In this document: one piece after another, positions 1 through 64,000 of the stretch
How the letters are laid out: the number at the start of each line of letters is the position of its first letter
How positions within the stretch are numbered: the stretch's first letter is position 1
From: an uncultured bacterium
GTDB taxonomy: Bacteria > Acidobacteriota > HRBIN11 > JAKEFK01
Assembly (NCBI GenBank): GCA_963777505.1
Contig: CAVZQN010000003.1
Coordinates: forward strand, 347,932 to 411,931
Length of the DNA stretch: 64,000 nt
Reading direction: 5' to 3'
The notes under the pieces: model-generated
Database searches by the model: none
Seen by the model: only the letters and a program-made list of their open reading frames with translations
What the model was told of the DNA's origin: nothing
Translations under genes and position numbers: made by a program

Positions 1-1
1 A

Positions 2-1081
2 GCAGACCGCCAGCCCGAATTCACGCAAATCGATATCGAAATGTCATTTGTTGAAATGGACAATGTAATTGCACTCGTAGAGCCATTGATTCAGCGTATT
101 TTCTCGGCTGCCGGTTATGACATCAGCATTCCATTTCGAAGAATTCCTTACGATGAAGCGATGAACCGATTTGGTTCGGATAAACCGGACCTCCGTTTCG
201 GCGCGGAAATTCAAGATGTAAGTAATTGGGCATCACAAACAGCATTCCGTATATTTCAACAAGCGGAACGCGTAAAGGCGATTGTTGCGCCTCAGCTTGG
301 CCGGTATTCGCGAAAAGATCTGGATCAATTGGATGTAAAAGGCAAGGAGTTTGGAGCTGCCGGTCTGATCTGGATCAAGAAAACGCAGGAAGGATTTCAG
401 TCATCAATCTTAAAAGCGGTCGGAGAAGAAAAAATTGCCGAAGTGTGGAAGCAAGTCGCTGCGGCCGATTCCGATCTTGTATTACTGGTGGCAGGCGGCA
501 ACGACGTTGTGAATTCTGCTCTAGGCCAAATGCGGATTTATCTCTCGAGACAGGAAAAATGGTTACGACCTGAGGATTATCAATTTGCATGGATTTATCA
601 GTTCCCCCTCTTTGAATTTGATAAAGAAGACAACAGATATGTGTCGTGCCATCATCCATTTACGTCCCCTATGCCCGAATGGAAAGAAAAGCTTGAGGAG
701 AGTCCAGAAAAAGCTATTGCACAAGCCTATGATGTAGTGTGTAATGGATATGAAATTGGGGGAGGGAGTATTAGGATACACGATCCCGCCGTTCAGTCGC
801 GTGTTTTTAAAACACTCAGTTTAAGCCGAGAAGAAGCACAGCAGAAGTTTGGATTTTTGCTGGATGCACTTTCTTTTGGAGCTCCTCCTCATGGAGGAAT
901 CGCTCTTGGTATGGATCGTCTTGCAATGTTACTTGCAGGCGAAGAGTCAATTCGCGAAGTCATCGCTTTTCCAAAAACCAGCAGTGCAGTTGACCTAATG
1001 TCAGATTCTCCTTCTGAGGTCTCACCTCGACAATTGAAAGATCTGCATATCTCCATTAAAAAAGATGAAAGTAAGCAATAA
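2..1081 (+). CDS. aspS: Aspartate--tRNA ligase, C-terminal catalytic part (5' end lies outside the window)
   Basis: The reading frame is open from base 2 (..PEFTQIDIEMSFVEMD..). Class II aaRS motifs are present: FRIFQQAER, GGSIRIHD, GMDRLAMLL. Confidence 0.9.
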   Translation, partial: ADRQPEFTQIDIEMSFVEMDNVIALVEPLIQRIFSAAGYDISIPFRRIPYDEAMNRFGSDKPDLRFGAEIQDVSNWASQTAFRIFQQAERVKAIVAPQLGRYSRKDLDQLDVKGKEFGAAGLIWIKKTQEGFQSSILKAVGEEKIAEVWKQVAAADSDLVLLVAGGNDVVNSALGQMRIYLSRQEKWLRPEDYQFAWIYQFPLFEFDKEDNRYVSCHHPFTSPMPEWKEKLEESPEKAIAQAYDVVCNGYEIGGGSIRIHDPAVQSRVFKTLSLSREEAQQKFGFLLDALSFGAPPHGGIALGMDRLAMLLAGEESIREVIAFPKTSSAVDLMSDSPSEVSPRQLKDLHISIKKDESKQ

Positions 1082-2036
1082 CACACGCGTCGAGGCCTTA
1101 TATCTTGACCGCATCAGCCGATTATCTTCATCGATGGCAAGTGTCATCCGCGGAAAACACGAGGCAATTCAGTTGACACTGACCACTCTTCTTTCAGGAG
1201 GACATCTTCTGATTGAAGATGTTCCAGGAATCGGGAAAACAATGCTAGCGCAAACTCTTGCGCGATCTATTTCGTGCGATTTTCATCGGATTCAGTTCAC
1301 TTCAGACTTAATGCCTTCTGATATTACAGGCGTATCAATTTGGAATTCGCGGGATCAGGAATTCGTTTTTAAAGCCGGTCCGATTTTTTCAAACATTGTG
1401 CTGGCAGATGAAATTAATCGCGGCTCTCCGAAAACTCAAAGCGCTTTGCTTGAAGCAATGAGTGAATTTCAGGTAACAGTTGACAACCTTACATATGAGC
1501 TGTCACGGCCATATATGGTAATCGCTACTCAAAATCCTGCCGAACATTATGGAACATATCCATTACCCGAGTCTCAGTTAGACCGGTTCTTGATGCGGAT
1601 CCGGATTGGATATCCTGATGAGATGCGCGAAAAGGAGATTATTCGAAGTCAGGAATTTGAGCATCCATTAAATAAAGTACAGCATGTTCTTGAGCGAAAT
1701 GAAGTGATCATGTTTCAAGAACAGGTGAAGAATGTACTTGTTGAGGATACTGTTCTTTCTTACTTACTGAGCATTGTCACTGCAACCCGGAACTCACCGC
1801 TGATCTCGGTCGGGTGCAGCCCTCGCGGTTCGCTTTATTATTTCCGTGCAGCACAGGCTCATGCATTCTTAAAAGGCCGCGACTATGTCATTCCCGATGA
1901 TATTAAAAGTTTGTCGATCCCATTGCTTGCACATCGGATCCTGTTAAAATCATCAACTGTATTCCAGGACCAACGTTCTGAAGAGGCTGAAAGGGTTATC
2001 CGTCAGATTGTGGATACCGTGTCTGTGCCGCTTTGA
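1065..2036 (+). CDS. MoxR-family AAA+ ATPase
   Basis: Walker A DVPGIGKT, SDITG and ADEINR motifs are typical of MoxR/RavA. The start overlaps the aspS stop. Confidence 0.85.
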   Translation: MKVSNNTRVEALYLDRISRLSSSMASVIRGKHEAIQLTLTTLLSGGHLLIEDVPGIGKTMLAQTLARSISCDFHRIQFTSDLMPSDITGVSIWNSRDQEFVFKAGPIFSNIVLADEINRGSPKTQSALLEAMSEFQVTVDNLTYELSRPYMVIATQNPAEHYGTYPLPESQLDRFLMRIRIGYPDEMREKEIIRSQEFEHPLNKVQHVLERNEVIMFQEQVKNVLVEDTVLSYLLSIVTATRNSPLISVGCSPRGSLYYFRAAQAHAFLKGRDYVIPDDIKSLSIPLLAHRILLKSSTVFQDQRSEEAERVIRQIVDTVSVPL

Positions 2037-2063
2037 TCTTCCGTTTCTAAGAGGTAAAAATAT

Positions 2064-2868
2064 ATGGGACAAATTGGGGATACTGCATTCGCAGAAGCAG
2101 TCGTTGCTACAAAGAAAGATGCAAAACTAGTCGCTGCCGCAAAGAATGACCGGACAAACTCTCCTTCATCGCTGTATCGTGAATTTGAAAAACTACCGGT
2201 AGAAAGAAGACGGGATATCATTGCCCAGATTTCTGCTGAGAATTTTGTAGCAGCTCAATGGAAAATTGTTTTTCCTTTGAACAATTTTTCCGCCGAAGCT
2301 CTGCCGCATGCACTCCTTGCCGCCGGCAAAGGCGTTGTTTTTTACGCGCGATGAAGATTCTGTGCGAGAAACAGTTCGAGCAATCAAAATTTATGAGCGA
2401 AGTCCTTATTTGAAAAATATTGCCTCAAATTTGGCTCATGCTGCTGAAACGGGAAGTGATTTAGGAAAAGTTGGTCCAATTTTGACCGAGCCATCTTTGT
2501 ATGGACTGCTTAAAGATCTCGAACCATCCAACCCAAACTCAGAACGTATCGTGGATGCTGTTTGCAGAATCGCAGGCTACACACGCAGCTTGGACAGCGC
2601 CCTTGCTGCCACAAAATTCTTATTCGCACGCAGACATTTTGCTTATCTTCCCGAGCTTGCTTCCCTTGTCGAAAATGCAATTTTTCTTGCTCGTGACCAA
2701 CGAAGCGTCAAACAGATTCTGGATGGATTCACCGCAGGTTCAATCGATGTGGTGATGCAACGGCAAACGGGCAATAAGAGTGCACTTTCTGCCATTAGCG
2801 ATATCGCCTGGAAATCACGAAACTGGAAAACGATCCGCGATCATCTTCAAGAATATCTGGCGAGTTAA
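2064..2868 (+). CDS. Hypothetical alpha-helical protein of about 270 aa, apparently split by a +1 frameshift at the T6 run near 2336-2354
   Basis: Two overlapping ORFs (2064-2354 in frame 0, 2308-2868 in frame 1) read as one continuous helical protein. It lies immediately downstream of the MoxR ATPase. Confidence 0.4.
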
Positions 2869-2875
2869 CACTCAA

Positions 2876-3667
2876 TTATTCAGGTTTCATCGCGAAGAAT
2901 ACTTTTCTGTAGTTAGTCGCAAGTGGATGCGTGGAAAGAATTGGCGGAAACAAAACATTCTTCAGCACCATTGACTCTTCGAAACTCTTTTCATCAATGA
3001 CGGTTACTTGAAACCCTGCAGCTTGAACAATCTCCGAAAAATTAGCGCCGTAAATTCGCAAATGATCTGACTGGCCAAAGACTCGTTCGCGATCTGCAGG
3101 ATCAGTAATAGTCGAATCCTCATAGGTATCGGCTAGTCCATCTTTTTGAGGTACCGTAAGGATTGCATAACCTTGCGGACGCAAAATGCGGAATATTTCT
3201 TGTAAGGCCAGATGATCATTTGAAACGTGCTCCAATACATCGCACGCAACCACAGTGTCGTACTTTTCTTCCTTCAATTGCTTCATGTTTGTAATGTCCA
3301 ATTTCAGGTCAGCCGAATCGTCCACATTCGCGGTGACATAACTCGCTGAAGATTTTCTAATTAATTTTGCGAGTACTGTTTCCGGAGCAAAATGTAGCAC
3401 ATCTTTACCACGGATTAACTTTTCCATGGAAAGGCTTTGATTTTTTTGTAAAGCCGCTGCCAGCAGGCGATGCCTTATCTCTGAACGGCATTTCCAGCAA
3501 ATTGTGTATGGATGCCAGTTATCGCTATCAAAATGCCGGCCTGTCCATCCGCAGATGTTACATTCAACCTTTTTAGGAAAACTGATTTGAGCCGCAAACG
3601 CGGCGGACTTTAACTTTCGGATAACACGGTCGACTAAATTCAGACTCACCCTCGCTATTGAGTTCAA
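2876..3667 (-). CDS. Class I SAM-dependent methyltransferase with an N-terminal Cys4 zinc ribbon
   Basis: The CNICGW..CWKC ribbon is followed by a Methyltransf_11-like core (VLHFAPE.., DTVVACDVLEHV). Confidence 0.75.
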   Translation of the reverse strand: MNSIARVSLNLVDRVIRKLKSAAFAAQISFPKKVECNICGWTGRHFDSDNWHPYTICWKCRSEIRHRLLAAALQKNQSLSMEKLIRGKDVLHFAPETVLAKLIRKSSASYVTANVDDSADLKLDITNMKQLKEEKYDTVVACDVLEHVSNDHLALQEIFRILRPQGYAILTVPQKDGLADTYEDSTITDPADRERVFGQSDHLRIYGANFSEIVQAAGFQVTVIDEKSFEESMVLKNVLFPPILSTHPLATNYRKVFFAMKPE

Positions 3668-3787
3668 CTCCGTGACTGTACGATACCGAATAAGCGCAGC
3701 TTAAACAAGCATCGCACGCTGAGACAAGGATGATTCGTAAAATTCGTCTATAACCACTATCGAATGTTAGAATTATGATTCAAGCCT

Positions 3788-5218
3788 ATGGAAACCGCAC
3801 GTATTCTGATTATTGAAGATGATCCTGATTTTGGCAGGACTGCAAAATCACTTCTTGAGCAAGAAGGGATGGAAGTTGAAACTGCCAAAACCAGTGCAGA
3901 AGCATTTGAGCGTTTATTGTATTCACCCTTTGATGTTGTTTTGCTTGATCTGGTTCTTGGTGAAGAATCCGGATTGAGTATTCTGCGCGAATTAAATACA
4001 TCAGGCAGCACAATTCCAATCATAATCATGACTGCTCATGCTTCGATCGAAACAGTTACAGAAGCAATGCGGATCAACGCATTCGATTACATACGGAAGC
4101 CATTTGCACGTGAGGAAATTCGAGAGGTTTTGCGAAGAGCCATTTCGGCGGGTGCAAGGTCTGATGAGGAAATAAAGCGAGAGAAGACGGGGAAGACGCT
4201 GCCAATAATCGGCCAGAGTTTCGGCATGGTCGAAGTGTACAAAGCAATTGCGCGTGTTGCTCAAACGGATTCGACAGTTTTAATTACAGGTGAAAGCGGC
4301 ACAGGAAAAGAACTTGTTGCGCGCGCGATCCATGAAAATTCGCTGCGTGCTTCAAAACCATTTGTCGCTGTCAATTGTGGCGCTTTAACCGATACGCTGC
4401 TAGAAAGTGAATTATTTGGTCACATGAAAGGAGCATTTACCGATGCTAAGACTTCGCACCGTGGAATTTTCGAAAGTGCAACCGGCGGTACAGTTTTTCT
4501 TGATGAAATCAGTGAGACTTCTGCAGTTTTTCAAGTCAAACTCCTGCGTGTATTACAACAGCGGACAATCCGTCCAGTTGGAAGCAGTGAAGAACGTCCA
4601 ATCGATGTACGAGTTATTGCAGCTACAAACCGTCCAGTCGATCATTTATTGGCTTCATCGTTCCGGAAAGATTTGTTGTACCGGTTGAGTGTAATCAATA
4701 TTCATATACCAGCACTTCGTGCGCGAATTGATGATATCCCTTTGCTGGCTACAAATTTCTTGCGGAGGTTTAATAAGAGGCAAGGGAAGTCTGTCGTGAT
4801 GGCTCCAGCAACAATCGAATGGATGAAAACACTTCCATGGTCCGGCAATGTCCGCGAGTTAGAAAATGCGATTGAGCGTGCAGTTACGATGAAAGGAACG
4901 GGAGAAATTTTGCCGGAAGATCTTTTACAATTCGGTTTGATTTCACATACTCCTGATGGTGTTATTTTGCCGGAGCCTCAGCACGCAAGACCTGTTGAGC
5001 CGGTTTTAGAACCAGGCCCCCCTTCGTCACTCAAAGATGTGATCCGCAAACATATTTTGGATGTTTTAACGTATACCGGGGGCAACAAACTTCAGGCTGC
5101 AAAAATCCTGGGTGTGGGACGCTATACGCTTTATCGTATGGCGGAACGGTTTGGAATTGATCCTGCAGAGCTTGGGCTATCGCGCGTTAAAAAACGGAAG
5201 ACCGGCAGCGATAAATAG
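3788..5218 (+). CDS. Sigma-54-dependent Fis-family response regulator (NtrC-like)
   Basis: Receiver domain (ILIIEDD..LLDLVL), AAA+ sigma-54 interaction domain (GESGTGKELVARAIH, GAFTDA, ESELFGH), and a C-terminal Fis-type HTH. Confidence 0.9.
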   Translation: METARILIIEDDPDFGRTAKSLLEQEGMEVETAKTSAEAFERLLYSPFDVVLLDLVLGEESGLSILRELNTSGSTIPIIIMTAHASIETVTEAMRINAFDYIRKPFAREEIREVLRRAISAGARSDEEIKREKTGKTLPIIGQSFGMVEVYKAIARVAQTDSTVLITGESGTGKELVARAIHENSLRASKPFVAVNCGALTDTLLESELFGHMKGAFTDAKTSHRGIFESATGGTVFLDEISETSAVFQVKLLRVLQQRTIRPVGSSEERPIDVRVIAATNRPVDHLLASSFRKDLLYRLSVINIHIPALRARIDDIPLLATNFLRRFNKRQGKSVVMAPATIEWMKTLPWSGNVRELENAIERAVTMKGTGEILPEDLLQFGLISHTPDGVILPEPQHARPVEPVLEPGPPSSLKDVIRKHILDVLTYTGGNKLQAAKILGVGRYTLYRMAERFGIDPAELGLSRVKKRKTGSDK

Positions 5219-5284
5219 CCGGGAGTTTGACATCTCGGGAGTGCTCCAATAAGCTTTTCCAATTACGGTATCGAGGGGCGTGGG

Positions 5285-6652
5285 ATGAAATCGTTGACTC
5301 CGGGGACACATCTCGGCCGTTTTAAGCTCAGCAACCTTTTAGGCCGGGGCGGGATGGGAGAAGTTTGGAAGGCGCAAGACGTGCGTCTCGGGCGTGAAGT
5401 TGCAATTAAGATTCTTCCCCCTGAGCTGGCAACCAATCCGGAATTACAAATCAGATTCGATCGCGAAAGTAAAATTCTTGCCGCTCTCAATCACCCTGGA
5501 ATCGCTCAAATTTATGAAGCAAACGAAGAATATCCAGAAGCCCCGGATCATTCAAAGTCGACGACCAAAATCTCATTCCTTGTTATGGAATTTGTTGAAG
5601 GAAGAAGTTTATCTGAAATTTTGGCCAATGGTTCGTTGCCTGTCTTAACGTCAGTCCGGTTGGGACGGCAAATTTCAAAGGCTCTCCACGCAGCACATGA
5701 AGCGGGAATTATTCACCGCGATCTCAAACCTGCAAATATCATGGTTACGACACGCAATCAAGTGAAAGTGCTCGATTTCGGATTGGCGCGGCCCCTGATG
5801 CAGCAGACTCACAGCACGAAGCAAGCTCTTCCGGAAGTAACTACGTCCGGAATGGTTTTGGGTACTGCGGCTTATCTAGCGCCTGAACAAATCAAAGGAA
5901 TGTCAGCAAACATACGCAGCGACATCTGGTCACTCGGCTGCGTTTTATATCAAATGACATCAGGAAAAAGGCCTTTTCCTGCAGATTCAATTCCGGAAGT
6001 TCTTGCCTCTGTATTGCGCGATGAACCTTCAGACGTTTCCACCTTAAATTCATCTGTAACTCCACCTTTAAAAACCCTCATAGAGAAATGTCTGGATAAG
6101 GACCCTGAGAGAAGACCAAAGGATGCCAAAGAAGTGAGTATCGCCTTAAAAGAAATTCTTCAGGAAATGCGTAATGGTCAGCCTTCATCGCCTTCAATGG
6201 AACCAGTGCCACTCTCTGAACTTTCAATAAGCCCATCGATTCAATTGATAAACCGCTACTTGCATATGATTGATTCCACTTTCCCCCAAATTACTGGCAA
6301 AGATGGCAAAGTTGGTTCGATTGAGCTGCAACATCACGGTACGAAGATGGGGCTTCTTGTAGTGCCAAAACCATCAGGGGATAAAGTTATGATCGTGGCT
6401 CCGCTTTGCGGTTTGCCTGAAGGAAACTTGCTGCGCGCCTTTGCAAAACTTCTTTCATTGAATAACGGACACACCGATGTAGCTCGATTTTCAATTGATC
6501 AAGAAACCCGAACAATAAATCTGATTTGCATTCGAAATTGTTCTTCGCTAGACACACGTCAATTGAGAGCGGTGCTCGATACGATGAGCACGTCAGCGCA
6601 GCGCCTGGGAATTCCTTTCATGAATGAATTCGGTCTGAAAGAGGAGAATTAG
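5285..6652 (+). CDS. Ser/Thr protein kinase with a C-terminal YbjN-like (T3SS-chaperone-like) domain
   Basis: Kinase motifs GRGGMGEVW, VAIK, HRDLKPANIM, DFGLAR, APE. The C-terminal ~130 aa are paralogous to the next ORF. Confidence 0.85.
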   Translation: MKSLTPGTHLGRFKLSNLLGRGGMGEVWKAQDVRLGREVAIKILPPELATNPELQIRFDRESKILAALNHPGIAQIYEANEEYPEAPDHSKSTTKISFLVMEFVEGRSLSEILANGSLPVLTSVRLGRQISKALHAAHEAGIIHRDLKPANIMVTTRNQVKVLDFGLARPLMQQTHSTKQALPEVTTSGMVLGTAAYLAPEQIKGMSANIRSDIWSLGCVLYQMTSGKRPFPADSIPEVLASVLRDEPSDVSTLNSSVTPPLKTLIEKCLDKDPERRPKDAKEVSIALKEILQEMRNGQPSSPSMEPVPLSELSISPSIQLINRYLHMIDSTFPQITGKDGKVGSIELQHHGTKMGLLVVPKPSGDKVMIVAPLCGLPEGNLLRAFAKLLSLNNGHTDVARFSIDQETRTINLICIRNCSSLDTRQLRAVLDTMSTSAQRLGIPFMNEFGLKEEN

Positions 6653-6654
6653 AA

Positions 6655-7119
6655 ATGCCCAGGTATGAATCCAACCAGGCAATCATTGGACATCTTCGGC
6701 GTACGAAGGCAACGTTTGATGGATTCACTCCTCAGTCTGTTTCGATGGGTGGACAATCCGTCTCCATGCTTCACGGAAAAGTTGAGTATCGTAATTCAAA
6801 AGTTCATCTTGCACTGCTTACAAGACCTGGCGAAACACATGACACTCTCATTTTTTCACTTCCTACTTTTCGTGTGAATGTTTCAACGGCTGCTGAGATA
6901 TTTGAGCAACTGCTTTCCTGGAATAACGGATCAACAGGCTCGGCACATTTTGCACTGGATGAGTTACTGAACTCGATTAACCTAGTTTGTGTACGAGCTG
7001 TTGAAGGTTTGGATCTTCATGAATTTCAGAATTGCATGGATCAAATGCTGAACGTCCGCTTGAATGCATTGAGTCAGCTGCGAAAGAACTTTGCGGCTTC
7101 TTCATTGGAGGAGTTATGA
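6655..7119 (+). CDS. YbjN-like domain protein, a paralog of the kinase C-terminal domain
   Basis: Shared pattern L.S.NNG.TG.A.F.LD....INL.C.R.....LD...L with the kinase tail, and similarity to E. coli YbjN (LSAINASSLTVKAFLDMQDDNLPKLVVCQSL). Confidence 0.5.
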   Translation: MPRYESNQAIIGHLRRTKATFDGFTPQSVSMGGQSVSMLHGKVEYRNSKVHLALLTRPGETHDTLIFSLPTFRVNVSTAAEIFEQLLSWNNGSTGSAHFALDELLNSINLVCVRAVEGLDLHEFQNCMDQMLNVRLNALSQLRKNFAASSLEEL

Positions 7120-7898
7120 AGAAAGCCCTTCTGTTCGCTATCATTCTTTCCATTTGTTCAATCGCATTCGCTGAGATGACTGTCTTTTTCAAAGACGGCA
7201 CATCAGTTACTGTAACGAAAATCGTATTCAAGGGAAATGTAGCTGAACTTTTTCTCATGAATGGAAAGACCCGCAATGTTGCAGCAGACAAAATTGATTT
7301 GAAAGCGAGCGGTATTCCTAAAGCTGAAGGAAGTTATGGACAGGCAGGCCTTTCTTCCAATGCACGCGAAACGCGTACTGCAACCCCGCCACTTATTGGA
7401 GATTCAAAACAACGGCAACTCGCGTTAAAAGAAGAATGGGACAAAGCTGAACAATCGGCTGTGGCCTTAAAAACAATTGGTTCAATACGACAAGGAGACA
7501 TTGTCAGGATCGTTAACCGGGCCGCTTCAGGCTCGACTCCTGCTCCTCCTCCTTCTGATTATGAATCTCTTGAGGATTTTGATGTAGAGTCGCTTCAAGA
7601 AGGTACCTTCATGCAAACGAAGGATGAACCCTTCCTGGTAATCTTCAAAACTGCGGAAGGAATTTATGGCAAGAAACTCTTTGACACGGCAACCTTCCAT
7701 TCCAACTTTAGTATCAATGAAAAGGCCACTGAACCTCCGCCTGCGATCGTTAAAGTTCCTGAACCGACAATAAAGATTCCGAATCCAGAAGAAACTCCTG
7801 TTAAGACTGAACCTTTGCCCTCACCGGAGCCATCGATACAAGAAGAAGAGGCAGCAACAACGGTGCCTGAAGAAACAGAAACACTCAAACAAAAGTGA
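7117..7898 (+). CDS. Secreted hypothetical protein with a Pro/Glu/Thr-rich C-terminal tail
   Basis: GGAGG RBS then ATG. Signal peptide MKKALLFAIILSICSIAFA. Low-complexity PEPTIKIPNPEETPVKTEPLPSPEPS. The start overlaps the upstream stop. Confidence 0.55.
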
Positions 7899-8509
7899 CG
7901 ACGCGCAGTTTCTCGATTGCTCCGCTTTTAATTGGTATTGCAGGGATCGTTCTTGCAGGCGGTGCATTGTTCGTATATTCGAGAAATCGGAAAAAGCCTT
8001 TTGTGAACACTTCACAATTTAAACAATATGAAAACGAACTGCGTGATTTTGAGTTGGAGGTCTGGCTGAAGCACGGACGTACATTGGATCAACTTATCGA
8101 AATTTGTCTGAAGAAGTTTTATCAAGACCAACCTGCCGCGCTGGGGGTTGCTATTAAAATTCAAAAAGGTGCTGATCGTTCAAGTGTCATCCAGTCAATT
8201 GCCAGACAAAGTGGTCTGACCATTGGTTCTGCTGAAGATATTTACTCCGAAATGTTTCACAGAATTAATTGGATTCGTGAAATGATACGCCAGGTTTCTG
8301 AAAAAGTCGGGAAACAACCTCTGACGCATCCTGAAAGTGTATCTGCACCTGCGCAACCGGTTTCACATCCAAAACCTGAGACATCTACTCCGAAAGTGTC
8401 AGATCCTAAACCAGAAACCTCCGCAAAGCCATCTCAGGCCGTCGCCACAACCGGCTTACCTGTCTATCTCCGCAATGCCCTCAAACAGCTCGGCGAGCTA
8501 TCGGATTGA
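7895..8509 (+). CDS. Membrane-anchored hypothetical protein with a Pro/Thr-rich C-terminus
   Basis: GTG start overlapping the upstream TGA (GTGA). N-terminal TM helix IAPLLIGIAGIVLAGGALFVY. PKPETSTPKVSDPKPETSAKP repeats. Confidence 0.5.
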   Translation: MTTRSFSIAPLLIGIAGIVLAGGALFVYSRNRKKPFVNTSQFKQYENELRDFELEVWLKHGRTLDQLIEICLKKFYQDQPAALGVAIKIQKGADRSSVIQSIARQSGLTIGSAEDIYSEMFHRINWIREMIRQVSEKVGKQPLTHPESVSAPAQPVSHPKPETSTPKVSDPKPETSAKPSQAVATTGLPVYLRNALKQLGELSD

Positions 8510-8536
8510 TTCTTTGCGTTTTGTAGTTAAAGGTTC

Positions 8537-11059
8537 TCACAAGATTTTCAGCTGATGATCTTTTTGTTTCAACGCAAAACCGCTCGCAACTAGAAATACG
8601 ACTGTAAATAGAACGAGAACGACCTGATCCCTTATTTTGGAATCTGGATGGTCGATCCATACGAAGAGCCGCGCATTATTCCTCAATCGTCTTTCAGATC
8701 GTTGCAATTCATCGCGAGCGTCTTCCATGTTCTGCTGTTCGTGTTTCAAGTCTCTTGAAATTCTGTCGGCATCGTATCTCAGCGTATTCAGTTCCACAAA
8801 GTCGGCGACATCACCCATCTTCTCAAGAATTTCATCTAATTCATTTTGCAATGAGCTGATCCGCTCTTGTGCTTCTTCCATTTCGTTTTGGCTCAGATCG
8901 ATTGATTGCTCAAGGCTGTCTTTTAGTTGCAAGGAAGGAAGTTCAAATTGCTTCTTCATGAGGTTATAAGACCATTTGCTGATCATGACTTCGCCAAATA
9001 TTTTTTGAGTTCCTTTCAGTTCGCCGAATATTCCGGAAAACAAGACCTGAGGAATCAGGAGAATCGGAACAAGAGCAATCGCTTTGTCAGGCGAATTTAC
9101 AATTGAGCTAACCAGGAGACCCAGCGAGACGCCAGCTACTCCACAAAGAAGCAGAGGCCAGTATGCATGAAGGAATTTATCCGGTGTTAGTAATGCAAGA
9201 ACAACACATTGCAATGCGAGCAAAATCGAGAGCACAACAAATTTTGAACTCAGATATGGAACAATCCCCAGGTTCACCATTCGTTCTCGCCGATACAGCG
9301 GAAGTTCTTTGCAGATTTCACGAGCCGAGTTATTGCAACCAAACCAAAGAGCGGCAAGCGCCATCATGAACAACCGGCTGCTGAGATTTGTTGTGGCTAT
9401 ATAAATAAAAAACGTAATTAATGGTGCTTGAGCAAGCAACAAGCCTGTATTCTTGCGATCTCTCAGTATGATTTCCAGATATCGTTTTGCCAGAGTTATG
9501 CCCTGATGAACAGGATGTGATGGAGCTTCAGGCAGCCGTTCTGTCGATTGGGATGTTGAGCGCTTTGATGGAAGTATCTGATCGCGCGCAAGATTGATGT
9601 CATTGCGATGAGTTTCGGTCTTTTGAAATTCATCCTGCCATTCTTCTGCAGGACGGTTTTTGATTCGCGAATAAAGCGCGCTCAGTGTATTAACTTGAAA
9701 AAAGTTCATTGCGTCTTGAGGGCTGCCAAAAAAGATGACACGTCCGGAATGCATCAGAACAATTCGTGAAAACATCATTGCATGTTCAAGAAGGTGAGTT
9801 GTTAGAATCGTAATTCTTCCATCCTGAGAAAGCTTTTTGAAAAGCACCATTAGCTTTTCATCCAATGCCGGATCCAACCCGGAAGTCGGTTCATCAAGGA
9901 AAAGAATTCCAGGTTTTGTAAGAAGCTCAATTGCAATATTGACCCGCTTGCGTTGTCCGCCGCTCAATCGATGAACGGGTAAACGTTCCTGATCTTCAAG
10001 TTCGAGTTCGATCAAGGTTTCCTTCACCCGGATCTTGCGTTCTTTTTCCGACATATCAAGAGGCAGCCGCAACTTCGCCGCATAACGAAGCGTTTGCTCA
10101 ACTGTTAGTTCGCGATGAATAATGTCGTCTTGAGGTACAAATCCAATATTTCTTTTGAAGAGATCGAAGTGTGTGAATACATCCAATCCGTTTAGTTGAA
10201 CTCTACCTGCTGATGGCAAAATCTGTCCGCTTAAACATTTCATCAACGTCGTTTTTCCTGATCCACTTGGACCGATCAGGCCGATCAGTTCATTGGAATT
10301 ACAGACAAGCGTTCCACGATCGATGATTCTTTTTTCGCCGGCAGATACGCTGATTTGCCATCCGATCAACTGGCTTTGCTGCTGCAGTGTATAAATGTTG
10401 AGGAATTCGCCGGTGAATAGCAGCATGTAAGGCATGATCAAAACAGATTCCCCAGGTGAAAGTGGAGTCCGATGAATGAGCCTATCGTTTACATATGTAC
10501 CGTTGGAACTTCGTAGATCTTCCAGGTAGAGGATGCCGTTATTTCGTTCCAACCTTGCATGCATAGAAGAAACCTGCGGATGATTGAGCACAACGTCACA
10601 GCCTTCATTTCTTCCGATAAGGAGTGGAAAACGGGTCAGAAGTTTTTGGCTGACAAATCCTGAAACCTGCATTTCACCAAGACTTGGTGCCTGGGCAGCA
10701 TTAGATTTTTGGGCTTTTTCTGCTGTGAGATGACGTCCGAATGAACCAAGTTCAGTTCGTTCAGAAGACGGAATTCGTCGACACAAGAATTCAATCCCAT
10801 CGATTGAAAAAGTTTCACCATTTTGCAGGAGAGCTTGATGGCATAGATTTTCGCGATATTTGAACAGAATGTCGGGTTGAGCTGAACGCACCGAGAGACC
10901 TTCACCGGAAGGTTCTATATTCAAATGGTGTGAACGCACATGGGGTGAACTAATTCGAATGTGGCTCTGAGGGCCACTTCCAAGGACGTTAATGCCTGTT
11001 GTTAAAGGAATAACCCGTTCTTCAGACTTGCCGGGAGCCTGGACCAGAACAAGATCCAT
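8537..11059 (-). CDS. ABC exporter with two N-terminal FHA domains, an ABC ATPase, an ABC-2 transmembrane domain and a C-terminal coiled coil (Rv1747-like architecture)
   Basis: FHA1 (~res 10-100) and FHA2 (LLIGRNEGCDVVL..SSMHARLE..LEDLRSSNGTYVN). Walker A GPSGSGKTT, signature LSGGQRKRV, Walker B ILFLDEPTSGLD. Multi-TM region, then a coiled coil and one more TM helix. Confidence 0.85.
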   Translation of the reverse strand: MDLVLVQAPGKSEERVIPLTTGINVLGSGPQSHIRISSPHVRSHHLNIEPSGEGLSVRSAQPDILFKYRENLCHQALLQNGETFSIDGIEFLCRRIPSSERTELGSFGRHLTAEKAQKSNAAQAPSLGEMQVSGFVSQKLLTRFPLLIGRNEGCDVVLNHPQVSSMHARLERNNGILYLEDLRSSNGTYVNDRLIHRTPLSPGESVLIMPYMLLFTGEFLNIYTLQQQSQLIGWQISVSAGEKRIIDRGTLVCNSNELIGLIGPSGSGKTTLMKCLSGQILPSAGRVQLNGLDVFTHFDLFKRNIGFVPQDDIIHRELTVEQTLRYAAKLRLPLDMSEKERKIRVKETLIELELEDQERLPVHRLSGGQRKRVNIAIELLTKPGILFLDEPTSGLDPALDEKLMVLFKKLSQDGRITILTTHLLEHAMMFSRIVLMHSGRVIFFGSPQDAMNFFQVNTLSALYSRIKNRPAEEWQDEFQKTETHRNDINLARDQILPSKRSTSQSTERLPEAPSHPVHQGITLAKRYLEIILRDRKNTGLLLAQAPLITFFIYIATTNLSSRLFMMALAALWFGCNNSAREICKELPLYRRERMVNLGIVPYLSSKFVVLSILLALQCVVLALLTPDKFLHAYWPLLLCGVAGVSLGLLVSSIVNSPDKAIALVPILLIPQVLFSGIFGELKGTQKIFGEVMISKWSYNLMKKQFELPSLQLKDSLEQSIDLSQNEMEEAQERISSLQNELDEILEKMGDVADFVELNTLRYDADRISRDLKHEQQNMEDARDELQRSERRLRNNARLFVWIDHPDSKIRDQVVLVLFTVVFLVASGFALKQKDHQLKIL

Positions 11060-11155
11060 GGATGTATTATAGCTCGATACACGATTCAGGATACAGGATT
11101 CAGGTCGGTTTCACGAGCGATAAAACTGGCTATGGCAATCCGTGTCAATGTTTTC

Positions 11156-11175
11156 TCTGTGTCTTTGTGGTTAAA
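11156..11175. repeat. Family 1 repeat copy (reverse orientation)
   Basis: CTCTGTGTCTTTGTGGTTAA, in the divergent promoter region between the FHA-ABC gene and the ECF sigma gene. Confidence 0.5.
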
Positions 11176-11223
11176 TAATTGTAAACGTTCAGGACCACTC
11201 CCACGTCCCATTATCGAGCAAGT

Positions 11224-11820
11224 ATGGTCGGCGATGAGAAAGAACTGTTATATCGAGCGCAACAAGGGGATGAAACTGCATTCCAACAGATTGTCGAGAA
11301 GTATAAGCGGCAAATGTACTACCTCGCCCTCGATCTTACAGGAAATCATTATGATGCCGAGGATTTGTCTCAGGAGGCTTTCGTGAAGGCGTATACATCG
11401 ATTCAAGGTTTTCGTGGGGATGCGAAAATTAGTTCCTGGCTTCATCGGATTGTGGTCAATGCCCATCTTGATGAACGCCGGAAAAAATCACTTACACTCC
11501 TGCGAACGAGCGATGAATTAAATGAAAGCCTGACTTTGCATTCAGCTGGCGGAAGCGGATTTGAAACCAATCCGGAAAAGAAGATGGAACAATCCAAAAT
11601 GCAGGAGCACATCGAAGAAGCCCTCAAAACGTTAACACCAAGAGAGCGTTCCATTTTTGTTTTACGTCATTATCAGGAACATGCTCTAAAGGAAATTGCG
11701 GAGATGCTGGAACTCAGTGAAGGAACTGTAAAGAGTTTCTTATTTCGTGCGATTAAGAAGCTTCAAAAGGCCCTTTCCAAATATGAATTCCGATTTGAAG
11801 CGAGGAGTTCCAATGAATAA
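11224..11820 (+). CDS. ECF-family RNA polymerase sigma-70 factor
   Basis: Sigma-70 region 2 (AFQQIVEKYKRQMYYLA, SWLHRIVVNAHLD) and region 4 (RERSIFVLRHYQEHALKEIAEMLELSEGTVKSFL). Confidence 0.85.
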   Translation: MVGDEKELLYRAQQGDETAFQQIVEKYKRQMYYLALDLTGNHYDAEDLSQEAFVKAYTSIQGFRGDAKISSWLHRIVVNAHLDERRKKSLTLLRTSDELNESLTLHSAGGSGFETNPEKKMEQSKMQEHIEEALKTLTPRERSIFVLRHYQEHALKEIAEMLELSEGTVKSFLFRAIKKLQKALSKYEFRFEARSSNE

Positions 11821-12631
11821 CTGCGAGAAATTTGAAGATCAATTCGTTGATGCTTTGTATGACGAACTAAAATCTCAGCCAAAGGAAGATTTCGATTCAC
11901 ATTTAAAGGAATGTGCACAATGCAGAGCTCTTTATCAGACAATGCAAAAGACGCTTAACGTGATGGATGAAAGGATTCATCCGGAACTTTCACCAGAATA
12001 TTGGCAGCAATATGATGCGTCATTGCAGAATCGTCTCTCTGAGGTGAAGTCGAAAGATAAAGACAAAGGGAAAGTCATATCATTCAATAAAATTCCTGGT
12101 TGGGCTCTTAAAGCGGCAGCAGCATTCATTCTTGTAGGGCTTGGAATATTGATCGGACGTTATTATATGGCGCCTGAACCAGCGAAGATCGTAGTTAAAG
12201 ATGCACAGCCGGCACTTCCAGTACACAGGGCTTCATTGGATCCTGAAACAAGACGGTTTTTGGAACGATCTGAAATCTTACTTGTAGGGATTGTGAATTT
12301 AGAACCAGAGGAAGATAGCACTTATTCAACAGATTTAACAGCTCAAAAGAAAATGTCACGGGAATTGATTCAGCAAGCCCCGGTAATTCGAGCAAATCTA
12401 AAAGGCCCGGAACGCCGGCGTCTTACACAATTGGTTTCCGATCTTGAATTGATCATGCTTCAAATTGCAAATCTTGAAGCTGAAAGTGATGTGCCTGAAA
12501 TTGAGCTTGTGAAAAGCGGCGTAGACCGCAAAGGGGTCTTGTTCAAAATTAATGTGGAACAAATGCGTATGTCGGGTGCCGCCGAAAGTAAACCGGATCA
12601 AAACAAAACATCCGGTGAGAAGAAACTATAG
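11813..12631 (+). CDS. Anti-sigma factor, zinc-finger (ZAS) type, single-pass membrane protein
   Basis: RBS AGGAG then ATG. HLKECAQC is an H-x3-C-x2-C motif. TM helix ALKAAAAFILVGLGILIG. Overlaps the ECF sigma stop. Confidence 0.65.
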   Translation: MNNCEKFEDQFVDALYDELKSQPKEDFDSHLKECAQCRALYQTMQKTLNVMDERIHPELSPEYWQQYDASLQNRLSEVKSKDKDKGKVISFNKIPGWALKAAAAFILVGLGILIGRYYMAPEPAKIVVKDAQPALPVHRASLDPETRRFLERSEILLVGIVNLEPEEDSTYSTDLTAQKKMSRELIQQAPVIRANLKGPERRRLTQLVSDLELIMLQIANLEAESDVPEIELVKSGVDRKGVLFKINVEQMRMSGAAESKPDQNKTSGEKKL

Positions 12632-12647
12632 TGGAGGAAATGAGACT

Positions 12648-14240
12648 ATGAAAGGTGGAGGAAAGAAAATAATGGCCATTGCGTTAGCATTTTTCGCGAT
12701 GGTTTTGGCGGCTCAACTAAATGCAACAACGATAGCGTATTATGCCGATGGTACTCCCGGCGGTAAGGACGAAGCATCAAAAGCTTATAGAGTTGCCTAC
12801 GATTTGTTTTTAAATGAAGAATGGGACAAGGCAATTCCAGCTTTGCAGGGAGTAGAAAAACAGTTTCCAAAAAGTTCAGTTGCAGATGACGCTGCATTTC
12901 ATGCCTGTTATGCATTGGACATGTCTGGCAAATCACGAGAAAAAACATTCGCATGCTATGACCAGTTTGTAAAAAAGTATACGAGCAGTAATTTTCTCGG
13001 TGATGCAACTCAAAATATGATCCGGCTTGGTAATGATTTGGCGGGAACTGATCCAAAGTACAAAGCAATGATTGAAGGATTCAATAACAGCAAAAACATA
13101 GAATTGAAATTGCTTGCGTTACAGGCATTGTTGGATTCTGAGGGAGATGAGCAAGCTCTTCCCATGATCATCAATTTGTACGACAAACTTGAGAAACCGG
13201 CAGATCGTGAAAAAGTTTTATGGATCATGAATGATATTGAAGATCCAAAGGTTATCGTTAAGATGTCAACAATCATTCAAACAGATCCATCTGTAGAGAT
13301 CCGCAAGAAAGCAGTCTATGCACTTGGGGATCGTGGGCCAGAGGCTACACCAGAATTGAAGAAGGTTCTGGCTTCTAAGAATGATCTTGAAGTTCGTAAG
13401 GCTGCATTACATGCGCTTTCGAACACAGAGGATCCAGGCGTGGTCAAAATTTTAGGAGATGTTGCATCAACAGAATCGAATGAAGAACTCGCCAAGGCTG
13501 CAACGTATGCTCTTGCTGACGTGGAAAATCCTGACGCAATAGTTGCCTTGCAATCGATCTTAAAATCTCAAATCAGTGTTGAAGTTCGAAAAGCAGCGCT
13601 TCATGCGCTGGCTGATCATGGTGGTGGAACGTCTGTCGCCACGTTGAAGCAAGTCGCATTAAATGATTCGACTGGAGAGTTACGCAAGACCGCCACATAT
13701 GCGATTGCCGATGATGATACAAAGGAATCATTCGAAGCATTAAAAGAAATTTTGGCGACAAGCAAAGATCCTGAAGTGCAGAAGGCCTCCTTATACGCAA
13801 TTGCCGACAATGTAGGGCCAGGAGCGGCAGACATATTAATGCAAACTGCAATTAACAATCCGCAAGAGGAACTTGCAAAAGCGGCAGTTCATGCACTTGC
13901 AGAAGCAACGGAAGGCGATACGGCTCTACTGCTTCAGGTATTTCAGAAAGGGAAATTTCCTGACGTAAAAAAAGTTGCTCTCTATGCAATTGGCGAGCGC
14001 AAAGGAAAAAGTGCCATTGATTCACTTTCTAAGATTTTGAAAGAAGAAAAAGAAGAAGAATTTCGTGTTGTCGCTTTGTATGCTCTAGGAGAAGTTGGCG
14101 ATGCTGCAGTGCCAATCTTGTTGCATACAGCAACCAATGATCCAAGTACTAGAATCCGTACGACTGCTGTTCAGATGCTTGGAAACATTGGAACACCTGC
14201 AGCGAAAGATGCATTGATGAAAATTCTGGAAAAAGAATAA
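12648..14240 (+). CDS. Secreted HEAT-repeat (PBS-lyase type) protein with an N-terminal TPR-like region
   Basis: GGAGG RBS. Signal peptide MKGGGKKIMAIALAFFAMVLAAQLNA. At least nine E(V/L)RK(A)A..AL(A/G)D repeats. Confidence 0.75.
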   Translation: MKGGGKKIMAIALAFFAMVLAAQLNATTIAYYADGTPGGKDEASKAYRVAYDLFLNEEWDKAIPALQGVEKQFPKSSVADDAAFHACYALDMSGKSREKTFACYDQFVKKYTSSNFLGDATQNMIRLGNDLAGTDPKYKAMIEGFNNSKNIELKLLALQALLDSEGDEQALPMIINLYDKLEKPADREKVLWIMNDIEDPKVIVKMSTIIQTDPSVEIRKKAVYALGDRGPEATPELKKVLASKNDLEVRKAALHALSNTEDPGVVKILGDVASTESNEELAKAATYALADVENPDAIVALQSILKSQISVEVRKAALHALADHGGGTSVATLKQVALNDSTGELRKTATYAIADDDTKESFEALKEILATSKDPEVQKASLYAIADNVGPGAADILMQTAINNPQEELAKAAVHALAEATEGDTALLLQVFQKGKFPDVKKVALYAIGERKGKSAIDSLSKILKEEKEEEFRVVALYALGEVGDAAVPILLHTATNDPSTRIRTTAVQMLGNIGTPAAKDALMKILEKE

Positions 14241-14257
14241 CCAGATACGCAGCAGAA

Positions 14258-14313
14258 AACGCCGAGGCGCTTGGAATTTCTAGAATTCCTGGCGTACTCG
14301 GCGTTTAGAATTT
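14258..14313. terminator. Long hairpin between convergent genes, probably a bidirectional terminator
   Basis: AACGCCGAG...CTCGGCGTT stem enclosing a GGAATTTCTAGAATTCC near-palindrome, followed by TTAGAATTTT. Confidence 0.35.
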
Positions 14314-14314
14314 T

Positions 14315-14344
14315 AACCGCAAAGACTCTGAGCCTCTGCGGTAA
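14315..14344. repeat. Dispersed palindromic repeat, family 1 (TAACCGCAAAGACNCAAAG-type)
   Basis: TAACCGCAAAGACTCTGAGCCTCTGCGGTA. ACCGCA/TGCGGT arms form a hairpin. Confidence 0.6.
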
Positions 14345-14351
14345 GAAAACT

Positions 14352-15092
14352 CTACCGTAAGCCGAATTTTGGGTTCAGTTCGACACGATCGGTACCATTT
14401 CCATAATAAATACCCCAGCGGATATCGCCATTGATGTGTCGAATTTTTACAGGCGCATAGTGACGTCGTTGTGGAAGATTCAATTCTTTTTCAATTCTAT
14501 TAATGAAAGAAACAGTATCACCTTTCACAAGACTATTTTTTTCAATTGCCTTTTTGTTCGGATCTTTCAATTCGAGATGACGATGTGCGAGTTCATGCAA
14601 AAATATCATCCCAATATCGAACGCCTCTCGTGGAAGATCGCGGAATACAATTTCTCCGAGATCACTAAAATCAAGTTCGATGTAATCGGTTGAAGTCACA
14701 CGTCCTAAATCAGCATTCCGGTTTTCTCGCACCTTATAAACACTCGAGTTCCGCAAGGCACTCAGTAGTAATTCTTTTCCAGTTGACGAGCATCGCCGAT
14801 CTGCAGGAATAGCTCTTTCAAGTCTGTAAACTGATGCCAGACTTGCATACAACGATCTTGGAGGTTCATACAATCTCAGATAATGATTCTTGACCTCTAG
14901 AGAAAGACAAGTAATCCTTTCAAGAGATTGAATTAATTCTGAGGATCTTGACTGCGTGCTGGCAACAGCCACGACACCGGTATTATTTGCTTCTGTGGTT
15001 TCGAAATAAATGAAGCCTTCTAAGGTATCATTTATGAAGAGGAATGAGATTGCGACTAAAGCAATAAGGCCTGAACTTACTTTTAGGTTCAT
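14352..15092 (-). CDS. Secreted hypothetical protein with a HExxH motif (putative zinc metallopeptidase)
   Basis: N-terminal signal/TM segment. FLHELAHRH motif. No other recognisable family. Confidence 0.45.
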   Translation of the reverse strand: MNLKVSSGLIALVAISFLFINDTLEGFIYFETTEANNTGVVAVASTQSRSSELIQSLERITCLSLEVKNHYLRLYEPPRSLYASLASVYRLERAIPADRRCSSTGKELLLSALRNSSVYKVRENRNADLGRVTSTDYIELDFSDLGEIVFRDLPREAFDIGMIFLHELAHRHLELKDPNKKAIEKNSLVKGDTVSFINRIEKELNLPQRRHYAPVKIRHINGDIRWGIYYGNGTDRVELNPKFGLR

Positions 15093-15239
15093 AGCAAAAC
15101 TCTCCTGAATGTTGCATGGTTTGCTATTACGTGCCGTTTGATTTACTCAAATCAACACGCGGTGAACCGTAAAAGAGAGCTGCTATAATTAGAGTTTGTC
15201 TTTCGTAAAAAAGTTTACATATTAAATAAACGAGGTAAC

Positions 15240-15722
15240 ATGGCAAATCGTTCCGCAGTTATTGAAACCAACAAAGGAAATATCAAATTCGAACTTCTGG
15301 AGCAGGATGCTCCCAAGACGACTGAGAATTTTATTCGTCTTGCAGAAAAGGGTTACTACAATGGGATCATTTTCCATCGGGTCATCAAGGGGTTTATGAT
15401 TCAGGGTGGTGATCCAACGGGTACCGGCCGCGGCGGCGAATCCGCATGGGGTGGACGATTTGACGATGAAATCAATTCAAAGTCAGATGTCTATGTCCGG
15501 GGATACAAAGCAGGAACTGTCGCGATGGCGAACGCTGGTCCGAATACGAACGGTTCGCAGTTTTTCATCATGCATAACGACTATCCCTTGCCTCCCAGTT
15601 ACACAATCTTCGGCCGCGTTACCGAAGGTCAACAAGTAGTTGATGAAATCGCGAATACACCTATAGGGCCAAATGATCGGCCACAAGCTCCTATAACAAT
15701 GGCCCGTGTAACGATAGAGTAA
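15240..15722 (+). CDS. ppiB: Peptidyl-prolyl cis-trans isomerase, cyclophilin type
   Basis: FHRVIKGFMIQGGDP, GGESAWG, GSQFFIMH motifs. Confidence 0.9.
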   Translation: MANRSAVIETNKGNIKFELLEQDAPKTTENFIRLAEKGYYNGIIFHRVIKGFMIQGGDPTGTGRGGESAWGGRFDDEINSKSDVYVRGYKAGTVAMANAGPNTNGSQFFIMHNDYPLPPSYTIFGRVTEGQQVVDEIANTPIGPNDRPQAPITMARVTIE

Positions 15723-15726
15723 TTTT

Positions 15727-15746
15727 TACCGCAAAGACTCAAAGCC
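15727..15746. repeat. Family 1 repeat copy
   Basis: TACCGCAAAGACTCAAAGCC, directly after the ppiB stop. Confidence 0.55.
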
Positions 15747-15869
15747 TTTCTTGTAAACGCGTTCCGTCCTGAGACTCGTCTAATCTGCAGGTAGGGGATA
15801 AACCTTTTCGTGACAAAAGGCGGTCTACTGGGACGATCCCGCATATTTGGGATGCCATAAGGAAGAGAC

Positions 15870-18518
15870 ATGAAACGCGTACCGTTCACATTTATGATCC
15901 TGGTCTTTGGATTTACAGGAGCACTTTTTTCTGAAGAATCACCATCAACTGAACTGCAGGTACTGGCAGTGCGCTCAATTCAAAAAATAGAGCTTGATGG
16001 AAAACTGAATGAACCATCCTGGAAAGATGTATATGCCATCTCACGGTTTGTTCAAAGGGATCCAAAAGAAGGATCAGAAGCGTCTGAAAAAACATTAGTA
16101 GATGTTCAGTATGATGATGATGCCATTTATATCGGCGCCCGGATGTACGATTCCGATCCAGCCAAAATTGAAGCACGATTAGGTCGCAAAGATGGAGTGC
16201 TTTCTTCTGATTCATTCTATGTTTACATCGATCCGTTCCACGACAAGAGAACAGGCTATTACTTCGGCATTAATGCAGCAGGGACTCACTACGATGGCAC
16301 ATTGATGAATGATAGCTGGAACGACAGTTCATGGGATGGAGTTTGGGAAGGCAAAGCATCAATCGATGAAAAAGGCTGGACTGCCGAAATACGGGTTCCT
16401 TATTCACAATTGAGATTCAAAAAAAATAACCAGTACGTTTGGGGAATTAATTTTAAGCGCGAAATTTCACGAAAAAATGAAATTGATTATCTTGTCTATA
16501 CTCCAAAAAACGGCAGCGGTTTTGTTTCAAGATTCCCAGATCTTGTTGGCATTGAAAAAATTGAACCAAAACAAAGCATTGAAGTCATTCCCTATGTCAC
16601 TTCTCGCGGCGATTTTTTAGATTATGAGCAAGGAGATCCATTCAATGATGGAACAGGTTATGACATGGGAGTCGGAGGCGATGCACGAATTAGTCTCGGC
16701 ACAAACTTAACGCTGAACGCAACCGTGAATCCCGATTTCGGACAAGTTGAAGTCGATCCCGCAGTAGTCAATTTAAGTGACGTTGAAACGTTTTATCCCG
16801 AAAAACGTCCATTTTTCGTTGAAGGTTCCAACAATTTTGCTTTTGGGGAGGGCGGGGCTACGAATTATTGGGGATTTAACTGGATGGGTCCAGATATTTT
16901 TTATAGCCGCCGTATCGGACGCGCTCCTCAAGGAACGGTCGATGAATACGATTATCAGGAGTTTCCGGATGGCACTCAAATTTTGGGCGCGGCGAAACTG
17001 ACCGGCCAGGTTGTTAATGGATGGAACCTCGGAACTCTACACGCTCTAACTGGAAGCGAAACGGCACAGCTGGCTAGCTCTGACACGATCTTTGAACAAG
17101 AAGTAGAACCATTGAGTTACTACTCTGTTTCACGCATGCAAAAAGAATTCAATGGCGGCCGTCAGGGAATGGGATTTATCAACACAATTACAAGCCGTAG
17201 TTTCAAAGATCAAGTATTAGAGGACCAAATCGCAACCAATGCAGTGGTTCTTGGATTGGATGGCTGGACATTTCTGGATGAGGAAAAGAAATGGGTTGTT
17301 ACTGGATTTACGGCAGCATCTCGTGTAGGTGGAAACGAATCAGCAATGACAGCTCTTCAAGAGAGCTCACGTCATTACTTTCAACGGCCGGATCAAAATT
17401 ATCTGAGCGTAGATGAAGATGCAACATCGATTAATGGTGGAATCGGCCGCGTTTGGTTAAATAAAGAAAAGGGCAATTTCATTTTTAATTCTGCAGTCGG
17501 TTTTATTTCTCCCGGCTTCGATGTCAACGATCTCGGATTCATGTTTCGCGCAGATCAAATCAATGGCCATGTTGGTGGCGGCTATAAATGGACCACACCT
17601 GGAAAGTACTTCCGATACGCTGAGGTGATCGGTTCCGTTTTCAGAAGCTATGATTTCGATTTGAACGATACCTGGAATGGTTTATGGAATCTTGTTTATC
17701 TGGAATTCCCGAATTATTACACATTGGAAACAACATTTGCTGTAAATCCTGAAGAGACAATCAACAATTCTCGCACGCGGGGCGGGCCATCAAGTCTTAA
17801 CCTTCCAGGTTTCGAAGTCGGAATGATATTGAAATCCGATCTTCGTAAGAAATGGGTCTTTGGCGGAACATTCAATTCTTATGAGGCAGATACCGAACGG
17901 TACCGCGCGATTGGCGGAAGCGTTGAATGGAAGCCGGTAGCAAATGTCTTAATCAGTGCCGCACCAAGGTATGAATATGCCCTGAATCCAGCCCAATATA
18001 TCGATACATTTGAAGATTCATCTGCATCTTTTACCTATGGGAGCAGATATGTTTTCGGCGAATTAGATCAAAAGACATTTTCAGCCGGTTTGCGGCTGAA
18101 TTGGACGTTTTCGCCAACGCTGAGCCTGCAACTTTATGGGCAGCCTCTTGTTTCAGCCGGAAAATATACCGATTTTAAAGAACTCGCCATCCCACGAAGT
18201 TTTACATTCAATCACTATTCCGAAACCGGACACATTCAATTCGATGGCGAAAAGTATCTTATTGATCCGGATGGACCTGGACCAGGATTACCGGTCGAAT
18301 TCGATAATCCTGACTTTAATTTCAAGTCTCTGAGAGGAAATGCAGTTTTACGATGGGAATATCGTCCTGGTTCGACACTTTACTTCGTTTGGACTCAAAC
18401 CCGTGAGGAAGATGTCCCGGTTGGAGATTTTCAATTCTCACGCTCTGTAGGAAAGATTTGGAATATCCCTGCAGATAATATTTTTATGGTGAAATTTACA
18501 TATTACTGGAATTTTTAG
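15870..18518 (+). CDS. Secreted CBM9-like / DUF5916-type large beta-rich protein
   Basis: Signal peptide, then ELDGKLNEPSWKD..DDDAIYIGARMYD (CBM9-like), then a long Gly/aromatic-rich region ending YYWNF. Confidence 0.55.
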   Translation: MKRVPFTFMILVFGFTGALFSEESPSTELQVLAVRSIQKIELDGKLNEPSWKDVYAISRFVQRDPKEGSEASEKTLVDVQYDDDAIYIGARMYDSDPAKIEARLGRKDGVLSSDSFYVYIDPFHDKRTGYYFGINAAGTHYDGTLMNDSWNDSSWDGVWEGKASIDEKGWTAEIRVPYSQLRFKKNNQYVWGINFKREISRKNEIDYLVYTPKNGSGFVSRFPDLVGIEKIEPKQSIEVIPYVTSRGDFLDYEQGDPFNDGTGYDMGVGGDARISLGTNLTLNATVNPDFGQVEVDPAVVNLSDVETFYPEKRPFFVEGSNNFAFGEGGATNYWGFNWMGPDIFYSRRIGRAPQGTVDEYDYQEFPDGTQILGAAKLTGQVVNGWNLGTLHALTGSETAQLASSDTIFEQEVEPLSYYSVSRMQKEFNGGRQGMGFINTITSRSFKDQVLEDQIATNAVVLGLDGWTFLDEEKKWVVTGFTAASRVGGNESAMTALQESSRHYFQRPDQNYLSVDEDATSINGGIGRVWLNKEKGNFIFNSAVGFISPGFDVNDLGFMFRADQINGHVGGGYKWTTPGKYFRYAEVIGSVFRSYDFDLNDTWNGLWNLVYLEFPNYYTLETTFAVNPEETINNSRTRGGPSSLNLPGFEVGMILKSDLRKKWVFGGTFNSYEADTERYRAIGGSVEWKPVANVLISAAPRYEYALNPAQYIDTFEDSSASFTYGSRYVFGELDQKTFSAGLRLNWTFSPTLSLQLYGQPLVSAGKYTDFKELAIPRSFTFNHYSETGHIQFDGEKYLIDPDGPGPGLPVEFDNPDFNFKSLRGNAVLRWEYRPGSTLYFVWTQTREEDVPVGDFQFSRSVGKIWNIPADNIFMVKFTYYWNF

Positions 18519-18646
18519 TGGGATCAGGAGTCTAACTAATTGGAGACAAGTGTTAGGAACTTTTGTCCCGTCTTTTGCGTATTTAGTTTGTTCACCCAAA
18601 AACTAAATCTCTTAACTTCGTTAAGGTTAACCTCAACGGGGAGGGA

Positions 18647-19444
18647 ATGTTGATGGTTCCGTTGAGTGTGTTGAGTGGTGATACGGGATTGCTGGACAAG
18701 GATAGCCGGGAACGCATCAGGGTATTAATCATTGATGCTGAACGCGTCGAACGTGAACGTGTTGGCGAAATGCTTAAAGAAGACCCGGGTGTAGAAGTTA
18801 TTGGTGAATATGACAACGGTATCGAAGCTCTAGCTGCAATCCGAAATCTTCATCCTGATCTGATCATTCTGGATATCCATATTCCAGGAATTGACGGATT
18901 TTCACTTCTTGAATCTATTCCAAGGGATCGTCTTCCCGCTGTCATTTTTGTCACCGCTTTCGACCGGTATGCCCTTCGAGCATTTGAAGTTTCTGCTCTT
19001 GATTATCTTTTGAAACCGTTTGGTATCGATCGATTCCGTAAAGCAATGCGTCGAGCAAAAGTTCAAATGAAAAGGGGAAAAGTTGAAGAAGAAAAGAGAG
19101 AAATTGACCGAATTGCAATCAGAACAGGTAAGAAGGTCTTTTTTCTAAAGTCGGAAGAAATTGATTGGATTGAAGCTGAAGGGAATAGCGTCAGGTTACA
19201 TAGTGGACAACAATCTCACGTGATTCGCACTTCTATCAGTTTGTTGGAATCGGAACTAGATTCCGAAAAATTCGTAAGAATACATAGATCAACAATTGTA
19301 AATGTGGATCGAGTTCGATGGCTTGAACCATCAGCTCATGGAAACTACCGCGTAATCCTGCACGATGGTACTCAGTTGGTTCTAAGCAGGAAGGACAAGC
19401 TTTCTCAAGTAACGGGCAATTCGCTTCGGGATCATGCAAGATGA
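18647..19444 (+). CDS. LytTR-family two-component response regulator (orphan)
   Basis: Receiver domain (RVLIIDAE..LIILDIHIPGIDGF) and a C-terminal LytTR domain (FVRIHRSTIVNVDRV). No histidine kinase is adjacent. Confidence 0.85.
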   Translation: MLMVPLSVLSGDTGLLDKDSRERIRVLIIDAERVERERVGEMLKEDPGVEVIGEYDNGIEALAAIRNLHPDLIILDIHIPGIDGFSLLESIPRDRLPAVIFVTAFDRYALRAFEVSALDYLLKPFGIDRFRKAMRRAKVQMKRGKVEEEKREIDRIAIRTGKKVFFLKSEEIDWIEAEGNSVRLHSGQQSHVIRTSISLLESELDSEKFVRIHRSTIVNVDRVRWLEPSAHGNYRVILHDGTQLVLSRKDKLSQVTGNSLRDHAR

Positions 19445-19512
19445 AAAGGATTGAATTGCATCTTCCATGATCCGGGAGCCTCATGGCTCTTTCTTAGAAG
19501 AGAGAAATTTTA

Positions 19513-19543
19513 GCGGCGGTCCGAATGGGCCGCCGTTTTTTTT
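19513..19543. terminator. Rho-independent terminator
   Basis: GCGGCGGTCC-GAAT-GGGCCGCCG hairpin followed by T8. It sits between convergent genes. Confidence 0.6.
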
Positions 19544-19572
19544 ACCGCAGAGACTTTGAGTCTTTAGGCGGG
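19543..19572. repeat. Family 1 repeat copy (hairpin form)
   Basis: TACCGCAGAGACTTTGAGTCTTTAGGCGGG. Overlaps the stop codon of the minus-strand O-methyltransferase. Confidence 0.55.
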
Positions 19573-20601
19573 TTCAGCTTCAACGATACTATATGGTGAT
19601 TTTGTCGGAACTATTCTTGTTAGACTGAAACCGGATGTTGCAAGCAAGTTGCTGTACTCACTTGCGGTGCGTTCTTTTCCGCCCTCCATGACAAGCATCA
19701 GAAGGTCAAGTGCTTTAGCCGGACTAGGCTGGTTGTCTTCAGGAACGACCATTTCAATAATTAAGACTTTACCCTTTCCACTGATAGCAGCACGGATATT
19801 CTGAAGGATTTTGATGCTTTGTTCGTCGTCCCAGTCATGGATTATGTGTTTCATCATATAGGCATCCGCACCTGCCGGAATTGTTTTGAAAAAGTCACCT
19901 GATGCGAGTTCAACGCGCTTGCTAACACCTTCCTTGTTGAGCAATTCCTTAGCTGCGTCAATGACATGAGGCAAATCAAATAAGATTCCATTCATGTGGG
20001 GATTCATTTTCAAGATTCTGGCTAGGAGGAGTCCATGACCGCCAGCTATATCAACGAGTTTATGAACGTCAGAAAAATTGTAGGCTTCGACAATGGCAGG
20101 CATTACATTTTGCGATATATTTGTCATCGCGCGATAAAAAATCTGTCCGGCTTCCGCGTTTTGTTTGAAATACTCAAAAGAACTCATGCCCTGAACTTTA
20201 TCGTGTGCAATGCCGCCAGTTCTCACGCTATACATCAGCTCGCCCCAGGCACTCCAAAGCCAATGTTCGTCTATCATAATCGCAAAGTCGCGCATTGAAT
20301 TAGGTACATCACTTCGCAACAATGTAGCAACCGGTGTCAATTCAAACTTCTGTTTGGAGGTTTCCGAAAAGATGCCGACGCTTGCCAAAGTACGAAGGAG
20401 GCGGTACAAAGACGGTTCGTGTGCTTCTGTTGTGGCTGCGAGTTCCGCGATGGTTTGAGGGCCTTCGGCGAGTAAATCGGCAATCCTGAGTTTTGCAGCA
20501 ACACAAATGCTTTTCTGCATTAACGCTCCAAAGAGCAGTTGCATCAAGATCGCGTCAGGCGGTGGCGCATTTACATCACTATTTTGATTCTGATCAATCA
20601 T
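19564..20601 (-). CDS. Class I SAM-dependent O-methyltransferase (family 2, with a dimerisation domain)
   Basis: LVDIAGGHG, FDLPHV, GDFF, MKHIIHDWDDEQ motifs. Confidence 0.8.
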   Translation of the reverse strand: MIDQNQNSDVNAPPPDAILMQLLFGALMQKSICVAAKLRIADLLAEGPQTIAELAATTEAHEPSLYRLLRTLASVGIFSETSKQKFELTPVATLLRSDVPNSMRDFAIMIDEHWLWSAWGELMYSVRTGGIAHDKVQGMSSFEYFKQNAEAGQIFYRAMTNISQNVMPAIVEAYNFSDVHKLVDIAGGHGLLLARILKMNPHMNGILFDLPHVIDAAKELLNKEGVSKRVELASGDFFKTIPAGADAYMMKHIIHDWDDEQSIKILQNIRAAISGKGKVLIIEMVVPEDNQPSPAKALDLLMLVMEGGKERTASEYSNLLATSGFSLTRIVPTKSPYSIVEAEPA

Positions 20602-20629
20602 GTCTTACCCCCACATTTGAATATTATTT

Positions 20630-20657
20630 TACCGCAGAGACTTTGAGTCTTAGCGGT
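20630..20657. repeat. Family 1 repeat copy (hairpin form)
   Basis: TACCGCAGAGACTTTGAGTCTTAGCGGT. Includes the stop codon of the sulfatase-TPR gene. Confidence 0.55.
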
Positions 20658-22725
20658 TGAGTTTTTGACGGGCGGATTCGATTCGTGCTGCATGAATATT
20701 CGGATCGGCATAAGTAATGAAATTTTGATATGCCTGTTTAGATTCATCAGTTCTTCCCATGCGTTCCAAAATAATTCCAAGATTGTAATAAGCTTCAGCA
20801 AAATTAGGATTTTTTTCCAGCGCTTTTCGCAGTAATTCTTCCGCTCCACTCAAATCACCTTGTTGGCCTTTTAATATTGCCAGCGAGTAATATGGGTGTG
20901 CCAGGGATGGATTAAACTGAATTGCACGTTCAAATTGTTCGGATGCGCCTACAAGGTTCCCCAAATTCCGGTATGTATTTCCCAGTTCGTACGCTGCAGC
21001 CGCATTTCTAGGGTCCAGTTCCAAACTCTTTTGTAAATATGGAATCGCTTCTTGTGGCCTTCCGGATACTGTTAAGGTTTCACCCAAATTTACAAGTGCT
21101 TCTTGCATTTCCGGATCAATTTGTAACGCAAGTTTTTCTTCCACTATCGATTTTTCAATATCACCGATTCGTTTAAAGCCAAGAGCTAACCTGTGATGGA
21201 TTTTGTTATCTTCTGGTGTGAGCTGAAGCGCCTTCTGCCAATATTGAACCGCTTTTTCGGGATTTTCTTTAATTACAAATTGACCCAGCGTATCGAGTAA
21301 AACTGGATTACTGGCATCCATTTGCGAGGCTCGCTCCAAAAGTTCAATTGCCTCATTCTGTTTTCCTTCCATACTCAGAAACGTTGAACGTTCGTATAAC
21401 TTCCACACCTCAATTTTACTTTTCGGATCAGGAAGATTCTCCAGGTTCTTTGGCTTAGTTGTGCCAGACAAATATCCCAGGCTGCGAAGGTTTTCTTCAA
21501 GTGCTGGATCCATCTTTGTATCCTGGGCCGGCGGCTGGATCTTTTTGTACTTTTGCAATTTATCCGCAATGCTTCGCACAGCTTGATTATTTATTTCTTG
21601 AATGTTGGTTTTTTCATGAGGATCTGCTTTGAGGTTGTACACTTCAGGCTGTGGAGCATCAATCACTTTCCATTCTGTTGTTCTTGCCGAATGCAAAGGA
21701 CTCCAACCAATTCCAAGCGGATAATGCGTTTCAAGAATAGCGGGAACTTCACCCAGGGATTTTCCTGAAAGCATAGGCACTAATGATCTTCCATCAAGAC
21801 CTTGAGGCTTTTCACTTCCAGCAAGTTCCAGGAGTGTTGGTGCAACATCAATCAATTGAACTTGCTGAAGTATTTCTTTGCCCGAGGTTATGCTTGGACC
21901 CGCCATTACAAATGGAATCTGAATTGTAGAATCATACAAAAAAAGGCCATGACCTAGTTCATCATGATCTCCCAATCCTTCCCCATGATCGGCAGTGATG
22001 AGAATGATTGTTCTATTTCGAACAGCGTCCAGCGATTTGATAATCTTGCCGATTTGTTCATCGACATATGCAATTTCACCCAGATACTGATTCGAATAAT
22101 TCGAACGGTATGGCTCAGGAGGGTTATATCTTGCATGAGGATCATAAAAATGAATGAACAGAAAAAAAGAGGATTGCTGATTGGAAGACAGCCAGTTTAT
22201 TGCTTCCGAAGCTGTCGTATCAGCAAGGCGTTCATTTTGTGGATTGTTTGAATCCTGCGCGCCGTACTGAATGAAGTCGTCGTAAAATTCAAATCCGTTA
22301 GAAAGTCCAAACCTGTGATCCAGCACGATGCTGCTTACAAATCCGGCAGTCTTGTAGCCTTTCGACTGTAACAATGAAGGCAAGGTTGCAACAGTTGGAT
22401 TTAAGCGGTAGCCATGGTTGTCGCGAATTCCATGTTTTGCTGGTAACAGTCCAGTCAGCAGTGATGCATGTGATGGAAGAGTTAATGGTACGTGTGCTAT
22501 GGCATTTTTGAAAACGATTCCGGATCGACCTAATGCATCAATGTTTGGAGTTCGAACTTGCTGATTGCCATAAATTCCAATCGAGTCGGCTCGCGTCGTG
22601 TCGATTGAAATGAGTACAAAATTCAGTTTTGGATTTTCGGCAGCAGGCTGTGGCTTTTTCCAATAAAACAAAACCGCAAAGACGGCAATCAGAATAAAAA
22701 GAATTAGCGCAATCTTATTTCGCAA
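20650..22725 (-). CDS. Sulfatase-family hydrolase fused to C-terminal TPR repeats
   Basis: N-terminal TM helix. Sulfatase signature LISIDTTRADS..GIRDNHG, TADHGE. The C-terminal ~300 aa are TPR repeats. Confidence 0.8.
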   Translation of the reverse strand: MRNKIALILFILIAVFAVLFYWKKPQPAAENPKLNFVLISIDTTRADSIGIYGNQQVRTPNIDALGRSGIVFKNAIAHVPLTLPSHASLLTGLLPAKHGIRDNHGYRLNPTVATLPSLLQSKGYKTAGFVSSIVLDHRFGLSNGFEFYDDFIQYGAQDSNNPQNERLADTTASEAINWLSSNQQSSFFLFIHFYDPHARYNPPEPYRSNYSNQYLGEIAYVDEQIGKIIKSLDAVRNRTIILITADHGEGLGDHDELGHGLFLYDSTIQIPFVMAGPSITSGKEILQQVQLIDVAPTLLELAGSEKPQGLDGRSLVPMLSGKSLGEVPAILETHYPLGIGWSPLHSARTTEWKVIDAPQPEVYNLKADPHEKTNIQEINNQAVRSIADKLQKYKKIQPPAQDTKMDPALEENLRSLGYLSGTTKPKNLENLPDPKSKIEVWKLYERSTFLSMEGKQNEAIELLERASQMDASNPVLLDTLGQFVIKENPEKAVQYWQKALQLTPEDNKIHHRLALGFKRIGDIEKSIVEEKLALQIDPEMQEALVNLGETLTVSGRPQEAIPYLQKSLELDPRNAAAAYELGNTYRNLGNLVGASEQFERAIQFNPSLAHPYYSLAILKGQQGDLSGAEELLRKALEKNPNFAEAYYNLGIILERMGRTDESKQAYQNFITYADPNIHAARIESARQKLNR

Positions 22726-22757
22726 ATCTAAAGCTTAAGTCAAAGATGCCATAGGTG

Positions 22758-22830
22758 GTAGGGGCGACCCTTGTGGTCGCCCGTGTGCTCGTGTACATAT
22801 CTTAAGGGCGGCCACAAGGGCCGCCCCTAC
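22758..22830. repeat. Inverted pair of family 2 GC-hairpin repeats (GTAGGGGCG-stem-loop-CGCCC) flanking a 23-nt spacer
   Basis: GTAGGGGCGACCCTTGTGGTCGCCC ...23 nt... GGGCGGCCACAAGGGCCGCCCCTAC. Confidence 0.6.
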
Positions 22831-22842
22831 GAGTGCGGTAAT

Positions 22843-22874
22843 AAAAAAAGGGCGATCTAGAAGATCGCCCTTAG
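22843..22874 (-). terminator. Rho-independent terminator of the TonB receptor gene
   Basis: On the minus strand: GGGCGATCTTCTAGATCGCCC hairpin followed by T7. Confidence 0.55.
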
Positions 22875-22991
22875 TCTCTCTTTTACGTTGGAGCCATGAG
22901 GCTCCTGAGACATACAACCCTGTATGCCTCAGGTGCTTCGTGGTTTTAAGAAGCGGGAGCACCTGGCGCGATGCTCCCGCCCAAAAACAAC

Positions 22992-25907
22992 TTAGAAGCT
23001 GTAACGCAAACCAACGCGCAGTGCGCGCGGTGAAATTAATTCGTCGATACGGTTCAAGTTCTGTGAAGTAACTGTCCGTGTGCGTCGAATAATTGTGTTG
23101 GTGTTCGTTACGTTAAATAAATTGGCCGAAAGAGCTAAACGCCCGTAGTTACCAAATTCGAATCCTTTTTCAAACTGTAAATCCAGAGTGAAAATATTTT
23201 CGAAACGGCGGCTGCCGAACGGTTCGACAAGAATCAAATGAGTTTGGGTGCCAAGCGAAGGCAAAGTTGGATCGCCAATAGGTGCCATCAGCACGAATGG
23301 ATAACCTTGCTGGTACCGTCCGAAAGCGCCCGCTGTAATATCCCAGCCGAACTGATACACACCACTCAATTTAAATTGCCATTCTGAATATGGATATACG
23401 CCCGATTTACCGCTGCCACCTGGAGCAAACGCATAAGCTTGATCATTCAGGAAAGGCAAATTTGTTGGATCAAACGGGAAGACCTGGCCATTCAATCCGC
23501 CATCTCCGATGTAGAAGGCGAGGGAATCGCCGCCATCGTAATTCGCTTTTTGTCGTTGCAGAGTAACTCCACCATTGAGCATGAAGTTATTGCTCATGCG
23601 TTTGCGAACTGCGATGTCAACTCCATCATATTTTGTCTTGTAGTCGTTTGCGTTTGTCAGGAGAAGATCCCCATTGTCAACGCCGCCATAAACAAAATAT
23701 GGAACGTTAAATGATCCGAGAGTTGTATCGGCCGTAAAAACTCCTCCTGGTACAAAATCAGCAGCTGATACTCCATTCGAAACGATAGTCGTTGCATCAC
23801 GATAGTCACGATGTGTGTATGTCGCGCTTACCGAAATATCCTGCGCGAGCTGTCGTTCGAATCCCACCAAGTATTCCCAGGAACTGGAATTCTTAAAATC
23901 TGAGTCGATTACGTTGTTATCTACAAACGATTGGAGGTCAAAGATCGGTCCGTTTAAACCACCGAAATACCTGGGTGCGCTAGTAATTTCATCAGGAGTA
24001 ATGACACGATCACCATTTAGGTTTACGAAATCCATAATCGCGCCGTTATACACATAGGTCGGATTTTGAAGTTGCACAAAAGCCGGATTAAATCCATCGT
24101 AATAACGTGCGAAATTTCCGCGAACAATTGTCTTTCCATCGCCAGACATATCATAGGTCGCACCGATGCGTGGAGAGAAATCGTTGAAGGAGATTCCTGG
24201 ATCTCCACCTGGATATTCCAGAGGGCCGACTATGTTTTCAAATCCTGGTACTCCAGGAATTGATGATGCTATGTTCGATCCTGTTTGGTTATCAAAGCGG
24301 AAACCAAGATTTAAGGTCAAACGGTCTTTACGGAAAGTATCCGTAACATAGAAACTTGTGTGATTCAGATCCACACGTCCATCAATTGCGTGTTGAGCTT
24401 TCACATACCCAGAAGTTAGAGGACCACGCGGAGAAGTCTGGTTGTAATCAACGATCAATACACCATTACCGTAAGAGCTAAAAGTGTGAAGTTCGGACGT
24501 TTTGTATTCGAATCCAAACCTGAATTCATGATCACCACCCATAACATTTTCTGAGAAGTAGTTTGCGTCTACAACAAAGTCATGTGATGGACGATCGATC
24601 GGCGCAACATAAAACAGGGTGTCTTCATAACGTGGAATGGACGCTAAATACACCATCGGGATGTCCTTTCCGCCAACCGGCTTCAAAGTAAATCCGAGAC
24701 CGATATACCCATAACGTCCGGTTACGATCGTATGATCGTTGGGAATCCATGTATGCTGACCGGTCCAAATTCCTGGTGTAATGGTATCTGTCCCAGCCTG
24801 ATCCCATAATGTTTCAGGAGCTTGCAAGGAGATTGCAATTCCTGCGCGACCGGTCTTTGATTTTTCACCCTGGAAGTAACCAAATTGCGATTCATGCGCA
24901 GTTCCCCAGTTCGCATTCGCTTTGAAGTTGAAATCTTCAAGTTCGGTGAAATCAAATGTATTTGCAGTAGTAATCAATCCGATTTCGTTTTTGCGATACG
25001 CGCCCCAGACAAATAATTTGTCTTTGATGATTGGACCACCGATATCGAAACCATAGTCTTTTACCTCATCGAGGCGATTCGACCTGGCGCCGATTGCAGC
25101 GAGTTCATCAGGAGTGTTGTCACCCTGCAGGCTATCGCCAGCGTAAAAATAGGAGGCGGCGCCTTCCCATTTATTGCTTCCGCGCTTGGTGACAATATTG
25201 ACAATTACACCGCCTGTCGGTGCTGATGCATCATTACCGCCTGTAGAGATTTGCAATTCCTCAAATGCATCGAAATCGAAATAGGTTGGCGATGCTCCTA
25301 ATGCGCCTGGATCGGTTGCATTAACACCGTCATAGTTCCATACGGTGTTGTCGTCGTTTCCACCACGCGCAATAAAAGATGCTTGCTGACCCGATTCGGA
25401 ACCTGCTACGTTGTAACGATCCGAATCGACTCCTGTGGTTTGATCGATGATCGTCCACGGATCACGTGCACTTGGTACATCTTCCAGATAATCACGATTA
25501 AATGATTCTGACGTTCCTGTCTTTTTTGTGTCCACTACCGGTGTTTCACCGATAACTGTGAACTCTTCAGCCAGCGAAGGTCTCATCGTGATTTCGAGTT
25601 GTACCTGACTGCCGGTACTAACTCGAACTTCTTCCTGGCGTACTTCTGTGAAACCTTCAATTGCAAAATTCACAGAATAAATTCCAGGAGGTAAGTTAGC
25701 GAAACGGAAACTGCCGGAAGCTCCAGACGTCGCGCTTTGCGGTGGCAGTGACGTCGATTCCAGCGTGATGCTTACACCAGGTAATGGGCCGCCTTTATCA
25801 TCAATCGTCTTTCCATAGATTGACCCTGTTTTCATCGACACTTGCGCGAAAACAGGGATTGTAAAGGCGAGGACCAGAACGAGAGCAAGCAGAAGCTTAT
25901 TTCTCAT
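22992..25907 (-). CDS. TonB-dependent outer-membrane receptor with an N-terminal CarboxypepD_reg-like domain
   Basis: Signal peptide. SGSFRFANLPPGIYSV (Cna B/CarboxypepD_reg). Plug domain and long beta-barrel region. C-terminal LRYSF. Confidence 0.8.
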   Translation of the reverse strand: MRNKLLLALVLVLAFTIPVFAQVSMKTGSIYGKTIDDKGGPLPGVSITLESTSLPPQSATSGASGSFRFANLPPGIYSVNFAIEGFTEVRQEEVRVSTGSQVQLEITMRPSLAEEFTVIGETPVVDTKKTGTSESFNRDYLEDVPSARDPWTIIDQTTGVDSDRYNVAGSESGQQASFIARGGNDDNTVWNYDGVNATDPGALGASPTYFDFDAFEELQISTGGNDASAPTGGVIVNIVTKRGSNKWEGAASYFYAGDSLQGDNTPDELAAIGARSNRLDEVKDYGFDIGGPIIKDKLFVWGAYRKNEIGLITTANTFDFTELEDFNFKANANWGTAHESQFGYFQGEKSKTGRAGIAISLQAPETLWDQAGTDTITPGIWTGQHTWIPNDHTIVTGRYGYIGLGFTLKPVGGKDIPMVYLASIPRYEDTLFYVAPIDRPSHDFVVDANYFSENVMGGDHEFRFGFEYKTSELHTFSSYGNGVLIVDYNQTSPRGPLTSGYVKAQHAIDGRVDLNHTSFYVTDTFRKDRLTLNLGFRFDNQTGSNIASSIPGVPGFENIVGPLEYPGGDPGISFNDFSPRIGATYDMSGDGKTIVRGNFARYYDGFNPAFVQLQNPTYVYNGAIMDFVNLNGDRVITPDEITSAPRYFGGLNGPIFDLQSFVDNNVIDSDFKNSSSWEYLVGFERQLAQDISVSATYTHRDYRDATTIVSNGVSAADFVPGGVFTADTTLGSFNVPYFVYGGVDNGDLLLTNANDYKTKYDGVDIAVRKRMSNNFMLNGGVTLQRQKANYDGGDSLAFYIGDGGLNGQVFPFDPTNLPFLNDQAYAFAPGGSGKSGVYPYSEWQFKLSGVYQFGWDITAGAFGRYQQGYPFVLMAPIGDPTLPSLGTQTHLILVEPFGSRRFENIFTLDLQFEKGFEFGNYGRLALSANLFNVTNTNTIIRRTRTVTSQNLNRIDELISPRALRVGLRYSF

Positions 25908-26256
25908 GGCTCCTCCATAAAAGGATTATTGGTTAAATACAGTTCAAATTTTTCCGGGTTTAGCTGATTCACCTTGTGACGGTTGGGCTGAATCATCCGG
26001 AATTCGGAACAAACGTTACCGTTTGGAGCAAGAGATATGCCACTGAGGACAATTAGATTTAAGTCGTTTATTTCGTGGTAGTTACTGGTATTCGGTTTCG
26101 TTTAGCAGAATGGCTGCACGAAATTTTCGTATAGGTGAATTTGGGGCATTGAAGTGCAAAAACGGAGATTCATTGCTGATACGTACGTATTAGTGCCATA
26201 AACATACAGTTTCATCACAGGTACGAAAATTTGAAGTGAGGAATGAAATCGACGAA

Positions 26257-28593
26257 TTACGGGATCGAAATACGGTAAATTGGGTGGATTCCGAGAAGCG
26301 GATCACGAATTCGAATTTGTCTGTTAAACCAACCTCCATTTTGAGGCGTAAACGGGATATCCAGACGCGTAAAAATCCAGAAACTTAATTCATAATCGCC
26401 GGCCAATTCGTTTGTCGTTAATGGTATTTCAATCGGGATCTCGTGTCCTGCTTCTACAACAAATTCCTGCATATCACTTCCGATTTGATATGACTTCCAG
26501 GGCTGAGATTCGCCAACATCGCTCAAGAATGCTTCAACGTGACCGGTAACTTTCCGTTTGCTGCGGTTGATGAGCTCGCATTTCACTTTCAAAGGAGCTT
26601 CCTTGTCGAACAAAACAAAGGGTTGAAATTGTTCAGCACGCGTTATTTCTCTTTCCATTCTGACACTAAGAATTTCTAGAGGCGGACGAATTTCCGCTAC
26701 CTGAACTCCATCAGGAATTCCTTTCCATTCAAACTGAACATGTTGATTTGGTGTGATATCTGTCTGTGCGCGGCTGAACAAAGAAAATCTTGAATCTAAC
26801 CGCACAGGTAAAATTGCAAATGGAAAATATTCAGAATTTTTTTCCGCGGCAGATAAAGCGCTCATGCTGGATTTTTCCAGAATTGTTTCATTTAATTTCA
26901 AGTTTCGTACCTGTACATAAAACGAAGCATTCCTTTTTTCCGGAATTTTTAACGAATAGTATCCCGGCGGAAGCGACAGAGCACTGCCTGATTTCGTGAG
27001 GCGATATTCATCGTTTTGATCTTCTTTGATGACTGCCTGTTTAAATCCCGGTCTCACATGTAAACGATTCGTAGAAAAAACTTTGATTCTGTAATCAGGA
27101 ATGAGTGTAGGGTGGGTGACTAAATCTAAAATGAGAGCTCCTTCTGCCGGAGCCTGCTGAAAGAATGTCTCGAAATAGTCTTTGAATTTTTTAGCTTGCG
27201 GACCTTCAGTGTAATAACGCATGTATTGTCCGCTTGAAACAACAACATAATCAAATCCCTCTTTAACAAACCATTGAAAATCTTTCTTGCCGACATAATC
27301 TCGCGGCGCAAAACTTTCAATTTCAAAATAAGAAGGATCAAGTTCTATTTGATGAAATTGAAGTAGAGCGACTTTTGATCCTTGCGGAAGATGATTCACC
27401 ATCCACAATTCTGCCTTGCTCCGGTTGTCTTCTTTTGAGTATAAGTAAGCCCTTGTTAGTGCCCGCTGATATGGGAAAAATAAAGCTGCAAAGATTGCGA
27501 GTGCATATCCAATCGTTACGATCTGTGATCTTCGCGTTTGCCAGCCAGCATTCCAAATTAGATCGAATAAGATTCCAGACCACAATCCTATAAAGGGATG
27601 TAAAGGAAGTAATTCATGAACGCGCCGAACATCATATGAACAAAGCCAAACAAAGATGAAGATTGGATAGACTGAAAGCAGCAAGCCTTTAGATCTAAAA
27701 CGCCACAATGTAAATACAAAACCTGCAATACCCGAAATCGTGAGCGGCAGATGATAGTTGTATCGCGTTAAGTATTCTGCGTAGAAGTAAGCAACATTTT
27801 TTCCGTAATAATCCTCTGCCGGAGAATAGAAGGCATCCATTTTACGAACCCAGTGAAATAGACTTGAAGGGTCACTGATGAGGGAAATATTCGTTGCAAA
27901 AAAGATGAGAAAAAAACCGGCAGGAGCAGCTAGGAAAGCCGAGATGGGCAAAGCTTTCCGGTTTAACCAGAGCGCGAATCCTAACGTAAATAAAAATGGT
28001 AGTCCAATGTTGTACTTAATTGAAAATGCAGCTCCCGCCAGCAATCCGGCAATAAGAGCTCTCCGTGCTGTTGGCGTTTTGCTTAGAGAAAATGCTGCAC
28101 AATGTGCAGCAACAACAAAGAACAGGGCAGGGACTTCAGGCCGGAGCATATGACTGAATTCAATATGTTGAGGCACTGTAGCAAGAATTGCCATTCCGAT
28201 GAGCGCAGCTACTTTCCCAAAATGAAGTCCGAGTTTGTAGATGAGTACAACTGTGCCCGTTCCCAGCATCGCGCACATAAAGCGTCCAATAAAAATGAAA
28301 GAGGATTGTGGGATTGAGGTAACTTCATTGAAATATCCGGTCCAAACTCCAATCCAATAAAAAGCGTACAGAAAAGGCAAATGAATGTAATAAGAAAGGC
28401 CTGGATAAATAAATTGTTGCGGAATTAAGTTCCCTGTGTACAACATACGTTGAAGGACAAGAAGAGTATCGTTTTCGCCGTAAAGTGTGTGCAGGGGAAG
28501 TCCGGATGAAAGTCCTTTCAAACGTACCACTGCAGCAAAAGTCAGGATGATCCAAAATGCAAATCGGTGAAGGTCGGGCCGTTCACTGTTCAT
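26257..28593 (-). CDS. Polytopic membrane protein, GT39/PMT_2 (ArnT-like) glycosyltransferase family, with a large C-terminal soluble domain
   Basis: About 12 N-terminal TM helices with the ArnT/PMT-like pattern (RLKGLS.., YPGLSYY..). Its start overlaps the sensor kinase stop (ATGA). Confidence 0.5.
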   Translation of the reverse strand: MNSERPDLHRFAFWIILTFAAVVRLKGLSSGLPLHTLYGENDTLLVLQRMLYTGNLIPQQFIYPGLSYYIHLPFLYAFYWIGVWTGYFNEVTSIPQSSFIFIGRFMCAMLGTGTVVLIYKLGLHFGKVAALIGMAILATVPQHIEFSHMLRPEVPALFFVVAAHCAAFSLSKTPTARRALIAGLLAGAAFSIKYNIGLPFLFTLGFALWLNRKALPISAFLAAPAGFFLIFFATNISLISDPSSLFHWVRKMDAFYSPAEDYYGKNVAYFYAEYLTRYNYHLPLTISGIAGFVFTLWRFRSKGLLLSVYPIFIFVWLCSYDVRRVHELLPLHPFIGLWSGILFDLIWNAGWQTRRSQIVTIGYALAIFAALFFPYQRALTRAYLYSKEDNRSKAELWMVNHLPQGSKVALLQFHQIELDPSYFEIESFAPRDYVGKKDFQWFVKEGFDYVVVSSGQYMRYYTEGPQAKKFKDYFETFFQQAPAEGALILDLVTHPTLIPDYRIKVFSTNRLHVRPGFKQAVIKEDQNDEYRLTKSGSALSLPPGYYSLKIPEKRNASFYVQVRNLKLNETILEKSSMSALSAAEKNSEYFPFAILPVRLDSRFSLFSRAQTDITPNQHVQFEWKGIPDGVQVAEIRPPLEILSVRMEREITRAEQFQPFVLFDKEAPLKVKCELINRSKRKVTGHVEAFLSDVGESQPWKSYQIGSDMQEFVVEAGHEIPIEIPLTTNELAGDYELSFWIFTRLDIPFTPQNGGWFNRQIRIRDPLLGIHPIYRISIP

Positions 28594-30248
28594 CAGGAAA
28601 TACTCTTTGCATCTTTGTGGTTAGATTCTACCGCAGGCAGATGAACCTCGAATCGTGTCCCTTTCCCAGGGTGAGAATTGACGCGGATGCTGCCTTGATG
28701 TTCGGTGATGATTCTCTGGACAATTGCGAGCCCCAGGCCAGTGCCTGTAGGTTTTGTCGTGAAATACGGAGTAAAAATATGGCGTTGAACCTGTGCATCC
28801 ATTCCAGGTCCATTGTCTTCGATACTTAGAATTGCTTCTAGTGGTTCATTTGTTCCAAGCGAAGTACTCACTCGAACACTCCCTTCACTGCCGGCAGCTT
28901 CCACTGCATTTCGAACGAGATTGTGGATGACTTGCGAAATCTGTTCGTGATCAAATTCTATAGAAGGCAAATTTCCAGCATTAAATTGAACAGTTGCGGA
29001 ACCATTCGCCTGATACAGCAACAAACACTTTTGTATAACCGCATTGAGATCGCCTGATTTTCTTGATGGAGATGGAAGTCTGGCAAATCCGGAAAATTCA
29101 TCTGCAAGATGCCGGAGTTTTTCGACTTCTTCCAAGATGCTCTCACTTGATTCTTGAAAGACTTCATTAAACCGCGAAGGGACTTTTTCAAGACAAACCC
29201 GTAGATTCATGATGGACGTCTTGATCGGGGTTAATGGATTTTTGATTTCGTGTGCAAGATGGCGCGCAATTTCCTGCCATGCAGCAACTCGCTCAGCTTG
29301 CAACAACAAACGTTGCTTTTCTTGCAGCTCGCTGGTCATTCTGTTAAATGCGCGAATTAAGTCTTGAACTTCTTCACCGCCACGTTCCTCGAGTTGCATT
29401 TGCGAAGCACCTGAACCCATTCGATTCGCTGCTTCTGTCAGTTCCGCAAGCGGCGCGGTGATCCAGCGAGAAAGAAGGTGGCCGGCAGCCACGGATATCA
29501 AAAGAAATAGTACTATGAATATAGTACTATAAAAAATCAAATCCCGTTTCTCCTTTTCCATTGTCCCTGCGGATGTGGCTACAGAGACCCATGCAATGGG
29601 AACGCCATTGAAGTCTTTGACGTCGATGACCTCAGCGAGCATTTTTGGAGCCGTATTGTTCACCGGAGGACGCGACTTGAGTACTGCGATTTTTGTTCCC
29701 GGATATGGAATCCGCGTTATTTCGTCCGCAAGAAAGTAGCCGCCTTGCAGGAATACTTTTCGGTTTCCAAACTGTGCTGCGCGTCGAAATTGCAGAGTCA
29801 ATTCTGGAATCGCAACAACAACCGGTTCACCTTCTTTAATTGCCGGTTGTGAAAGAGGCTTTCCGAATAAAGCAGGCTGGCGGCTATCGCTTAAAATGAT
29901 TCCTTCAGGCGAAACAATCATTAAGAAACCTAACGGAGTTCTTCGCTTAATCCGTTCTGCAAATGCGATAACTTCTCGGTTGAATTGAGGCGGCTGCGAC
30001 AGCATGGCTGCAAGAACAGGTTCCTGTTCAATAAACAAACCGGCGGCCAACTGATCCATTTCAAGCTTTAAACTGCGGCGCAATGATTCCAATCGGAAAT
30101 TCAACAACTCTATACTTTGCTGCAACCGCTCTTTCGCTTGCCTTTCATAACTCGCGCTGATTCTGTCGTAGAGAAAAATAGCTGTGCCGGCTATGAATAT
30201 GGAAACAGTGATAGCAAGCAGCAGAGTAATTTTTACGGGTAGTCTCAT
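28593..30248 (-). CDS. Sensor histidine kinase (TM-periplasmic-TM, HAMP, HisKA, HATPase_c)
   Basis: H-box HEIKNPLTPI. N/G boxes NLVRNAVEA, DNGPGM, GTGLGLAIV. Confidence 0.85.
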   Translation of the reverse strand: MRLPVKITLLLAITVSIFIAGTAIFLYDRISASYERQAKERLQQSIELLNFRLESLRRSLKLEMDQLAAGLFIEQEPVLAAMLSQPPQFNREVIAFAERIKRRTPLGFLMIVSPEGIILSDSRQPALFGKPLSQPAIKEGEPVVVAIPELTLQFRRAAQFGNRKVFLQGGYFLADEITRIPYPGTKIAVLKSRPPVNNTAPKMLAEVIDVKDFNGVPIAWVSVATSAGTMEKEKRDLIFYSTIFIVLFLLISVAAGHLLSRWITAPLAELTEAANRMGSGASQMQLEERGGEEVQDLIRAFNRMTSELQEKQRLLLQAERVAAWQEIARHLAHEIKNPLTPIKTSIMNLRVCLEKVPSRFNEVFQESSESILEEVEKLRHLADEFSGFARLPSPSRKSGDLNAVIQKCLLLYQANGSATVQFNAGNLPSIEFDHEQISQVIHNLVRNAVEAAGSEGSVRVSTSLGTNEPLEAILSIEDNGPGMDAQVQRHIFTPYFTTKPTGTGLGLAIVQRIITEHQGSIRVNSHPGKGTRFEVHLPAVESNHKDAKSIS

Positions 30249-31432
30249 TTTTGTTCAGGTATGATCCAGGTGTCAGCCAAATCCAGAGAATCTCCATTCA
30301 CTCCCAAATTGACTACATTTTTGCGAGCAGCAATTCGTGTTGTATGGATCAATACAGGTACAAGTTTTCCTGAAGCTTCCATTTCATCCCAAATTTCAAA
30401 CCAGGGTCGCGAGCCACGTGGATGAAATTTTGTACGAAGCAAGTTGTATCGAAATAAATCCTGATCTTTTTCTGAAACTTTCTGAGCAGCGATCTCAATT
30501 TTAGGATTTCCGGAAGCGCCTGATGCTGCAGCAGTGAATCCCAGTTCCTGCCATTCCAAAACCAGGCGCTCCCCAAGAAGGCGGTATGGATCTTCGTCCG
30601 GCACCTTAAACTCCACAGCTTTTTGGGCACCGGAATGATTTGAAGATTGCTGAGCCATCATGACTTCCGCGTGGTCATTCAAAACAGCTTTTGCGATTTC
30701 TCCAACGCTGGTTTCTAGAGTGAGTCTTGCAATTTCTTCAGGCTGTAATCCTGAAGTGATGAGATAAACAAAATACGAAGGCCCCTGAACGACATTCAAT
30801 TCCGAGTCGGAATTAATTTGCTGAAATCTTTCTTCAGGCACAGGCAGCACATCCACATCATTAAGTTTGAACGATAAGTATGGATTGGCAGGATCCACAG
30901 GTGTGGGCGTAATTGAATCCAGAAAAGGTCTCCCTGAAATGCAGTTTGCATTTGCCTCAAATCCAAATTGAGTTTTTCGATAAGCTTGAAAGGGTTCAAT
31001 ATCTGAAGGAGGCAAACATGGAGAAGTGAGAATTGCCTGAAGATACTCTGCTTCCTCGCTCTGGATTATTAAGATTCCAGATTCCATTTGGAATTGATTG
31101 GGATGGCGATGATCGAAAAACGGGTAGTCTAAAATCCAGTGGCAGGAATTTTCGTGATCCTGAATGGAAGCAACAGACTTTTCAATATCAATAAGCCATT
31201 CTGGATTCAAGCCAGAAAAGTCCAAGCGGACTTCTTTATCGCGAATTTCGGTTGGAACAGGAATCAACGCTTTGATTTCTTCACCGTTAACGTTAAAAAT
31301 CGCTCGCCTGTTTATTGTCTCGATGAGTGTATCTGCGATACGAAGATTTCCACCGAAATGTGGCTTTCGCAGTGAATAAACAGGAGAGGCTAAAAGCAGA
31401 ATAAGAAGAATCAGCAGGAAGCGTTTCATCAA
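30245..31432 (-). CDS. Periplasmic solute-binding-protein-like (SBP family 5-like) protein
   Basis: Signal peptide MMKRFLLILLILLLASPVYS. Degenerate SBP_bac_5-like sequence. Overlaps both neighbouring genes by 4 nt. Confidence 0.4.
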   Translation of the reverse strand: MMKRFLLILLILLLASPVYSLRKPHFGGNLRIADTLIETINRRAIFNVNGEEIKALIPVPTEIRDKEVRLDFSGLNPEWLIDIEKSVASIQDHENSCHWILDYPFFDHRHPNQFQMESGILIIQSEEAEYLQAILTSPCLPPSDIEPFQAYRKTQFGFEANANCISGRPFLDSITPTPVDPANPYLSFKLNDVDVLPVPEERFQQINSDSELNVVQGPSYFVYLITSGLQPEEIARLTLETSVGEIAKAVLNDHAEVMMAQQSSNHSGAQKAVEFKVPDEDPYRLLGERLVLEWQELGFTAAASGASGNPKIEIAAQKVSEKDQDLFRYNLLRTKFHPRGSRPWFEIWDEMEASGKLVPVLIHTTRIAARKNVVNLGVNGDSLDLADTWIIPEQK

Positions 31433-32601
31433 AATAATTCCAGAACGTCGATGTAAATTTGATCCTTGGTTCGAATTGTAACCAGAAGTTCTGAAGTACC
31501 ATCTTGATTAAGATCCGTTAGGGCAAGATCCAGAATCTCTCCAGCAACCTCCTTTCTGGAAGCCAGGGTAAGAGACGAGTTTTGGTGGACGAACTTCAAT
31601 ACTGAATCAGGTTGATCGGGCAGCGACGCAGAAGATGTGTAAATCGCAGGCCAGTTCACTGCAAGTGAACATCCAACAATTTCATTCGCTGTAGTTAATG
31701 TGCCTGCACCGATGCTGAGCGTTTGATTGTCTTGAACAACAGCCATTCCTTTGGGGATTAAGAGTTCGAAGTCATAAAATCGTCCGTTCATCAGCATGAA
31801 AGTATTCAAGCCTGGTGCAGGTTTCGGAATATATGTTGCGTGTTCCGTGGGAGATGATTGATCGAAGTTTGAATCATATTTCAATGGATAATTGAGGTTG
31901 TTACTAAGAATCAAAAACTCGCCGCTTAATGCAAGTATTTTTCCGGAGGGTGCTCTCGAACGAACATTTAAGAAATGTTCGGCTGCGATCGAGACTTTTT
32001 TCTTGTTGCCGGTTTTCCAATCAATCCTCTCCACTGCGTCATCATATAGGACAATAATTTCGCAAGACTCCTGATTTTCAGGGCAGACTTGATTTACATC
32101 CAGCGGTGCTGATTGTAAGAACGCAACAGGTGTTGGAATTGCGACTTCTTTATGATGATGCATCGATGAATGATCAGTTTCTTCAGGAACTTTTGGTGAT
32201 TCTTTCGGAGGTTGAGTCCACAAAATTGCAGTCATACCTGTGAGCTGTCCTTGAGAGGGATCTGTTGTTTCCCATAAGAACTGTAACTGTCCATCTGCGT
32301 ATAGAAGGACTCCGTTCACGGTCAGTGGGATGGAATCAGGAGTTTTGCTTTTCCAGATTTCATTTTCAAGGGCACCGCGGAAATAGTGTAAGGAAGAATC
32401 GGGTAAAGATGCTTGATTTTCTATTTTGCCAATTTTTGCTGCAGCATTTCCGATTCGGGAGTTGATCTGTCGGACGGCATCCCATGCCAGGCGCTGTAAA
32501 GGATCTTCGGGTTGCGACAGAGCTACTTTAATAGGCTCTGGCTTTTTCTGACACGAGAGGCATGTCAGCACAAGAATGGCGACCCAAATTGTTCGTTTCA
32601 T
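31429..32601 (-). CDS. Putative lipoprotein or secreted hypothetical protein
   Basis: N-terminal MKRTIWVAILVLTCLSCQ. No recognisable domain. It is the first gene of the four-gene overlapping operon. Confidence 0.4.
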   Translation of the reverse strand: MKRTIWVAILVLTCLSCQKKPEPIKVALSQPEDPLQRLAWDAVRQINSRIGNAAAKIGKIENQASLPDSSLHYFRGALENEIWKSKTPDSIPLTVNGVLLYADGQLQFLWETTDPSQGQLTGMTAILWTQPPKESPKVPEETDHSSMHHHKEVAIPTPVAFLQSAPLDVNQVCPENQESCEIIVLYDDAVERIDWKTGNKKKVSIAAEHFLNVRSRAPSGKILALSGEFLILSNNLNYPLKYDSNFDQSSPTEHATYIPKPAPGLNTFMLMNGRFYDFELLIPKGMAVVQDNQTLSIGAGTLTTANEIVGCSLAVNWPAIYTSSASLPDQPDSVLKFVHQNSSLTLASRKEVAGEILDLALTDLNQDGTSELLVTIRTKDQIYIDVLELF

Positions 32602-32659
32602 AAAATAAGGAGGCCTTCAATTCGAGGTTGCAAAGTTCCTACCTTATATAATACAGCGT

Positions 32660-33994
32660 ATGTTATTTCGAAGTACCACAGGTAAAACGGAGCCGGTTTC
32701 ATTTCGGGAAGCGATGATGAGCGGTCTTGCTCCTGATGGCGGGTTGTATTTGCCTCAGTCAATTCCCAGGTTGGCAGAGAACAAGATAGACGCTCTGCAG
32801 AGTTTAACCTTTCAGGAACTTAGTTTTGAGATAGCATCCCTCTGGCTTCAACATGAGGTTTCAATCCAATCACTTCATAAAATTATTGACACAGCATTCT
32901 CATTTGATGTTCCGCTTGTACACGTAAAAGACGGTATATATTCGCTTGAATTATTTCATGGTCCAACTCTGGCATTTAAAGATTTTGGCGCGCGGTTTAT
33001 GGCCCAGCTCATGGGCCATTTCAGCAGCGCGTCTGCGCGTGAACGAACGATCCTGGTCGCAACTTCGGGCGATACAGGAAGCGCAGTTGCGAACGGCTTT
33101 CATAAAGTTGAAGGAACCAGAGTGATTCTGCTTTTTCCAGCAGGAAAAATCAGCGAGATTCAGCGCAAACAAATGACAACTCTGGGCGAAAATATCACCG
33201 CCCTTGCTATTGAAGGATCGTTCGACGATTGTCAAAAACTTGTAAAACAGGCATTTTCGGACGCTTCGATCCGGCAAGTTGTGAACCTAACTTCCGCGAA
33301 TTCAATCAATATTGCTAGGCTATTACCGCAATCGTTTTACTACTTTTATGGTGTAGGACAATTGGGCGATTCAGAACTTCCAGTTGTCGCTGTGCCTTCT
33401 GGAAATTTTGGAAACTTAACCGCAGGTTTGCTTGCAAAACGGATGGGATTGCCCGTGGCTCGTTTCATTGCAGCGACAAATCGCAATGATGTCATTCCAG
33501 AATATTTGAATACTGGAATTTTTAAGGCTCGTTCATCTGTGCAAACCATTTCCAATGCGATGGACGTCGGGAATCCGAGCAATTTTGAGAGAATGCTGAC
33601 ATTGTATGAGGATCACACCTCTATGCAGCAAGATATTTTTGGCGCGAGTTTTGACGATAATCAAACACGAAATAGTATTCGTGAAGTCTACAGGGATACT
33701 CATTACGTGATGGATCCTCATGGTGCCGTAGCTTTTTTGGGCATTCAGCAATATCAGAAAGACCATCCGGACTCAAAGAGCGATCCAGCCATTTTTCTTG
33801 AGACCGCACATCCTGCAAAATTTCCAGAAGTCGTTGAAGCTGAAATCGGTAGAAGTTTAGAAGTGCCTCCCAATCTGGCATCGTGTCTGAGTCTCAAAGA
33901 AAGCTGGATTTCCATGAGTTCAGATTTCCAGGAATTTAAGTCGTTTTTGTTAAGCAATACTGGCGGGTCTAAGACCCACCCTACTACACTTTGA
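32660..33994 (+). CDS. thrC: Threonine synthase
   Basis: PLP-lysine motif HGPTLAFKDFGARF, ATSGDTGSA, and overall length. The 3' end runs into a GC-hairpin repeat copy. Confidence 0.85.
   Translation: MLFRSTTGKTEPVSFREAMMSGLAPDGGLYLPQSIPRLAENKIDALQSLTFQELSFEIASLWLQHEVSIQSLHKIIDTAFSFDVPLVHVKDGIYSLELFHGPTLAFKDFGARFMAQLMGHFSSASARERTILVATSGDTGSAVANGFHKVEGTRVILLFPAGKISEIQRKQMTTLGENITALAIEGSFDDCQKLVKQAFSDASIRQVVNLTSANSINIARLLPQSFYYFYGVGQLGDSELPVVAVPSGNFGNLTAGLLAKRMGLPVARFIAATNRNDVIPEYLNTGIFKARSSVQTISNAMDVGNPSNFERMLTLYEDHTSMQQDIFGASFDDNQTRNSIREVYRDTHYVMDPHGAVAFLGIQQYQKDHPDSKSDPAIFLETAHPAKFPEVVEAEIGRSLEVPPNLASCLSLKESWISMSSDFQEFKSFLLSNTGGSKTHPTTL
33962..33984. repeat. Family 2 GC-hairpin repeat copy (degenerate, reverse orientation), embedded in the thrC 3' end
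   Basis: GGCGGGTCTAAGACCCACCCTAC. It encodes the last ~8 codons of thrC. Confidence 0.45.
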
Positions 33995-34009
33995 TAGAAT
34001 AAGGAGCTT

Positions 34010-34558
34010 ATGAAGGAACTGATCGAAGAGCTGCTTCGCAGGTTAGGAGAAGATCCGAATCGGGAGGGGTTGGCGCGTACGCCAGAACGCGTAGAGAAGG
34101 CACTCAAATTCTTTACGAAAGGTTATCAAGATGACCCTGCCGAAATTCTGAATAACGCCCTTTTTGTAGAAGATTATGATGAGATGGTCATCGTGAAGGA
34201 CATTGATCTATTTAGCCTTTGCGAACATCATCTGCTTCCATTTTTTGGAAGATGTCATGTTGCATATATACCGCGCAATAAAATTATCGGTCTGAGCAAG
34301 ATTGTGCGGATTGTGGAAGTCTACAGCCGGCGATTGCAAGTTCAGGAACGTCTAACATCGCAAATTGCCGAATTTATATCCAAGTCCTTGAACCCGTATG
34401 GAGTAGGAGTTGTGATTGAAGCTCAACATCTTTGTATGATGATGAGAGGTGTTGAAAAACAAAATTCTCTTGCAATTACATCTTCGATGTTAGGTTCATT
34501 TCGAACCGATGTTGAAACGCGCATGGAGTTCATGGAATTAATCAAAGGAAAACGATAA
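34010..34558 (+). CDS. folE: GTP cyclohydrolase I
   Basis: [26 protein letters not shown] motifs. Confidence 0.9.
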
Positions 34559-34634
34559 GGGAGCGCGGACGTCTCGTCCGCATAAGGGAACGCAGGCGTC
34601 TGCCTGCTATAAAATGAATTGATGGTGGGGTGGG

Positions 34635-34988
34635 ATGGATTTTCCGGGACCTGATGATCTGAGTGAGAACCAGGACGGCATCGAGCGCAGCGATGACGAT
34701 CTGTATGAGCCTTATTCTAAGCTGATCCCCATTTATTATCAGGGAAAAGAATATATGGTCCCTGAAAACAATACTCTTCTTCGAGTGCTGCAATATTTGA
34801 ATCCTGAAGTTGCATACGGAAATTATTGTTGGAATGGGGACTGCCGCAACTGCATGATCACAATCAGACGAAGTGATGATAGTCAGGAAGTAACAGCCGT
34901 AGGGTGCCTTACGAAAGCTGTTCCTGGTTTGCAGATTGTTCGTTTACCTCTTGGAGTTAAGATCAGCAAAGCTCCGAGATTGTATTAG
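34635..34988 (+). CDS. Small [2Fe-2S]-binding domain protein (NuoG/HoxU N-terminal-like)
   Basis: YCWNGDCRNCMITI matches the C-x-x-G-x-C-R-x-C cluster motif of the Fer2_4 domain. Confidence 0.45.
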   Translation: MDFPGPDDLSENQDGIERSDDDLYEPYSKLIPIYYQGKEYMVPENNTLLRVLQYLNPEVAYGNYCWNGDCRNCMITIRRSDDSQEVTAVGCLTKAVPGLQIVRLPLGVKISKAPRLY

Positions 34989-35002
34989 CGAATCAAATAC
35001 AA

Positions 35003-35536
35003 TCAATGCTGATGTTCGTCGTATTCTTTCTCTAGTCTTTCCTCAATTTCTTCAATATCCAGTGGCTTCATCATTTCAGCAATTTCAGGATCTTCTTTGG
35101 CGTCTTTCTTTAGAGTTCGATAAATTGCAGAACACATCTGCATAATCTTTGTAATTTCTTCTTCAGACACCATGTTAATTTGAAGATCAATTTCTTGACG
35201 TAAGTCCGCAATTTTTGCTTGCCTGTTTTGGCTGATCAAAACAAAAATGGCAAGGAAGATTGCTTCTAAGGATACGGCTGTCGTTAACAGCGGAAATGGG
35301 AAAGGATCAAAGGGCTTTATTCCGGGAAAAAATCCAACATTAATAATGATCCACGAGAAAAACCAAAGCACGTTCGCAATCAGAAAGCCGATACTGCCGC
35401 TAATTGCGGTCACACGATCGGCGACTTTTTCAGACGCTGTCATCCGTTGATTGTGCTTCGCTTGAAAACTATGAAACCTCTTGAGTCTCTGAGTATAACG
35501 AGAAGCCATAACCTTATTCCTCCTAAGTCGTGTCAT
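35003..35536 (-). CDS. DUF1003-family membrane protein
   Basis: FDPFPFPLLTTAVSLEAIFLAIFVLISQNRQ is a hallmark of DUF1003. Confidence 0.65.
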   Translation of the reverse strand: MTRLRRNKVMASRYTQRLKRFHSFQAKHNQRMTASEKVADRVTAISGSIGFLIANVLWFFSWIIINVGFFPGIKPFDPFPFPLLTTAVSLEAIFLAIFVLISQNRQAKIADLRQEIDLQINMVSEEEITKIMQMCSAIYRTLKKDAKEDPEIAEMMKPLDIEEIEERLEKEYDEHQH

Positions 35537-35608
35537 TAAAAGATATACCGTTAATTCGAAAATTGAATTCCCCTCTATTTCGAATAGTTTCTAGTCAGGA
35601 GAACTCAG

Positions 35609-36169
35609 ATGAATGTAAATGACTTACTCATGACAGTTGTGCGCAGTATTGGTCTCTACGTAATAATGCTGGTGGTAATTCGTTTACTCGGTAAAAAGAC
35701 CATTGGTAACTTCACAGCCTTTGATCTTCTTGTTGCATTGATGCTTGGCGAAGTGGTTGACGAAGTGATCTATGGAGATGTGAGTTTCATTGAAGGTACT
35801 GTGGCAATCATTGTTATCGCGGTGGCTAAATACTTCACTACATACCTTTCTTTCGCATCACCAAGACTCGCTAAAATTCTGGAAGGCACACCTACAATCC
35901 TGGTCAAAGAAGGTCAGCTCAATGAAAAAGTGATGAAAAGTGAATTAATGAGTAAAGGAGAGGTCCATGCTGCGCTCAGGTTGAGGGAGATTGAAGACAT
36001 GAGGGAAGTGAAACTCGCAACACTCGAAGTGGACGGAGAAATCAGCGTTATTAAAGAAGATTGGGCTGAACCACTGCAGAAAATGGATCTGGATCGCAAG
36101 AGTACTAAAGAAATTATTCCGCCGGATAAGAATACGATGGCTGAACTGATGCCGGGTTTCGAGTCTTAA
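35609..36169 (+). CDS. DUF421 (YetF-like) membrane protein
   Basis: RLLGKKTIGNFTAFDLLVALMLGE pattern. Confidence 0.7.
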   Translation: MNVNDLLMTVVRSIGLYVIMLVVIRLLGKKTIGNFTAFDLLVALMLGEVVDEVIYGDVSFIEGTVAIIVIAVAKYFTTYLSFASPRLAKILEGTPTILVKEGQLNEKVMKSELMSKGEVHAALRLREIEDMREVKLATLEVDGEISVIKEDWAEPLQKMDLDRKSTKEIIPPDKNTMAELMPGFES

Positions 36170-36171
36170 CA

Positions 36172-36660
36172 ATGGACGTTTCCATCATAGCGGTTCGAGT
36201 ATTTTTTACGTTTGTTGTTTTATTGGTGTTACTCCGTTTATCCGGAAAACGGATTGTTGCCGAAAGTACGGTTTTTGATTTCATTCTTGCACTGATTGTT
36301 GGTGATCTGGTTGATGATGTGTTTTTTGGAGAGCAGCCTGTGAGCATGTTCATTGCTGCCTTAGGGACTCTAATCGTTCTTGAGGTTGTCATGAGATTGT
36401 TTTCTCTTGCCTATCCGAAATGCGCAAATTTGTTAGAAGGTAAACCGGTTCTTATCTTGAAAGATGGCGTTCCGAACCGTGCAAATTTGAAGAAGACACT
36501 TCTGGCACACAAGGAATTACGCGCTATGCTTCGCCTGGATGGGTTTCTCGTCCGTTGCTGGAAGGAAATCAGAGTCGCTTTTCTGGAACAAAATGGTCAT
36601 GCGTCTCTGTTTCTAAAGGATCAATACAAAAAAGCGCAGAAAGGTGATTTAGAAAAATGA
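36172..36660 (+). CDS. DUF421 (YetF-like) membrane protein, tandem paralog
   Basis: RLSGKRIVAESTVFDFILALIVGDL is paralogous to the upstream gene. Confidence 0.7.
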   Translation: MDVSIIAVRVFFTFVVLLVLLRLSGKRIVAESTVFDFILALIVGDLVDDVFFGEQPVSMFIAALGTLIVLEVVMRLFSLAYPKCANLLEGKPVLILKDGVPNRANLKKTLLAHKELRAMLRLDGFLVRCWKEIRVAFLEQNGHASLFLKDQYKKAQKGDLEK

Positions 36661-37055
36661 AGCGGTTAGCCTGGCTTTTAATCGTCGTGGCAGTCATATC
36701 AATTTTTTTGTTTGTGGATGTTTATTATTTAAAGGACAAAAGAGTATTTGTTCCATCGCCTGGTAATGTTGCGGCATCTTTTTTTGAATTCTTGTATTCA
36801 GGTCATTTCAACCAGGCGCGTCATCTTCTTTCCAGCAATCTGCAACAAAAGACCAGTGTTGAGGACTTAAGGGAATTTAAGAAAACGCTTGAATTAAGAT
36901 GGGGAAAAATCCAAAGAATTACGGATAAAAAATCGGAGTACAATTTGTCTCAAGCTTTAGCGACGGTAAAGTTAAGGACGGATAGGGGAAGATTCCAATT
37001 GCAGTTGCCTGCAGTGCGAGAGAGTGGCCTCTGGCGCATCTCAGGTTTACAATAA
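36657..37055 (+). CDS. Membrane-anchored hypothetical protein
   Basis: N-terminal TM helix. The start overlaps the upstream stop. Confidence 0.4.
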   Translation: MKRLAWLLIVVAVISIFLFVDVYYLKDKRVFVPSPGNVAASFFEFLYSGHFNQARHLLSSNLQQKTSVEDLREFKKTLELRWGKIQRITDKKSEYNLSQALATVKLRTDRGRFQLQLPAVRESGLWRISGLQ

Positions 37056-37070
37056 AACCTTCACAAATCA

Positions 37071-37094
37071 GTAGGGACGGGTCTAAGACCCGCC
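37071..37094. repeat. Family 2 GC-hairpin repeat copy
   Basis: GTAGGGACGGGTCTAAGACCCGCC. Confidence 0.55.
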
Positions 37095-37124
37095 TGGACC
37101 ACGGATTGGGTGGGGAGTGGTTAA

Positions 37125-40100
37125 TTGAATCAGGATCAAGAAACAATCCTATTGACGCTTGCTTTGAAGAAAGGCCTTTTGAACGAAAAGGATGTTCAAA
37201 ATGCTGAGGGTCAGGAAAATGCTGGGCAACGTGTTGATTGGCTTGTTAAACAAGGACGAATCGATCGTTCTACAATCGACCTCTTGCTGAATTCTGGCGA
37301 ATTTAAGGCAGAAACAAAGCAGCCTTCAGCCGGCGCAATTTCAATCGAAAATTTTCGGGAACCGGGTGCGCCAGCTTTCCCTGTATCAAATTGGGATCGA
37401 TATGAATTCGAAAAATATCTGGGCGAAGGAGGTATGGGACGTGTCTTTAAAGCAGTCGATCTACGTCTGAAACGGAATGTCGCACTGAAGTTCATGATGA
37501 GCACTGCTGGTGGAAGAACGAAACGATTGATCCGCGAAGCACAAGCTCTTGCGCGAATTCATCACGATAATGTGTGCCAGGTTTATGAAATTGGTGAAGT
37601 TGAGGGCAACCTTTACATCGCCATGCAATATGTCGAAGGTGTGACTCTGGATCATGCAGATGTCGATTCATTTTCACTGCAAGAAAAAGTGCGGATCATG
37701 TTGGAGACAGCAGAAGGGTTACATGCAGCTCATCAAACCGGAATCATTCATCGCGACATCAAACCAGCAAACATCATGATTCGAAAAAGTGAAGAAGGCA
37801 CATGGCATCCTGTGTTGATGGATTTCGGATTAGCCCGCGAAACAGAAGATGAAGGAATTACGGGGACTGGTTTTATCGTAGGTACGCCTGCATACATGGC
37901 CCCCGAACAAGCAACACTTGAAAGCGAACAACTCGATCGTAGAACTGATATTTACAGTCTTGGCGCGACCATGTACAACCTTTTCACCGGGCAGGCTCCA
38001 TTTTCAGGGACAACTCCATTGGAGATCATCCGTAAAGTCAATGAAAAAGATCCTGAACCGCTTAGCAATTTAAATCCACAAATTCCTGCAGATCTTCAGC
38101 GCGTTGTAATGAAGTGTTTGGAGAAGCAAAGGGAACGCCGTTATCAATCTGCTAAAGAATTAGCAGAAGATCTGCAACGTTTTCTCCAGGGTGAGCCTGT
38201 TCTTGCACGCCCGATGCATTCGATTCACAGAAAATTTCGTCGAGTTGTACGGAATAAGATTGCAACCGCTGCGCTCATTGTGCTTGCGGCTGCTGTGTTG
38301 ATTTATCTTGTTGTCACAATCCGTAGCCGCGCGGAAATTCAAAATCGTTTGCGTCTCGCCAATGAATTTGTTCAAGAAGTACGATACGTCGACGAATTTA
38401 TGCGTCATGCACTGACAGCTCCATTGCATGACATTCGCCCGGAACGACAAAACGTCAGGGAAAGATTGAAGCAATTTGAAAAACGTGTCATTGAATCCGG
38501 TGCCGCGGGAGCCGGACCTGGTGCTTACGTAATGGGAAGAGGTCATCTTGCATTGAAAGAGCCGGAAACGGCACGGAAATGGTTAGAAAAAGCGATCGCT
38601 GCCAATTATAAAGTTCCTGAAGTTGACTACGCGCTTGGCTTAACACTTGGCGAATTGTTTCAAAAAGAATCAGAAGAAGCCGATCGAATTCCGAATAAGC
38701 AACTTCGAGAATCACGAAAAAAGGAATTGGAAAAAGAATTCAAGGAGCCTGCAATTGCGTTGCTGAGATCAACTCAAAAACTTCAAGTGGAATCTCCGGA
38801 ATATGCAGAAGCGTTGATCTTGTTTTACGACCGGCAATATTCAAAAGCTTTAACGAAACTTTCGGAAGCCCTTATTCGCGTGCCATGGTTATATGAAGCG
38901 CAAGTTTTGCAAGGCAAAATCTATTCCGCTCAAGCTCAGGATGCGCGGGATCGCGGATCGAACGATACTGCTATGGAACTTTTCTTAAAGGCAGATGAAT
39001 CCTATCGCAATGCGATGGGGCTCGGACGCAGTGATCCATCTCCATATTCTGCAGCCTGCGGATTGTGGGTGCAGGTGATGAACTTGAATTTGTATGGAGC
39101 CGGAGGCGAACTCGAACCTCATCTTCAAAAAGTAAGAAAGAATTGCGGGCTTGCATTAAAAGCAGATCCTGATCTTGAACTTGCGTACCTCGAACAATCA
39201 CATGCGTTGAAGTTGATCAGTGAGTCTCGAATCGGACGCGGCCTCGATCCATCGGAGTATCTCAAGGAATCTGAAGATCTTGCGCAGAAAGCTCTAAAGT
39301 TGTCACCGCGAAATGCAAGAGCTTACAATCAAATCGGAATGACTCTGACAATGCGCGGACTTTATGAATATGAAATTGGAAGCGATCCGACAGAATCTTT
39401 AAAAAAGGCGCGAAACTATTTGCAATCTTCGATTTCTGTGAACCCTACATATGTGTATGCGCACAATAATCTTGGCATCTGCAATCTATATTATGGGGAC
39501 TATCTTCTTTCGCGCAGCGAGGATCCATCACCGCCTATTAAAGATGCCATTCATGCGTTTGAGCAAGCAATTCAAATTAAGCCTGATTACAGCGGTGCTT
39601 TCAACAATATGGGCAATGCCTATTTATCGCTTGCTGAATGGGATTTCACGCATGGAAAGGATCCATTTCCGTATGCACAGAAAGCTGTCAGTAGTTATCA
39701 GAATGCTGTAAAAGCAAATCCTGCAGAATCATACACACTGCAGAACCTGGGTCTTGCTTACACTCAGCTTGCCAGTTATGAAATCGAAAAGAATATTGAT
39801 CCGACTCCGCACACGACACAAGCGATTGATGCATACGAGCAGGCAATTCAAATCAATCCAGAAAATACAGGCGGTTATGTAAATCTGGCGGTAACATTTT
39901 TGTATCGTGCTGAATATGACATGGAACATGGAAAGAATCCGGAAACAGATTTAAACTCAGCAATCAAGAGTTCACTTAAAGCAGTTGAGATCAATCCATC
40001 TGAATTCCGCTCACTGACAAACATCGGCAGCGCATATAAGAATCGCGCAGAATATTTTTTGATGACTGGGAAATATTCCAGTGAAGATTTCAGCCAGGCT

Positions 40101-40529
40101 GAAAAATATTATCGAAAAGCTCTTTCAGTACGGCAAGGACAAGGTTCAGCCCAGAGAAGATTAGGCCATCTTTATATTCTGCAAGCTCAGCATGAACTTG
40201 AATCCGGAGGCGATCCGCGCGGCGCGATCCGCAAAGCTGAAGAAGCTTTAAAGAAAGCTGCAGAAATTGAACCGGATGAATATGAAGTGCTGGTATCTAA
40301 AGCTCAAACTGAAGTGCTGAAAGCTCGTGATGCAATCATTCGAGGCAGCAATCCCAATAAATATTTTGCTCAAGCCGACAAATTCTTTGAAGAGGCGTTG
40401 AAAATAAATCCAGATTATCCCCAAATCTTGCTGGCAAGATCTCAACGCGATTTTTTTGAAGCGGAATGGAAACTGAAGGCGGGTAAGGATGCAACAGAGA
40501 ATGTTGTATCGCGGACTCACCACAACTGA
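37125..40529 (+). CDS. Ser/Thr protein kinase with one TM helix and a C-terminal TPR-like repeat region of about 750 aa
   Basis: GEGGMGRVF, VALK, HRDIKPANIM, DFGLAR, APE motifs, then a TM helix (IATAALIVLAAAVLIYLVV), then more than 12 repeats. Confidence 0.85.
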   Translation: MNQDQETILLTLALKKGLLNEKDVQNAEGQENAGQRVDWLVKQGRIDRSTIDLLLNSGEFKAETKQPSAGAISIENFREPGAPAFPVSNWDRYEFEKYLGEGGMGRVFKAVDLRLKRNVALKFMMSTAGGRTKRLIREAQALARIHHDNVCQVYEIGEVEGNLYIAMQYVEGVTLDHADVDSFSLQEKVRIMLETAEGLHAAHQTGIIHRDIKPANIMIRKSEEGTWHPVLMDFGLARETEDEGITGTGFIVGTPAYMAPEQATLESEQLDRRTDIYSLGATMYNLFTGQAPFSGTTPLEIIRKVNEKDPEPLSNLNPQIPADLQRVVMKCLEKQRERRYQSAKELAEDLQRFLQGEPVLARPMHSIHRKFRRVVRNKIATAALIVLAAAVLIYLVVTIRSRAEIQNRLRLANEFVQEVRYVDEFMRHALTAPLHDIRPERQNVRERLKQFEKRVIESGAAGAGPGAYVMGRGHLALKEPETARKWLEKAIAANYKVPEVDYALGLTLGELFQKESEEADRIPNKQLRESRKKELEKEFKEPAIALLRSTQKLQVESPEYAEALILFYDRQYSKALTKLSEALIRVPWLYEAQVLQGKIYSAQAQDARDRGSNDTAMELFLKADESYRNAMGLGRSDPSPYSAACGLWVQVMNLNLYGAGGELEPHLQKVRKNCGLALKADPDLELAYLEQSHALKLISESRIGRGLDPSEYLKESEDLAQKALKLSPRNARAYNQIGMTLTMRGLYEYEIGSDPTESLKKARNYLQSSISVNPTYVYAHNNLGICNLYYGDYLLSRSEDPSPPIKDAIHAFEQAIQIKPDYSGAFNNMGNAYLSLAEWDFTHGKDPFPYAQKAVSSYQNAVKANPAESYTLQNLGLAYTQLASYEIEKNIDPTPHTTQAIDAYEQAIQINPENTGGYVNLAVTFLYRAEYDMEHGKNPETDLNSAIKSSLKAVEINPSEFRSLTNIGSAYKNRAEYFLMTGKYSSEDFSQAEKYYRKALSVRQGQGSAQRRLGHLYILQAQHELESGGDPRGAIRKAEEALKKAAEIEPDEYEVLVSKAQTEVLKARDAIIRGSNPNKYFAQADKFFEEALKINPDYPQILLARSQRDFFEAEWKLKAGKDATENVVSRTHHN

Positions 40530-40740
40530 AAACGTGCTGAATAAGGTCGGTGGCTCAGCTCAGGCGTTTTTGATTAAAGGTAAACTCTTGCTGATCAAAG
40601 CCCAAGCTTCCCAAAATCCAAAAGAGCGTTCTGAATTCGCACAAAGTGCTGTTGAATCTTTAGAAAAAGCTGTATCCGTGAACTCGAATCTCAAAAACGA
40701 GTGTGGCCCGTTGATTGTGAAATCACAGGGCTTGCTTTGA
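40489..40740 (+). other. +1-frame ORF continuing the TPR-like repeat pattern of the kinase (putative frameshifted tail)
   Basis: The translation ..TENVLNKVGGSAQAFLIKGKLLLIKA..QNPKERSEFAQSAVESLEKAV matches the upstream repeat pattern G.(D/N)P......A..S...A...NP. Confidence 0.3.
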
Positions 40741-40744
40741 TGAA

Positions 40745-42811
40745 TTATGTTGTCGTGGGTGGCGGGTGGTTAAGCCAGTCTTTGTGGACAACGAATCTTC
40801 GAAATTCAGAAGACGTCATTAATCGAACTATGTAGCGGATCTTTTCCAGGGTGTAACTTACCCACATAATTCTATGAACGGATAAAGGATCACGCTGGTG
40901 TGAGTGTCGTATCCAGATATAGAACATTTTAGGGAATCCTGAAAGTAACTTTATCAAATCAACGAACAACTGCATTTTCCCCGGCATGTGTTGCGAATAC
41001 TTCGTATATGAATCCGAAGCGCCCCAATTGCGAGACCAGTGTTTGAGATAAGCAATACTCATTCTGCGTTTTGGAATATTGTGGTGAACTCTTGCATCGT
41101 GTATGAAGCCGACATGCTTTCCATTTTGCCAAAGCTTGCGAAGTAAACCGGATTCTCCATCGCCAAGCCATGTATCGCCAAAGGATTCAGGATTAAATCC
41201 CCCTAGTTCAAACAGCAATTTTTTTTCTATCGCCAGATTTACGCCAAAGAAAAAACAATCAGGAGTTAAACGAAAGGTATTAAACGGCTTCATCAAACCA
41301 AGTGCCGGAAAGAATTTGCCATCTGAAATCAGGTTTGATAACCATTCCTCAGGATTTTCCTCCCACAGTGGTTCTACCGGTCCTCCCGCTGCATTCATCA
41401 ATGGATGACTTTGGAAAGCATGCAGATAAGACTGAATCCAATTGGGATCGACACTCGCATCATCATCAGTGAATAAAACGATTTCGCCTTTTGCAGCCCT
41501 GGCGCCGGCATGTCTTGCGTTGTGCAATCCTAAATTCTTTTCGTATACATATCTGAGCTGCGGATTATTTGCAGACAGACTTGAAATGTATTCATGAGTC
41601 CGGTCAGTTGAGGCATTGTCCACCAAAATAATTTCATATGAATCAGGCGGGGCAGTCTGTTTAAAGTGCGATGGCAAAGTCGTTTTCAATCTCGGTTCGC
41701 CATTATGGGTGGAAATAATGACAGAAATTAATGGATGAGTTGAGTAAAATTTTTGCCTTTTTTTTAAAAATTCCTGAACATTGGAATCTGTCGGCTGATC
41801 GACCTCATTTACTTTCGCAATTTTCCAATTTCCCCGATGCTGAAATAGTCTCTTTCTCAAAAGACGTCTGAAAGGATAAACAAGGAATCGATAGACCACT
41901 CCAGAAAAGCTGATTGCGCTTATGAACGAGGATAGGAATCTCATTTCTACGCTACGCGAATATTTCGATGCCTGATCAAAAGCGCGGTGCGCTTCTTTCT
42001 TGAATCCTCGTTCCATTAATGTATCTGCGCTGAACAACATGAGACCAGCTAACGCATCGCTTCGATTTACGGAGTTGAGGTTGTTTTCGTTGAGGTGATT
42101 CCAAACAAGTTCTGCGGCGTAACGTTTTGATTCTTCAAGGCGTGGTGTTGCGCCTAAATTAAAACTTCTTGGAAGATCATGATCCCGCATAAATTGGAGG
42201 ATCAATGGAACAAAAACGTAATTGATCTCCTTACAGATTGCGCGAATATGAAATTCCCAATCATCGTAGCCAATTCCAAGATCCGTTTTCCAACCTCCTA
42301 AAGCTTCCAACGTTGAACGCCGCCAGAAGGCTGAGCCTGTATGCCAAACTGGATCGTCCCAAAGAAAACGATCTAGATGAAATTCCGGTAATGGTGAATT
42401 CCATAAAACTCCGAAGTCTCCTGGAATGTTTTTGAAATACTCATCCAGGCTATAGCACATGTCCACCGCCGGATCAGAATCCAGTACCTCCTTACAGACT
42501 TCGATTTTTTTGGGATGCAATAAGTCATCTGAATCCAGGAATTGAATGTATTTGCCTAGAGCTTCCTGCACACCTCGATTTCTAGCAATACAAACTCCAG
42601 CATGATCTTGCTTGATGAGGCGCGCACGGTCTTGAACATCCGGATGATTTATGATGGCTTCTATTTCAGTGAGTGTTTTCTGATCCGAACCGTCATCAAC
42701 GATGATTACTTCTATCGCGGAATAGGATTGCTTTACTGCTGAGAGTACCGCTTCTAATACAAATTCGGATCGTTGATAGGTTGGAATAATGATGGAAACG
42801 TCGGGCTTCAT
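40745..42811 (-). CDS. Family 2 glycosyltransferase with two GT2 domains
   Basis: Two separate GT-A signatures (VSIIIPTYQR..VIIVDDGSD and ISVIISTHNGE..IILVDNASTD). Confidence 0.8.
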   Translation of the reverse strand: MKPDVSIIIPTYQRSEFVLEAVLSAVKQSYSAIEVIIVDDGSDQKTLTEIEAIINHPDVQDRARLIKQDHAGVCIARNRGVQEALGKYIQFLDSDDLLHPKKIEVCKEVLDSDPAVDMCYSLDEYFKNIPGDFGVLWNSPLPEFHLDRFLWDDPVWHTGSAFWRRSTLEALGGWKTDLGIGYDDWEFHIRAICKEINYVFVPLILQFMRDHDLPRSFNLGATPRLEESKRYAAELVWNHLNENNLNSVNRSDALAGLMLFSADTLMERGFKKEAHRAFDQASKYSRSVEMRFLSSFISAISFSGVVYRFLVYPFRRLLRKRLFQHRGNWKIAKVNEVDQPTDSNVQEFLKKRQKFYSTHPLISVIISTHNGEPRLKTTLPSHFKQTAPPDSYEIILVDNASTDRTHEYISSLSANNPQLRYVYEKNLGLHNARHAGARAAKGEIVLFTDDDASVDPNWIQSYLHAFQSHPLMNAAGGPVEPLWEENPEEWLSNLISDGKFFPALGLMKPFNTFRLTPDCFFFGVNLAIEKKLLFELGGFNPESFGDTWLGDGESGLLRKLWQNGKHVGFIHDARVHHNIPKRRMSIAYLKHWSRNWGASDSYTKYSQHMPGKMQLFVDLIKLLSGFPKMFYIWIRHSHQRDPLSVHRIMWVSYTLEKIRYIVRLMTSSEFRRFVVHKDWLNHPPPTTT

Positions 42812-43719
42812 TCAGACTTAGCGGTGCCGGCCATGATTAACGAACGAAGAGGTTTTGTAATACGAAGCAAAAATCGGATTATTGCCACGATCGGCGTTGT
42901 CCATGGTTTGATGCGTGGCATCATATCAAGCTGCCGGATCATGACTTCTCGATTGAATGGACGCTTCAAACCTCCAGAAGTCAAAGTGTGTGTTGCATCT
43001 TTCAGTGAAATTTCCCGCGCAGCCGCGCCTGCTAATTTTATGTTGTGATCTGCTTCCGGACCATCCCACGTTTTGCCTGTTCCTTTTGGAATATGCTTGT
43101 AATCATGATTTTGATGCACGATTGAAATCGAAGACGTGGCATCAATGAGCGGATAGCCATCAGCTCTTGCAGAATATAAGAACCAGTTATCCCATGCAGG
43201 CCTTCCAATAATAAATGGCGGCATCCGCGTTCCGACTTTTTGAGTAAACACAAAGTAATCGATAGCCCAGGCTTCTTCAAGTATTCCAGATGCCTGAATC
43301 TCTTTTCTTAAACGATCCTGCCAGCCTTCTGAAAAATCAAGTGGTTCTACAATGTCAAGATTCCACCTTTGTCCGCAAAGCAAAAATTGTTTCTTCAGGT
43401 TCTGGGTTTGTTGAATCGACTTGACAAAATCAGCCATCAAAATGATATCGGAATTGATGTAACAGAGCAGCGGATCAGTAGACATTTTTCGCGCTTTTTG
43501 AAAAACATCTTGAATGATCGGAGTACCATATTCACTTGTTGCAACTTCCGGAACGTGTTCAAGATTCATTTCTGCTGCAATCTCTTTAGTCCCTTCATCA
43601 CTTCCAAAAAGGATCAATCGTGGCCGCGGCTGCAGTAATGTCCAGCTTCGAATAGCGTTCCGTTGGATGATGTTAATGTGTCCACGAAAAGCTTTTGGAA
43701 TTGCGAAGAGGGTTAACAT
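42808..43719 (-). CDS. Hypothetical protein, possibly a GT-A-fold glycosyltransferase
   Basis: No strong motif. It overlaps and is co-oriented with the GT2 gene and the sulfatase-like gene. Confidence 0.3.
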   Translation of the reverse strand: MLTLFAIPKAFRGHINIIQRNAIRSWTLLQPRPRLILFGSDEGTKEIAAEMNLEHVPEVATSEYGTPIIQDVFQKARKMSTDPLLCYINSDIILMADFVKSIQQTQNLKKQFLLCGQRWNLDIVEPLDFSEGWQDRLRKEIQASGILEEAWAIDYFVFTQKVGTRMPPFIIGRPAWDNWFLYSARADGYPLIDATSSISIVHQNHDYKHIPKGTGKTWDGPEADHNIKLAGAAAREISLKDATHTLTSGGLKRPFNREVMIRQLDMMPRIKPWTTPIVAIIRFLLRITKPLRSLIMAGTAKSE

Positions 43720-45822
43720 TTATGGTGTCTCAACTCTTGCAATCTCTGGCTCTGAAGATTTCAACAGCACATATTTGCCATTCGAATTTCGCAAAAAGAT
43801 TTGTACGTCATTGTGTCCTTTGACAAATGCTGATTCAGGTAACATCACGCGAAAACTATGAATTCCTTTTTTTCGCAAAGGGCGGGTTTGTCCTGTGGAT
43901 TGGAATGTTCCATTTAATGCGACAGCAATATTCCTTTTTTCTGCACCAAGCTCTGTGGATTCAATTGTGCCTGATAACAAAGCTGGAATGAAGGTGGATT
44001 CCGGATCAACATTTCCTAAGCGTTCCTTTTTATGAATCTGGATCCGAGCGTTGGAGGTTGAAATGTTTGTAGTCGCTGGTTGGCGAATCAGCCATTGATC
44101 CGGACCTGCATAAAACAAATTTGCAGAATTCTCTTCTCCGAACCAGATAATCTTCCGGTCAACTGATCGTTGAATTTGTTTCAAATCAGAGGAGAAAGTC
44201 CTTCGGACTTTTTCGCCTGAAAGAAATGAGCGTTTATTTTGTCTTGAAGGTTCCTTTTTCACCAAGGAAAATCCATCTACTTGCCATGGAATCGAAAAAT
44301 CCAAAACTTCAGCAATCGTTGGAAGTATATCGACCGTTTCCGTATTCCAGTCAACAATTTGTCCAGTCTTTTGATCCGGATATTTTATGAATAGAGGCAC
44401 CCATAACATTTCAGGATAATTTTTCTTCTGAACTTTGCGGAGCTCAGCTCCTTCTGTTAAGCCAAGTCCGTGATCTCCCACAAAAACGATCATGGATGAA
44501 TCATACAGGTTTTCTTCTTTTAACTTGTGAACTAATTCCCCGATTAATCCATCAAGAAATTGAACTTGAAGCAAAAGCCTTTGGTACGATTCCTTCACTA
44601 CAGTTTCACTTTCCCAGGATGTCGTTTGAACCAGTGCGATATTTTCGATTTCAAATGGATCATATGTTCGCCCCGAAGGAAGAAATTCCCAAATTCTGTG
44701 CGGCAACAGGATATGTAGATATCGAAGTATTGGTTTGTTTTCGGATTCAAGCGAACTCAGAAAATCGTCAAACGTTTTTCTTCTTCCGTTTCGATGATTG
44801 GGAGAGCGAATCTGATTTTGTCGTACTTTAAAATTACCCCAATTGTTTTGAATCGAAGGTAAATTGCGGCTCAATGCTGATGGAAGCACCACATGCCCGT
44901 AAATGATCGATAAATCAGAAATAATTTCAGCAATATTGCTCGAGCTCTTCGAATGCGGGTCTTTGAGCTTTTCCGGAAAGAGTTGAGTCGCGAACTCAGT
45001 TGCTTGCATTGAATACGAATTTTGTAACAACGTGAAAAGGGTATTCGGGTAATCCAGGGGAACCGGGACCGCTCCAGCATTCGCATAACGGCCTGTAAGC
45101 ATCGTTGGAATCGAATAAGTAGTTTGATCTGCAGAGGTAGTTGTATTTCGGTAGAAGGAAGCTTTTTGAGAAAGGCTGTGAAAGTTTGGAAAAAGATGAG
45201 AATCAATTTTCAAGTCTTTATTCAAAAGAGCAACAAGCGGGAATTCGTCAAATACGACAACTATAAGGGGAGCCGGATTTTTCGGAACAACTGTTGTGCT
45301 GATGGGCGTCTCAGAGCTATAGAGTTTTTTGATTTGAGGATTGAGCAGAAGCAATGTTGGGACTATCAGAATCGCCGGAGACAAAAATAGTAAGTATGAA
45401 GAAATTACTTTTTTGTACCCAATCGAAAATAGAATCAGACTGAAAAAAAAGATACAAACCATGACGAGGATTCCAATTGAAGGGCTTAATCCTCGCGCTA
45501 TTTGCATCAAAATTGAAGTGAGCAGAACAGCAAAAACAAAAGCACGATAGCCTTGTTGAAAATGTTTCCCAACTTTTCCTGCGAGTAGATATAAAACAAA
45601 AAGTAAAAGAGGCGCAAGAAAACTGAGACAGAAAACAAAAAGCAGAAGTGATGTATTCCTTATGTCATGGAAAACAAAAAACTCTGGCGCTTTTACAAGG
45701 GTTGAATACAAAGATTGCAGTGCAAGGTTGAACAGCGCAAAAAACGGTAAAGCTTCTTTTATTTTGTTCGGGTTCGTTGGATGTTCTCCCAATTTAATAT
45801 TGTTTCTTACCACGAAGTTCAC
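43720..45822 (-). CDS. Membrane-anchored sulfatase-family (LtaS/phosphoglycerol-transferase-like) enzyme
   Basis: About 5 N-terminal TM helices. Alkaline-phosphatase-superfamily motif MIVFVGDHGLGL. The annotated start is a GTG inside the hairpin array, so the true start is uncertain. Confidence 0.5.
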   Translation of the reverse strand: MNFVVRNNIKLGEHPTNPNKIKEALPFFALFNLALQSLYSTLVKAPEFFVFHDIRNTSLLLFVFCLSFLAPLLLFVLYLLAGKVGKHFQQGYRAFVFAVLLTSILMQIARGLSPSIGILVMVCIFFFSLILFSIGYKKVISSYLLFLSPAILIVPTLLLLNPQIKKLYSSETPISTTVVPKNPAPLIVVVFDEFPLVALLNKDLKIDSHLFPNFHSLSQKASFYRNTTTSADQTTYSIPTMLTGRYANAGAVPVPLDYPNTLFTLLQNSYSMQATEFATQLFPEKLKDPHSKSSSNIAEIISDLSIIYGHVVLPSALSRNLPSIQNNWGNFKVRQNQIRSPNHRNGRRKTFDDFLSSLESENKPILRYLHILLPHRIWEFLPSGRTYDPFEIENIALVQTTSWESETVVKESYQRLLLQVQFLDGLIGELVHKLKEENLYDSSMIVFVGDHGLGLTEGAELRKVQKKNYPEMLWVPLFIKYPDQKTGQIVDWNTETVDILPTIAEVLDFSIPWQVDGFSLVKKEPSRQNKRSFLSGEKVRRTFSSDLKQIQRSVDRKIIWFGEENSANLFYAGPDQWLIRQPATTNISTSNARIQIHKKERLGNVDPESTFIPALLSGTIESTELGAEKRNIAVALNGTFQSTGQTRPLRKKGIHSFRVMLPESAFVKGHNDVQIFLRNSNGKYVLLKSSEPEIARVETP

Positions 45823-45886
45823 GAAGTATCACGAAGTCGGTTTCTACAGCAATTGTATCTTCGTGCTTCTTCGTGATCTTCGTGGT
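45810..45886. promoter_or_regulatory. Symmetric heptamer array: 3x CACGAAG, a 17-nt spacer, then 3x CTTCGTG (candidate operator or terminator hairpin)
   Basis: CACGAAGTTCACGAAGTATCACGAAGTCGG..TCTTCGTGCTTCTTCGTGATCTTCGTGG. It lies between the LuxR regulator stop and the sulfatase-like gene start. Confidence 0.55.
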
Positions 45887-45892
45887 TTCATC

Positions 45893-46522
45893 TTATTCTT
45901 CCAGATGAACAAGGCCGCGTTGAAGAGCGGTAGTCGCTGCTTGAGTCCTGTCACTGACACCCAATTTTGTAAATATGATGTTGATGTAACTCTTGACTGT
46001 TCCCTCTGAAATATGAAGGGTTGCGGCAATTTCCTTATTGCTCATTCCTTTAACAATCAATTTTAGAACATCCATCTCGCGCGCAGTTAATTCAACTCCC
46101 GGAATTCTTGCTGCTAGTTTTTCTGCAACTTCAGGCGGAATCCTTCGGTGACCTGCATGCACGGCTCGAATTGCTTCGAGCAATTCTTTTCTAGGTATAT
46201 CTTTCAACAAATAGGCTCGTGCTCCGGCTTGAAGTACACGATAGATTTCCTCATCTGCATGGAATGTTGTCAGTACGATCACTTTTGCATTTGGAAAATC
46301 TTTGCGGATAGCAATGATGGCTTGCACTGCATCCATTTCGGGCATCCGTAAATCGAGGAGTGCAATGTCCGGACGATGCTTGCGATACGATTCTACTGCT
46401 TCGCGGCCATTCGAGGCTTCAGCCACAACAACCATATCCGGTTGAGTCTGAATAATTGCAGAAAGACCGTCGCGTACAACAGGATGGTCATCCGCGACGA
46501 GAATTCGAATTTGATTCTCCAT
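45893..46522 (-). CDS. NarL/FixJ-family response regulator (receiver plus LuxR-type HTH)
   Basis: ILVADDHPVVR..LLDLRMP receiver domain. LTAREMDVLKLIVKGMSNKEIAATLHISEGTVKSY HTH. Confidence 0.9.
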   Translation of the reverse strand: MENQIRILVADDHPVVRDGLSAIIQTQPDMVVVAEASNGREAVESYRKHRPDIALLDLRMPEMDAVQAIIAIRKDFPNAKVIVLTTFHADEEIYRVLQAGARAYLLKDIPRKELLEAIRAVHAGHRRIPPEVAEKLAARIPGVELTAREMDVLKLIVKGMSNKEIAATLHISEGTVKSYINIIFTKLGVSDRTQAATTALQRGLVHLEE

Positions 46523-46556
46523 CGGCCTACAACAGAGTCGACAATCTAGTTAAGAG

Positions 46557-46588
46557 CAATCAGCTCTCAGCACTCATTGCTCAGCACT
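46557..46588. repeat. 3x CTCAGCACT direct repeat upstream of the LuxR regulator
   Basis: CTCAGCACTcattgCTCAGCACTCAGCACT. On the minus strand this lies between the TMTC-like stop and the regulator start. Confidence 0.5.
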
Positions 46589-46606
46589 CAGCACTTTTAT
46601 TATAGT

Positions 46607-48226
46607 CTACTCGGACGATCCAAATTCTTCCGCTATATTTTGGTGTTTCCTGGCTTCTTCGAGCCGTCCAAGTTGTCGAAGCACATCAGCAAGGTTTCGA
46701 TGAGCGGGGGGTGAGTTGTAGTTGCATCGAATTGCTTCTTTAAATTCGTTTGCAGCCTTTTCAAGCTGTCCCGATCTCTGATAAAAAATTCCAAGATTGA
46801 AGTGTGCGGTGTAATAGTCAGGGTTTATCGCGAGTGCTTGCTGGTAAAGTTTTTCAACATCTTCAGAAATGTTTTTCGCCTGTTTTACTGTTGCCAGGTG
46901 AGCGTACAAAGCTGCGGCAATCGTGTTGTTCTTGTTAGGCTGAGAGAGTGCACTTTTGAACTCTGTTTCTGCTTGATCCAGGTCACCTGCTTGAAGATGA
47001 GCAACGCCAAGCCTGAAGAGAACTTTGCTGTCGTTCGGATTCGTCTCGGCGGCAGCGCTCCATAAGCTAAGATCATTTTGCCAATATAGTTGCCGGACAA
47101 TCAGCACCGGTGAATAAATAAGCAGCACCAGGATTGCAAGGGTCCAAATTTGTTTTGAGTTTGGTGCCTCACCATGATTTCTATTTCGTAAATATCGTAT
47201 AAGACAACCGGCCATCAACAAGCAAAAACTAACCGATGGAAAGTACAAGAATCGCTCGTCAAGTGTAGTTTCGATTTGAATGAAACCGAGCACCGGAATC
47301 AAAGTGATAAGCCATATTAAGGACCAGGACCGGATCTTTTTGTCCTGAACGAACCACAACCCGGCTCCGAACAGAATTGTCGCAAGTACAGTCAGCCAGA
47401 CTGGAAGAATAGATGGTGGCGGTTCCAAATAGAGTGCGATCGGAGGCAAGATCATCAATCGTAAGTACGAAGGGATCAAGCTCAATCCAGATATGAACTT
47501 TTCAAAACTGAAAGAGGTGGGTCCAACGGTACCCAACGCGAAGTGGCGTATCAAAACGATGGATGCAAGTACGATTGCAAAAGGAATCATCCAAAGGAAA
47601 GCGGAGCGCCAGCTTTTTTCGCGTTCTTTCCAGAAAATTAATGCTGGTGTTGTTACGCTGATTTCTTTTGCAAGCAAGGCAAGGAAATATAACGGAGGCG
47701 CCAATACTTTGCGGACCGTAAAGGCAAGTAAACAAGAGAGTGCGAATAGAGTAGCAATTGCGTCTACACGTCCGGAAACGAATGTTACTGAACTGACATG
47801 TGATGGGTGAACAGCAAAAATCGCCGCGGTTAAGAGTGCGAGGGCGATGTTGTCGAAAAGTTTGAGAACGAGAAAGTAGAGAACGATCACAACTGTCACA
47901 TGAATCATAAGGCTTGTAAGGTGATGACCGAAAGCGGTCCGTTCCCAGATTTGCCAATCAGTCCAATGTGTTAGCAAAGAAATTGGCCGATAGTATCCAA
48001 GTGAATATTGTGGATTTCCCTGGCCGTAATAATCTTCGGTGAAGCCTTCCAGGATTCCTTTTGCTGATCGCAAATGAAAGTTGTTCAGGATCAGGTAGTG
48101 ATCATCAAAAACAAAGTCTGCGAAAAGGGAAGGAAGATAAATGAAGAAAGTACCGAAGATGAGAAATAAGACGTATTTTGAATGACCCTGTGACGGATGC
48201 ATGATCCAGGGTACAGGATACATCAA
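46607..48226 (-). CDS. TMTC-like membrane protein (PMT_2/DUF1736-type N-terminal polytopic domain plus C-terminal TPR repeats)
   Basis: The FDDHYLILNN..YYRP motif region is followed by about 10 TM helices, then TPR repeats (AHFNLGIFYQRSGQLEKA). Confidence 0.5.
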   Translation of the reverse strand: MMYPVPWIMHPSQGHSKYVLFLIFGTFFIYLPSLFADFVFDDHYLILNNFHLRSAKGILEGFTEDYYGQGNPQYSLGYYRPISLLTHWTDWQIWERTAFGHHLTSLMIHVTVVIVLYFLVLKLFDNIALALLTAAIFAVHPSHVSSVTFVSGRVDAIATLFALSCLLAFTVRKVLAPPLYFLALLAKEISVTTPALIFWKEREKSWRSAFLWMIPFAIVLASIVLIRHFALGTVGPTSFSFEKFISGLSLIPSYLRLMILPPIALYLEPPPSILPVWLTVLATILFGAGLWFVQDKKIRSWSLIWLITLIPVLGFIQIETTLDERFLYFPSVSFCLLMAGCLIRYLRNRNHGEAPNSKQIWTLAILVLLIYSPVLIVRQLYWQNDLSLWSAAAETNPNDSKVLFRLGVAHLQAGDLDQAETEFKSALSQPNKNNTIAAALYAHLATVKQAKNISEDVEKLYQQALAINPDYYTAHFNLGIFYQRSGQLEKAANEFKEAIRCNYNSPPAHRNLADVLRQLGRLEEARKHQNIAEEFGSSE

Positions 48227-48230
48227 GAAC

Positions 48231-48255
48231 GTAGGGGCGGGTCTAAGACCCGCCC
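48231..48255. repeat. Family 2 GC-hairpin repeat copy
   Basis: GTAGGGGCGGGTCTAAGACCCGCCC. Confidence 0.6.
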
Positions 48256-48266
48256 GGTGATTAAAA

Positions 48267-49091
48267 TTAACTTGCGGTACGGAAGCCGATTCCTGCGAGC
48301 CGATCTAGGCGTGAAAGACGTGCGCGATATGTTGTACGCATACGCCAATGGATCGACGAATAATCTCCACCGCGAATGATCCCGAGTGTTTCACGACTGC
48401 GGCGTGAAGGCTCAAAAGGTGCATTCGGATACGGAGCCCAGGAATCTGCAACCCATTCAGCAACATTGCGTGCCATATCCATCACACCAAAAGGGCTTCT
48501 ATCTTCTGGAATTGCGCCAACCGGTGTTGATGTTGAAGCTTGTTTGTCACCCCAGTTATCAATGACTTCGAGATTATTTCCCCATGGAAACATCCGGCCA
48601 TCATTTCCGCGAGCGGAATATTCCCATTCGGCTTCGGTTGGCAATCGTAACTTTTTCCATCTGCAGTATGCAGATGCTTCAAACCAGGAAATTCCTTCGA
48701 CCGGGTGTGCATCTTTCCCTTCCGGGAATTTACAATTGCGCCACAACGCAGGGGATAGATGTGAAGTTTGATCGACAAATAATTCAATTCGATCAAATCC
48801 AACAAGATCTGTGTCTAAATCAGAAGTCAGGATTAATTCCTTCCACAATTCCTTCGTTCTGTATGCGCCGGAATCCACAAATTCTTTATATTCCGCATTC
48901 GTTACCTGATGCTTTGAAATGCGAAACGCCGGAACTCTTACATTATGTGCTGGAACTTCCGGATACAAGATGTATGGATTGACATCAGCCTCTCGCGGAA
49001 AAAAATCACGGAAAAGGCGGTCTGCCGTTTCCCGAGAAAGTCCCATTTCGAATTCACCTGATGGTACAAAAAGCATTTCTTTGCTATTCAT
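48267..49091 (-). CDS. Formylglycine-generating enzyme family protein (FGE-sulfatase / SUMF1 domain)
   Basis: KHQVTNAEYKEF, GISWFEASAYCRWKKLRLPTEAEWEYSARG, IRGGDYSS motifs. Confidence 0.8.
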   Translation of the reverse strand: MNSKEMLFVPSGEFEMGLSRETADRLFRDFFPREADVNPYILYPEVPAHNVRVPAFRISKHQVTNAEYKEFVDSGAYRTKELWKELILTSDLDTDLVGFDRIELFVDQTSHLSPALWRNCKFPEGKDAHPVEGISWFEASAYCRWKKLRLPTEAEWEYSARGNDGRMFPWGNNLEVIDNWGDKQASTSTPVGAIPEDRSPFGVMDMARNVAEWVADSWAPYPNAPFEPSRRSRETLGIIRGGDYSSIHWRMRTTYRARLSRLDRLAGIGFRTAS

Positions 49092-49103
49092 TGTTCACCT
49101 TCC

Positions 49104-50963
49104 TCACTGTTTTTCCACGATTATGTCTTTCGCAAGCGCGTTGTAGTCTTCCATTCGCATTGATTCAATTCCGTTAGCTCCATCTTCTACACGACGCGGT
49201 GGTTTACGATCCAATCCTGCAACATCTGCAGCATCTGTCTTGCCTACACCATCTGGTCCCCATGGATTGCGATAATAGACACGGCCATTTTCGATTTTTG
49301 TAATTTCAACTGCATGCATTCCGCCATCCCATGCAACGCCAGTGAATACAGGACCACGTCCGGCATCGATTTCTTTTTTCGTGCGATTCAACAAGTCATC
49401 TGTGTGCCGGTTGAAATCTTTTCCGTGAAGACCTTTGAGCACTTTCATGTTGTCATCATATGTAAGGCCACCACCGTTAGGAGGATATCCATCTAAACTT
49501 CGTGACGATGGATTTGTAGGATCCGCAAAGCCATCATCAGGCGTACCCCGCTTTCCATCTTTTCCAGGATTCCAGTTTTGATAGCCTTCTCCGGGACGCG
49601 CATAATTCATCAACGCTGATTGAAGCAAACGTTCACTTGCCGTTCTACCGCCACGATCTTCCATGAATCCATCAGCAGGCGGCTTGATTGTGTCGCCATT
49701 TGTTAGTTTGGCTTCACCTTTCGTTGCAAGATCCGTGACAAGGCGCGAATATTCGCCGGGATTTTTATCGGCAACTCGGTGTGTCATGCTTGTCACCGTA
49801 CATGTGCCGCGATCGCCTTGATTGATCGTTTGTGCAGGCGCATTCATTTCTTGCAATAAACCGGAGAGTACTTTTGATTTATCTTCCGGTTTTCCAAAGG
49901 AAGTCAGCCGCTTATCGAGATTTGAATTTGCAAAACGATCTAAGTTATCGAGTGCAGTTGTGCCGTCTTTCGCTTTATCTAATAGGGCGGATTTCCCATT
50001 GATTTCTTTATCAAGCAATCCATTCAGCGCGGTTCTGCCTTCCGGAGTTGCTGTCCCGTAAACATTCAAAGTTTTTTGGCGCTCTTCCGGCGAAAGTTTT
50101 TCGAATTTTGGATTGTTACTTAGGCCATGTAAATCGGCCATGAATTCAGGACTCTTTCCTTTTGCTGCTGCCAGCTCCAACATTTTGCTTTTCGTGGCAT
50201 CATCCAATTTCTTATTGGAAACCATGTCATTTACAAGAACGCCTTGTGCTTCACCTGGATTTTTTCCGTAGGCTCTGAGTGCATCTTGTTGTGCATCCGA
50301 AGACAATTTTTGAAGATCTGGATTCGTTGCAACCTCTTTCAAATGCTTCCGGCCTTCCTCACTATTTCCTACATGATTGAGTTGTTCACCGTATTGCAAT
50401 TGAGCTTCGGGTGTTAATTTCTTGAAGTTAGGATCCTGTTCGAGTTTCAATCGCTCTTGAACGGCAGGGCTTGCGACACCATCTGCATTCATTGCATTCA
50501 GTTTTTGGAAATCGCGAACTGCGCCAGCTGTTTCAGGTCCATATTTACCATCTTGCTGAATTGCCGGTAACTTTTGATCGCCGCGCCATCCATTGAGATC
50601 TTTTTGCAACGTCTCAACTTCTTCACCTTTGCTGCCTGGTTTTAAAGGCGCATTAAAGGTGGTCTCTGGTTGAGCTGTTTTTTCTGGTGCTTTTCCATCA
50701 ATTTTTTGTTGAAGTTCCTTCGCTTGAGCTTGTTCGGCCATGGAATGTTCAGCTTTTTGCGATGCGCCATCCGTTCGCGGTGCTGCAGGTGTTTCCACAA
50801 CGGGCGGAGTCTGCTTCATTGTTTCTGTTTCTTTCGGTTTTGAAACGTCTTCTGCGGTTTGCGGCATAACCGCTGCTGCCGTGCCGCCATTGACTTTACT
50901 TACCATCGGAATCCTCCAGGTGTTTGATCGAGCACTAGAATATGCCGTCCTGACTTCGCACAC
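49104..50963 (-). CDS. Leaderless protein with a peptidoglycan-binding (PG_binding_1) domain, internal repeats and a C-terminal papain-like Cys-peptidase-like domain
   Basis: PG_binding_1 is VETLQKDLNGW..DGKYGPETAGAVRDFQ. There are three NP.F.KL(S/T).E.Q....YG repeats. C-terminal GDRGTCTVTS...GGMHAVEI..YYRNPWG give a Cys-His-NxWG arrangement. Confidence 0.45.
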   Translation of the reverse strand: MCEVRTAYSSARSNTWRIPMVSKVNGGTAAAVMPQTAEDVSKPKETETMKQTPPVVETPAAPRTDGASQKAEHSMAEQAQAKELQQKIDGKAPEKTAQPETTFNAPLKPGSKGEEVETLQKDLNGWRGDQKLPAIQQDGKYGPETAGAVRDFQKLNAMNADGVASPAVQERLKLEQDPNFKKLTPEAQLQYGEQLNHVGNSEEGRKHLKEVATNPDLQKLSSDAQQDALRAYGKNPGEAQGVLVNDMVSNKKLDDATKSKMLELAAAKGKSPEFMADLHGLSNNPKFEKLSPEERQKTLNVYGTATPEGRTALNGLLDKEINGKSALLDKAKDGTTALDNLDRFANSNLDKRLTSFGKPEDKSKVLSGLLQEMNAPAQTINQGDRGTCTVTSMTHRVADKNPGEYSRLVTDLATKGEAKLTNGDTIKPPADGFMEDRGGRTASERLLQSALMNYARPGEGYQNWNPGKDGKRGTPDDGFADPTNPSSRSLDGYPPNGGGLTYDDNMKVLKGLHGKDFNRHTDDLLNRTKKEIDAGRGPVFTGVAWDGGMHAVEITKIENGRVYYRNPWGPDGVGKTDAADVAGLDRKPPRRVEDGANGIESMRMEDYNALAKDIIVEKQ

Positions 50964-51242
50964 CTGTATCCTGAGTATTGATTTGAACTAGGCCAGTGGT
51001 TGGCTGCAGTCTCTAACTTAAGTTAGAGAGACTTTTGACGTCTTATCTCTCGAGAGGTTTTACATCTGCTGTCGGCCGCTCCCAGCGTATAGCTTGGCTT
51101 CGAAAAAAGCGGGGAAATTCTGATGCCTTTACCCTGATCCGTCGGGGCGAGAACTCCATATTTGAGTTATACTTATGTAAGCAGAAATCTGGATGCCCAT
51201 CCAGTCTGTGAACATATAAAATCATTTCTGGAGAATCTCTGA

Positions 51243-53078
51243 ATGTCTGTAAAGGAAAAGAAAGACCTACAGGAAGTAACGATCCGGTTTGCTGGGGACT
51301 CTGGCGACGGAATGCAGGTTACTGGAACGCAATTTACGAATACTTCTGCCGTTTTCGGCAATGATATCAGTACTTTACCTGATTTTCCCGCTGAAATCCG
51401 GGCACCTGCAGGATCGCTTCCTGGCGTAAGCGGTTTTCAACTTCATTTCAGCAGCCGCGACATCCGAACACCAGGTGATGAACCGAACGTTCTGGTTGCG
51501 ATGAACCCAGCAGCGCTCCGTGTCAATCTTGCGGATCTCGAATCAGGCGGGATCCTGATCGTAAATTCGGACGCATTTTCTGCGAACAATTTGAAGAAAG
51601 CAGGTTATACAGGCAATCCAATCGAAGATGGAAGCCTTTCAGGCTATCGATTATTTTCTTTGCCGATTACCAGTCTGAATGCGAATGCGCTAACAGAAAC
51701 AACGCTCGCGAAAAAAGAAATAGATCGATGCAAGAATTTCTTTGCCCTTGGAATTTTGTACTGGCTTTACGATCGTCCAATGAAAGTCACTTTGGATTGG
51801 ATCGATATGCGTTTCAAAAAGTCGCCGGAAATCGCAAAGGCGAATGCGCTTTCTTTGAAAGCTGGATATTACTATGGCGAAACGACCGAACTTTTCACAA
51901 CACATTATCGAGTTGAAAAGGCAAAGCTGGCGCCGGGTAAATATAGAAACATTACAGGCAATGAAGCGACTGCGATCGGACTGATTACAGCATCGCAGCT
52001 TGCTGGACGTCCGTTATTTTATGCAAGTTATCCGATCACACCGGCGAGTGACATCCTTCATGAATTATCGAAGCATCAAAACTTCGGTGTAAAAAGTTTC
52101 CAGGCGGAAGATGAAATTGCTGCAATGGGAGCTGCAATAGGCGCTTCATTCTCCGGTTACTTGGGATTGACTGGAACGAGCGGTCCTGGATTGTGTTTGA
52201 AATCGGAAGGGTTGAATCTTGCTGTGATGACGGAACTTCCGGTTGTTGTTGTTGACGTTCAGCGAGGCGGTCCAAGCACAGGTCTTCCAACCAAGACAGA
52301 ACAAGCTGATCTTCTGCAAGCGATGTATGGACGCAATAGCGAATCACCTGTCGCAATTGTCGCGCCTTCAACTCCAAGCGATTGTTTCACGATGGCGATT
52401 GAAGCATGGCGGATTGCAATTAAGTATATGACCCCCGTTCTCTATCTTTCTGATGGATATCTCGCGAATGGTTCGGAGCCATGGCAAATTCCAATAGTGG
52501 AGAATCTGCCCAAGATTGAAGTGAATTTCCGCACTGACCCCGAAGGATTTTTTCCATATTCACGTGATGAACAAACGTTAGCACGTCCGTGGGCAATTCC
52601 TGGAACTCCTGGTCTTGAGCATCGGATTGGCGGATTGGAAAAGCAAAACATAACGGGAAATGTAAGTTATGATCCTGAAAATCACGATCTTATGGTTCGA
52701 TTGCGAGCTGAAAAGATTGCCAGGATTGCAAACGATATTCCGGATATCGAAGTGCTCGGTGAACGTGAAGGCGAAGTTCTGGTTGTTGGTTGGGGAGGAA
52801 CTTATGGCGCTCTGACTGCAGCAGTTGAAGAATGTCGTGGAAGGAATCTCTCCGTTTCAAGTATCCATTTACGTCATTTGAATCCGTTCCCAAAAAATCT
52901 TGGAGATATTCTTGGAAGGTTCGAAAAGATTCTGATTCCTGAATTGAATCTCGGCCAACTTGCACTGTTATTGCGTGCAAAATTCCTTGTGCCTGCAATC
53001 AGTTTTACTAAAGTCAAAGGCAAGCCATTCAAAATTTCTGAAATTATCGATCAGATCGAAGAAACACTGGAGAAATAA
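51243..53078 (+). CDS. korA: 2-oxoacid:ferredoxin oxidoreductase subunit alpha (KorA-type, fused alpha/gamma)
   Basis: The N-terminus [13 protein letters not shown] and overall architecture match the actinobacterial-type KorA. Confidence 0.8.
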
Positions 53079-53080
53079 AT

Positions 53081-54103
53081 ATGAGTACGACAGCTGCGCC
53101 GCAGCCATTAACCCGAAAAGATTTTGAATCCGATCAGGAAATTCGTTGGTGTCCTGGTTGTGGTGATTATTCAATTCTGGCTCAAACCCAGAAAGTACTT
53201 CCGGAGCTTGATGTGCCTCGCGAAAATTTCGTGTTTGTCTCCGGAATCGGTTGTTCAAGCCGCTTTCCGTATTATGTGAACACATACGGCTTTCACAGCA
53301 TTCATGGCCGCGCTCCCGCGATTGCAACCGGAGTTAAAGCAAGCCGTCCAGATTTATACGTGTGGGTTGTTACCGGTGACGGCGATGGCTTAAGCATCGG
53401 TGGAAACCATTTAATCCACTGTATCCGGCGAAACGTGGATCTCAAGATCATCCTTTTTAACAACCGGATTTACGGTTTAACAAAAGGGCAATATTCTCCG
53501 ACTTCCGAATTCGGCAAAAAAACAAAATCAACACCAATGGGTTCGATTGACTATCCGGTGAATCCACTTCATCTTGCAATTGCTGCCGAAGCTACATTTG
53601 TCGCTCGCTCTTTCGATATCGACACAAAACATCTTCAAGAGATTTTAGTCCGTGCTGCAAAACACAAAGGAACGGCATTCGTTGAAGTATTTCAGAATTG
53701 CAACATCTTCAATGATGGTGCGTTCAAAGGATTTACTGATAAAGACGTTCGCGATGACCGTGTCGTTTACGTTCAACATGGCAAACCACTCGTATTCGGT
53801 AAGAATCACGATAAGGGGCTAAGGTTGAATGGAACAGACCTTGAAGTCGTAACTTTAGGTAACGGCGTTAGCGAAGCAGACCTGCTTGTCTATAATGAAG
53901 AAGATCCAAGTCCTGTCATGTCTTATCTTGTTTCAGGACTCGAATTTCCACATTTTCCTGTGCCAGTTGGAGTGTTCCGCAGTATCCTTAAACCAACTTA
54001 CGATCAATTGATGGAAGCTCAAGTTCAAAGATCAATTGAAATGCACGGGAAGGGAGATCTGGAAAAATTGTTCAACGCTGGCGATACCTGGACTGTAGAA
54101 TAG
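53081..54103 (+). CDS. korB: 2-oxoacid:ferredoxin oxidoreductase subunit beta (TPP-binding)
   Basis: CPGCGDY, GIGCSSR and the TPP motif GDGDGLSIGGNH. Confidence 0.8.
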   Translation: MSTTAAPQPLTRKDFESDQEIRWCPGCGDYSILAQTQKVLPELDVPRENFVFVSGIGCSSRFPYYVNTYGFHSIHGRAPAIATGVKASRPDLYVWVVTGDGDGLSIGGNHLIHCIRRNVDLKIILFNNRIYGLTKGQYSPTSEFGKKTKSTPMGSIDYPVNPLHLAIAAEATFVARSFDIDTKHLQEILVRAAKHKGTAFVEVFQNCNIFNDGAFKGFTDKDVRDDRVVYVQHGKPLVFGKNHDKGLRLNGTDLEVVTLGNGVSEADLLVYNEEDPSPVMSYLVSGLEFPHFPVPVGVFRSILKPTYDQLMEAQVQRSIEMHGKGDLEKLFNAGDTWTVE

Positions 54104-54117
54104 CTTTCGTTTTTTGA

Positions 54118-55305
54118 ATGAAACAATTCGCAATTGCAAGCCTGATCTTTTTTCTCTTTACAGGTTTTTTACACGCCACTATCCACGAGATTTCTTCTCC
54201 TTCTGGAAAAGACAGTCAGACTCCTTTTCTATTTGCGTCAGAAAAAAGCTTGTATATGACCTGGCTCGAAAAAACATCGAATGGTCATGCGCTGAAGTTT
54301 TCAAAATATGATGGCAAGAGTTGGAGTCAGCCATCTGTAATTGCATCCGACATTCCATTCTTTGTTAATTGGGCTGATTTTCCGTCTTTGCTGGCTCTAG
54401 ATGGGGGCATGCTCGCTGCACATTGGTTACAACAGAGTGGAAAAGGGAAATATGCATACGATGTCATGATCAGTGTTTCAAAAGACGATGGAAAGACGTG
54501 GAGCAAGGGGATTTGTCCGCATCGTGACGGAGTGCAAGGAGAGCATGGATTTGTTTCTTTGATTCCTGCGCCGGCCGGTGGTTTTGAAGCGATCTGGCTG
54601 GATTCACGAAAGTTTAATCAAAGTGACACACATTCAATGGGAAATGAAATGCAGCTTATGAGTTCAATTTATTCGAATGGCGCATTTCAATCTGAGTCTG
54701 TATTAGACGCCCGTGTTTGTGATTGCTGTCAGACAGCGGCAGCAATTACCGATCAAGGTCCAATCGTAATGTATCGGGACCGATCGGATACTGAAGTTCG
54801 CGATATCTCGTACGTACGGCGTGAAGGTGGTAAGTGGACTTCCCCCACGAGTGTGCATTCTGATCAATGGAAAATTGCAGCATGTCCTGTGAATGGTCCG
54901 GCAGTCGCTGCAAACGGAAAAAATGTTGCCGCTACATGGTTTACAGCCTCCGGAGATAAGCCGCAAGTATATGTAAGCTTTTCATCAAATGCCGGTGCGA
55001 CATTCGGAACACCGATCCGGATCGACAGCGGAAATCCAGGCGGCCGTGTTGATGTGAAATGGACTCAAAACGGAAATGCATTCGTAACCTGGCTGGAAAA
55101 CAAGAGCGGAAGCGGCGCGGATATTATGGTTCGAAAATTTATTGGCGAAAAGGCCGAGCGTTCTATTGTTGTTGCTCCTTCATCTTCAGCGCGGGCTAGC
55201 GGTTTTCCGAGACTCGCAGCATGGGGAAACGGCGTAATCGTTGCCTGGACTTATGTTGGTGATAACACAACATCCATAAAATTGGCGCTAATCTCTGTGC
55301 CTTAG
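54118..55305 (+). CDS. Secreted BNR/sialidase-like beta-propeller protein
   Basis: Signal peptide. Repeated S.DGG.TW-like BNR motifs (SKDDGKTWS, YDGKSWSQ, EGGKWTSP). Confidence 0.5.
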   Translation: MKQFAIASLIFFLFTGFLHATIHEISSPSGKDSQTPFLFASEKSLYMTWLEKTSNGHALKFSKYDGKSWSQPSVIASDIPFFVNWADFPSLLALDGGMLAAHWLQQSGKGKYAYDVMISVSKDDGKTWSKGICPHRDGVQGEHGFVSLIPAPAGGFEAIWLDSRKFNQSDTHSMGNEMQLMSSIYSNGAFQSESVLDARVCDCCQTAAAITDQGPIVMYRDRSDTEVRDISYVRREGGKWTSPTSVHSDQWKIAACPVNGPAVAANGKNVAATWFTASGDKPQVYVSFSSNAGATFGTPIRIDSGNPGGRVDVKWTQNGNAFVTWLENKSGSGADIMVRKFIGEKAERSIVVAPSSSARASGFPRLAAWGNGVIVAWTYVGDNTTSIKLALISVP

Positions 55306-55316
55306 CGGTAAAAAAA

Positions 55317-55775
55317 ATGAAATTCGTAGCAGACGCTATGTTGGGCCGTCTTGCACGCTTTATGCGTTTTGCAGGGTATGACGTTGAATACGATTCAAAA
55401 GCGACCGACGATTTCCTGTTCAACCGCGCCCGCTATAGAATGCTTTTAACGCGAGACCGCGAACTTGCAACGCGTGCTGCAAAAAGAAAGATATATTTCG
55501 TTGAAACTACAGGCGCAGAAAATCAACTCCAAGAAATTCAGGATCAATTTCCGCTGCGAAATGCCAGCCCTCGCTGCCTGATTTGCAATCACCCTATTCT
55601 GCGAATCTCAAAGGAAAAGGTCAGCCATCTGGTTCCTCCATTTGTATATCGAACTCAGCAGCAATTCTTTCGCTGCAGGCAATGCAATCGAATCTATTGG
55701 AAAGGAACGCATTTTGAACGCCTCTCACGTGTGATACAATTCGATCCGAAGCGCAAAGTCCAGCTCCATGAATGA
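55317..55775 (+). CDS. Mut7-C RNase domain (DUF82, PIN-like) protein with a C-terminal zinc ribbon
   Basis: MKFVADAMLGRLARFMRFAGYD start. C-terminal CLICN..CRQCN. Confidence 0.7.
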   Translation: MKFVADAMLGRLARFMRFAGYDVEYDSKATDDFLFNRARYRMLLTRDRELATRAAKRKIYFVETTGAENQLQEIQDQFPLRNASPRCLICNHPILRISKEKVSHLVPPFVYRTQQQFFRCRQCNRIYWKGTHFERLSRVIQFDPKRKVQLHE

Positions 55776-55804
55776 CTTTGAGCGGGGGAACTCAGATCTG
55801 AGAG

Positions 55805-57076
55805 ATGGCTCGCATCATACCGGTATCATCCGGAAAAGGTGGCGTTGGAAAAACGACGTTCGCAATCCACTACGCTCTCGTTCTCGCCCGTTTCGGGCGC
55901 ACAATCCTGATCGATCTTGATTTTGGCACATCCAGCGTTCGAAATAGTATCGACGTTCCCGTTCCAAACGACCTTTATCATTTCTTCCGAAAAAATGTTC
56001 CGCTTCAAGATTGCATTACACCACTGAATTCTCGTCTGGATCCTCAGCAGCGTTATAGCAATTTTGGATTCATCGCCTCGCCCAAAGGATTGATCGAAGA
56101 CTTAATGAACTTTGATGAGTTCCAAAAAGGACGCTTGATCCGGGCAATTAACTCTCTTCAAGCCGACTATATCGTGCTTGATTTAAAAGCGGGGGTCGAT
56201 GCACGCGTTCTGGACTTCCTGCCACATGCAAATACAGGGGTGATCGTATTTACGCCGTTGGTGCCATCGGCAATCTATGCTGCTTCTGAAATGGTAAAGC
56301 ATTTAATTTTGCGCAAACTAAAAGCACTTTTTAACTACGAATCATTTTTATTACGCAGCGGAATCTCGCAGCATCAAATTGCAAAATACTTGCATCACAT
56401 TGAATCGATGGAAGACATCTATGAGGCGAAAGAACAAAACTTAGAGGAATTCCTTTCTCTTTTGCAGGTTGAAATAGACAATGAAACAGTTCTTGCCATG
56501 CTTGGAAATGTAATTCGTGATTTCAAAATCTATTACGTCCTGAATCGGTTCAATAGCGTCACCGACAGCGTTGAAAAAATTATTAGACCTTTTACAAAAT
56601 CGATTCATGATGCAATTTCGCCCCATTTAAAGATGATCAACCTCGGTTGGATCATAGAGGACGATCGGTTTTTAAAATCAGCCACCCAACGTATTCCACT
56701 ATTACTTCAGCAACCGGCAGAAGCTGCTCAGAAACCAGATGCTCGAAAAATGGAATTGACTATGCTGAATCAATGGATGGCAGAACTTAAAAAAGAATTT
56801 GCACCACTTCCCAAACCGGCACGTTCAGGTTCCGGAACATCAGTCGTTGCAGCACAAAAAATAGCAGTTTCAAAGGATCCTCTGGAACAACAGTTGAATC
56901 TATTGAAAACGATGTTTGCAAATCAGGATCGAAAGGATTTTAAAATAAATTTTGACTACATTACCCAGAGGAGTCTCCATTTAATGCGGCATGGACGTTT
57001 TGATGATTTTGGCGATGTAAAACTATTTGCAACTCTTCAGGATCGTGCCGAGGCAATCTCCACCCGCTGGCACTAA
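55805..57076 (+). CDS. MinD/ParA/Mrp-family P-loop ATPase with a C-terminal extension of about 170 aa
   Basis: Deviant Walker A SGKGGVGKTT. The ATPase core is ~250 aa and is followed by an extra domain of unknown type. Confidence 0.7.
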   Translation: MARIIPVSSGKGGVGKTTFAIHYALVLARFGRTILIDLDFGTSSVRNSIDVPVPNDLYHFFRKNVPLQDCITPLNSRLDPQQRYSNFGFIASPKGLIEDLMNFDEFQKGRLIRAINSLQADYIVLDLKAGVDARVLDFLPHANTGVIVFTPLVPSAIYAASEMVKHLILRKLKALFNYESFLLRSGISQHQIAKYLHHIESMEDIYEAKEQNLEEFLSLLQVEIDNETVLAMLGNVIRDFKIYYVLNRFNSVTDSVEKIIRPFTKSIHDAISPHLKMINLGWIIEDDRFLKSATQRIPLLLQQPAEAAQKPDARKMELTMLNQWMAELKKEFAPLPKPARSGSGTSVVAAQKIAVSKDPLEQQLNLLKTMFANQDRKDFKINFDYITQRSLHLMRHGRFDDFGDVKLFATLQDRAEAISTRWH

Positions 57077-57080
57077 CAAT

Positions 57081-57103
57081 CCTTTGTGTCTTTGTGGTAA
57101 AAA
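57081..57103. repeat. Family 1 repeat copy (reverse orientation)
   Basis: CCTTTGTGTCTTTGTGGTAAAAA. Confidence 0.5.
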
Positions 57104-57164
57104 GTTTGTAGCAATCTTTGAATAACGTATGACCTTGAGGGTAAGTAGTTTGTTATGCAAAGAT

Positions 57165-57189
57165 GTAGGGGCGGGTCTAAGACCCGCCC
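57165..57189. repeat. Family 2 GC-hairpin repeat copy
   Basis: GTAGGGGCGGGTCTAAGACCCGCCC, identical to the copy at 48231. Confidence 0.6.
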
Positions 57190-57195
57190 AAAGAA

Positions 57196-58293
57196 TTACG
57201 GATTCTCGATCAAGCCGAATGAAGTTTCATTAGAAGACTGTTCTTGATGTCGTTCTAGACCAAGCTCCAATAAACGATCGAGCAACTCTGCGAATGAAAG
57301 ACCGCTCACTTCCCAGAGCTTCGGATACATGCTTATATTTGTAAATCCTGGAATCGTATTAATTTCATTCAGATAAAACTTACCAGTGCCTCGTTCCAGA
57401 AATAAATCGACACGACCCATTCCTGAGCAACCAATTGCGCGAAAGGAACGGATCGATAGTTCTTGTACTTTTGCGATTTGTTCTTCACTTAACTTCGCCG
57501 GAACAAATAATTCAGTGCTGTCTTCAATATATTTGGCAACATAATCGTAGAATTCTCTTTTCGGCGCGATTTCGCCTGGCAGTGATGCTTTCGGTTGTTC
57601 GTTGCCCAATACAGAGCATTCAATTTCTCTCGCATCAATCCCTTGCTCAACAATGATTTTTGAATCATAACGTGCAGCATCTTGAATTGCCCCATTCAGT
57701 TCTTCACGGTTATGAGCTTTTGTAATTCCTACACTCGATCCAAGGTTGACAGGTTTTGTAAAAACCGGGTAGGTTAAACTTTTTTCAATTGTATTGATGC
57801 AGTTCTCGGGAGATTGTTTCCAGTCACTTCTGTAAAACCACACGTAAGCTGCAACAGGCAAATCATTTTGCACGAAAAGCGCCTTCATTATGGTTTTATC
57901 CATTCCTGCAGCCGAGGCAGAGACATTCGCTCCAACATATGGAATCCCGGTACTTTCAAGAAGTCCCTGAATAATTCCGTCTTCACCAAACGTTCCATGA
58001 AGAATTGGAAATGCGATATCGATCTGAAGTTGAGCTTTTAATGTGCTCAGAGCCGGACGATCTATACCAGGATACAAAAAGACACGTTCTTGCGTCTTTA
58101 CTGTGTTAGGCAGGGATTCAGTATGTTCGTCAACTCGCCACCAAAACCCTTGTTTATCAATGAAAATTGGAAACACACTGTGTGTCTTTCTCAACACAGC
58201 ATGAATCGACCGTGCAGATCGGACTGAGATTTCATGTTCTCCTGATCTGCCACCATATAACAAAGCAACTCGTAAAGGCTTCATTTGAAACAT
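57196..58293 (-). CDS. ddl: D-alanine--D-alanine ligase
   Basis: LRVALLYGGRSGEHEISVRSA, ATP-grasp motifs, EINTIPGFT. Confidence 0.9.
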   Translation of the reverse strand: MFQMKPLRVALLYGGRSGEHEISVRSARSIHAVLRKTHSVFPIFIDKQGFWWRVDEHTESLPNTVKTQERVFLYPGIDRPALSTLKAQLQIDIAFPILHGTFGEDGIIQGLLESTGIPYVGANVSASAAGMDKTIMKALFVQNDLPVAAYVWFYRSDWKQSPENCINTIEKSLTYPVFTKPVNLGSSVGITKAHNREELNGAIQDAARYDSKIIVEQGIDAREIECSVLGNEQPKASLPGEIAPKREFYDYVAKYIEDSTELFVPAKLSEEQIAKVQELSIRSFRAIGCSGMGRVDLFLERGTGKFYLNEINTIPGFTNISMYPKLWEVSGLSFAELLDRLLELGLERHQEQSSNETSFGLIENP

Positions 58294-58317
58294 CCTCTCA
58301 GCAAAAACATTGCCAGA

Positions 58318-58338
58318 ACTTTGCGTCTTTGTGGTTAG
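58318..58338. repeat. Family 1 repeat copy (reverse orientation)
   Basis: ACTTTGCGTCTTTGTGGTTAG, between accA and ddl. Confidence 0.5.
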
Positions 58339-58340
58339 TT

Positions 58341-59288
58341 TTAGCTTTCCTGGTAGTAGCCCATTTTACGAAATTTTTCGTATCGTATATGAGTTCGATC
58401 GTTCCACGGCAAAACGCTCACTTCATTTAAATGTCTGCTTAAACTTTGCTGAATCAGACTGGCGGCTTGATCATAATCTGCATGAGCGGCACCAAGTGGT
58501 TCAGGAATAATTTCATCGATTAAACCCAGATTTTTCAAATCGATAGCTGTCAGGTGAAGATTGTGTGCAGCTTCTTCCGCTTTCCCTGCATCCTTCCATA
58601 AGATGGATGCGCACCCTTCGGGCGAAATTACTGAATAGATGGAATACTGTAGCATGAGCACACGATCTGTAACTCCGAGCGCCAGCGCACCGCCGCTTCC
58701 GCCTTCACCGATCACAACGGCGACTGAAGGGATTTTTAAACGTGCCATTTCACGCAGATTCAGTGCGATTGCTTCTGATTGTCCACGTTCTTCGGCGCCG
58801 ATTCCTGGATATGCTCCGGGAGTATCAATGAACGTAACCACAGGTTTTTTGTATTTTTCTGCCAGTTTCATAAGTCGTAATGCCTTACGATACCCTTCAG
58901 GATTTGCCATTCCGAAGTTTCTGATAATCCGTTGCTTAGAATCGCGCCCTTTTTGATGTCCGATCACCATGACAGTTTGATCCTGAAACGTTGCGAATCC
59001 ACCGACAATTGCATGATCATCCGCAAAACGTCGATCACCATGAAGTTCCATGAAATCGGGAAAGAGCCGCTGAAGATAATCCAACGTATGAGGACGCTGC
59101 GGATGGCGCGCGACCATTGTAATTTCCCAGGGATTTAGATTTGAATAGATTTCACGTCTAAATCGGGCAAGCTTAGTCTTAAGCTTTTCTAGACGCTCAG
59201 CCGTGTCGGGTCTGTCGGAAAAAATGCTAAGTTGCTCGATTTCTTTGAGCAAATCGACAATTGGAGCTTCAAAATTATAATTACCCAT
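58341..59288 (-). CDS. accA: Acetyl-CoA carboxylase carboxyltransferase subunit alpha
   Basis: Near-identical conserved blocks: IRRNFGMANPEGYRKALRLM, FIDTPGAYPGIGAEERGQSEAIA, YSVISPEGCASILWK. Confidence 0.9.
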   Translation of the reverse strand: MGNYNFEAPIVDLLKEIEQLSIFSDRPDTAERLEKLKTKLARFRREIYSNLNPWEITMVARHPQRPHTLDYLQRLFPDFMELHGDRRFADDHAIVGGFATFQDQTVMVIGHQKGRDSKQRIIRNFGMANPEGYRKALRLMKLAEKYKKPVVTFIDTPGAYPGIGAEERGQSEAIALNLREMARLKIPSVAVVIGEGGSGGALALGVTDRVLMLQYSIYSVISPEGCASILWKDAGKAEEAAHNLHLTAIDLKNLGLIDEIIPEPLGAAHADYDQAASLIQQSLSRHLNEVSVLPWNDRTHIRYEKFRKMGYYQES

Positions 59289-59373
59289 AGATTAAGAAAC
59301 CGCAGAAAACGCCGAGTAGATCTGCGTTCTCTGCGGTTTCAACCTATTTTACATCAACTGAGAGGGGGGACGT

Positions 59374-62300
59374 TTAGAACTCAAAACAGCCAGGTCCCAG
59401 AAGCTCCTCGAGTGCAAACAGAAATTCACGCGTAGGAGATATCCGGAAAGTTGGACCTGCCTGCAGATTTGCGACAAATTCAGGCTTTTTGAGAATAAAA
59501 GTAAGGTTACATTCACCGCGATGCTGCTCAACTATATTCCTGAGCCGCTCAATCTTTTCATTTTCCATACCTGGAAGATAAACATTGATCTTAAGCTGCT
59601 GCGAGAGCTTTTCTCTGGCATCTTTTAAGAGAATAATATCGGACGCAATCAGGTTCATTGAGTCTTCTTTTAAATCTAATCGGCCTTTCACTACCAATTC
59701 CGCCTCTTCTTCTATAAACATCATATTATTCTTATAGAGTTCAGGGAAAATAATGGTCTCAATCATTCCAGTTAGATCTTCGAGTTCAACATATGCCATG
59801 AGATCCCCTTTGCGGGTTCTAACCTGTTTGATATGACCTACGATTCCACCAACAAGGGCTTCACGGCCGTCCCATGTGTTATCAATCGATTCGATTGAAG
59901 TCGTAAATGTGTCAAGTGTCTCGCGATATTTATGCAGTGGATGTCCGGAAATGTAGAACCCCAGAGTTTCTTTTTCATGAGCCAGCTTTTCTTGTGGATC
60001 AAAATCATCAATTCCATAATTTACGGCTGAGCCTGAACCGATATCATCCATATCAAACAGGAAAGCCTGATTTGCATTCCTTTCCTTTCTCGCAATATTT
60101 TCAAGAATGCGATCCAATTGTTGAGACATCCCTTTTCGTGGAGCTTTGAAACCATCCATTGCGCCGCAACGAATCAAACTTTCAACTACACGTTTATTTA
60201 CTGTGCGTGAATCTACACGTTCATAAAATTCTTCGAGTGATCGGAAGGATGCAGTGGAACGCGCTCTAATAATGGATTGAATTGCTGAACTCCCTACATT
60301 TTTTACTGCAGCAAGCCCAAATCGAACTGCATCTTGCTCAACCGAAAATTTTTCCCCGCTATCATTAATATCAGGTGGAAGGATTTTGATGCCCATTAGC
60401 CGGCATTCGTTAAAGTACTTCACGATTTCCTGGCGCTTTTCAATCTGGCTCGATAGAAGTGCTGCAATGAAAGGAAGTGGATAATATGTTTTCAAATATG
60501 CAGTTTGATATGCGACGAGTGCATAGGCTGTTGAATGCGACTTGTTAAATCCATATTGGGCAAACTTTTCCATTAAATCGAACAACTCGCCTGCTTTTGC
60601 TGTATTGAGGTTTCTTTCCGCAGCTCCTTTTATGAACTTTGCGCGTTGAGCTTGCATTACATCCATCTTCTTTTTTCCCATTGCGCGGCGAAGAAGATCG
60701 GCTTCACCCAGGCTGAATCCGCCAATTTTGCTGGCAATTTGCATAACCTGTTCCTGGTACACAATGATTCCGTATGTTTCTTTCAGGATCGGTTCAAGTT
60801 CTGGAAGTAAATATTGAATTCGCACTTTGCCGTGTTTTCGAGCAATACAATCTTCAAGCATTTGCATTGGGCCAGGCCTGAAGAGGGCATTCAGCATGAT
60901 TAAGTCTTCAAAACGTTCGGGCTTAAACTTCCGTAGAAGATTTTTCATTCCCGAACTTTCAAACTGGAACACTCCGTTTGTTTTACCTTCCGTAAAAATT
61001 TGATAAACCTTCGGATCGTCTAAAGGAATATCGAGGATTTTTATTTCCTGGCCTGTGATTTCACGGATGAGCTGCAGAGCGTCATCGATGATTGTGAAGG
61101 TTGCAACGCCCAGAAAATCCATTTTGAGAAGTCCGAGCCGCTCAAGGACTTTCATGTCGTATTGAGTTGTGATGACATCTTCCTTGCTGCGGAATAATGG
61201 AACAAGCTCCATCAGAGGTTTTGGAGCGATCACAACACCACCGGCATGGATCGATGCATTGCGCACAAGGCCTTCTAGTTTTCGTGCTGTATCCATCCAA
61301 TCCAATACTTTTTCATCTTTCATGGCATCTTGAAGTTGAGGTGTGTTATGAATGGCAGATTCGAGATTGATATGCAGTTCGTTTGGAATCATTTTCGCAA
61401 TGCGGTCACATTGTGTATATGGATATTCCATCGCGCGCCCAACATCTCGCGTCACAACACGTGCTGCAAGTGTGTTGAAGGTTATGATTTGAGCGACGTT
61501 TTCGCGGCCGTATCTTTGCGTAACGTAATCGATCACTTCGCCACGGCGTCTTCCGCAGAAGTCGATATCGATATCAGGCATGCTAATGCGTTCCGGATTC
61601 AAAAAGCGTTCAAAGATGAGATCGTATTGTAATGGATCGATGTCGGTAATTTGCAGACAATAGGCGACTAATGATCCTGCAGCCGAACCGCGTCCAGGTC
61701 CAACGGGAATGCCATGCTCTTTTGCATACTTAATGAAGTCCCAGACGATCATGAAATAGCCTTCGAACCCCATTTGCTTGATCATGTTGATTTCGATAGA
61801 TCAAACGTTGCTCATATTCCCAGATTGCATGCCGCAATTTATTTGCGGCAGAGGTTTTTGCCAATTCAGCTTTTCGAAATTCAAATCCATCGCGAACTGT
61901 GTGTTCGAAATAATCCGAGAGTGACAAGCCTTCTGGTACGGGAAACAAGGGCAGATGATAGCCAGTGCTGCGAAGATCTACATGACATCGTTTCCCGATC
62001 TCAGCGGCTGTCATTAAGGCTTGTGGCAGATCTTTAAAGACACGCGCCATTTCTTCGGGCGACTTAATGTAAAAACCTTCGGAACCAAACTTCATCCGGT
62101 TTTGTTCATTAATCGTCCGGTTCGTTTGAATGCAAAGCAGGATGTCATGCGCGCGATGATCTTCTTTATTGATGTAGTGAGAATCGTTGGTTGCCACCAA
62201 CGGAATCTCAAGCTTGGAAGACATTTCTAAGAGGCTTGTATTAATTCTGGTTTGATCGGCTAATCCGTGATCCTGAATTTCAAGAAAATAATTTCCGACA

Positions 62301-62806
62301 CCAAATATTTCTTGATATTGACCGGCAACCTTCATCGCATTTTTGACGTTGCCGGCAAGAAGATTCACCGCAACTTCACCGCTCAAGCATGCGCTGAGTA
62401 CAACGAGACCTTTGCTGTGCTCTGCAAGTAATTCTTTATCGACGCGGGGTTTGTAGTAATAGCCTTCTAAATTCGCTTTCGATACTAGCTTTAGAAGATT
62501 GTGATATCCCTCGTTATTTTCGGCAAGGACCACAAGATGATAATTGTTTTCTTCCGTATCACTTGGCTTTCCGGTTTTATCAAAACGCGACACGGGTGCA
62601 ACATACATTTCGCAGCCAATAATCGGTTTAACGCCTTTCTTGATTGCGAGATCATGAAATTCAACAGCACCAAACATGTTGCCATGATCGGTGACGGCGA
62701 CAGATGTCATACCTAGAGATGCGACCTTATCAATCAAGCGTTCAATTTTGCAGGCGCCATCTAGCAAGCTGTAATCAGAATGAAGGTGAAGGTGAGTGTA
62801 ATCCAA
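59374..62806 (-). pseudogene. dnaE: DNA polymerase III alpha subunit (DnaE), split into two ORFs by a single-nucleotide frameshift near 61795
   Basis: N-terminal PHP domain (HLHLHSDYSLLDG) in ORF 61730-62806, TTG start. The remaining ~800 aa are in ORF 59374-61785. Removing one base gives ..EYEQRLIYEINMIKQMGFEGYF.., which matches the DnaE consensus. Confidence 0.75.
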
Positions 62807-62815
62807 TCTCTATCT

Positions 62816-62838
62816 CTCTTTGTGTCTTTGCGGTTAAC
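62816..62838. repeat. Family 1 repeat copy (reverse orientation)
   Basis: CTCTTTGTGTCTTTGCGGTTAAC, between guaA and dnaE. Confidence 0.5.
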
Positions 62839-64000
62839 TTATTCCCATTCAATTGTACCGGGTGGTTTTGATGTGATGTCATATACCACACGGTTGATTC
62901 CGGGAATTTCATTCACAATGCGGCTGGAAATTGTTGCCAGTACATCATATGGCAAACGCACCCAATCGGCTGTCATTCCATCCTGACTCTGAACTGCACG
63001 CAATGCAACTACATTGCTATACGTTCGATTGTCTCCCATCACTCCAACACTTCGCACTGGAAGCAGCACTGCAAAAGATTGCCATAATTGCCGATATAAA
63101 CCGGCTTTCACGATTTCTTCTTTTACGACTGCATCCGCTTTTTGAAGCAGATCTAAACGATCGCGAGTGATCGGTCCTAGCAAGCGTACAGCCAAGCCGG
63201 GTCCAGGGAACGGCTGTCGATATAAAATTTCATCAGGTAAACCCATTTCCAGGCCGATCCGTCGCACTTCATCTTTGAAGATTTCACGGAACGGTTCAAT
63301 TAATTCAAGCTTCATTTTCTTAATCACATCTATTAAATTGTGATGTGTTTTGATGACTTGTGCTGTGCCTCTAAATCCGCCGCTTTCAATTACGTCCGGG
63401 TACAATGTTCCTTGAGCAAGATAATGAATTCCATCAGTTTCTGCTGCAATTTTTTCGAATATTTCCACGAAGGCACGTCCGATGATTTTGCGTTTATCTT
63501 CGGGATTCTCAACGTTTTCTAATCGTGAAAGGAAATATTCGGAGGCATCGTAGTATCGAACATTTAATCCGGCAGCTTGCAGCCGTTTGGTAACCTGCTC
63601 GCCTTCATTGAGCCGCAACAAACCGTTATCAATGAAGACTGGCACTAATGCGTCACCGGCGGCTTTCTTTAATAAAAATGCCATGACGGTGCTGTCGACT
63701 CCGCCGCTTAAAGCACATAAGATTTTGCCTTTTTTCACCTTCTCACGAACAGCATCACAGGTCTCTTCTATAAATGAAGCAGGAGTCCAATCTCCTTTGC
63801 AGCCGCAAATTTCAAATACGAAATTCCGCAAAATTTCTTTACCATGTTTTGTATGGACAACTTCAGGATGGAACTGAATTCCATAGAGAATGCCGCGTTC
63901 ATCACAAATTGCTGCGACAGGTGAATTGGCCGTTGCCGCAATCGACTTAAATCCATGCGGACTCTCCAGAATTCGATCTCCGTGACTCATCCAAACATCT
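62839..64000 (-). CDS. guaA: GMP synthase (glutamine-hydrolysing), C-terminal part; the 5' end lies outside the window
   Basis: ATP-PPase motif [11 protein letters not shown]-terminal PGTIEWE, and the end of the GATase domain (GIQFHPEV). Confidence 0.9.

Follow-up and report, generated by a model that had tools for sequence, protein, structure and literature searches.

Gene content and conservation of the locus

We analyzed a stretch of DNA of 64,000 nucleotides, hereafter the window, which carries a four-gene cassette whose host is an uncultured soil Acidobacteriota lineage. Every open reading frame of the initial annotation was found again at the same coordinates (Table 1). The conserved core consists of a Ser/Thr kinase fused to a YbjN-like domain, a free YbjN paralogue, a membrane protein and a convergently encoded exporter. 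Coupling is tight among the first three genes: 2 nt separate the kinase stop codon from the paralogue, and the stop of the paralogue overlaps the ATG of the membrane-protein gene (ATGA). The exporter gene converges on the latter across a 27-bp spacer. No phosphatase gene is present within the four-gene cassette.

Table 1. Features of the locus, in window coordinates
Feature	Position	Strand	Basis
NtrC-type sigma-54 response regulator, 66 bp upstream of the kinase and co-directional	3788-5218	+	Pfam, NCBIfam
Soluble Hanks-type Ser/Thr kinase, 455 aa, with C-terminal YbjN/CesT-like domain	5285-6652	+	Pfam Pkinase E 7e-53, CesT E 3e-7
Kinase catalytic domain, residues 14-279	5324-6121	+	Pfam Pkinase; catalytic motifs
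YbjN/CesT-like domain of the kinase (T3SS class I chaperone fold), about residues 316-455	6230-6649	+	Paralogue alignment, Pfam, 2PLG profile
Free-standing YbjN/CesT-like paralogue, 154 aa	6655-7119	+	Pfam CesT 23.9 bits, above cut-off
Bitopic membrane protein, 464 aa, one gene; two ORFs here (7116-7898, 7895-8509) from a 1-bp deletion	7116-8509	+	
Deletion site, AAACC to AAAC	7881-7882	+	Comparison with L006
TM helix of the membrane protein (IAPLLIGIAGIVLAGGALFVY)	7916-7984	+	Hydropathy score 2.36; helix 269-290 in AF2 model
Conserved C-terminal peptide of the membrane protein (GLPVYLRNALKQLGELSD)	8453-8506	+	23-sequence conservation; predicted helix 450-463
FHA-FHA-NBD-TMD half-transporter, 840 aa, ABC-2/ABCG-ABCA type	8537-11059	-	Pfam FHA, ABC_tran, ABC2_membrane
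Charged coiled-coil insertion, about 115 aa, between TM5 and TM6	8645-8992	-	Hydropathy/topology
FHA2, residues 140-216, canonical (GR, SxxH, SSNGT intact)	10412-10642	-	Pfam FHA E 9e-22
Thr102, inter-FHA linker, motif [ED]-x-T-[EQ], candidate phospho-acceptor	10754-10756	-	32-orthologue alignment
FHA1, residues 1-96, pThr-binding Arg/Ser/Asn not conserved	10772-11059	-	hhalign, AF2, Foldseek

The gene neighborhood on which the initial annotation built its proposal of a signaling module is conserved in related genomes. The four genes keep their order in eight distinct lineages (window/L006, L001, L003, L004, L008, L009, L010 and L011), while the genes around them differ completely from one lineage to the next. 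The one displacement is in L001, where several further genes and an IS element lie between the exporter, 5 kb away, and the remaining three genes. All eight lineages fall within one narrow Acidobacteriota group, so the synteny may partly be inherited rather than selected, though the flanks do differ. Motif scans found the cassette in only three species genomes and four metagenome loci. This narrow spread and the distant exporter of L001 would fit a set of functionally unlinked genes, common types left adjacent through shared ancestry. We consider that explanation improbable: the core stays together amid changing flanks, the domains make sense together (kinase, FHA reader and an invariant Thr in the linker), and database homologues of the YbjN paralogue and of the membrane protein occur essentially only in the company of a window-type kinase.

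The flanks are mostly housekeeping genes in the window clade (HisRS, AspRS, MoxR), and housekeeping neighbors (GatC/amidase, RecG) are found in other lineages too. This bears on a possible anti-phage or conflict function of the cassette, with the Ser/Thr kinase as a PD-T4-6-type effector or sensor and the TY-chaperone domains as accessories. The kinase domain scores strongly against the PADLOC PD-T4-6 and mad6 models, and conflict systems with TY-chaperone domains have been described (PMC9503650). However, the PADLOC matches are limited to generic kinase or ABC ATPase domains, with none to the YbjN-like or membrane proteins, and the cassette lies outside variable islands, with an exporter ABC core that is highly conserved across lineages (63-81% identity). 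Together with the housekeeping flanks, these observations make a defense role extremely unlikely.

The initial annotation also counted the NtrC-like sigma-54 activator as a member of the module. Its domain composition stands (Response_reg, Sigma54_activat and HTH_8 by HMM), but its membership does not. The regulator is adjacent in L001, L002, L006 and the P0002 contig and absent from L003, L004 and L008-L013, and no sigma-54 promoter motif is present in the cassette intergenic regions. Adjacency to the core is confined to the window's clade, and the regulator falls outside the conserved unit.

The kinase, its free-standing paralogue and the membrane protein

HMM searches bear out the description of a eukaryote-like Ser/Thr kinase with a YbjN-like C-terminus: a Pkinase domain is followed by a CesT match (PF05932, residues 346-441, 30.9 bits, cut-off 22). 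HRDLKPAN and DFG are found in 45/45 members of the kinase family and VAIK in 42/45; with its catalytic motifs intact, the kinase appears to be active. About 45 full-length homologues share 47-99% identity. A hydropathy scan of the kinase revealed no hydrophobic segment that could form a TM helix.

In eight lineages the C-terminus of the kinase aligns over its full length with the 154-aa protein, and the two find each other in reciprocal tblastn searches, confirming that the 154-aa protein is a free-standing paralogue of this C-terminus. The fused and free groups separate cleanly, and both are retained in every lineage. Orthologues of the 154-aa protein are present in 8/8 lineages (39-64% identity), and only 17 relatives at E<=1e-3 were found among 1.84 billion representative proteins. 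The assignment to YbjN holds at the level of the CesT/YbjN superfamily: Pfam CesT matches 13 of the 16 YbjN-like members, and their profile matches PDB 2PLG (E 4.9e-9), a YbjN-type protein (PMC5398634). The direct Pfam YbjN match, in contrast, is weak (1/16 members, E 0.005). Proteins of this fold are dimers around which partner peptides wrap (PMC5398634). Judged by sequence, the two window domains are ancient paralogues of this dimeric, peptide-binding chaperone fold. Their predicted pI values are 6.3 for the 154-aa protein, only mildly acidic, and 8.5 (basic) for the kinase C-domain.

Downstream, the initial annotation described two translationally coupled exported proteins. These are instead the halves of a single gene, disrupted by a frameshift, whose product spans the membrane. 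In L006, a locus 98.8% identical to the window, a single ORF of 464 aa is found, and the sole indel is a C absent from the window at about position 7881. The gene is intact in 8/8 related loci, where it encodes a single protein of 435-534 aa, and 24/24 database homologues are single proteins, none of them with a Pfam domain. The AF2 model and hydropathy predict a signal peptide and one TM helix, with the N-terminus out and the C-terminus in. From N to C, the model consists of the signal peptide, SH3-like beta domains, a disordered Pro-rich linker, the TM helix, a helical bundle (residues 302-398, pLDDT about 88), a disordered tail and a C-terminal helix. The SH3-like domains are thus predicted to be periplasmic, and the bundle, tail and terminal helix cytoplasmic. 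With this topology, the first Pro/Thr/Glu-rich stretch is periplasmic and beyond the reach of a cytoplasmic kinase. As candidate phospho-acceptors, the exporter linker Thr and the cytoplasmic tail of the membrane protein suit the role better than the Pro/Thr-rich tails.

The variable disordered tail ends in a conserved peptide. Across 23 sequences, P449, Y451 and L462 never vary and conservation is at least 90% at L452, L456, L459 and S463, whereas the preceding linker is variable. We regard this peptide as a candidate docking motif. A different role for the YbjN-like modules, possible though unlikely, is to control dimerization of the kinase rather than docking, with a C-domain homodimer and activation in trans. 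The free paralogue would then be a decoy that keeps the kinase monomeric and off, or else be required to switch it on, and the membrane protein would be a substrate or an unrelated neighbor. YbjN proteins and class I chaperones form obligate dimers whose conserved residues lie in the core and at the dimer interface (PMC5398634), activation of Hanks kinases such as PknF is thought to require dimerization (PMC8339232), and the persistence of both ancient copies in each lineage is consistent with such a role. What it does not account for is the translational coupling, seen in all lineages, between the paralogue and a membrane protein whose terminal peptide is conserved. Dimerization and docking are compatible with each other.

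The FHA-ABC exporter

The exporter NBD contains the Walker A, signature, Walker B and H-loop motifs, and its nearest PDB structures are ABCA/ABCG. About 39 orthologues share 59-100% identity, and the next relatives drop to about 42%. The TM domain has six helices, and the coiled-coil insertion, which matches JetC/MukB coiled-coil models, is periplasmic by topology.

Two N-terminal FHA domains had been proposed to bind phospho-Thr. Both folds are present, but only FHA2 retains the binding residues. Sequence searches of the exporter detected a single FHA domain (Pfam FHA, residues 147-207). FHA1 was recognized by hhalign against the FHA2 profile (probability 95.7%, E 8.7e-9) and from its AF2 model (pLDDT 92.5), for which the top 50 Foldseek PDB matches are all FHA domains (TM 0.7-0.83). 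It is missing from 7/32 exporter orthologues. FHA1 is a genuine FHA fold without the binding triad, degenerate and dispensable. The pThr-binding motifs of FHA2 are conserved in 32/32 orthologues, and its PDB matches are FHA domains, including FHA-1 and FHA-2 of Rv1747. In the alignment of 32 orthologues, Thr102 is invariant wherever the linker exists.

The exporter also bears on whether the YbjN-like proteins are real secretion chaperones that hand unfolded polypeptide cargo to it in kinase-regulated protein export. The CesT family, matched by Pfam, comprises T3SS effector chaperones, and the periplasmic coiled-coil insertion is unusual. The transporter, however, is of the ABC-2/ABCG-ABCA type, a class whose substrates are lipids, glycans and small molecules rather than polypeptides. 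The membrane protein, which is the sole candidate cargo, carries a Sec-type signal peptide of its own as well as a stop-transfer helix, and one of the chaperone copies is covalently joined to the kinase. Among the Pfam-scanned genes of the window (scanned in part) and of the related loci, none matched a T3SS family. Such an export role is very improbable.

Proposed mechanism and comparison with known systems

We favor, at about an even chance of being right, the reading that the four genes form a phospho-signaling cassette gating the ABCG/ABCA-type exporter through a phospho-switch like that of PknF and Rv1747, a mechanism drawn by analogy. PknF phosphorylates Rv1747 on two Thr in the inter-FHA linker, leading to activation (PMC3138270, PMC8339232). 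In the cassette, the YbjN-like pair would take the place of the kinase's own membrane anchor and sensor. The YbjN-like domain of the kinase would pair with the free paralogue as a heterodimer and clamp an extended peptide in the fashion of class I chaperones; the membrane protein's C-terminal tail is our best guess for this peptide, with the inter-FHA linker of the exporter as an alternative. The anchorless kinase would thereby be tethered to a trans-membrane sensor, a receptor kinase built from separate parts, and would phosphorylate Thr102 and possibly Ser/Thr in the membrane-protein tail. FHA2 would bind the pThr and alter how active the exporter is or how it clusters, in parallel with the effect of PknF on Rv1747. 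By transporter class, the substrate is likelier to be a lipid or a glycolipid/polymer than a polypeptide. Counting against this mechanism, the exporter gene is convergent with the kinase operon and not co-transcribed. The membrane-protein gene is also broken in the window itself and the cassette lacks a phosphatase gene; both weigh on the same side, as does the displaced exporter of L001.

A wider FHA-ABC_tran-ABC2_membrane family (Acidobacteriota, Planctomycetota, Elusimicrobia; 950-1200 aa) has the same domain order as the window exporter, and many members contain a coiled-coil region giving Pfam SMC_N matches, comparable to the window insertion. In some, such as an acidobacterial member (L015), a kinase gene lies directly upstream of the FHA-FHA-ABC gene, a further precedent for the proposed reading. 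These proteins are longer and share only about 35-42% identity with the window exporter, and in the family contexts examined the YbjN-fused kinase, its paralogue and the membrane protein are all absent.

By HMM and the 2PLG profile, the window domains fall in the same superfamily as the YbjN family (E. coli YbjN, Erwinia AmyR, Deinococcus DR1245, Tll0839/2PLG) and the T3SS class I chaperones (CesT, SycH, SicP). They share a domain length of about 140-150 aa and a fold that dimerizes and binds extended partner peptides (PMC5398634). The known proteins stand alone, whereas here one copy is fused to a kinase and a second is encoded next to it. Literature text searches found no paper tying YbjN-type domains to Hanks kinases.

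The likeness to PknF/Rv1747 pointed out in the initial annotation was confirmed for domain order and gene adjacency: FHA, disordered linker, FHA, NBD and a 6-TM ABC-2-type domain, with a Hanks kinase encoded alongside. The linker Thr is placed like T150/T208 of Rv1747, also numbered T152/T210 (PMC3138270, PMC8339232). This likeness is one of architecture; in sequence, the window exporter shows weak similarity to the FHA domains of Rv1747 (E 0.005-0.03). PknF spans the membrane as a receptor kinase and is co-transcribed with Rv1747, whereas the window kinase is a soluble protein with a YbjN/CesT-like domain at its end, and its gene converges on that of the exporter. Both FHA domains of Rv1747 bind pThr and FHA-1 is required, unlike the degenerate FHA1 of the window. 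The YbjN-like modules do lie beyond the mycobacterial paradigm, as had been claimed, and neither the free paralogue nor the bitopic membrane protein has a counterpart in PknF/Rv1747. If the proposed mechanism is correct, the cassette would be a variant of the mycobacterial scheme in which a kinase switches on an exporter.

Conservation of the four-gene cassette

The kinase-YbjN fusion, the free YbjN paralogue, the membrane protein and the convergent FHA-ABC exporter occur in the same order in eight distinct lineages: the window with L006; L001, L002 and L007 taken together; L003; L004, L005 and L013 taken together; L008; L009, with L012, which closely resembles it; L010; and L011. The L012 sequence stops ahead of the exporter gene. 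Scans with membrane-protein motifs yielded just three loci in genomes and four in metagenomes, and the survey therefore rests on these eight lineages. The open reading frames listed in the initial annotation were all borne out, and the GC content is even (0.41–0.48) over the first 16 kb of the window.

Features of the cassette, the upstream regulator gene and the intact membrane protein
Feature	Position	Strand	Basis
NtrC-type response regulator	3788-5218	+	Response_reg, Sigma54_activat, HTH_8
Hanks-type kinase	5285-6652	+	Pkinase residues 14-279, E 7e-53; CesT residues 346-441
Free YbjN/CesT-like paralogue, 154 aa	6655-7119	+	CesT 23.9 bits, cut-off 22
Exporter, 840 aa	8537-11059	-	FHA (147-207), ABC_tran, ABC2_membrane (Pfam)
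Membrane protein, periplasmic beta domains	residues 21-75, and 97-133 with 173-201		AF2 model
Membrane protein, disordered Pro/Glu/Thr-rich linker	residues 204-268		AF2 model
Membrane protein, TM helix	residues 269-290		AF2 model
Membrane protein, cytoplasmic helical bundle	residues 302-398		AF2 model, pLDDT ~88
Membrane protein, disordered tail	residues 407-445		AF2 model
Membrane protein, terminal helix	residues 450-463		AF2 model

The expectation that the gene neighbourhood is conserved holds for these four genes, which are kept in all eight lineages with differing flanks. In the window clade, the flanks contain genes for HisRS, AspRS, MoxR and the sigma-54 regulator; in L003 they encode a methyltransferase and RecG. 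Five lineages have a VWA protein and an OmpA-family protein upstream; one of them, L004, also has genes for GatC and an amidase on the downstream side. That the shared order is simply inherited, without any functional link between the genes, is a reading that we consider improbable. The VWA/OmpA pair lies divergently upstream of the kinase, on the minus strand in each case (L004 252-1163, L008 1156-2773, L009 2921-4487, L010 302-1859 and L011 224-1739). The secreted VWA protein has about 305 residues and is 66–77% identical between lineages; the OmpA-family protein, of about 205 residues, has a lipoprotein-like N-terminus. Neither has a homologue within the 64-kb window. Perhaps the two proteins act with the cassette as clade-specific partners in the envelope; alternatively, their position may reflect synteny only. 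In L001, whose contig also carries L007, an insert at 13422-17963 separates the membrane-protein and FHA-ABC genes. It consists of an IS element (HTH_Tnp_1 and rve transposase), several small ORFs and a DHOR-family gene, and it places the exporter roughly 5 kb away from the rest of the cassette.

The sigma-54 regulator, initially counted as a member of the cassette, is absent from L003, L004 and L008–L013 and is therefore clade-specific. No -24/-12 promoter (TGGCAC-N5-TTGCW, at most two mismatches) was found in the spacers relevant to the cassette, and matches to this motif occur at chance level (38 observed, 34 expected). We therefore rejected the cassette as part of an NtrC-type sigma-54 regulon, as the regulator is not kept with it and the intergenic motif is missing. 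Scans for sigma-70 promoters and terminators gave counts at or below shuffle expectation and were uninformative. Divergent from the exporter, 11224-14240 encodes an ECF sigma factor, a zf-HC2 anti-sigma factor and a 562-residue HEAT-repeat protein, likely as an operon; among the fetched loci only L006, from the same species, has this block, and we therefore do not assign it to the cassette. Elsewhere, the window encodes a second, unrelated Ser/Thr kinase of 1134 residues with Pkinase and TPR repeats (37125-40529), a LytTR response regulator (18647-19444) and a HAMP histidine kinase (28593-30248). The scanned window genes, roughly 2300-45800, include no PP2C phosphatase.

A bitopic membrane protein and two frameshifts

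Between the free paralogue and the exporter, two exported proteins had been proposed. They correspond to one gene broken by a 1-bp deletion, and the relatives carry a single intact ORF. The related loci encode one protein of 450–519 residues at this position, and all 24 database homologues are single proteins (417–534 residues) lacking Pfam domains. L006, with 98.8% identity to the window across 16.7 kb, has one 464-residue ORF; the only indel in this gene is a C missing from the window at about 7881 (AAACC to AAAC). A second 1-bp indel, an extra G in AAAGG at 2331, splits a 267-residue hypothetical gene (2064-2868) into ORFs 2064-2354 and 2308-2868. These are the two coding-sequence frameshifts relative to L006 within the 16.7 kb. 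Two such indels in this stretch suggest residual assembly errors or strain-specific lesions (gene decay). A programmed -1 frameshift at CAA-AAG-TGA (7887-7898) was rejected because the reading frame is intact in the 99%-identical relative and in every other homologue, and because of the second indel at 2331. In the 27-bp spacer that separates the convergent membrane-protein and exporter genes, 10 bp at 8510-8519, TTCTTTGCGT, are not in L006, and no terminator-like hairpin was detected in this spacer.

Hydropathy and topology analysis indicates that the intact protein is bitopic, with a signal peptide and one TM helix. The AF2 model (mean pLDDT 63.8) contains well-predicted domains with disordered stretches between them. 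In fold searches, the periplasmic part shows only weak SH3-like similarity. The tail varies up to its last 18 residues, GLPxYLKNxLKxLGxLSD, which are conserved. The Pro/Thr-rich tails had been put forward as phospho-acceptors. For the first such stretch the topology argues against this role: it is predicted to be periplasmic and would therefore be no substrate for a cytoplasmic kinase.

YbjN-like domains of the kinase and its paralogue

The kinase family retains HRDLKPAN and DFG in 45 of 45 members and VAIK in 42 of 45, and the kinase has no hydrophobic segments, consistent with a soluble enzyme. Its C-terminus matches the Pfam CesT family with an E-value of 3e-7 (30.9 bits, cut-off 22). In the eight lineages, the kinase C-termini align end to end with the free proteins of about 150 residues. 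Fused and free copies form two clean groups, with 21–29% identity between them. When 16 members were scanned individually, 13 matched CesT (best E 3e-8), four CesT_Tir_1 and one TY-Chap1. The label "YbjN-like" is upheld at the level of the CesT/YbjN superfamily; a direct match to Pfam YbjN was obtained for only one of the 16 (E 0.005). The sole PDB entry matched by a profile of the 16 sequences is 2PLG (Tll0839; E 4.9e-9), a distantly related YbjN protein; the shared YbjN fold is a dimer with partner peptides wrapped round it (PMC5398634).

Among 1.84 billion representative proteins, searched exhaustively with phmmer, there are only 17 relatives; one of these scores above the Pfam YbjN cut-off and another above the CesT cut-off. 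The subfamily of the cassette is rare. Four apparent phmmer stretches in the 2694-residue database protein P0273 are spurious, as this is an insect-allergen repeat protein. YbjN-family proteins are widespread, and their mechanism is poorly understood. Literature text searches revealed no paper on the cassette or on a fusion between a Hanks kinase and a YbjN/CesT-type domain; nothing was found on YbjN together with Hanks kinases, or on FHA-ABC transporters in Acidobacteria.

A class I T3SS chaperone, a small acidic protein accompanied by a T3SS, was rejected: among the scanned genes of the window (roughly 2300-45800) and of the related loci, none matched a T3SS family in Pfam, and the free copy has a pI of 6.3, the fused copy one of 8.5. 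That the YbjN-like proteins are true secretion chaperones feeding the exporter is very unlikely in our estimate: the exporter is of the ABC-2 class, and the membrane protein has its own Sec signal peptide. Least probable of all is a defence system, which we set aside because the PADLOC matches were confined to generic kinase and ATPase domains.

The FHA-ABC exporter and its relation to PknF and Rv1747

Sequence methods identify a single FHA domain in the exporter, FHA2 (residues 140–216; Pfam E 9e-22), whose GR, SxxH and SSNGT motifs are kept in 32 of 32 orthologues. Residues 1–96 (FHA1) align with FHA2 in hhalign with a probability of 95.7%, and the AF2 model of this region has a pLDDT of 92.5. 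Its best 50 PDB matches in Foldseek are all FHA domains (TM 0.7–0.83), among them FhaA, GarA, MDC1, Rv1747 FHA-1 and YscD. Judged by the model, residues 1–96 form a true FHA fold. In FHA1, where LGS/HH replaces the canonical motifs, the Arg, Ser and Asn positions lack conservation; seven of the 32 orthologues, and also L003, have no FHA1. The proposal of two FHA domains is therefore correct for the fold of both, but only FHA2 retains the conserved pThr-binding residues. One threonine, T102, is invariant in the otherwise variable inter-domain linker; it lies within the motif [ED]-x-T-[EQ] and is a candidate phospho-acceptor.

The NBD, with Walker A, signature, Walker B and H-loop present, is followed by six hydrophobic segments. 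Between TM5 and TM6 lies a charged coiled-coil insertion of about 115 residues (8645-8992, residues ~690–805), which should project into the periplasm. Exporter orthologues span 59–100% identity, which then falls to about 42% in the wider FHA-ABC2 family. This family is large and occurs in Acidobacteriota, Planctomycetota and Elusimicrobia; many of its members (950–1200 residues) have Pfam SMC_N matches, which probably reflect a similar insertion.

We tentatively propose that the cassette encodes a split receptor kinase that switches an FHA-gated exporter through a heterodimeric YbjN clamp on the membrane-protein tail. The fused and free YbjN-like domains would pair and clamp an extended peptide, for which the conserved tail of the membrane protein is the best candidate and the exporter linker an alternative. 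The clamp would thereby link an envelope signal to exporter phosphorylation. The YbjN-like domains could instead serve as a dimerisation or decoy switch, which we think unlikely. If the split-receptor proposal is true, it would give a YbjN-type domain its first defined molecular role in phospho-signalling, and would represent a new coupling of bacterial Ser/Thr kinases to the envelope. The joining of a YbjN domain to a kinase, together with the paralogue, suggests a concrete, testable role as a peptide-binding adaptor in Ser/Thr signalling. Practical impact is limited: the family is rare and occurs in uncultured bacteria only.

In mycobacteria, PknF phosphorylates two threonines in the inter-FHA linker of Rv1747, activating the transporter, and both Rv1747 FHA domains bind the linker pThr sites (PMC3138270, PMC8339232). 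The initial annotation is partly supported: three of its points are corrected, and its core idea stands. A kinase is adjacent to the exporter in all eight lineages. Direct similarity is weak (E 0.005–0.03) in a comparison of the exporter with PDB chains of the Rv1747 FHA domains only. L015 comes from a 5.4-Mb contig (ENA/NCBI) with P0191, which belongs to the wider FHA-ABC2 family, largely annotated as Pyrinomonadaceae. At 5446-11210 of this locus, an 809-residue Ser/Thr kinase is directly upstream of, and co-directional with, a 1069-residue FHA-FHA-ABC exporter. The arrangement is that of PknF/Rv1747, here in a bacterium outside Actinobacteria; nearby lies another kinase, which carries an FGE-sulfatase domain. 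The family member in L014 has no kinase gene directly upstream.

The idea of FHA phospho-regulation of an ABC exporter is extended by the cassette from mycobacteria to Gram-negative soil Acidobacteriota, in a family that is narrow and uncultured and whose wiring is unusual. The PknF/Rv1747 logic is retained in that the cassette has a kinase, an invariant linker threonine as candidate phospho-acceptor, a canonical FHA reader (FHA2) and intact ATPase motifs, and the exporter resembles Rv1747 in having two N-terminal FHA folds, an NBD and a six-TM ABC-2-type domain. Rv1747 binds pThr through both FHA domains, whereas here just FHA2 has the pThr-binding residues. PknF is a transmembrane receptor kinase encoded in the same operon as its transporter; the kinase described here is soluble, is convergent with the exporter rather than co-transcribed, and has a YbjN-like C-terminus in place of a membrane anchor and sensor. 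Its membrane partner is a separate protein, and in contrast to PknF/Rv1747, the paralogue and the bitopic membrane protein are translationally coupled to the kinase.

Follow-up and report, generated by a model that had tools for sequence, protein, structure and literature searches.

The C-terminal domain of a Hanks-type Ser/Thr kinase and the 154-aa protein encoded directly downstream of it (ORF2) are true paralogs, and both adopt the fold shared by class-I type III secretion system (T3SS) chaperones and YbjN. The two genes lie in a 64-kb stretch of DNA, the whole of which is called the window here. They are part of a conserved four-gene module in uncultured Acidobacteriota, whose other members are a bitopic membrane protein (G3) and an ABC exporter with an FHA domain; in this module, kinase and ORF2 are always accompanied by G3 and usually by the convergent exporter gene. 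As a tentative explanation, whose chances as a whole we place somewhat short of even, the kinase C-domain and ORF2 would form a heterodimer that docks the kinase to a partner peptide in a circuit resembling that of PknF and Rv1747.

Features of the kinase locus (positions are those of the window)
Feature	Position	Strand	Basis or remark
NtrC-type sigma-54 response regulator (REC-AAA-HTH_8), upstream of kinase	3788..5218	+	Pfam; context only
Kinase ORF	5285-6652	+	455 aa; coordinates confirmed
Hanks-type Ser/Thr kinase catalytic domain, kinase residues 1-298	5285..6178	+	Pfam Pkinase E=7.4e-53
Flexible Pro/Ser-rich linker, kinase residues 299-314, QPSSPSMEPVPLSELS	6179..6226	+	AF2 pLDDT <50 for 299-313
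Kinase C-terminal CesT/YbjN-type (class-I chaperone fold) domain, residues 315-455 and stop codon	6227..6652	+	Pfam CesT, 2plg profile match, AF2, hhalign
GAGGAG Shine-Dalgarno-like site for ORF2	6641..6646	+	within the last codons of the kinase, 8 nt ahead of ATG; read from sequence
ORF2, free-standing 154-aa paralog of the kinase C-terminal domain	6655..7119	+	Pfam CesT, AF2, Foldseek, orthologs
G3a: signal peptide, periplasmic domain, Pro/Glu-rich linker (N-terminal part of bitopic membrane protein)	7116..7898	+	alignments
G3b: TM helix, cytoplasmic domain, disordered Pro-rich tail, C-terminal motif	7895..8509	+	alignments, hydropathy
FHA-domain ABC exporter, 840 aa	8537..11059	-	Pfam FHA E=8.9e-22, ABC_tran, ABC2_membrane; convergent with kinase operon

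Besides its Pkinase domain, the kinase carries the Gly-rich loop (GRGGMG), the VAIK lysine, and the HRD, DFG, and APE motifs of Hanks-type Ser/Thr kinases, at residues 20, 39, 144, 164, and 199, respectively, and these active-site motifs were invariant in an alignment of 38 homologs. The solved structures closest to the catalytic domain were those of M. tuberculosis PknB (E=1.8e-58) and PknA. In the AF2 model, pLDDT of this domain was mostly >85, and the activation loop (residues 168-188) was disordered. No TM segment was found in the kinase by hydropathy (max KD19 = 1.2) or AF2. By its motifs, the enzyme is predicted to be catalytically intact, and it appears to be soluble and PknB-like. The linker that follows the catalytic domain, ~16 residues here and disordered by AF2, varies in length and sequence among the homologs.

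A preliminary description of this DNA had pointed to a collinear pattern shared by the end of the kinase and the downstream protein, and this was borne out. BLASTP aligned kinase residues 301-455 with ORF2 without gaps and with 27 identities over 91 aa (30%; E=3e-15, far below 0.01). Alignment of the two family profiles (hhalign) gave a probability of 99.7% and E=4e-25 over 138 columns, from ~315 to 452 of the kinase and from 3 to 149 of ORF2, which is nearly the entire length of both. Position 6242, at which the shared region had been said to start, lies inside the C-terminal domain, but the domain itself begins near 6227, at residue 315. Both families, the kinase C-domains and the ORF2 orthologs, have kept the motif LLSxNNGxT..A.F..D.....NL.C.R. 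A chance similarity, or an ORF2 that is not a real gene, is vanishingly improbable: nothing but the short length of ORF2 speaks for it, and it is ruled out by the two E values, by the confidently predicted fold, and by orthologs with invariant motifs that lie directly downstream of the kinase at every one of nine loci (40-98% identity).

The pair had also been read as a domain duplicated into a stand-alone gene. The paralogy and the tight gene pairing stand, but a recent local duplication was ruled out. Mean identity between kinase C-domains and ORF2 proteins was 24%, versus 45% among the C-domains and 57% among the ORF2 proteins, and pairs from the same genome were no closer than pairs across genomes. 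The duplication is thus ancient, predating the clade, and the copies are separate, diverged families that have both been kept under constraint. A systematic charge difference sets them apart: the C-domain is basic (pI 8.6; family median 8.9), while ORF2 is mildly acidic (pI 6.3; family median 6.1).

Both copies exceeded the 22-bit gathering cutoff of Pfam CesT (PF05932), a family of clan CL0097 TypeIII_Chap (TY-chaperone superfamily). The kinase scored 30.9 bits (E=3.3e-7, or E=3.2e-8 for its C-terminal domain alone) and ORF2 scored 23.9 bits (E=4.7e-5), and the family was matched by 17/18 ORF2 orthologs and 10/14 kinase C-domains. By sequence, both profiles had PDB 2plg (Tll0839) as their nearest solved relative (E=6.2e-7 for the C-domain, E=0.0025 for ORF2), and this structure was also the top Foldseek match of ORF2. 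The structure predictions agreed with the YbjN/T3SS-chaperone fold anticipated in the preliminary description, as both AF2 models show the alpha-beta3-alpha-beta2-alpha arrangement of class-I T3SS chaperones and YbjN, which CesT, SycE, SicP, SpcU, and SycN-YscB have in common. In the kinase C-domain this topology reads a(317-329)-b-b-b-a(382-395)-b-b-a(424-448), with pLDDT ~90; the ORF2 model had pLDDT 87 and pTM 0.80. Foldseek was run for ORF2, and the fold of the kinase C-domain rests on the AF2 topology, the profile match to 2plg, and the hhalign alignment to ORF2. The best 50 PDB matches of ORF2 all belonged to the T3SS class-I chaperone/YbjN superfamily and included 2plg, ExsC, CesT, SicP, SpcU, DR1245, YbjN, AmyR, PA14_16140, and the heterodimeric chaperone SycN-YscB (1xkp), with a best E of 2e-4, TM up to 0.59-0.67, and 8-22% identity to the solved chaperones. 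The likeness of both copies to YbjN holds at the level of superfamily or fold only: E. coli YbjN (6vu7) was the 22nd Foldseek match of ORF2 (TM 0.54-0.59), the best Pfam family was CesT, and Pfam YbjN (PF10722) was matched weakly, by 2/18 ORF2 members (best E=0.0058) and 2/14 kinase C-domains (best E=0.027). Nothing was found in support of the label "sensor" that had been given to the kinase domain; what the fold is chiefly known for is peptide binding by dimers (PMC13466201).

With such a fold, the two proteins might be taken for genuine type III secretion chaperones and the kinase for a secreted effector, comparable to Yersinia YpkA/YopO, which uses SycO. Both pass the CesT threshold, one ORF2 ortholog is named "CesT family type III secretion system chaperone" by NCBI, and SycO-YopO/YpkA is a known pair of a class-I chaperone-fold protein and a Hanks-type kinase (Table 1 of PMC13466201). 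However, we regard this role as very improbable and have rejected it. No T3SS component was present among the Pfam-scanned ORFs of the window or the genes called in related loci, the hosts are free-living uncultured Acidobacteriota, and it is with a membrane protein and an ABC exporter that the pair is conserved. Class-I T3SS chaperones are small and acidic, with a typical pI of 4-5 (PMC13466201), whereas the pI of either copy lies above this range. The fold is also misplaced, lying at the C-terminus of the kinase, whereas effectors have an N-terminal chaperone-binding region. Moreover, YpkA/YopO is bound N-terminally by a separate homodimeric chaperone, whereas the present kinase contains the fold itself and no secretion system accompanies it. 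Regulatory roles of the fold outside secretion are exemplified by ExsC, CesT-CsrA, and PA14_16140. Similarly, Tll0839, YbjN/AmyR, and DR1245, like ExsC and PA14_16140, share the fold of both copies and are not secretion proteins; unlike the kinase/ORF2 pair, all of these are stand-alone, with no kinase fusion or kinase partner known for any of them. Outside secretion, the fold acts in the cytoplasm as a module for protein binding or regulation (PMC5398634, PMC3575483).

The junction of the two genes reads ...gag gag aat TAG aa ATG, with the kinase stop codon at 6650-6652, a 2-nt spacer, and the ORF2 start codon at 6655. In 7/8 related loci the spacer is 1-12 nt long and GAGG-type sites are present, which is the pattern expected for stoichiometric co-production of kinase and ORF2. 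On these grounds, ORF2 appears to be translationally coupled to the kinase. Kinase, ORF2, and G3 occur together at 9/9 loci, with kinase identities of 47-99%. The larger module, with its bitopic membrane protein and FHA-ABC transporter, had been missed by the preliminary description.

G3 is represented in the window by two reading frames, G3a and G3b, probably as the result of a frameshift. By alignment, G3a matches the N-terminal half of genes that are undivided, at 450-552 aa, in all related loci and in the close relatives P0315, P0317, and P0318. A frameshift was preferred to a real two-gene split, since close relatives have one ORF and dnaE is likewise broken in the same window; the two frameshifts, at around 7880-7900 and 61730-61785, may be assembly errors. 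G3b begins with a TM segment, IAPLLIGIAGIVLAGGALF (KD19 = 2.3), and its cytoplasmic domain has the conserved pattern FE.E.WLK.G.T.DQL.EIC.KKFYQD. The cytoplasmic tail comprises approximately residues 120-204 of the 7895-8509 product, including LPVYLRNALKQLGELSD, and a conserved C-terminal motif, LP.Y...L.QL..L, follows its variable Pro-rich portion. The G3 family has 38 members, all within this clade, and a Pfam scan of G3a and G3b assigned neither to a family.

The exporter consists of a degenerate FHA-like region (residues 1-95), a linker with a Thr at ~101, a canonical FHA domain (140-216), an ABCA/ABCG-like NBD, and an ABC-2 membrane domain. In the PDB, its canonical FHA domain matched GarA and the FHA domain of Rv1747 (6cah), and its NBD matched those of ABCA/ABCG proteins. 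Region 1-95 gave two sub-threshold Pfam matches, Yop-YscD_cpl (E=0.0055) and FHA (E=0.039). The convergent exporter gene is present in related loci L003, L005, L006, L012, and L014 and partially in L013; in L001, an IS element takes its place. The N-terminal FHA-like domain is missing from the L005 exporter, and the linker Thr is conserved in 5/5 exporters that have this domain. That the N-terminal domain falls below Pfam thresholds and is absent in L005 weighs against the explanation proposed below.

In M. tuberculosis, PknF phosphorylates Thr152 and Thr210 in the linker of Rv1747, which regulates this transporter positively (PMC3138270, PMC8339232). As in that system, a Hanks-type kinase gene here adjoins the gene of an ABC exporter that has N-terminal FHA domain(s), a Thr-containing linker, and the NBD-then-TMD order of ABCA/ABCG-like proteins. 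Unlike PknF, which is membrane-anchored and co-transcribed with Rv1747, this kinase is soluble and has a chaperone-fold domain at its C-terminus, and the genes of the free paralog and of a distinct bitopic membrane protein lie between those of kinase and exporter. The first FHA domain of the exporter is also degenerate, and its phosphorylation is proposed here by analogy. The convergent orientation of the exporter gene, which is not co-transcribed with the kinase, and its replacement by an IS element in L001 also speak against that explanation.

In the AF2 models, the best-conserved inter-paralog motif (LLSxNNGxT...F..D...N..C.R) maps to helix alpha2, the alpha2-beta4 loop, and beta4/beta5. 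The dimer interface of class-I chaperones is formed by alpha2 and beta4-5. Since proteins of this fold are dimers that bind one extended client peptide, with a 2:1 stoichiometry in class-I chaperones (review, PMC13466201), we propose a heterodimer of the C-domain and ORF2. The basic C-domain and mildly acidic ORF2 would associate 1:1 and pseudo-symmetrically, similar to SycN-YscB, in which two different paralogs form the dimer, and the heterodimer would act as the docking and substrate-presenting module of the kinase. Its likeliest client would be the disordered cytoplasmic tail of G3 with the conserved C-terminal motif, and once this tail is bound, a "receptor kinase" of three parts would have formed at the membrane. 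Phosphorylation by the kinase of the conserved Thr ~101 in the inter-FHA linker of the exporter might follow, and the exporter might read the phosphothreonine through its own FHA domain, resulting in control of export as by PknF/Rv1747 in M. tuberculosis. The whole system would be unconnected with type III secretion. In this scheme we infer heterodimerization, the identity of the client, and the phospho-target.

A decoy, a partner, and a competitive regulator had all been suggested for the downstream protein. The choice among these lies beyond sequence, and we are inclined toward the partner, in the form of the heterodimer. As a decoy or competitor, ORF2 would cap the interface of the C-domain or compete for its client and so hold the kinase off until displaced by a signal; the kinase itself would bind the client or homodimerize through its C-domain, promoting trans-autophosphorylation, with ORF2 switching partners in the manner of ExsC. 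Paralogy is the same under such a role, and co-occurrence and coupling are equally expected. The best structural matches of ORF2 include ExsC, which takes part in a partner-switching cascade, and the higher conservation of ORF2 than of the fused domain fits a regulator constrained by several partners. However, tight coupling predicts that both proteins are made constitutively and in approximately equimolar amounts, a pattern more in keeping with an obligate subunit than with a titratable inhibitor, and no signal-sensing feature is evident in ORF2. Structurally this reading is identical to the heterodimer and differs from it in functional sign only; we consider it rather unlikely.

It is less likely still that ORF2, and perhaps the C-domain too, is a phospho-substrate or adaptor whose phosphorylated loop Thr is bound by the FHA domain of the exporter. 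The predicted sites would be T94 of ORF2, in WNNGxT, and T397 of the kinase, in NNGHT. T94 is invariant in 18/18 ORF2 orthologs, most kinases have the equivalent Thr, and an FHA protein is conserved next door. The shared loop is the least confident part of both models (block pLDDT 72 and 75), which suggests that it is exposed and flexible. However, this Thr is within a larger motif common to both paralogs and may equally well be a structural or interface residue, and the fusion of the domain to the kinase is left unaccounted for.

Few small protein folds are as widespread in bacteria as that of CesT/YbjN, and its role outside type III secretion is largely unknown (PMC13466201). The signaling context defined here, in which the fold is fused to a kinase and accompanied by a free paralog, a membrane protein, and an FHA-ABC exporter, makes that role testable in terms of heterodimerization, binding of a client peptide, and targeting of the kinase. 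The PknF/Rv1747 paradigm, i.e., Ser/Thr-phosphorylation control of ABC exporters, would be extended to a distant phylum and to a different kinase localization. A more specific version of the heterodimer proposal is possible but doubtful: the chaperone fold may have been recruited outside secretion as a split, fused-plus-free heterodimeric module for kinase targeting, which would clamp the disordered tail, on the cytoplasmic side, of a bitopic membrane sensor dedicated to it and yield a three-piece receptor kinase that gates the FHA-regulated ABC exporter. If true, receptor-associated cytoplasmic kinases would have an analogue in bacteria, and a mechanism would for the first time be assigned to a non-T3SS member of the CesT/YbjN superfamily. 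As the clade is small and uncultured and kinase-fused relatives are few, the impact would be conceptual rather than broad.

No description of a kinase-CesT/YbjN fusion was found in the literature searched. A joint profile retrieved ~160 relatives among 1.84 billion representative proteins, of which a handful are kinase-fused, and this exhaustive search found no other kinase fusion outside the family. Apart from stand-alone CesT/YbjN proteins, the search retrieved a fusion to HEAT repeats, fusions at the N-terminus to unknown regions, and a partial fusion to an aminotransferase, the last probably an artefact of gene calling. When genome contigs were scanned with the ORF2 profile, only 3 loci were retrieved, including a Neisseriales match that was weak and unrelated. 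The next-nearest stand-alone relative (P0146) adjoins genes for an RyR-domain protein and TIR/SLATT proteins and no kinase; thus the link to a kinase is clade-specific. Upstream of the kinase, the NtrC-type regulator is confined to one subclade, comprising the window, L001, and L002; in L003, L005, L006, L012, L013, and L014 it is absent, and a VWA-OmpA pair or MoxR with an unknown gene is found there instead.

The preliminary description had proposed that the C-terminus of the kinase and the protein encoded downstream of it (ORF2) are homologous. In a BLASTP comparison, kinase residues 301-455 and the 154-aa ORF2 were 30% identical over an ungapped stretch of 91 residues (E=3e-15). Profile-profile comparison of the kinase family (38 full-length homologs, 47-99% identity) with the ORF2 family (18 orthologs, 40-98% identity) gave a probability of 99.7% and E=4e-25 over 138 columns, spanning practically the whole kinase C-terminal domain (C-domain, residues ~315-452) and the whole of ORF2 (residues 3-149). 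The shared pattern is therefore confirmed, and chance similarity is excluded.

Both proteins exceeded the curated threshold of the Tir-chaperone family CesT (PF05932), which matched 17 of the 18 ORF2 proteins and the C-domains of 10 of 14 kinase orthologs. The previously noted likeness to YbjN held at the level of fold and clan, YbjN (PF10722) and CesT belonging to the same Pfam clan, CL0097 (PMC13466201), whereas the YbjN sequence model itself was matched only marginally. Both profiles independently reached the solved relative Tll0839 (PDB 2plg; E=6e-7 for the kinase domain, E=0.0025 for ORF2). AlphaFold2 models were built with family alignments. The kinase model (pLDDT 85, C-domain ~90) contained a disordered linker at residues 299-313 and a C-domain of predicted topology alpha-beta3-alpha-beta2-alpha, which the ORF2 model (pLDDT 87, pTM 0.80) shared, with a longer beta1-beta2 hairpin. 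In a Foldseek search of the PDB with ORF2, all 50 best matches were members of the class-I type III secretion system (T3SS)-chaperone/YbjN superfamily, among them 2plg, ExsC, CesT, PA14_16140, SicP, SpcU, DR1245, YbjN, AmyR and SycN-YscB. The two checks put forward in the preliminary description, pairwise alignment and structure prediction, both came out in its favour, and sequence and predicted fold place the C-domain and ORF2 in the CesT/TypeIII_Chap superfamily.

That either works as a genuine T3SS chaperone is nevertheless highly improbable. Type III secretion genes were found neither among the Pfam-scanned ORFs of the 64-kb window nor among the genes called in the related loci. In addition, true secretion chaperones typically have a pI of 4-5 (PMC13466201), a value seen in neither family: the median pI is 8.9 for the C-domain, which is basic, and 6.1 for the mildly acidic ORF2. 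The two proteins share the superfamily of the T3SS chaperones, but neither their genomic linkage nor their acidity.

The remainder of the kinase (residues 1-298) is a kinase domain of standard Hanks type (Pfam Pkinase, E=7e-53), the closest solved relative being Mycobacterium tuberculosis PknB (E=1.8e-58). The Gly-rich loop, VAIK, HRD, DFG and APE are all present and invariant across the family, and inspection of sequence and model revealed no transmembrane segment. A search of 1.84 billion representative proteins with a single profile built from both paralogs yielded only 162 matches at E<=1e-3, of which 7 reached E<=1e-30. The kinase-fused representatives all fell within this kinase family, and the other matches were mostly stand-alone proteins of 130-160 aa. 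No further kinase fusion was found among the sampled longer matches, the nearest outgroup looked at (P0146) lacked a kinase link, and we found no description of a kinase-CesT/YbjN fusion in the literature. One distant relative of the domain, P0243, is itself a HEAT-repeat fusion.

Among 8 kinases and 9 ORF2 proteins from the related loci, mean identity was 45% between C-domains (minimum 31%), 57% between ORF2 proteins (minimum 40%) and 24% between C-domain and ORF2 (maximum 30%). Pairs from the same genome (18-30%) were not closer than cross-genome pairs. As judged from these sequences, the duplication is older than the clade (uncultured Acidobacteriota, by the source names of the homologs), the copies have undergone no gene conversion, and purifying selection has maintained both.

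The kinase gene was followed by an ORF2 ortholog in all related loci retrieved (L001/2, L003/4, L005, L006, L012, L013, L014 and L008). At the junction in the window (GAG GAG AAT TAG AA ATG), the spacer is 2 nt and a ribosome-binding-like GAGGAG lies within the final kinase codons, an arrangement indicating that the genes are translationally coupled. The spacer measured 1-12 nt in 7 of 8 related loci; the exception, L014, has 80 nt. An inverted repeat (GAGTAATGAG...CTCATTACTC) within this spacer may represent a small insertion or a terminator/attenuator. For L014, the public annotation places the ORF2 start wrongly, which shortens the protein from 152 to 115 aa.

Features of the window and of related loci
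Feature	Position	Strand	Remark
Upstream flank of kinase module	1065-2036	+	
Kinase ORF, 455 aa	5285-6652	+	ORF listing
NNG-x-T motif, kinase residues 393-397	6461-6475	+	conserved in both families
ORF2, 154 aa	6655-7119	+	ORF listing
NNG-x-T motif, ORF2 residues 90-94	6922-6936	+	conserved in both families
G3, split	7116-7898 and 7895-8509	+	overlapping; single 450-552-aa ORF in all related loci
FHA-ABC exporter, 840 aa	8537-11059	-	
ECF sigma factor	11224-11820	+	this and the next two genes lie directly past the FHA-ABC gene
Putative zf-HC2 anti-sigma factor	11747-12631	+	
HEAT-repeat protein, 562 aa	12552-14240	+	
Two sulfatase-family proteins (one TPR-fused) and formylglycine-generating enzyme (FGE-sulfatase)	20650-22725, 43720-45822, 48267-49091	-	
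Second Hanks-type Ser/Thr kinase, 1134 aa	37125-40529	+	long TPR-repeat C-terminal region
dnaE (DNA polymerase III alpha), split	59374-61785 and 61730-62806	-	ORFs overlap ~56 nt
Upstream flanks, related loci	L003 252-1163, L006 5854-6792, L013 828-1739, L014 3032-4099		
IS element	L001 9422-10722		3-Mb MAG contig
Kinase-ORF2 spacer	L014 5591-5670		

Downstream of ORF2 lies G3, which has no Pfam family and whose 38 members all derive from contigs of this clade. Its signal peptide and conserved domain in the periplasm are followed by a Pro-rich linker and a single TM helix; on the cytoplasmic side lie a second conserved domain (FE.E.WLK.G.T.DQL.EIC.KKFYQD) and a variable Pro-rich tail ending in a conserved motif, LP.Y...L.QL..L. 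In the window, the G3 ORF is interrupted within its Pro/Glu-rich linker, close to a run of A at ~7890, probably by a frameshift or an assembly indel; the close relatives P0315, P0317 and P0318 (69-70% identical) carry an undivided ORF. Essential dnaE is also broken, into a PHP-domain ORF and one with NTPase, finger, HHH and OB domains, which supports the latter reading, and both breaks point to assembly indel errors rather than biology.

The FHA-ABC exporter gene, convergent with the operon, also occurs in five further loci, and part of it in a sixth. The L008 contig stops short of this position. In L001 the place of the exporter after the membrane-protein gene is taken by an IS element (HTH_Tnp_1 and rve transposase), so that this genome either lacks the exporter or has it elsewhere. 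The exporter has an ABCA/ABCG-like NBD, a canonical FHA domain (residues 140-216) matching those of GarA and Rv1747, and an N-terminal FHA-like domain of sub-threshold score. The linker joining the two contains a conserved Thr near residue 101.

SycN-YscB, one of the ORF2 fold matches, exemplifies a two-paralog heterodimer, and purely regulatory uses of the fold also exist, such as ExsC partner-switching and CesT-CsrA. Proteins of the class-I chaperone fold dimerise, and the two subunits together bind a single extended client peptide (PMC13466201). Strict co-inheritance, translational coupling, complementary charges and the long-ago divergence of the copies lead us to infer that the C-domain and ORF2 would form an obligate 1:1 heterodimer, which on the simplest reading would serve as a peptide-docking module of the kinase. 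ORF2 could instead act as a decoy or competitor, which we consider less likely. As client of the heterodimer, the strongest candidate would be G3, encoded in the same operon and bound at its disordered tail and C-terminal motif; this would draw the kinase, itself soluble, to a sensor in the membrane. The likeliest substrate may be the inter-FHA linker Thr of the neighbouring exporter, given the precedent of PknF-Rv1747: there the transporter is positively regulated by phosphothreonines in its linker, to which its own FHA domains bind (PMC3138270, PMC8339232). The module would operate in the manner of that pair but is arranged differently, with a soluble kinase, a convergent ABC gene and two additional conserved genes. 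The chain from heterodimer through G3 to exporter linker is our favoured, though tentative, proposal; it offers a testable role for one member, outside secretion, of a fold that is very widespread yet poorly understood.

Residues common to both paralog families (LL-x-x-NNG-x-T, F..D, N..C.R, and an earlier Asp and Pro) mapped in the models to helix alpha2, the alpha2-beta4 loop and strands beta4/beta5. The NNG-x-T Thr was invariant in all 18 ORF2 orthologs. In each model pLDDT was lowest around this loop, suggesting an exposed element with a function, perhaps an interface or a site of phosphorylation or FHA binding. That ORF2 acts as a phospho-adaptor through the conserved Thr is, in our estimate, unlikely.

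Upstream of the module lie aspS, a MoxR AAA+ ATPase and an unknown gene in the window, L001 and L012, and a divergent VWA-OmpA pair in L003, L006, L013 and L014. MoxR and VWA proteins commonly act jointly, so these flanks may be functionally linked to the kinase module. The second Hanks-type kinase of the window differs in architecture from the CesT-fused kinase. The sulfatase genes and FGE-sulfatase within one 64-kb region suggest sulfated-glycan utilisation.

What the first reader, a model, noticed from the sequence alone, without database searches (positions are those of the whole stretch)
14315..14344. Dispersed quasi-palindromic intergenic repeat family 1 (TAACCGCAAAGACNCAAAG), at least 9 copies
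Copies occur at 11156, 14315, 15727, 19543, 20630, 57081, 58318 and 62816, plus a coding-embedded look-alike at 28603. All are at gene boundaries, in both orientations. Several form hairpins (ACCGCAGAGACTTTGAGTCT...GCGGT) and several overlap or directly abut stop codons. Two copies (11156 and 15727) are both followed by the additional shared motif TTGTAAACG(C)GTTC. The density, about one per 7 kb, fits a REP/BIME-like element or a common transcription-termination or attenuation signal. A regulator-binding site shared by unrelated operons is less likely but not excluded.
Basis: seen in the sequence. Interest (0 to 1): 0.55.

Follow-up and report, generated by a model that had tools for sequence, protein, structure and literature searches.

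The report
Leftover arms of a nuclease-gene cassette
The repeated motif is real. It is the end-piece of a small palindromic element found in many bacterial phyla, whose complete form carries a tiny nuclease gene (GxxExxY) lodged just after host stop codons; this window holds only gene-less hairpins and single arms of it.

Summary

The motif conflates two forms. Single arms are two tandem CRCAAAG heptamers after a TAACC/TTACC end, and are unstructured. Short hairpins have ACCGCARAG-type arms.

It is not a genome-specific REP. The same 19-mer occurs in at least 17 phyla as the outer arm of 50-100 nt palindromes with 2-4 tandem C-R-C-N-N-A-G units per arm. The outer end usually lies 0-20 nt after a stop codon.

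In 9 of 12 independently fetched loci, a ~123-aa GxxExxY (Pfam PDDEXK_3) gene sits between such arms, mostly between host genes on the same strand. One orthologous site in related Acidobacteria shows an intact cassette, a decaying pseudogene, a single-arm remnant, a 10-bp scar and an empty site.

The window has no GxxExxY gene or remnant. I read its copies as gene-less derivatives or relics of this probably selfish element. They lack a terminator T-tail, and related full elements from other genomes show no transcribed-strand bias.

Nuclease-driven mobility is inferred, not shown. I found no prior description of the link between these arms and GxxExxY. The closest is an unexplained repeat class in Geobacter metallireducens.

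The parts
11155..11173 (-). Single arm TAACCACAAAGACACAGAG. It lies in the divergent region between the FHA-ABC transporter gene (start 11059) and the ECF sigma gene (start 11224).
   Evidence: Pattern match. Unpaired when folded, z = +1.3. nhmmer E = 1e-3 with a profile built from other genomes.
14314..14344 (+). Compact hairpin TAACCGCAAAGACTCTGAGCCTCTGCGGTAA, with the stem at 14316-14342. It lies between convergent genes, 7 nt from the stop of the minus-strand gene 14352-15092.
   Evidence: Folds at -10.5 kcal/mol, z = -2.9. Not flagged as terminator-like.
15726..15754 (+). Decayed compact palindrome TTACCGCAAAGACTCAAAGCCTTTCTTGT. By my reading of the sequence, 8 of 12 right-arm bases are kept. 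It starts 3 nt after the cyclophilin stop codon.
   Evidence: No stable fold. nhmmer E = 0.043.
19542..19573 (+). Hairpin TTACCGCAGAGACTTTGAGTCTTTAGGCGGGT. Its right arm contains the TAA stop (19564-19566) of the O-methyltransferase gene on the minus strand. It directly follows a canonical terminator at 19512-19537.
   Evidence: Folds at -12.2 kcal/mol. The terminator scan flags only 19512-19537.
20629..20659 (.). Hairpin TTACCGCAGAGACTTTGAGTCTTAGCGGTTG, with 12-nt arms and a TTG loop. On the minus strand it contains the TAA stop (20650-20652) of the sulfatase-TPR gene. The next gene's ATG at 20601 lies 30 nt beyond it.
   Evidence: Folds at -14.0 kcal/mol, z = -6.1.
22673..22683 (+). Fragment ACCGCAAAGAC. 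It is oriented like a right arm for the minus-strand sulfatase gene and lies at its 5' end. Family membership is uncertain.
   Evidence: nhmmer E = 1.5.
28605..28623 (-). Arm TAACCACAAAGATGCAAAG, translated as the last residues (NHKDAK) of the histidine kinase's C-terminal tail. It lies after the HATPase_c domain (residues 433-539 of 551), at the overlapping junction with the next cistron.
   Evidence: nhmmer E = 0.014. A relative shows the analogous case: a host ORF reads through an arm in L155.
45809..45886 (-). Full 78-nt element of the ACGAAG unit variant, with three tandem CACGAAG units per arm. It starts 6 nt after the stop of the response-regulator gene 45893-46522.
   Evidence: Generic arm search. 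Folds at -36.6 kcal/mol, z = -8.5.
57082..57100 (-). Single arm TTACCACAAAGACACAAAG between convergent ddl and the ParA-like gene. Conserved in relative L121 as TTACTGCAAAGACACAAAG.
   Evidence: nhmmer E = 3.5e-3.
58319..58337 (-). Single arm TAACCACAAAGACGCAAAG, 3 nt after the accA stop and 25 nt before the ddl ATG. Conserved in L121. Replaced by a hairpin of a different tandem unit in L122/L123.
   Evidence: nhmmer E = 3e-5.
59296..59340 (-). Hairpin GAAACCGCAGAGAACGCAG...GCGTTTTCTGCGGTTTC, with two units per arm, between dnaE and accA. Conserved in L121. L123 has a hairpin of a different unit type at this site.
   Evidence: Folds at -30.6 kcal/mol, z = -8.1.
62818..62836 (-). Single arm TAACCGCAAAGACACAAAG, an exact match to the motif. 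It lies 2 nt after the guaA stop and 12 nt before the dnaE start. Conserved in L121, and in L123 as TAACCACAAAAACACGGAG.
   Evidence: nhmmer E = 7e-6.

Best explanation
**What it is.** The motif is the terminal arm of a palindromic element found across many bacterial phyla.
- Each arm is a (T)TAACC or TTACC outer end followed by 2-4 tandem heptamers C-R-C-N-N-A-G, spaced about 8 nt apart.
- Two inverted arms make a 50-100 nt hairpin.
- In its complete form, a ~123-aa GxxExxY protein gene lies between the arms. The protein is Pfam PDDEXK_3, a minimal PD-(D/E)XK nuclease with the D...ExK residues conserved.
- The whole cassette sits between host genes, 0-22 nt after the upstream stop codon. It is on the same strand as the host genes in all but one locus where the flanks were read, so it probably rides on host transcription.

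**What the window holds.** There are only gene-less derivatives: one full 78-nt hairpin, four short hairpins, six single arms and a fragment.

**Shown here.**
- The family relationship between window copies and copies in other genomes.
- The position next to stop codons.
- The association of these arms with GxxExxY genes.
- That the cassette is gained and lost as one unit bounded by the arms' outer ends, and decays by internal deletion.

**Inferred.**
- The element is selfish.
- The nuclease, acting on the arms, drives its spread, either like a homing endonuclease or like the RAYT/REPIN pair.
- The window copies are non-autonomous copies or relics with no required host function. The hairpin copies could secondarily serve as RNA 3' hairpins or RNase III sites.
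For: **The motif is real and enriched**.

**The same 19-mer occurs across phyla.** These include the isolates Zavarzinella formosa, Pedobacter spp. and Microcystis aeruginosa. Of 127 matches:
- 80 continue with a third unit;
- 44 have a two-unit inverted partner within 160 nt;
- the free N equals the R of the first unit in 105.

**Elements are discrete modules.** Similarity between loci from different phyla stops at the element ends.

**The outer end lies next to stop codons.** For full elements the distance is 20 nt or less in 18 of 24. For single arms it is 10 nt or less in 14 of 37. The inner end is never within 20 nt of a stop.

**GxxExxY genes lie between such arms.**
- Three motif-selected loci: L024, L101, L105.
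- Six of nine protein-selected loci: L137, L138, L139, L140, L141, L151.
- Host contexts include fabD|GxxExxY|fabG and radA|GxxExxY.
- Over-long predicted GxxExxY proteins begin with translated arms, for example SHRDAEAQR.

**One orthologous site (M20 peptidase | asd) shows every state**:
- intact cassette (L141);
- same arms with a frameshifted and truncated gene (L154-156);
- a decayed left arm (L157);
- CCACAGTGGC, the two outermost arm ends joined at a CAG microhomology (L153);
- an empty site (L164).

**The protein looks like a nuclease.** The AlphaFold model has mean pLDDT 93. Its best structural matches are Cas4, lambda exonuclease and splicing endonuclease. D74, E84 and K86 are invariant.

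**The profile test links the window to the family.** A profile built from arms in other genomes recovers the window copies.
Against: - No GxxExxY gene or remnant is in the window.
- Only about 1% of the motif copies sampled are attached to a gene, and no loop of a gene-less hairpin holds a gene fragment. Simple decay of cassettes therefore cannot account for most hairpins. They must spread on their own or in trans, and that was not observed.
- No target-site duplication could be resolved, because TA/TTAA is itself palindromic.
- Three of 12 GxxExxY loci have other flanks: a simple inverted repeat in Treponema, and other tandem units in Persicobacter and Prevotella.
- Hairpins of the same architecture but unrelated units occupy neighbouring gene ends with no known cargo. 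Examples are the GTGCTGAG, GGATTTCG, ATGCAAG and GGAAACT unit types. The architecture may therefore have a more general cause.
- The guaA|dnaE arm is conserved between relatives whose AccA is 88% identical, which could mean constraint.
- Nuclease activity and mobility are untested.
- Gene calls in the foreign loci came from a crude ORF heuristic.
Confidence: 0.6

Rival explanations
1. The elements are RNA hairpins at gene 3' ends that the host selects for. They would act as mRNA stabilisers, RNase III processing sites inside operons, or non-canonical terminators. GxxExxY genes would then merely lodge in their loops.
For: - Almost every gene end in the guaA-dnaE-accA-ddl cluster and its orthologues carries some tandem-unit hairpin, even where the unit sequence differs.
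- Stems of 22-28 bp match, from general knowledge, the length RNase III needs.
- The outer ends lie next to stop codons.
- Hairpins are very stable, -25 to -60 kcal/mol.
Against: - About 60% of copies, and 6 of 12 in the window, are single arms that do not fold.
- No T-tail: the scan flags none of them, and the flanks are T before and A after.
- No preference for the transcribed strand in 28 full elements: 12 against 15, p = 0.70.
- Arms of one element can be different unit variants with a mismatch in every unit, as in L041 and L053.
- An identical sequence in many phyla is not expected for a purely structural signal.
Confidence: 0.17
2. The hairpins come first, as an independent mobile or self-generated element. 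The GxxExxY gene is a secondary invader that homes into hairpin loops. On this view the window copies were never part of a cassette.
For: - Gene-less copies outnumber gene-bearing ones by about 100 to 1, with no gene fragments in their loops.
- Other unit families show the same architecture without cargo.
- Short arms shared by filled and empty hairpins would give homology for homing (inference).
Against: At the M20|asd site the arms and the gene are present or absent together. The scar in L153 keeps only the outermost arm bases, and the empty site in L164 has no hairpin. That is only one site.
Confidence: 0.13
3. They are ordinary MITEs of a conventional DDE transposase that targets TA or TTAA (IS630- or IS5-like). 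GxxExxY would be a passenger gene.
For: - Discrete elements of about 60 nt with terminal inverted repeats and unrelated flanks.
- Palindromic tTAACC...GGTTAa ends, compatible with a TA or TTAA duplication.
- Present on viral contigs.
Against: - No transposase recurs near the elements in about 1 Mb of loci.
- No long form was seen other than the GxxExxY cassette.
- The tandem-heptamer arms, with units homogenised within an arm, are unlike transposase-binding inverted repeats.
Confidence: 0.06
4. They are arrays of binding sites for a nucleoid-associated or global regulator protein (IHF/HU). This was proposed for the paired tandem-repeat sites of Geobacter metallireducens.
For: Aklujkar et al. 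2009 (PMC2700814) describe 21 inverted pairs of 3x TCTCCGTS(Y), which is the reverse complement of the CACGGAGA-type unit. The pairs lie between adjacent genes, and the authors suggest IHF/HU binding.
Against: - That proposal was a conjecture without binding data.
- An 8-bp period does not keep sites on one face of the DNA helix (inference).
- The unit sequence varies freely between and within genomes.
- The sites lie at 3' ends and not at promoters.
Confidence: 0.04

Closest known systems
REP / REPIN elements with their RAYT (TnpA_REP) transposase
   Same: Short extragenic palindromic repeats, common at gene 3' ends. They occur as inverted doublets and as decayed singlets. A small nuclease-type gene is itself flanked by the repeats, and non-autonomous copies far outnumber the gene.
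   Different: - There is no GTAG head, and single arms are not palindromes.
- The arms are tandem heptamers.
- The sequence is shared across phyla and is not lineage-specific.
- The associated protein has a PD-(D/E)XK fold and is not a Y1 HUH transposase. It is multi-copy in many genomes.
- The window also holds a true GTAG-type REP as a separate family.
Paired tandem-repeat 'global regulator binding sites' of Geobacter metallireducens (classes 1-3; Aklujkar et al. 2009, PMC2700814)
   Same: - Same architecture: 3-5 tandem 7-9-mers on one strand, paired with an inverted array at variable distance, lying between adjacent genes.
- The class 2 unit TCTCCGTS(Y) is the reverse complement of a C-R-C-N-N-A-G unit.
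   Different: - They were described in one genome only, as unique to it.
- They were interpreted as IHF/HU sites.
- No link to GxxExxY genes, to stop codons or to other phyla was made.
- I could not compare the sequences directly.
MITEs (for example Correia/NEMIS, ERIC, RUP, cyanobacterial Nezha)
   Same: Small, non-coding, inverted-repeat elements scattered in intergenic DNA. They are often co-transcribed with neighbouring genes, and there is a longer partner with the same termini.
   Different: The longer partner encodes a 123-aa nuclease and not a transposase. No target-site duplication was shown. The arms are internally tandem.
Homing endonuclease genes and free-standing selfish nuclease cassettes
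   Same: A small nuclease gene inserted at precise positions between or within host genes, with patchy distribution across phyla and frequent decay to pseudogenes.
   Different: Homing endonuclease genes are not bracketed by long tandem-repeat inverted arms and do not leave abundant gene-less hairpins. Neither homing nor cleavage has been shown for GxxExxY.
Cyanobacterial STRR heptamer repeats and small dispersed repeats (from memory: Mazel 1990; Elhai 2008)
   Same: Tandem heptanucleotide arrays in intergenic DNA, of unknown function.
   Different: The units differ (CCCCAGT and others). They are described only for heterocystous cyanobacteria, are not defined as inverted pairs next to stop codons, and have no nuclease cargo. 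I did not test this comparison here.

Membership tests
REP/BIME (RAYT-associated REP) | Each unit is itself an imperfect palindrome of about 20-40 nt. | tested here: not met
   Six window copies are single arms that stay unpaired. Only paired arms fold.
REP/BIME (RAYT-associated REP) | Conserved GTAG (or similar) tetranucleotide at the 5' end. | tested here: not met
   The ends are TAACC or TTACC. GTAG-headed REPs exist separately at 37071, 48231 and 57165.
REP/BIME (RAYT-associated REP) | Sequence specific to a species or genus. | tested here: not met
   The same 19-mer and the same element boundaries occur in at least 17 phyla.
REP/BIME (RAYT-associated REP) | A RAYT (Y1 transposase) gene flanked by the repeats. 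| not tested
   I did not search for a RAYT. The gene found between the arms is GxxExxY/PDDEXK_3.
MITE | Terminal inverted repeats, small size, no coding capacity. | tested here: met
   Full copies are 50-100 nt with inverted arms.
MITE | Target-site duplication. | tested here: inconclusive
   The flanks are tTA...TAa. TA or TTAA is palindromic and cannot be told apart from the inverted repeat.
MITE | An autonomous partner with the same termini that encodes a transposase. | tested here: inconclusive
   A partner with the same termini exists, but it encodes a 123-aa PD-(D/E)XK protein of unknown activity. No transposase recurs nearby.
Intrinsic (Rho-independent) terminator | Stable hairpin followed by a run of T. 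| tested here: not met
   The scan flags none of the five hairpins. The consensus downstream flank is TAA, and the T-rich run lies upstream.
G. metallireducens class 2 paired tandem-repeat sites | Three tandem 8-9-nt units (TCTCCGTS[Y]) in inverted pairs between adjacent genes. | tested here: met
   The architecture and the unit pattern (reverse complement C-R-C-N-N-A-G) match the paper's description. This rests on the description; the sequences were not aligned.
G. metallireducens class 2 paired tandem-repeat sites | Bound by IHF/HU, as the authors proposed. | not testable with these tools
   No binding data exist in the paper or here.
Arms of GxxExxY cassettes (operational family defined here) | Tandem C-R-C-N-N-A-G units at about 8-nt period behind a (T)TAACC/TTACC outer end. 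| tested here: met
   A profile from other genomes recovers seven window copies at E = 7e-6 to 0.04.
Arms of GxxExxY cassettes (operational family defined here) | The outer end lies next to a host stop codon, with the arm in the sense orientation of the upstream gene. | tested here: met
   True at 15726, 20641, 28605, 45886, 58319 and 62818. The same holds in foreign loci and in cassettes.
Arms of GxxExxY cassettes (operational family defined here) | A GxxExxY gene lies between the arms. | tested here: not met
   No GxxExxY ORF or fragment is in the window. The window copies are therefore gene-less derivatives, not cassettes.

The most novel reading that the evidence does not exclude
GxxExxY (PDDEXK_3) proteins are a very large family of unknown function. 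On this reading they are the nucleases of a previously undescribed class of tiny selfish cassettes spread across phyla. The cassettes are bracketed by tandem-heptamer inverted arrays and insert immediately downstream of stop codons inside operons. They spawn abundant gene-less hairpins and solo arms, and the window's motif is one of these footprints. This would be a PD-(D/E)XK counterpart of the RAYT/REPIN system.
Probability: 0.4. Interest if true: 0.85.

Novelty: new variant of a known kind. Interest (0 to 1): 0.62.

Why it matters
**An unexplained feature gets a handle.** Intergenic hairpins built from tandem 7-9-mers litter the gene ends of Acidobacteria, Planctomycetes, Chloroflexi, Bacteroidota, Cyanobacteria and others. 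In the literature I could search they have been noted only once, in Geobacter, and were left unexplained.

**A large orphan protein family gets a testable role.** One superfamily of these hairpins is tied here to the GxxExxY nuclease family. This gives a defined substrate to test: the arms, as DNA hairpin, cruciform or double-stranded RNA.

**Practical consequences for annotation.**
- It explains spurious N-terminal extensions of predicted proteins, such as HKGHK or SHRDAEAQR.
- It explains host ORFs that read through an arm.
- It explains split genes.
- It warns against reading these motifs as regulons or terminators.

If the element proves mobile, it would be one of the smallest protein-coding mobile units known.

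Tried and rejected
**Searches that found nothing useful**
- Rfam at gathering score on the window and on 18 loci gave no family. A permissive scan on a full hairpin gave only sub-threshold miRNA-precursor matches, which means a generic hairpin.
- Literature searches by sequence (three sets of 11-15-mers) returned only primers.
- Searches for GxxExxY and PDDEXK_3 returned only 'function unknown, multiple transfers'.
- BLAST of a full element against plasmids and phages gave essentially nothing.
- A scan of viral contigs for GxxExxY relatives confirmed none.
- A metagenome scan around the DUF5916 gene gave only 3 loci, none informative for the repeats.
- A look-up for the window's own contig returned no DNA.

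**Ideas tested and dropped**
- Recurrent neighbouring gene families, looking for a 'master' transposase: none found.
- Inverted arms 120-1500 nt apart with an ORF between them, using a strict right-arm pattern: nothing. The cassettes were found through ORF clustering instead.
- Terminator reading: rejected.
- RNA-level strand bias: none.

**Resemblances dropped as chance or as failing on distribution**
- The DnaA box: TTATCCACA against TTAACCACA.
- The Haemophilus uptake sequence, whose reverse complement is ACCGCACTT.
- The integron attC core (TAAC/GTTA).
- The 23S rRNA 5' end.

None of these explains the tandem units, the position next to stop codons or the spread across phyla.

**The extra motif.** TTGTAAACG(C)GTTC is not part of the element. 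It occurs in a different relative orientation at its two sites, and it fits an ECF-type -35/-10 promoter.
Full report
**1. The observation**

The pattern TAACCGCAAAGACNCAAAG with up to 3 mismatches has 8 matches in the window against 0.05 expected.

A core search and a generic arm search add three things:
- a 45-nt hairpin at 59296-59340;
- a fragment at 22673;
- a 78-nt element of the CACGAAG unit variant at 45809-45886.

Only about 3.1 kb of the window lies between the longest ORFs. Every copy sits in that space or within the last 12 codons of a gene; the one exception is the fragment at 22673, which may lie inside the 5' end of the sulfatase ORF. The window is 44% G+C. By its AccA relatives it comes from an Acidobacteriota genome.

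**2. Anatomy in the window**

- **Single arms.** These are a TAACC or TTACC end followed by two tandem heptamers, CRCAAAG-A-CRCAAAG. They lie at 11155, 57082, 58319, 62818 and 28605. They stay unpaired when folded, and three regions fold less well than shuffled sequence (z about +1.3 to +1.5).
- **Hairpins.** These lie at 14316-14342, 19544-19573, 20631-20657, 59296-59340 and 45809-45886, with energies from -10.5 to -36.6 kcal/mol and z down to -8.5.
- The copy at 15726 is a decayed compact palindrome.

In the compact hairpins the 'second unit' TCAAAG is really the loop plus the start of the right arm. That explains N = T there. Elsewhere N copies the R of the first unit, in 105 of 127 copies from other genomes.

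The arms face gene ends:
- They start 2-7 nt after a stop codon at 15726, 58319, 62818, 45886 and 14344.
- They contain the stop at 20650-20652 and 19564-19566.
- At 28605 the arm is translated as the NHKDAK part of the histidine kinase's C-terminal tail.

**3. It is not a genome-specific REP**

By my own arithmetic about 35 chance hits are expected over the whole 596 Gb. The flanks show that these are real elements:
- 80 of 127 matches continue with a third unit;
- 44 have a two-unit inverted partner within 160 nt.

The loci come from Acidobacteriota, Planctomycetota, Chloroflexota, Cyanobacteriota, Bacteroidota, Verrucomicrobiota, Gemmatimonadota and several proteobacterial classes. They also come from Desulfobacterota, Nitrospinota, Armatimonadota, Cloacimonadota and others. 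Isolates are among them: Zavarzinella formosa DSM 19928, two Pedobacter species and Microcystis aeruginosa NIES-4325.

The full element reads tTAACC-(CRCNNAG + 1-2 nt)x2-4, then a short loop, then the inverted array and GGTTAa. Total length is mostly 50-100 nt.

All-against-all BLAST shows that similarity between loci from different phyla ends at the element boundaries. Nine viral contigs also carry the motif, and several of those copies are full hairpins.

Rfam has no family for it.

**4. Position**

With a simple ORF model, the outer (TAACC) end lies -3 to +20 nt from the stop of a same-strand ORF in about 50 of 130 copies. In 11 copies the element's own TAA is the stop codon.

- In full elements both outer ends lie next to stops.
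- In single arms the inner end is never within 20 nt of a stop.

**5. Orthologous comparisons**

The relatives compared are L121 (AccA 97% identical), L122 (89%) and L123/L124 (88%).

- The guaA|dnaE arm is conserved in every relative that covers that junction.
- The dnaE|accA and accA|ddl elements are conserved in L121. In L123, and at accA|ddl also in L122, they are replaced by hairpins of the same architecture but different units (CGAAATCC; ATGCAAG).
- After ddl, the window has a GTAG-type REP, L121 a GTGCTGAG-unit hairpin, and L123 a CACGAAG-unit hairpin.

Gene ends in this lineage therefore nearly always carry some tandem-unit hairpin, and the occupant turns over.

**6. The link to a gene**

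Clustering ORFs across the motif-selected loci exposed three small proteins of about 125 residues with LGPGLLESxY. They match NCBIfam TIGR04256 'GxxExxY protein' and Pfam PF13366 PDDEXK_3. Each lies between inverted arms.

In L105 the sequence reads ...TATTAA|CCACAAAGACTCAAAGTAGGCACAAAGAACACTAAG-ATG...TAA-AACCTCTTTGTGCACTTAGTGTAAATTCTTTGTGCCTTTGTGGTTAAAT. This is the window's own motif.

I then fetched loci selected by the protein and not by the motif.

| Locus | Organism | Context | Arms |
|---|---|---|---|
| L137 | Bacteroides finegoldii | radA \| GxxExxY \| FAD protein | both |
| L138 | Bernardetia | ade \| GxxExxY \| manC-like | both |
| L139 | Gemmatirosa | pseudogene | partial arm upstream; a separate full hairpin follows the gene |
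| L140 | Sphingomonas | fabD \| GxxExxY \| fabG | left arm only |
| L141-150 | Acidobacteria | M20 peptidase \| GxxExxY \| asd | both |
| L151/152 | Blastocatellia | inside a biosynthetic operon | both |

Three other loci differ: Treponema has a simple 12-nt inverted repeat, and Persicobacter and Prevotella have other tandem units. In total 9 of 12 independent loci have CRCNNAG arms.

Where the flanks were read, the cassette lies 0-22 nt after the upstream stop. It is on the same strand as its flanking genes in every locus read except L024, a 1.7-kb contig where the neighbouring genes could not be seen. Over-long predicted homologues start with translated arms, such as SHRDAEAQR and EPRRHRGTE.

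**7. Gain and loss as a unit**

Relatives were compared at the M20|asd junction. Percentages are Asd identity to L141.

| Locus | Asd identity | State |
|---|---|---|
| L141 | reference | intact cassette |
| L154-156 | 88% | same arms; gene has a 1-nt frameshift and two internal deletions; host stop mutated, so the M20 ORF reads through the arm |
| L157 | 94% | only a decayed left arm, plus a hairpin of another unit type |
| L153 | 92% | only TAAG-CCACAGTGGC |
| L164 | 85% | empty 27-nt spacer |
| L160 | 85% | a GGAAACT-unit hairpin |

The L153 sequence is exactly the outermost bases of both arms joined at a shared CAG. These results come, with alignment A2.

The insertion and deletion unit is therefore bounded by the arms' outer ends. 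Cassettes decay into single arms and small scars.

**8. The protein**

The AlphaFold model has mean pLDDT 93. Foldseek places it among PD-(D/E)XK nucleases, including Cas4 SSO0001, lambda and alkaline exonucleases, splicing endonuclease and Hjc. The scores are weak (best E = 1.7e-3, TM about 0.48).

D74, E84 and K86 are invariant in 54 homologues. The PDB has no relative detectable by sequence. The 2012 survey of the PD-(D/E)XK superfamily lists PDDEXK_3 as 'unknown' with 'multiple transfers'.

**9. What argues against simple answers**

- *Terminators.* None of the hairpins has a T-tail. The consensus flanks are T upstream and A downstream.
- *RNA-level selection.* Folding energy of the sense strand against the antisense strand in 28 oriented full elements shows no bias: 12 against 15, Wilcoxon p = 0.70. 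This is a weak test.
- *Pure decay of cassettes.* Only about 1% of sampled motif copies carry the gene. No hairpin loop and no part of the window holds a GxxExxY fragment. Most hairpins must therefore have multiplied without the gene, in trans or otherwise.
- *Specificity.* Other unit families share the architecture with no known cargo.
- *Open question.* Why the arms are tandem arrays, homogenised within an arm and sometimes differing between the two arms of one element (L041, L053), remains unexplained.

**10. Prior knowledge**

The only description I found is the G. metallireducens genome paper (PMC2700814). It reports inverted pairs of tandem repeats between adjacent genes:
- 4x GTTGCTYN;
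- 3x TCTCCGTS(Y), which is the reverse complement of a CRCNNAG unit;
- 5x MTYCTGA.

The authors guessed these were IHF/HU sites. They also found IS110-family ISGme8 inserted beside the class 1 sites. I found no paper that links such arms to GxxExxY genes.

**11. Verdict**

The REP/terminator reading is only loosely right.

The best-supported account is that the window holds gene-less hairpins and solo arms of a probably selfish element found across phyla. The complete form of that element is a GxxExxY nuclease cassette lodged after stop codons.

- *Shown:* membership of the family, and the cassette as a unit of gain and loss.
- *Inferred:* nuclease-driven spread, and the absence of a host function.

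Noticed in passing
window 61789-61804 (dnaE; ORFs 61730-62806 and 59374-61785, minus strand): dnaE is split into two overlapping ORFs by a 1-nt insertion (TTGATCTATCGAAATC against TTGATC-ATGGAAATC). Relatives L121 and L123 have an intact dnaE of 1143 and 1153 aa. A sequencing or assembly indel is most likely; a pseudogene of an essential gene is unlikely.
   Followed up: partly
window 37071-37094, 48231-48254, 57165-57188; also 22761-22782 and 22806-22826: A separate, classical REP-like family with a GTAG head: GTAGGG(G/A)CGGGTCTAAGACCCGCC. Related GC-rich hairpins are GGGGCGACCCTTGTGGTCGCCC and GGGCGGCCACAAGGGCCGCCC. At the ddl 3' end, the window's REP is replaced by tandem-unit hairpins in relatives L121 and L123.
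   Followed up: partly
window 11180-11207 and 15752-15780 (+): TGTAAACG-N13-18-CGTC occurs only at these two sites (0.04 expected). One lies upstream of the ECF sigma factor gene (11224) and one upstream of the DUF5916 gene (15870). It looks like an ECF-type -35/-10 promoter pair: autoregulation plus one target.
   Followed up: partly
window 11084-11104 (+) and 46564-46595: Single arms of other tandem-unit families: ATTCAGGATACAGGATTCAGG, and GTGCTGAG-type units (CTCAGCACT x3 on the + strand). A full hairpin of the GTGCTGAG type sits at the ddl 3' end in L121. Further unit types occupy orthologous gene ends in L123 and L160: CGAAATCC, ATGCAAG, GGAAACT, TGAATTA. No cargo gene is known for any of them.
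   Followed up: partly
L105 2414-7067: In a Bacteroidetes MAG, the GxxExxY cassette lies between a stand-alone homocysteine S-methyltransferase ORF and the rest of MetH, so metH is split at a domain boundary. The downstream MetH ORF also carries an in-frame DUF559 (endonuclease-like) domain between the two B12-binding domains.
   Followed up: partly
L155 2120-2200; window 28593-28630: Host ORFs can read through an arm. In L155 the M20 peptidase stop TAG has become TTG, and the ORF extends across the left arm. In the window, the histidine kinase's C-terminal tail is partly arm-encoded (NHKDAK). The arms contain no stop codons in the sense frames.
   Followed up: partly
L003 about 6580-6750 and L050 about 330-550: MAGs assigned to two different phyla (Cloacimonadota and Armatimonadota) share about 180 nt at 88-89% identity around the motif, well beyond the element itself. 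This could be a larger mobile unit or a binning artefact.
   Followed up: no
L038 4607-4809 and L080 6104-6299 (Zavarzinella formosa): Longer units of about 200 nt whose inverted ends begin with TAACCACAAAGACGCAAAGATCACACAAAG..., with the palindromic similarity extending beyond the usual outer end. This is a larger MITE-like derivative in an isolate genome.
   Followed up: no
G. metallireducens (literature, PMC2700814 supplement 5): IS110-family ISGme8 copies lie next to the class 1 tandem-octamer sites (GTTGCTYN x4); the paper states that ISGme8/ISGme9 insertions are at a fixed distance from them. Such arrays may serve as targets for site-specific insertion sequences.
   Followed up: no
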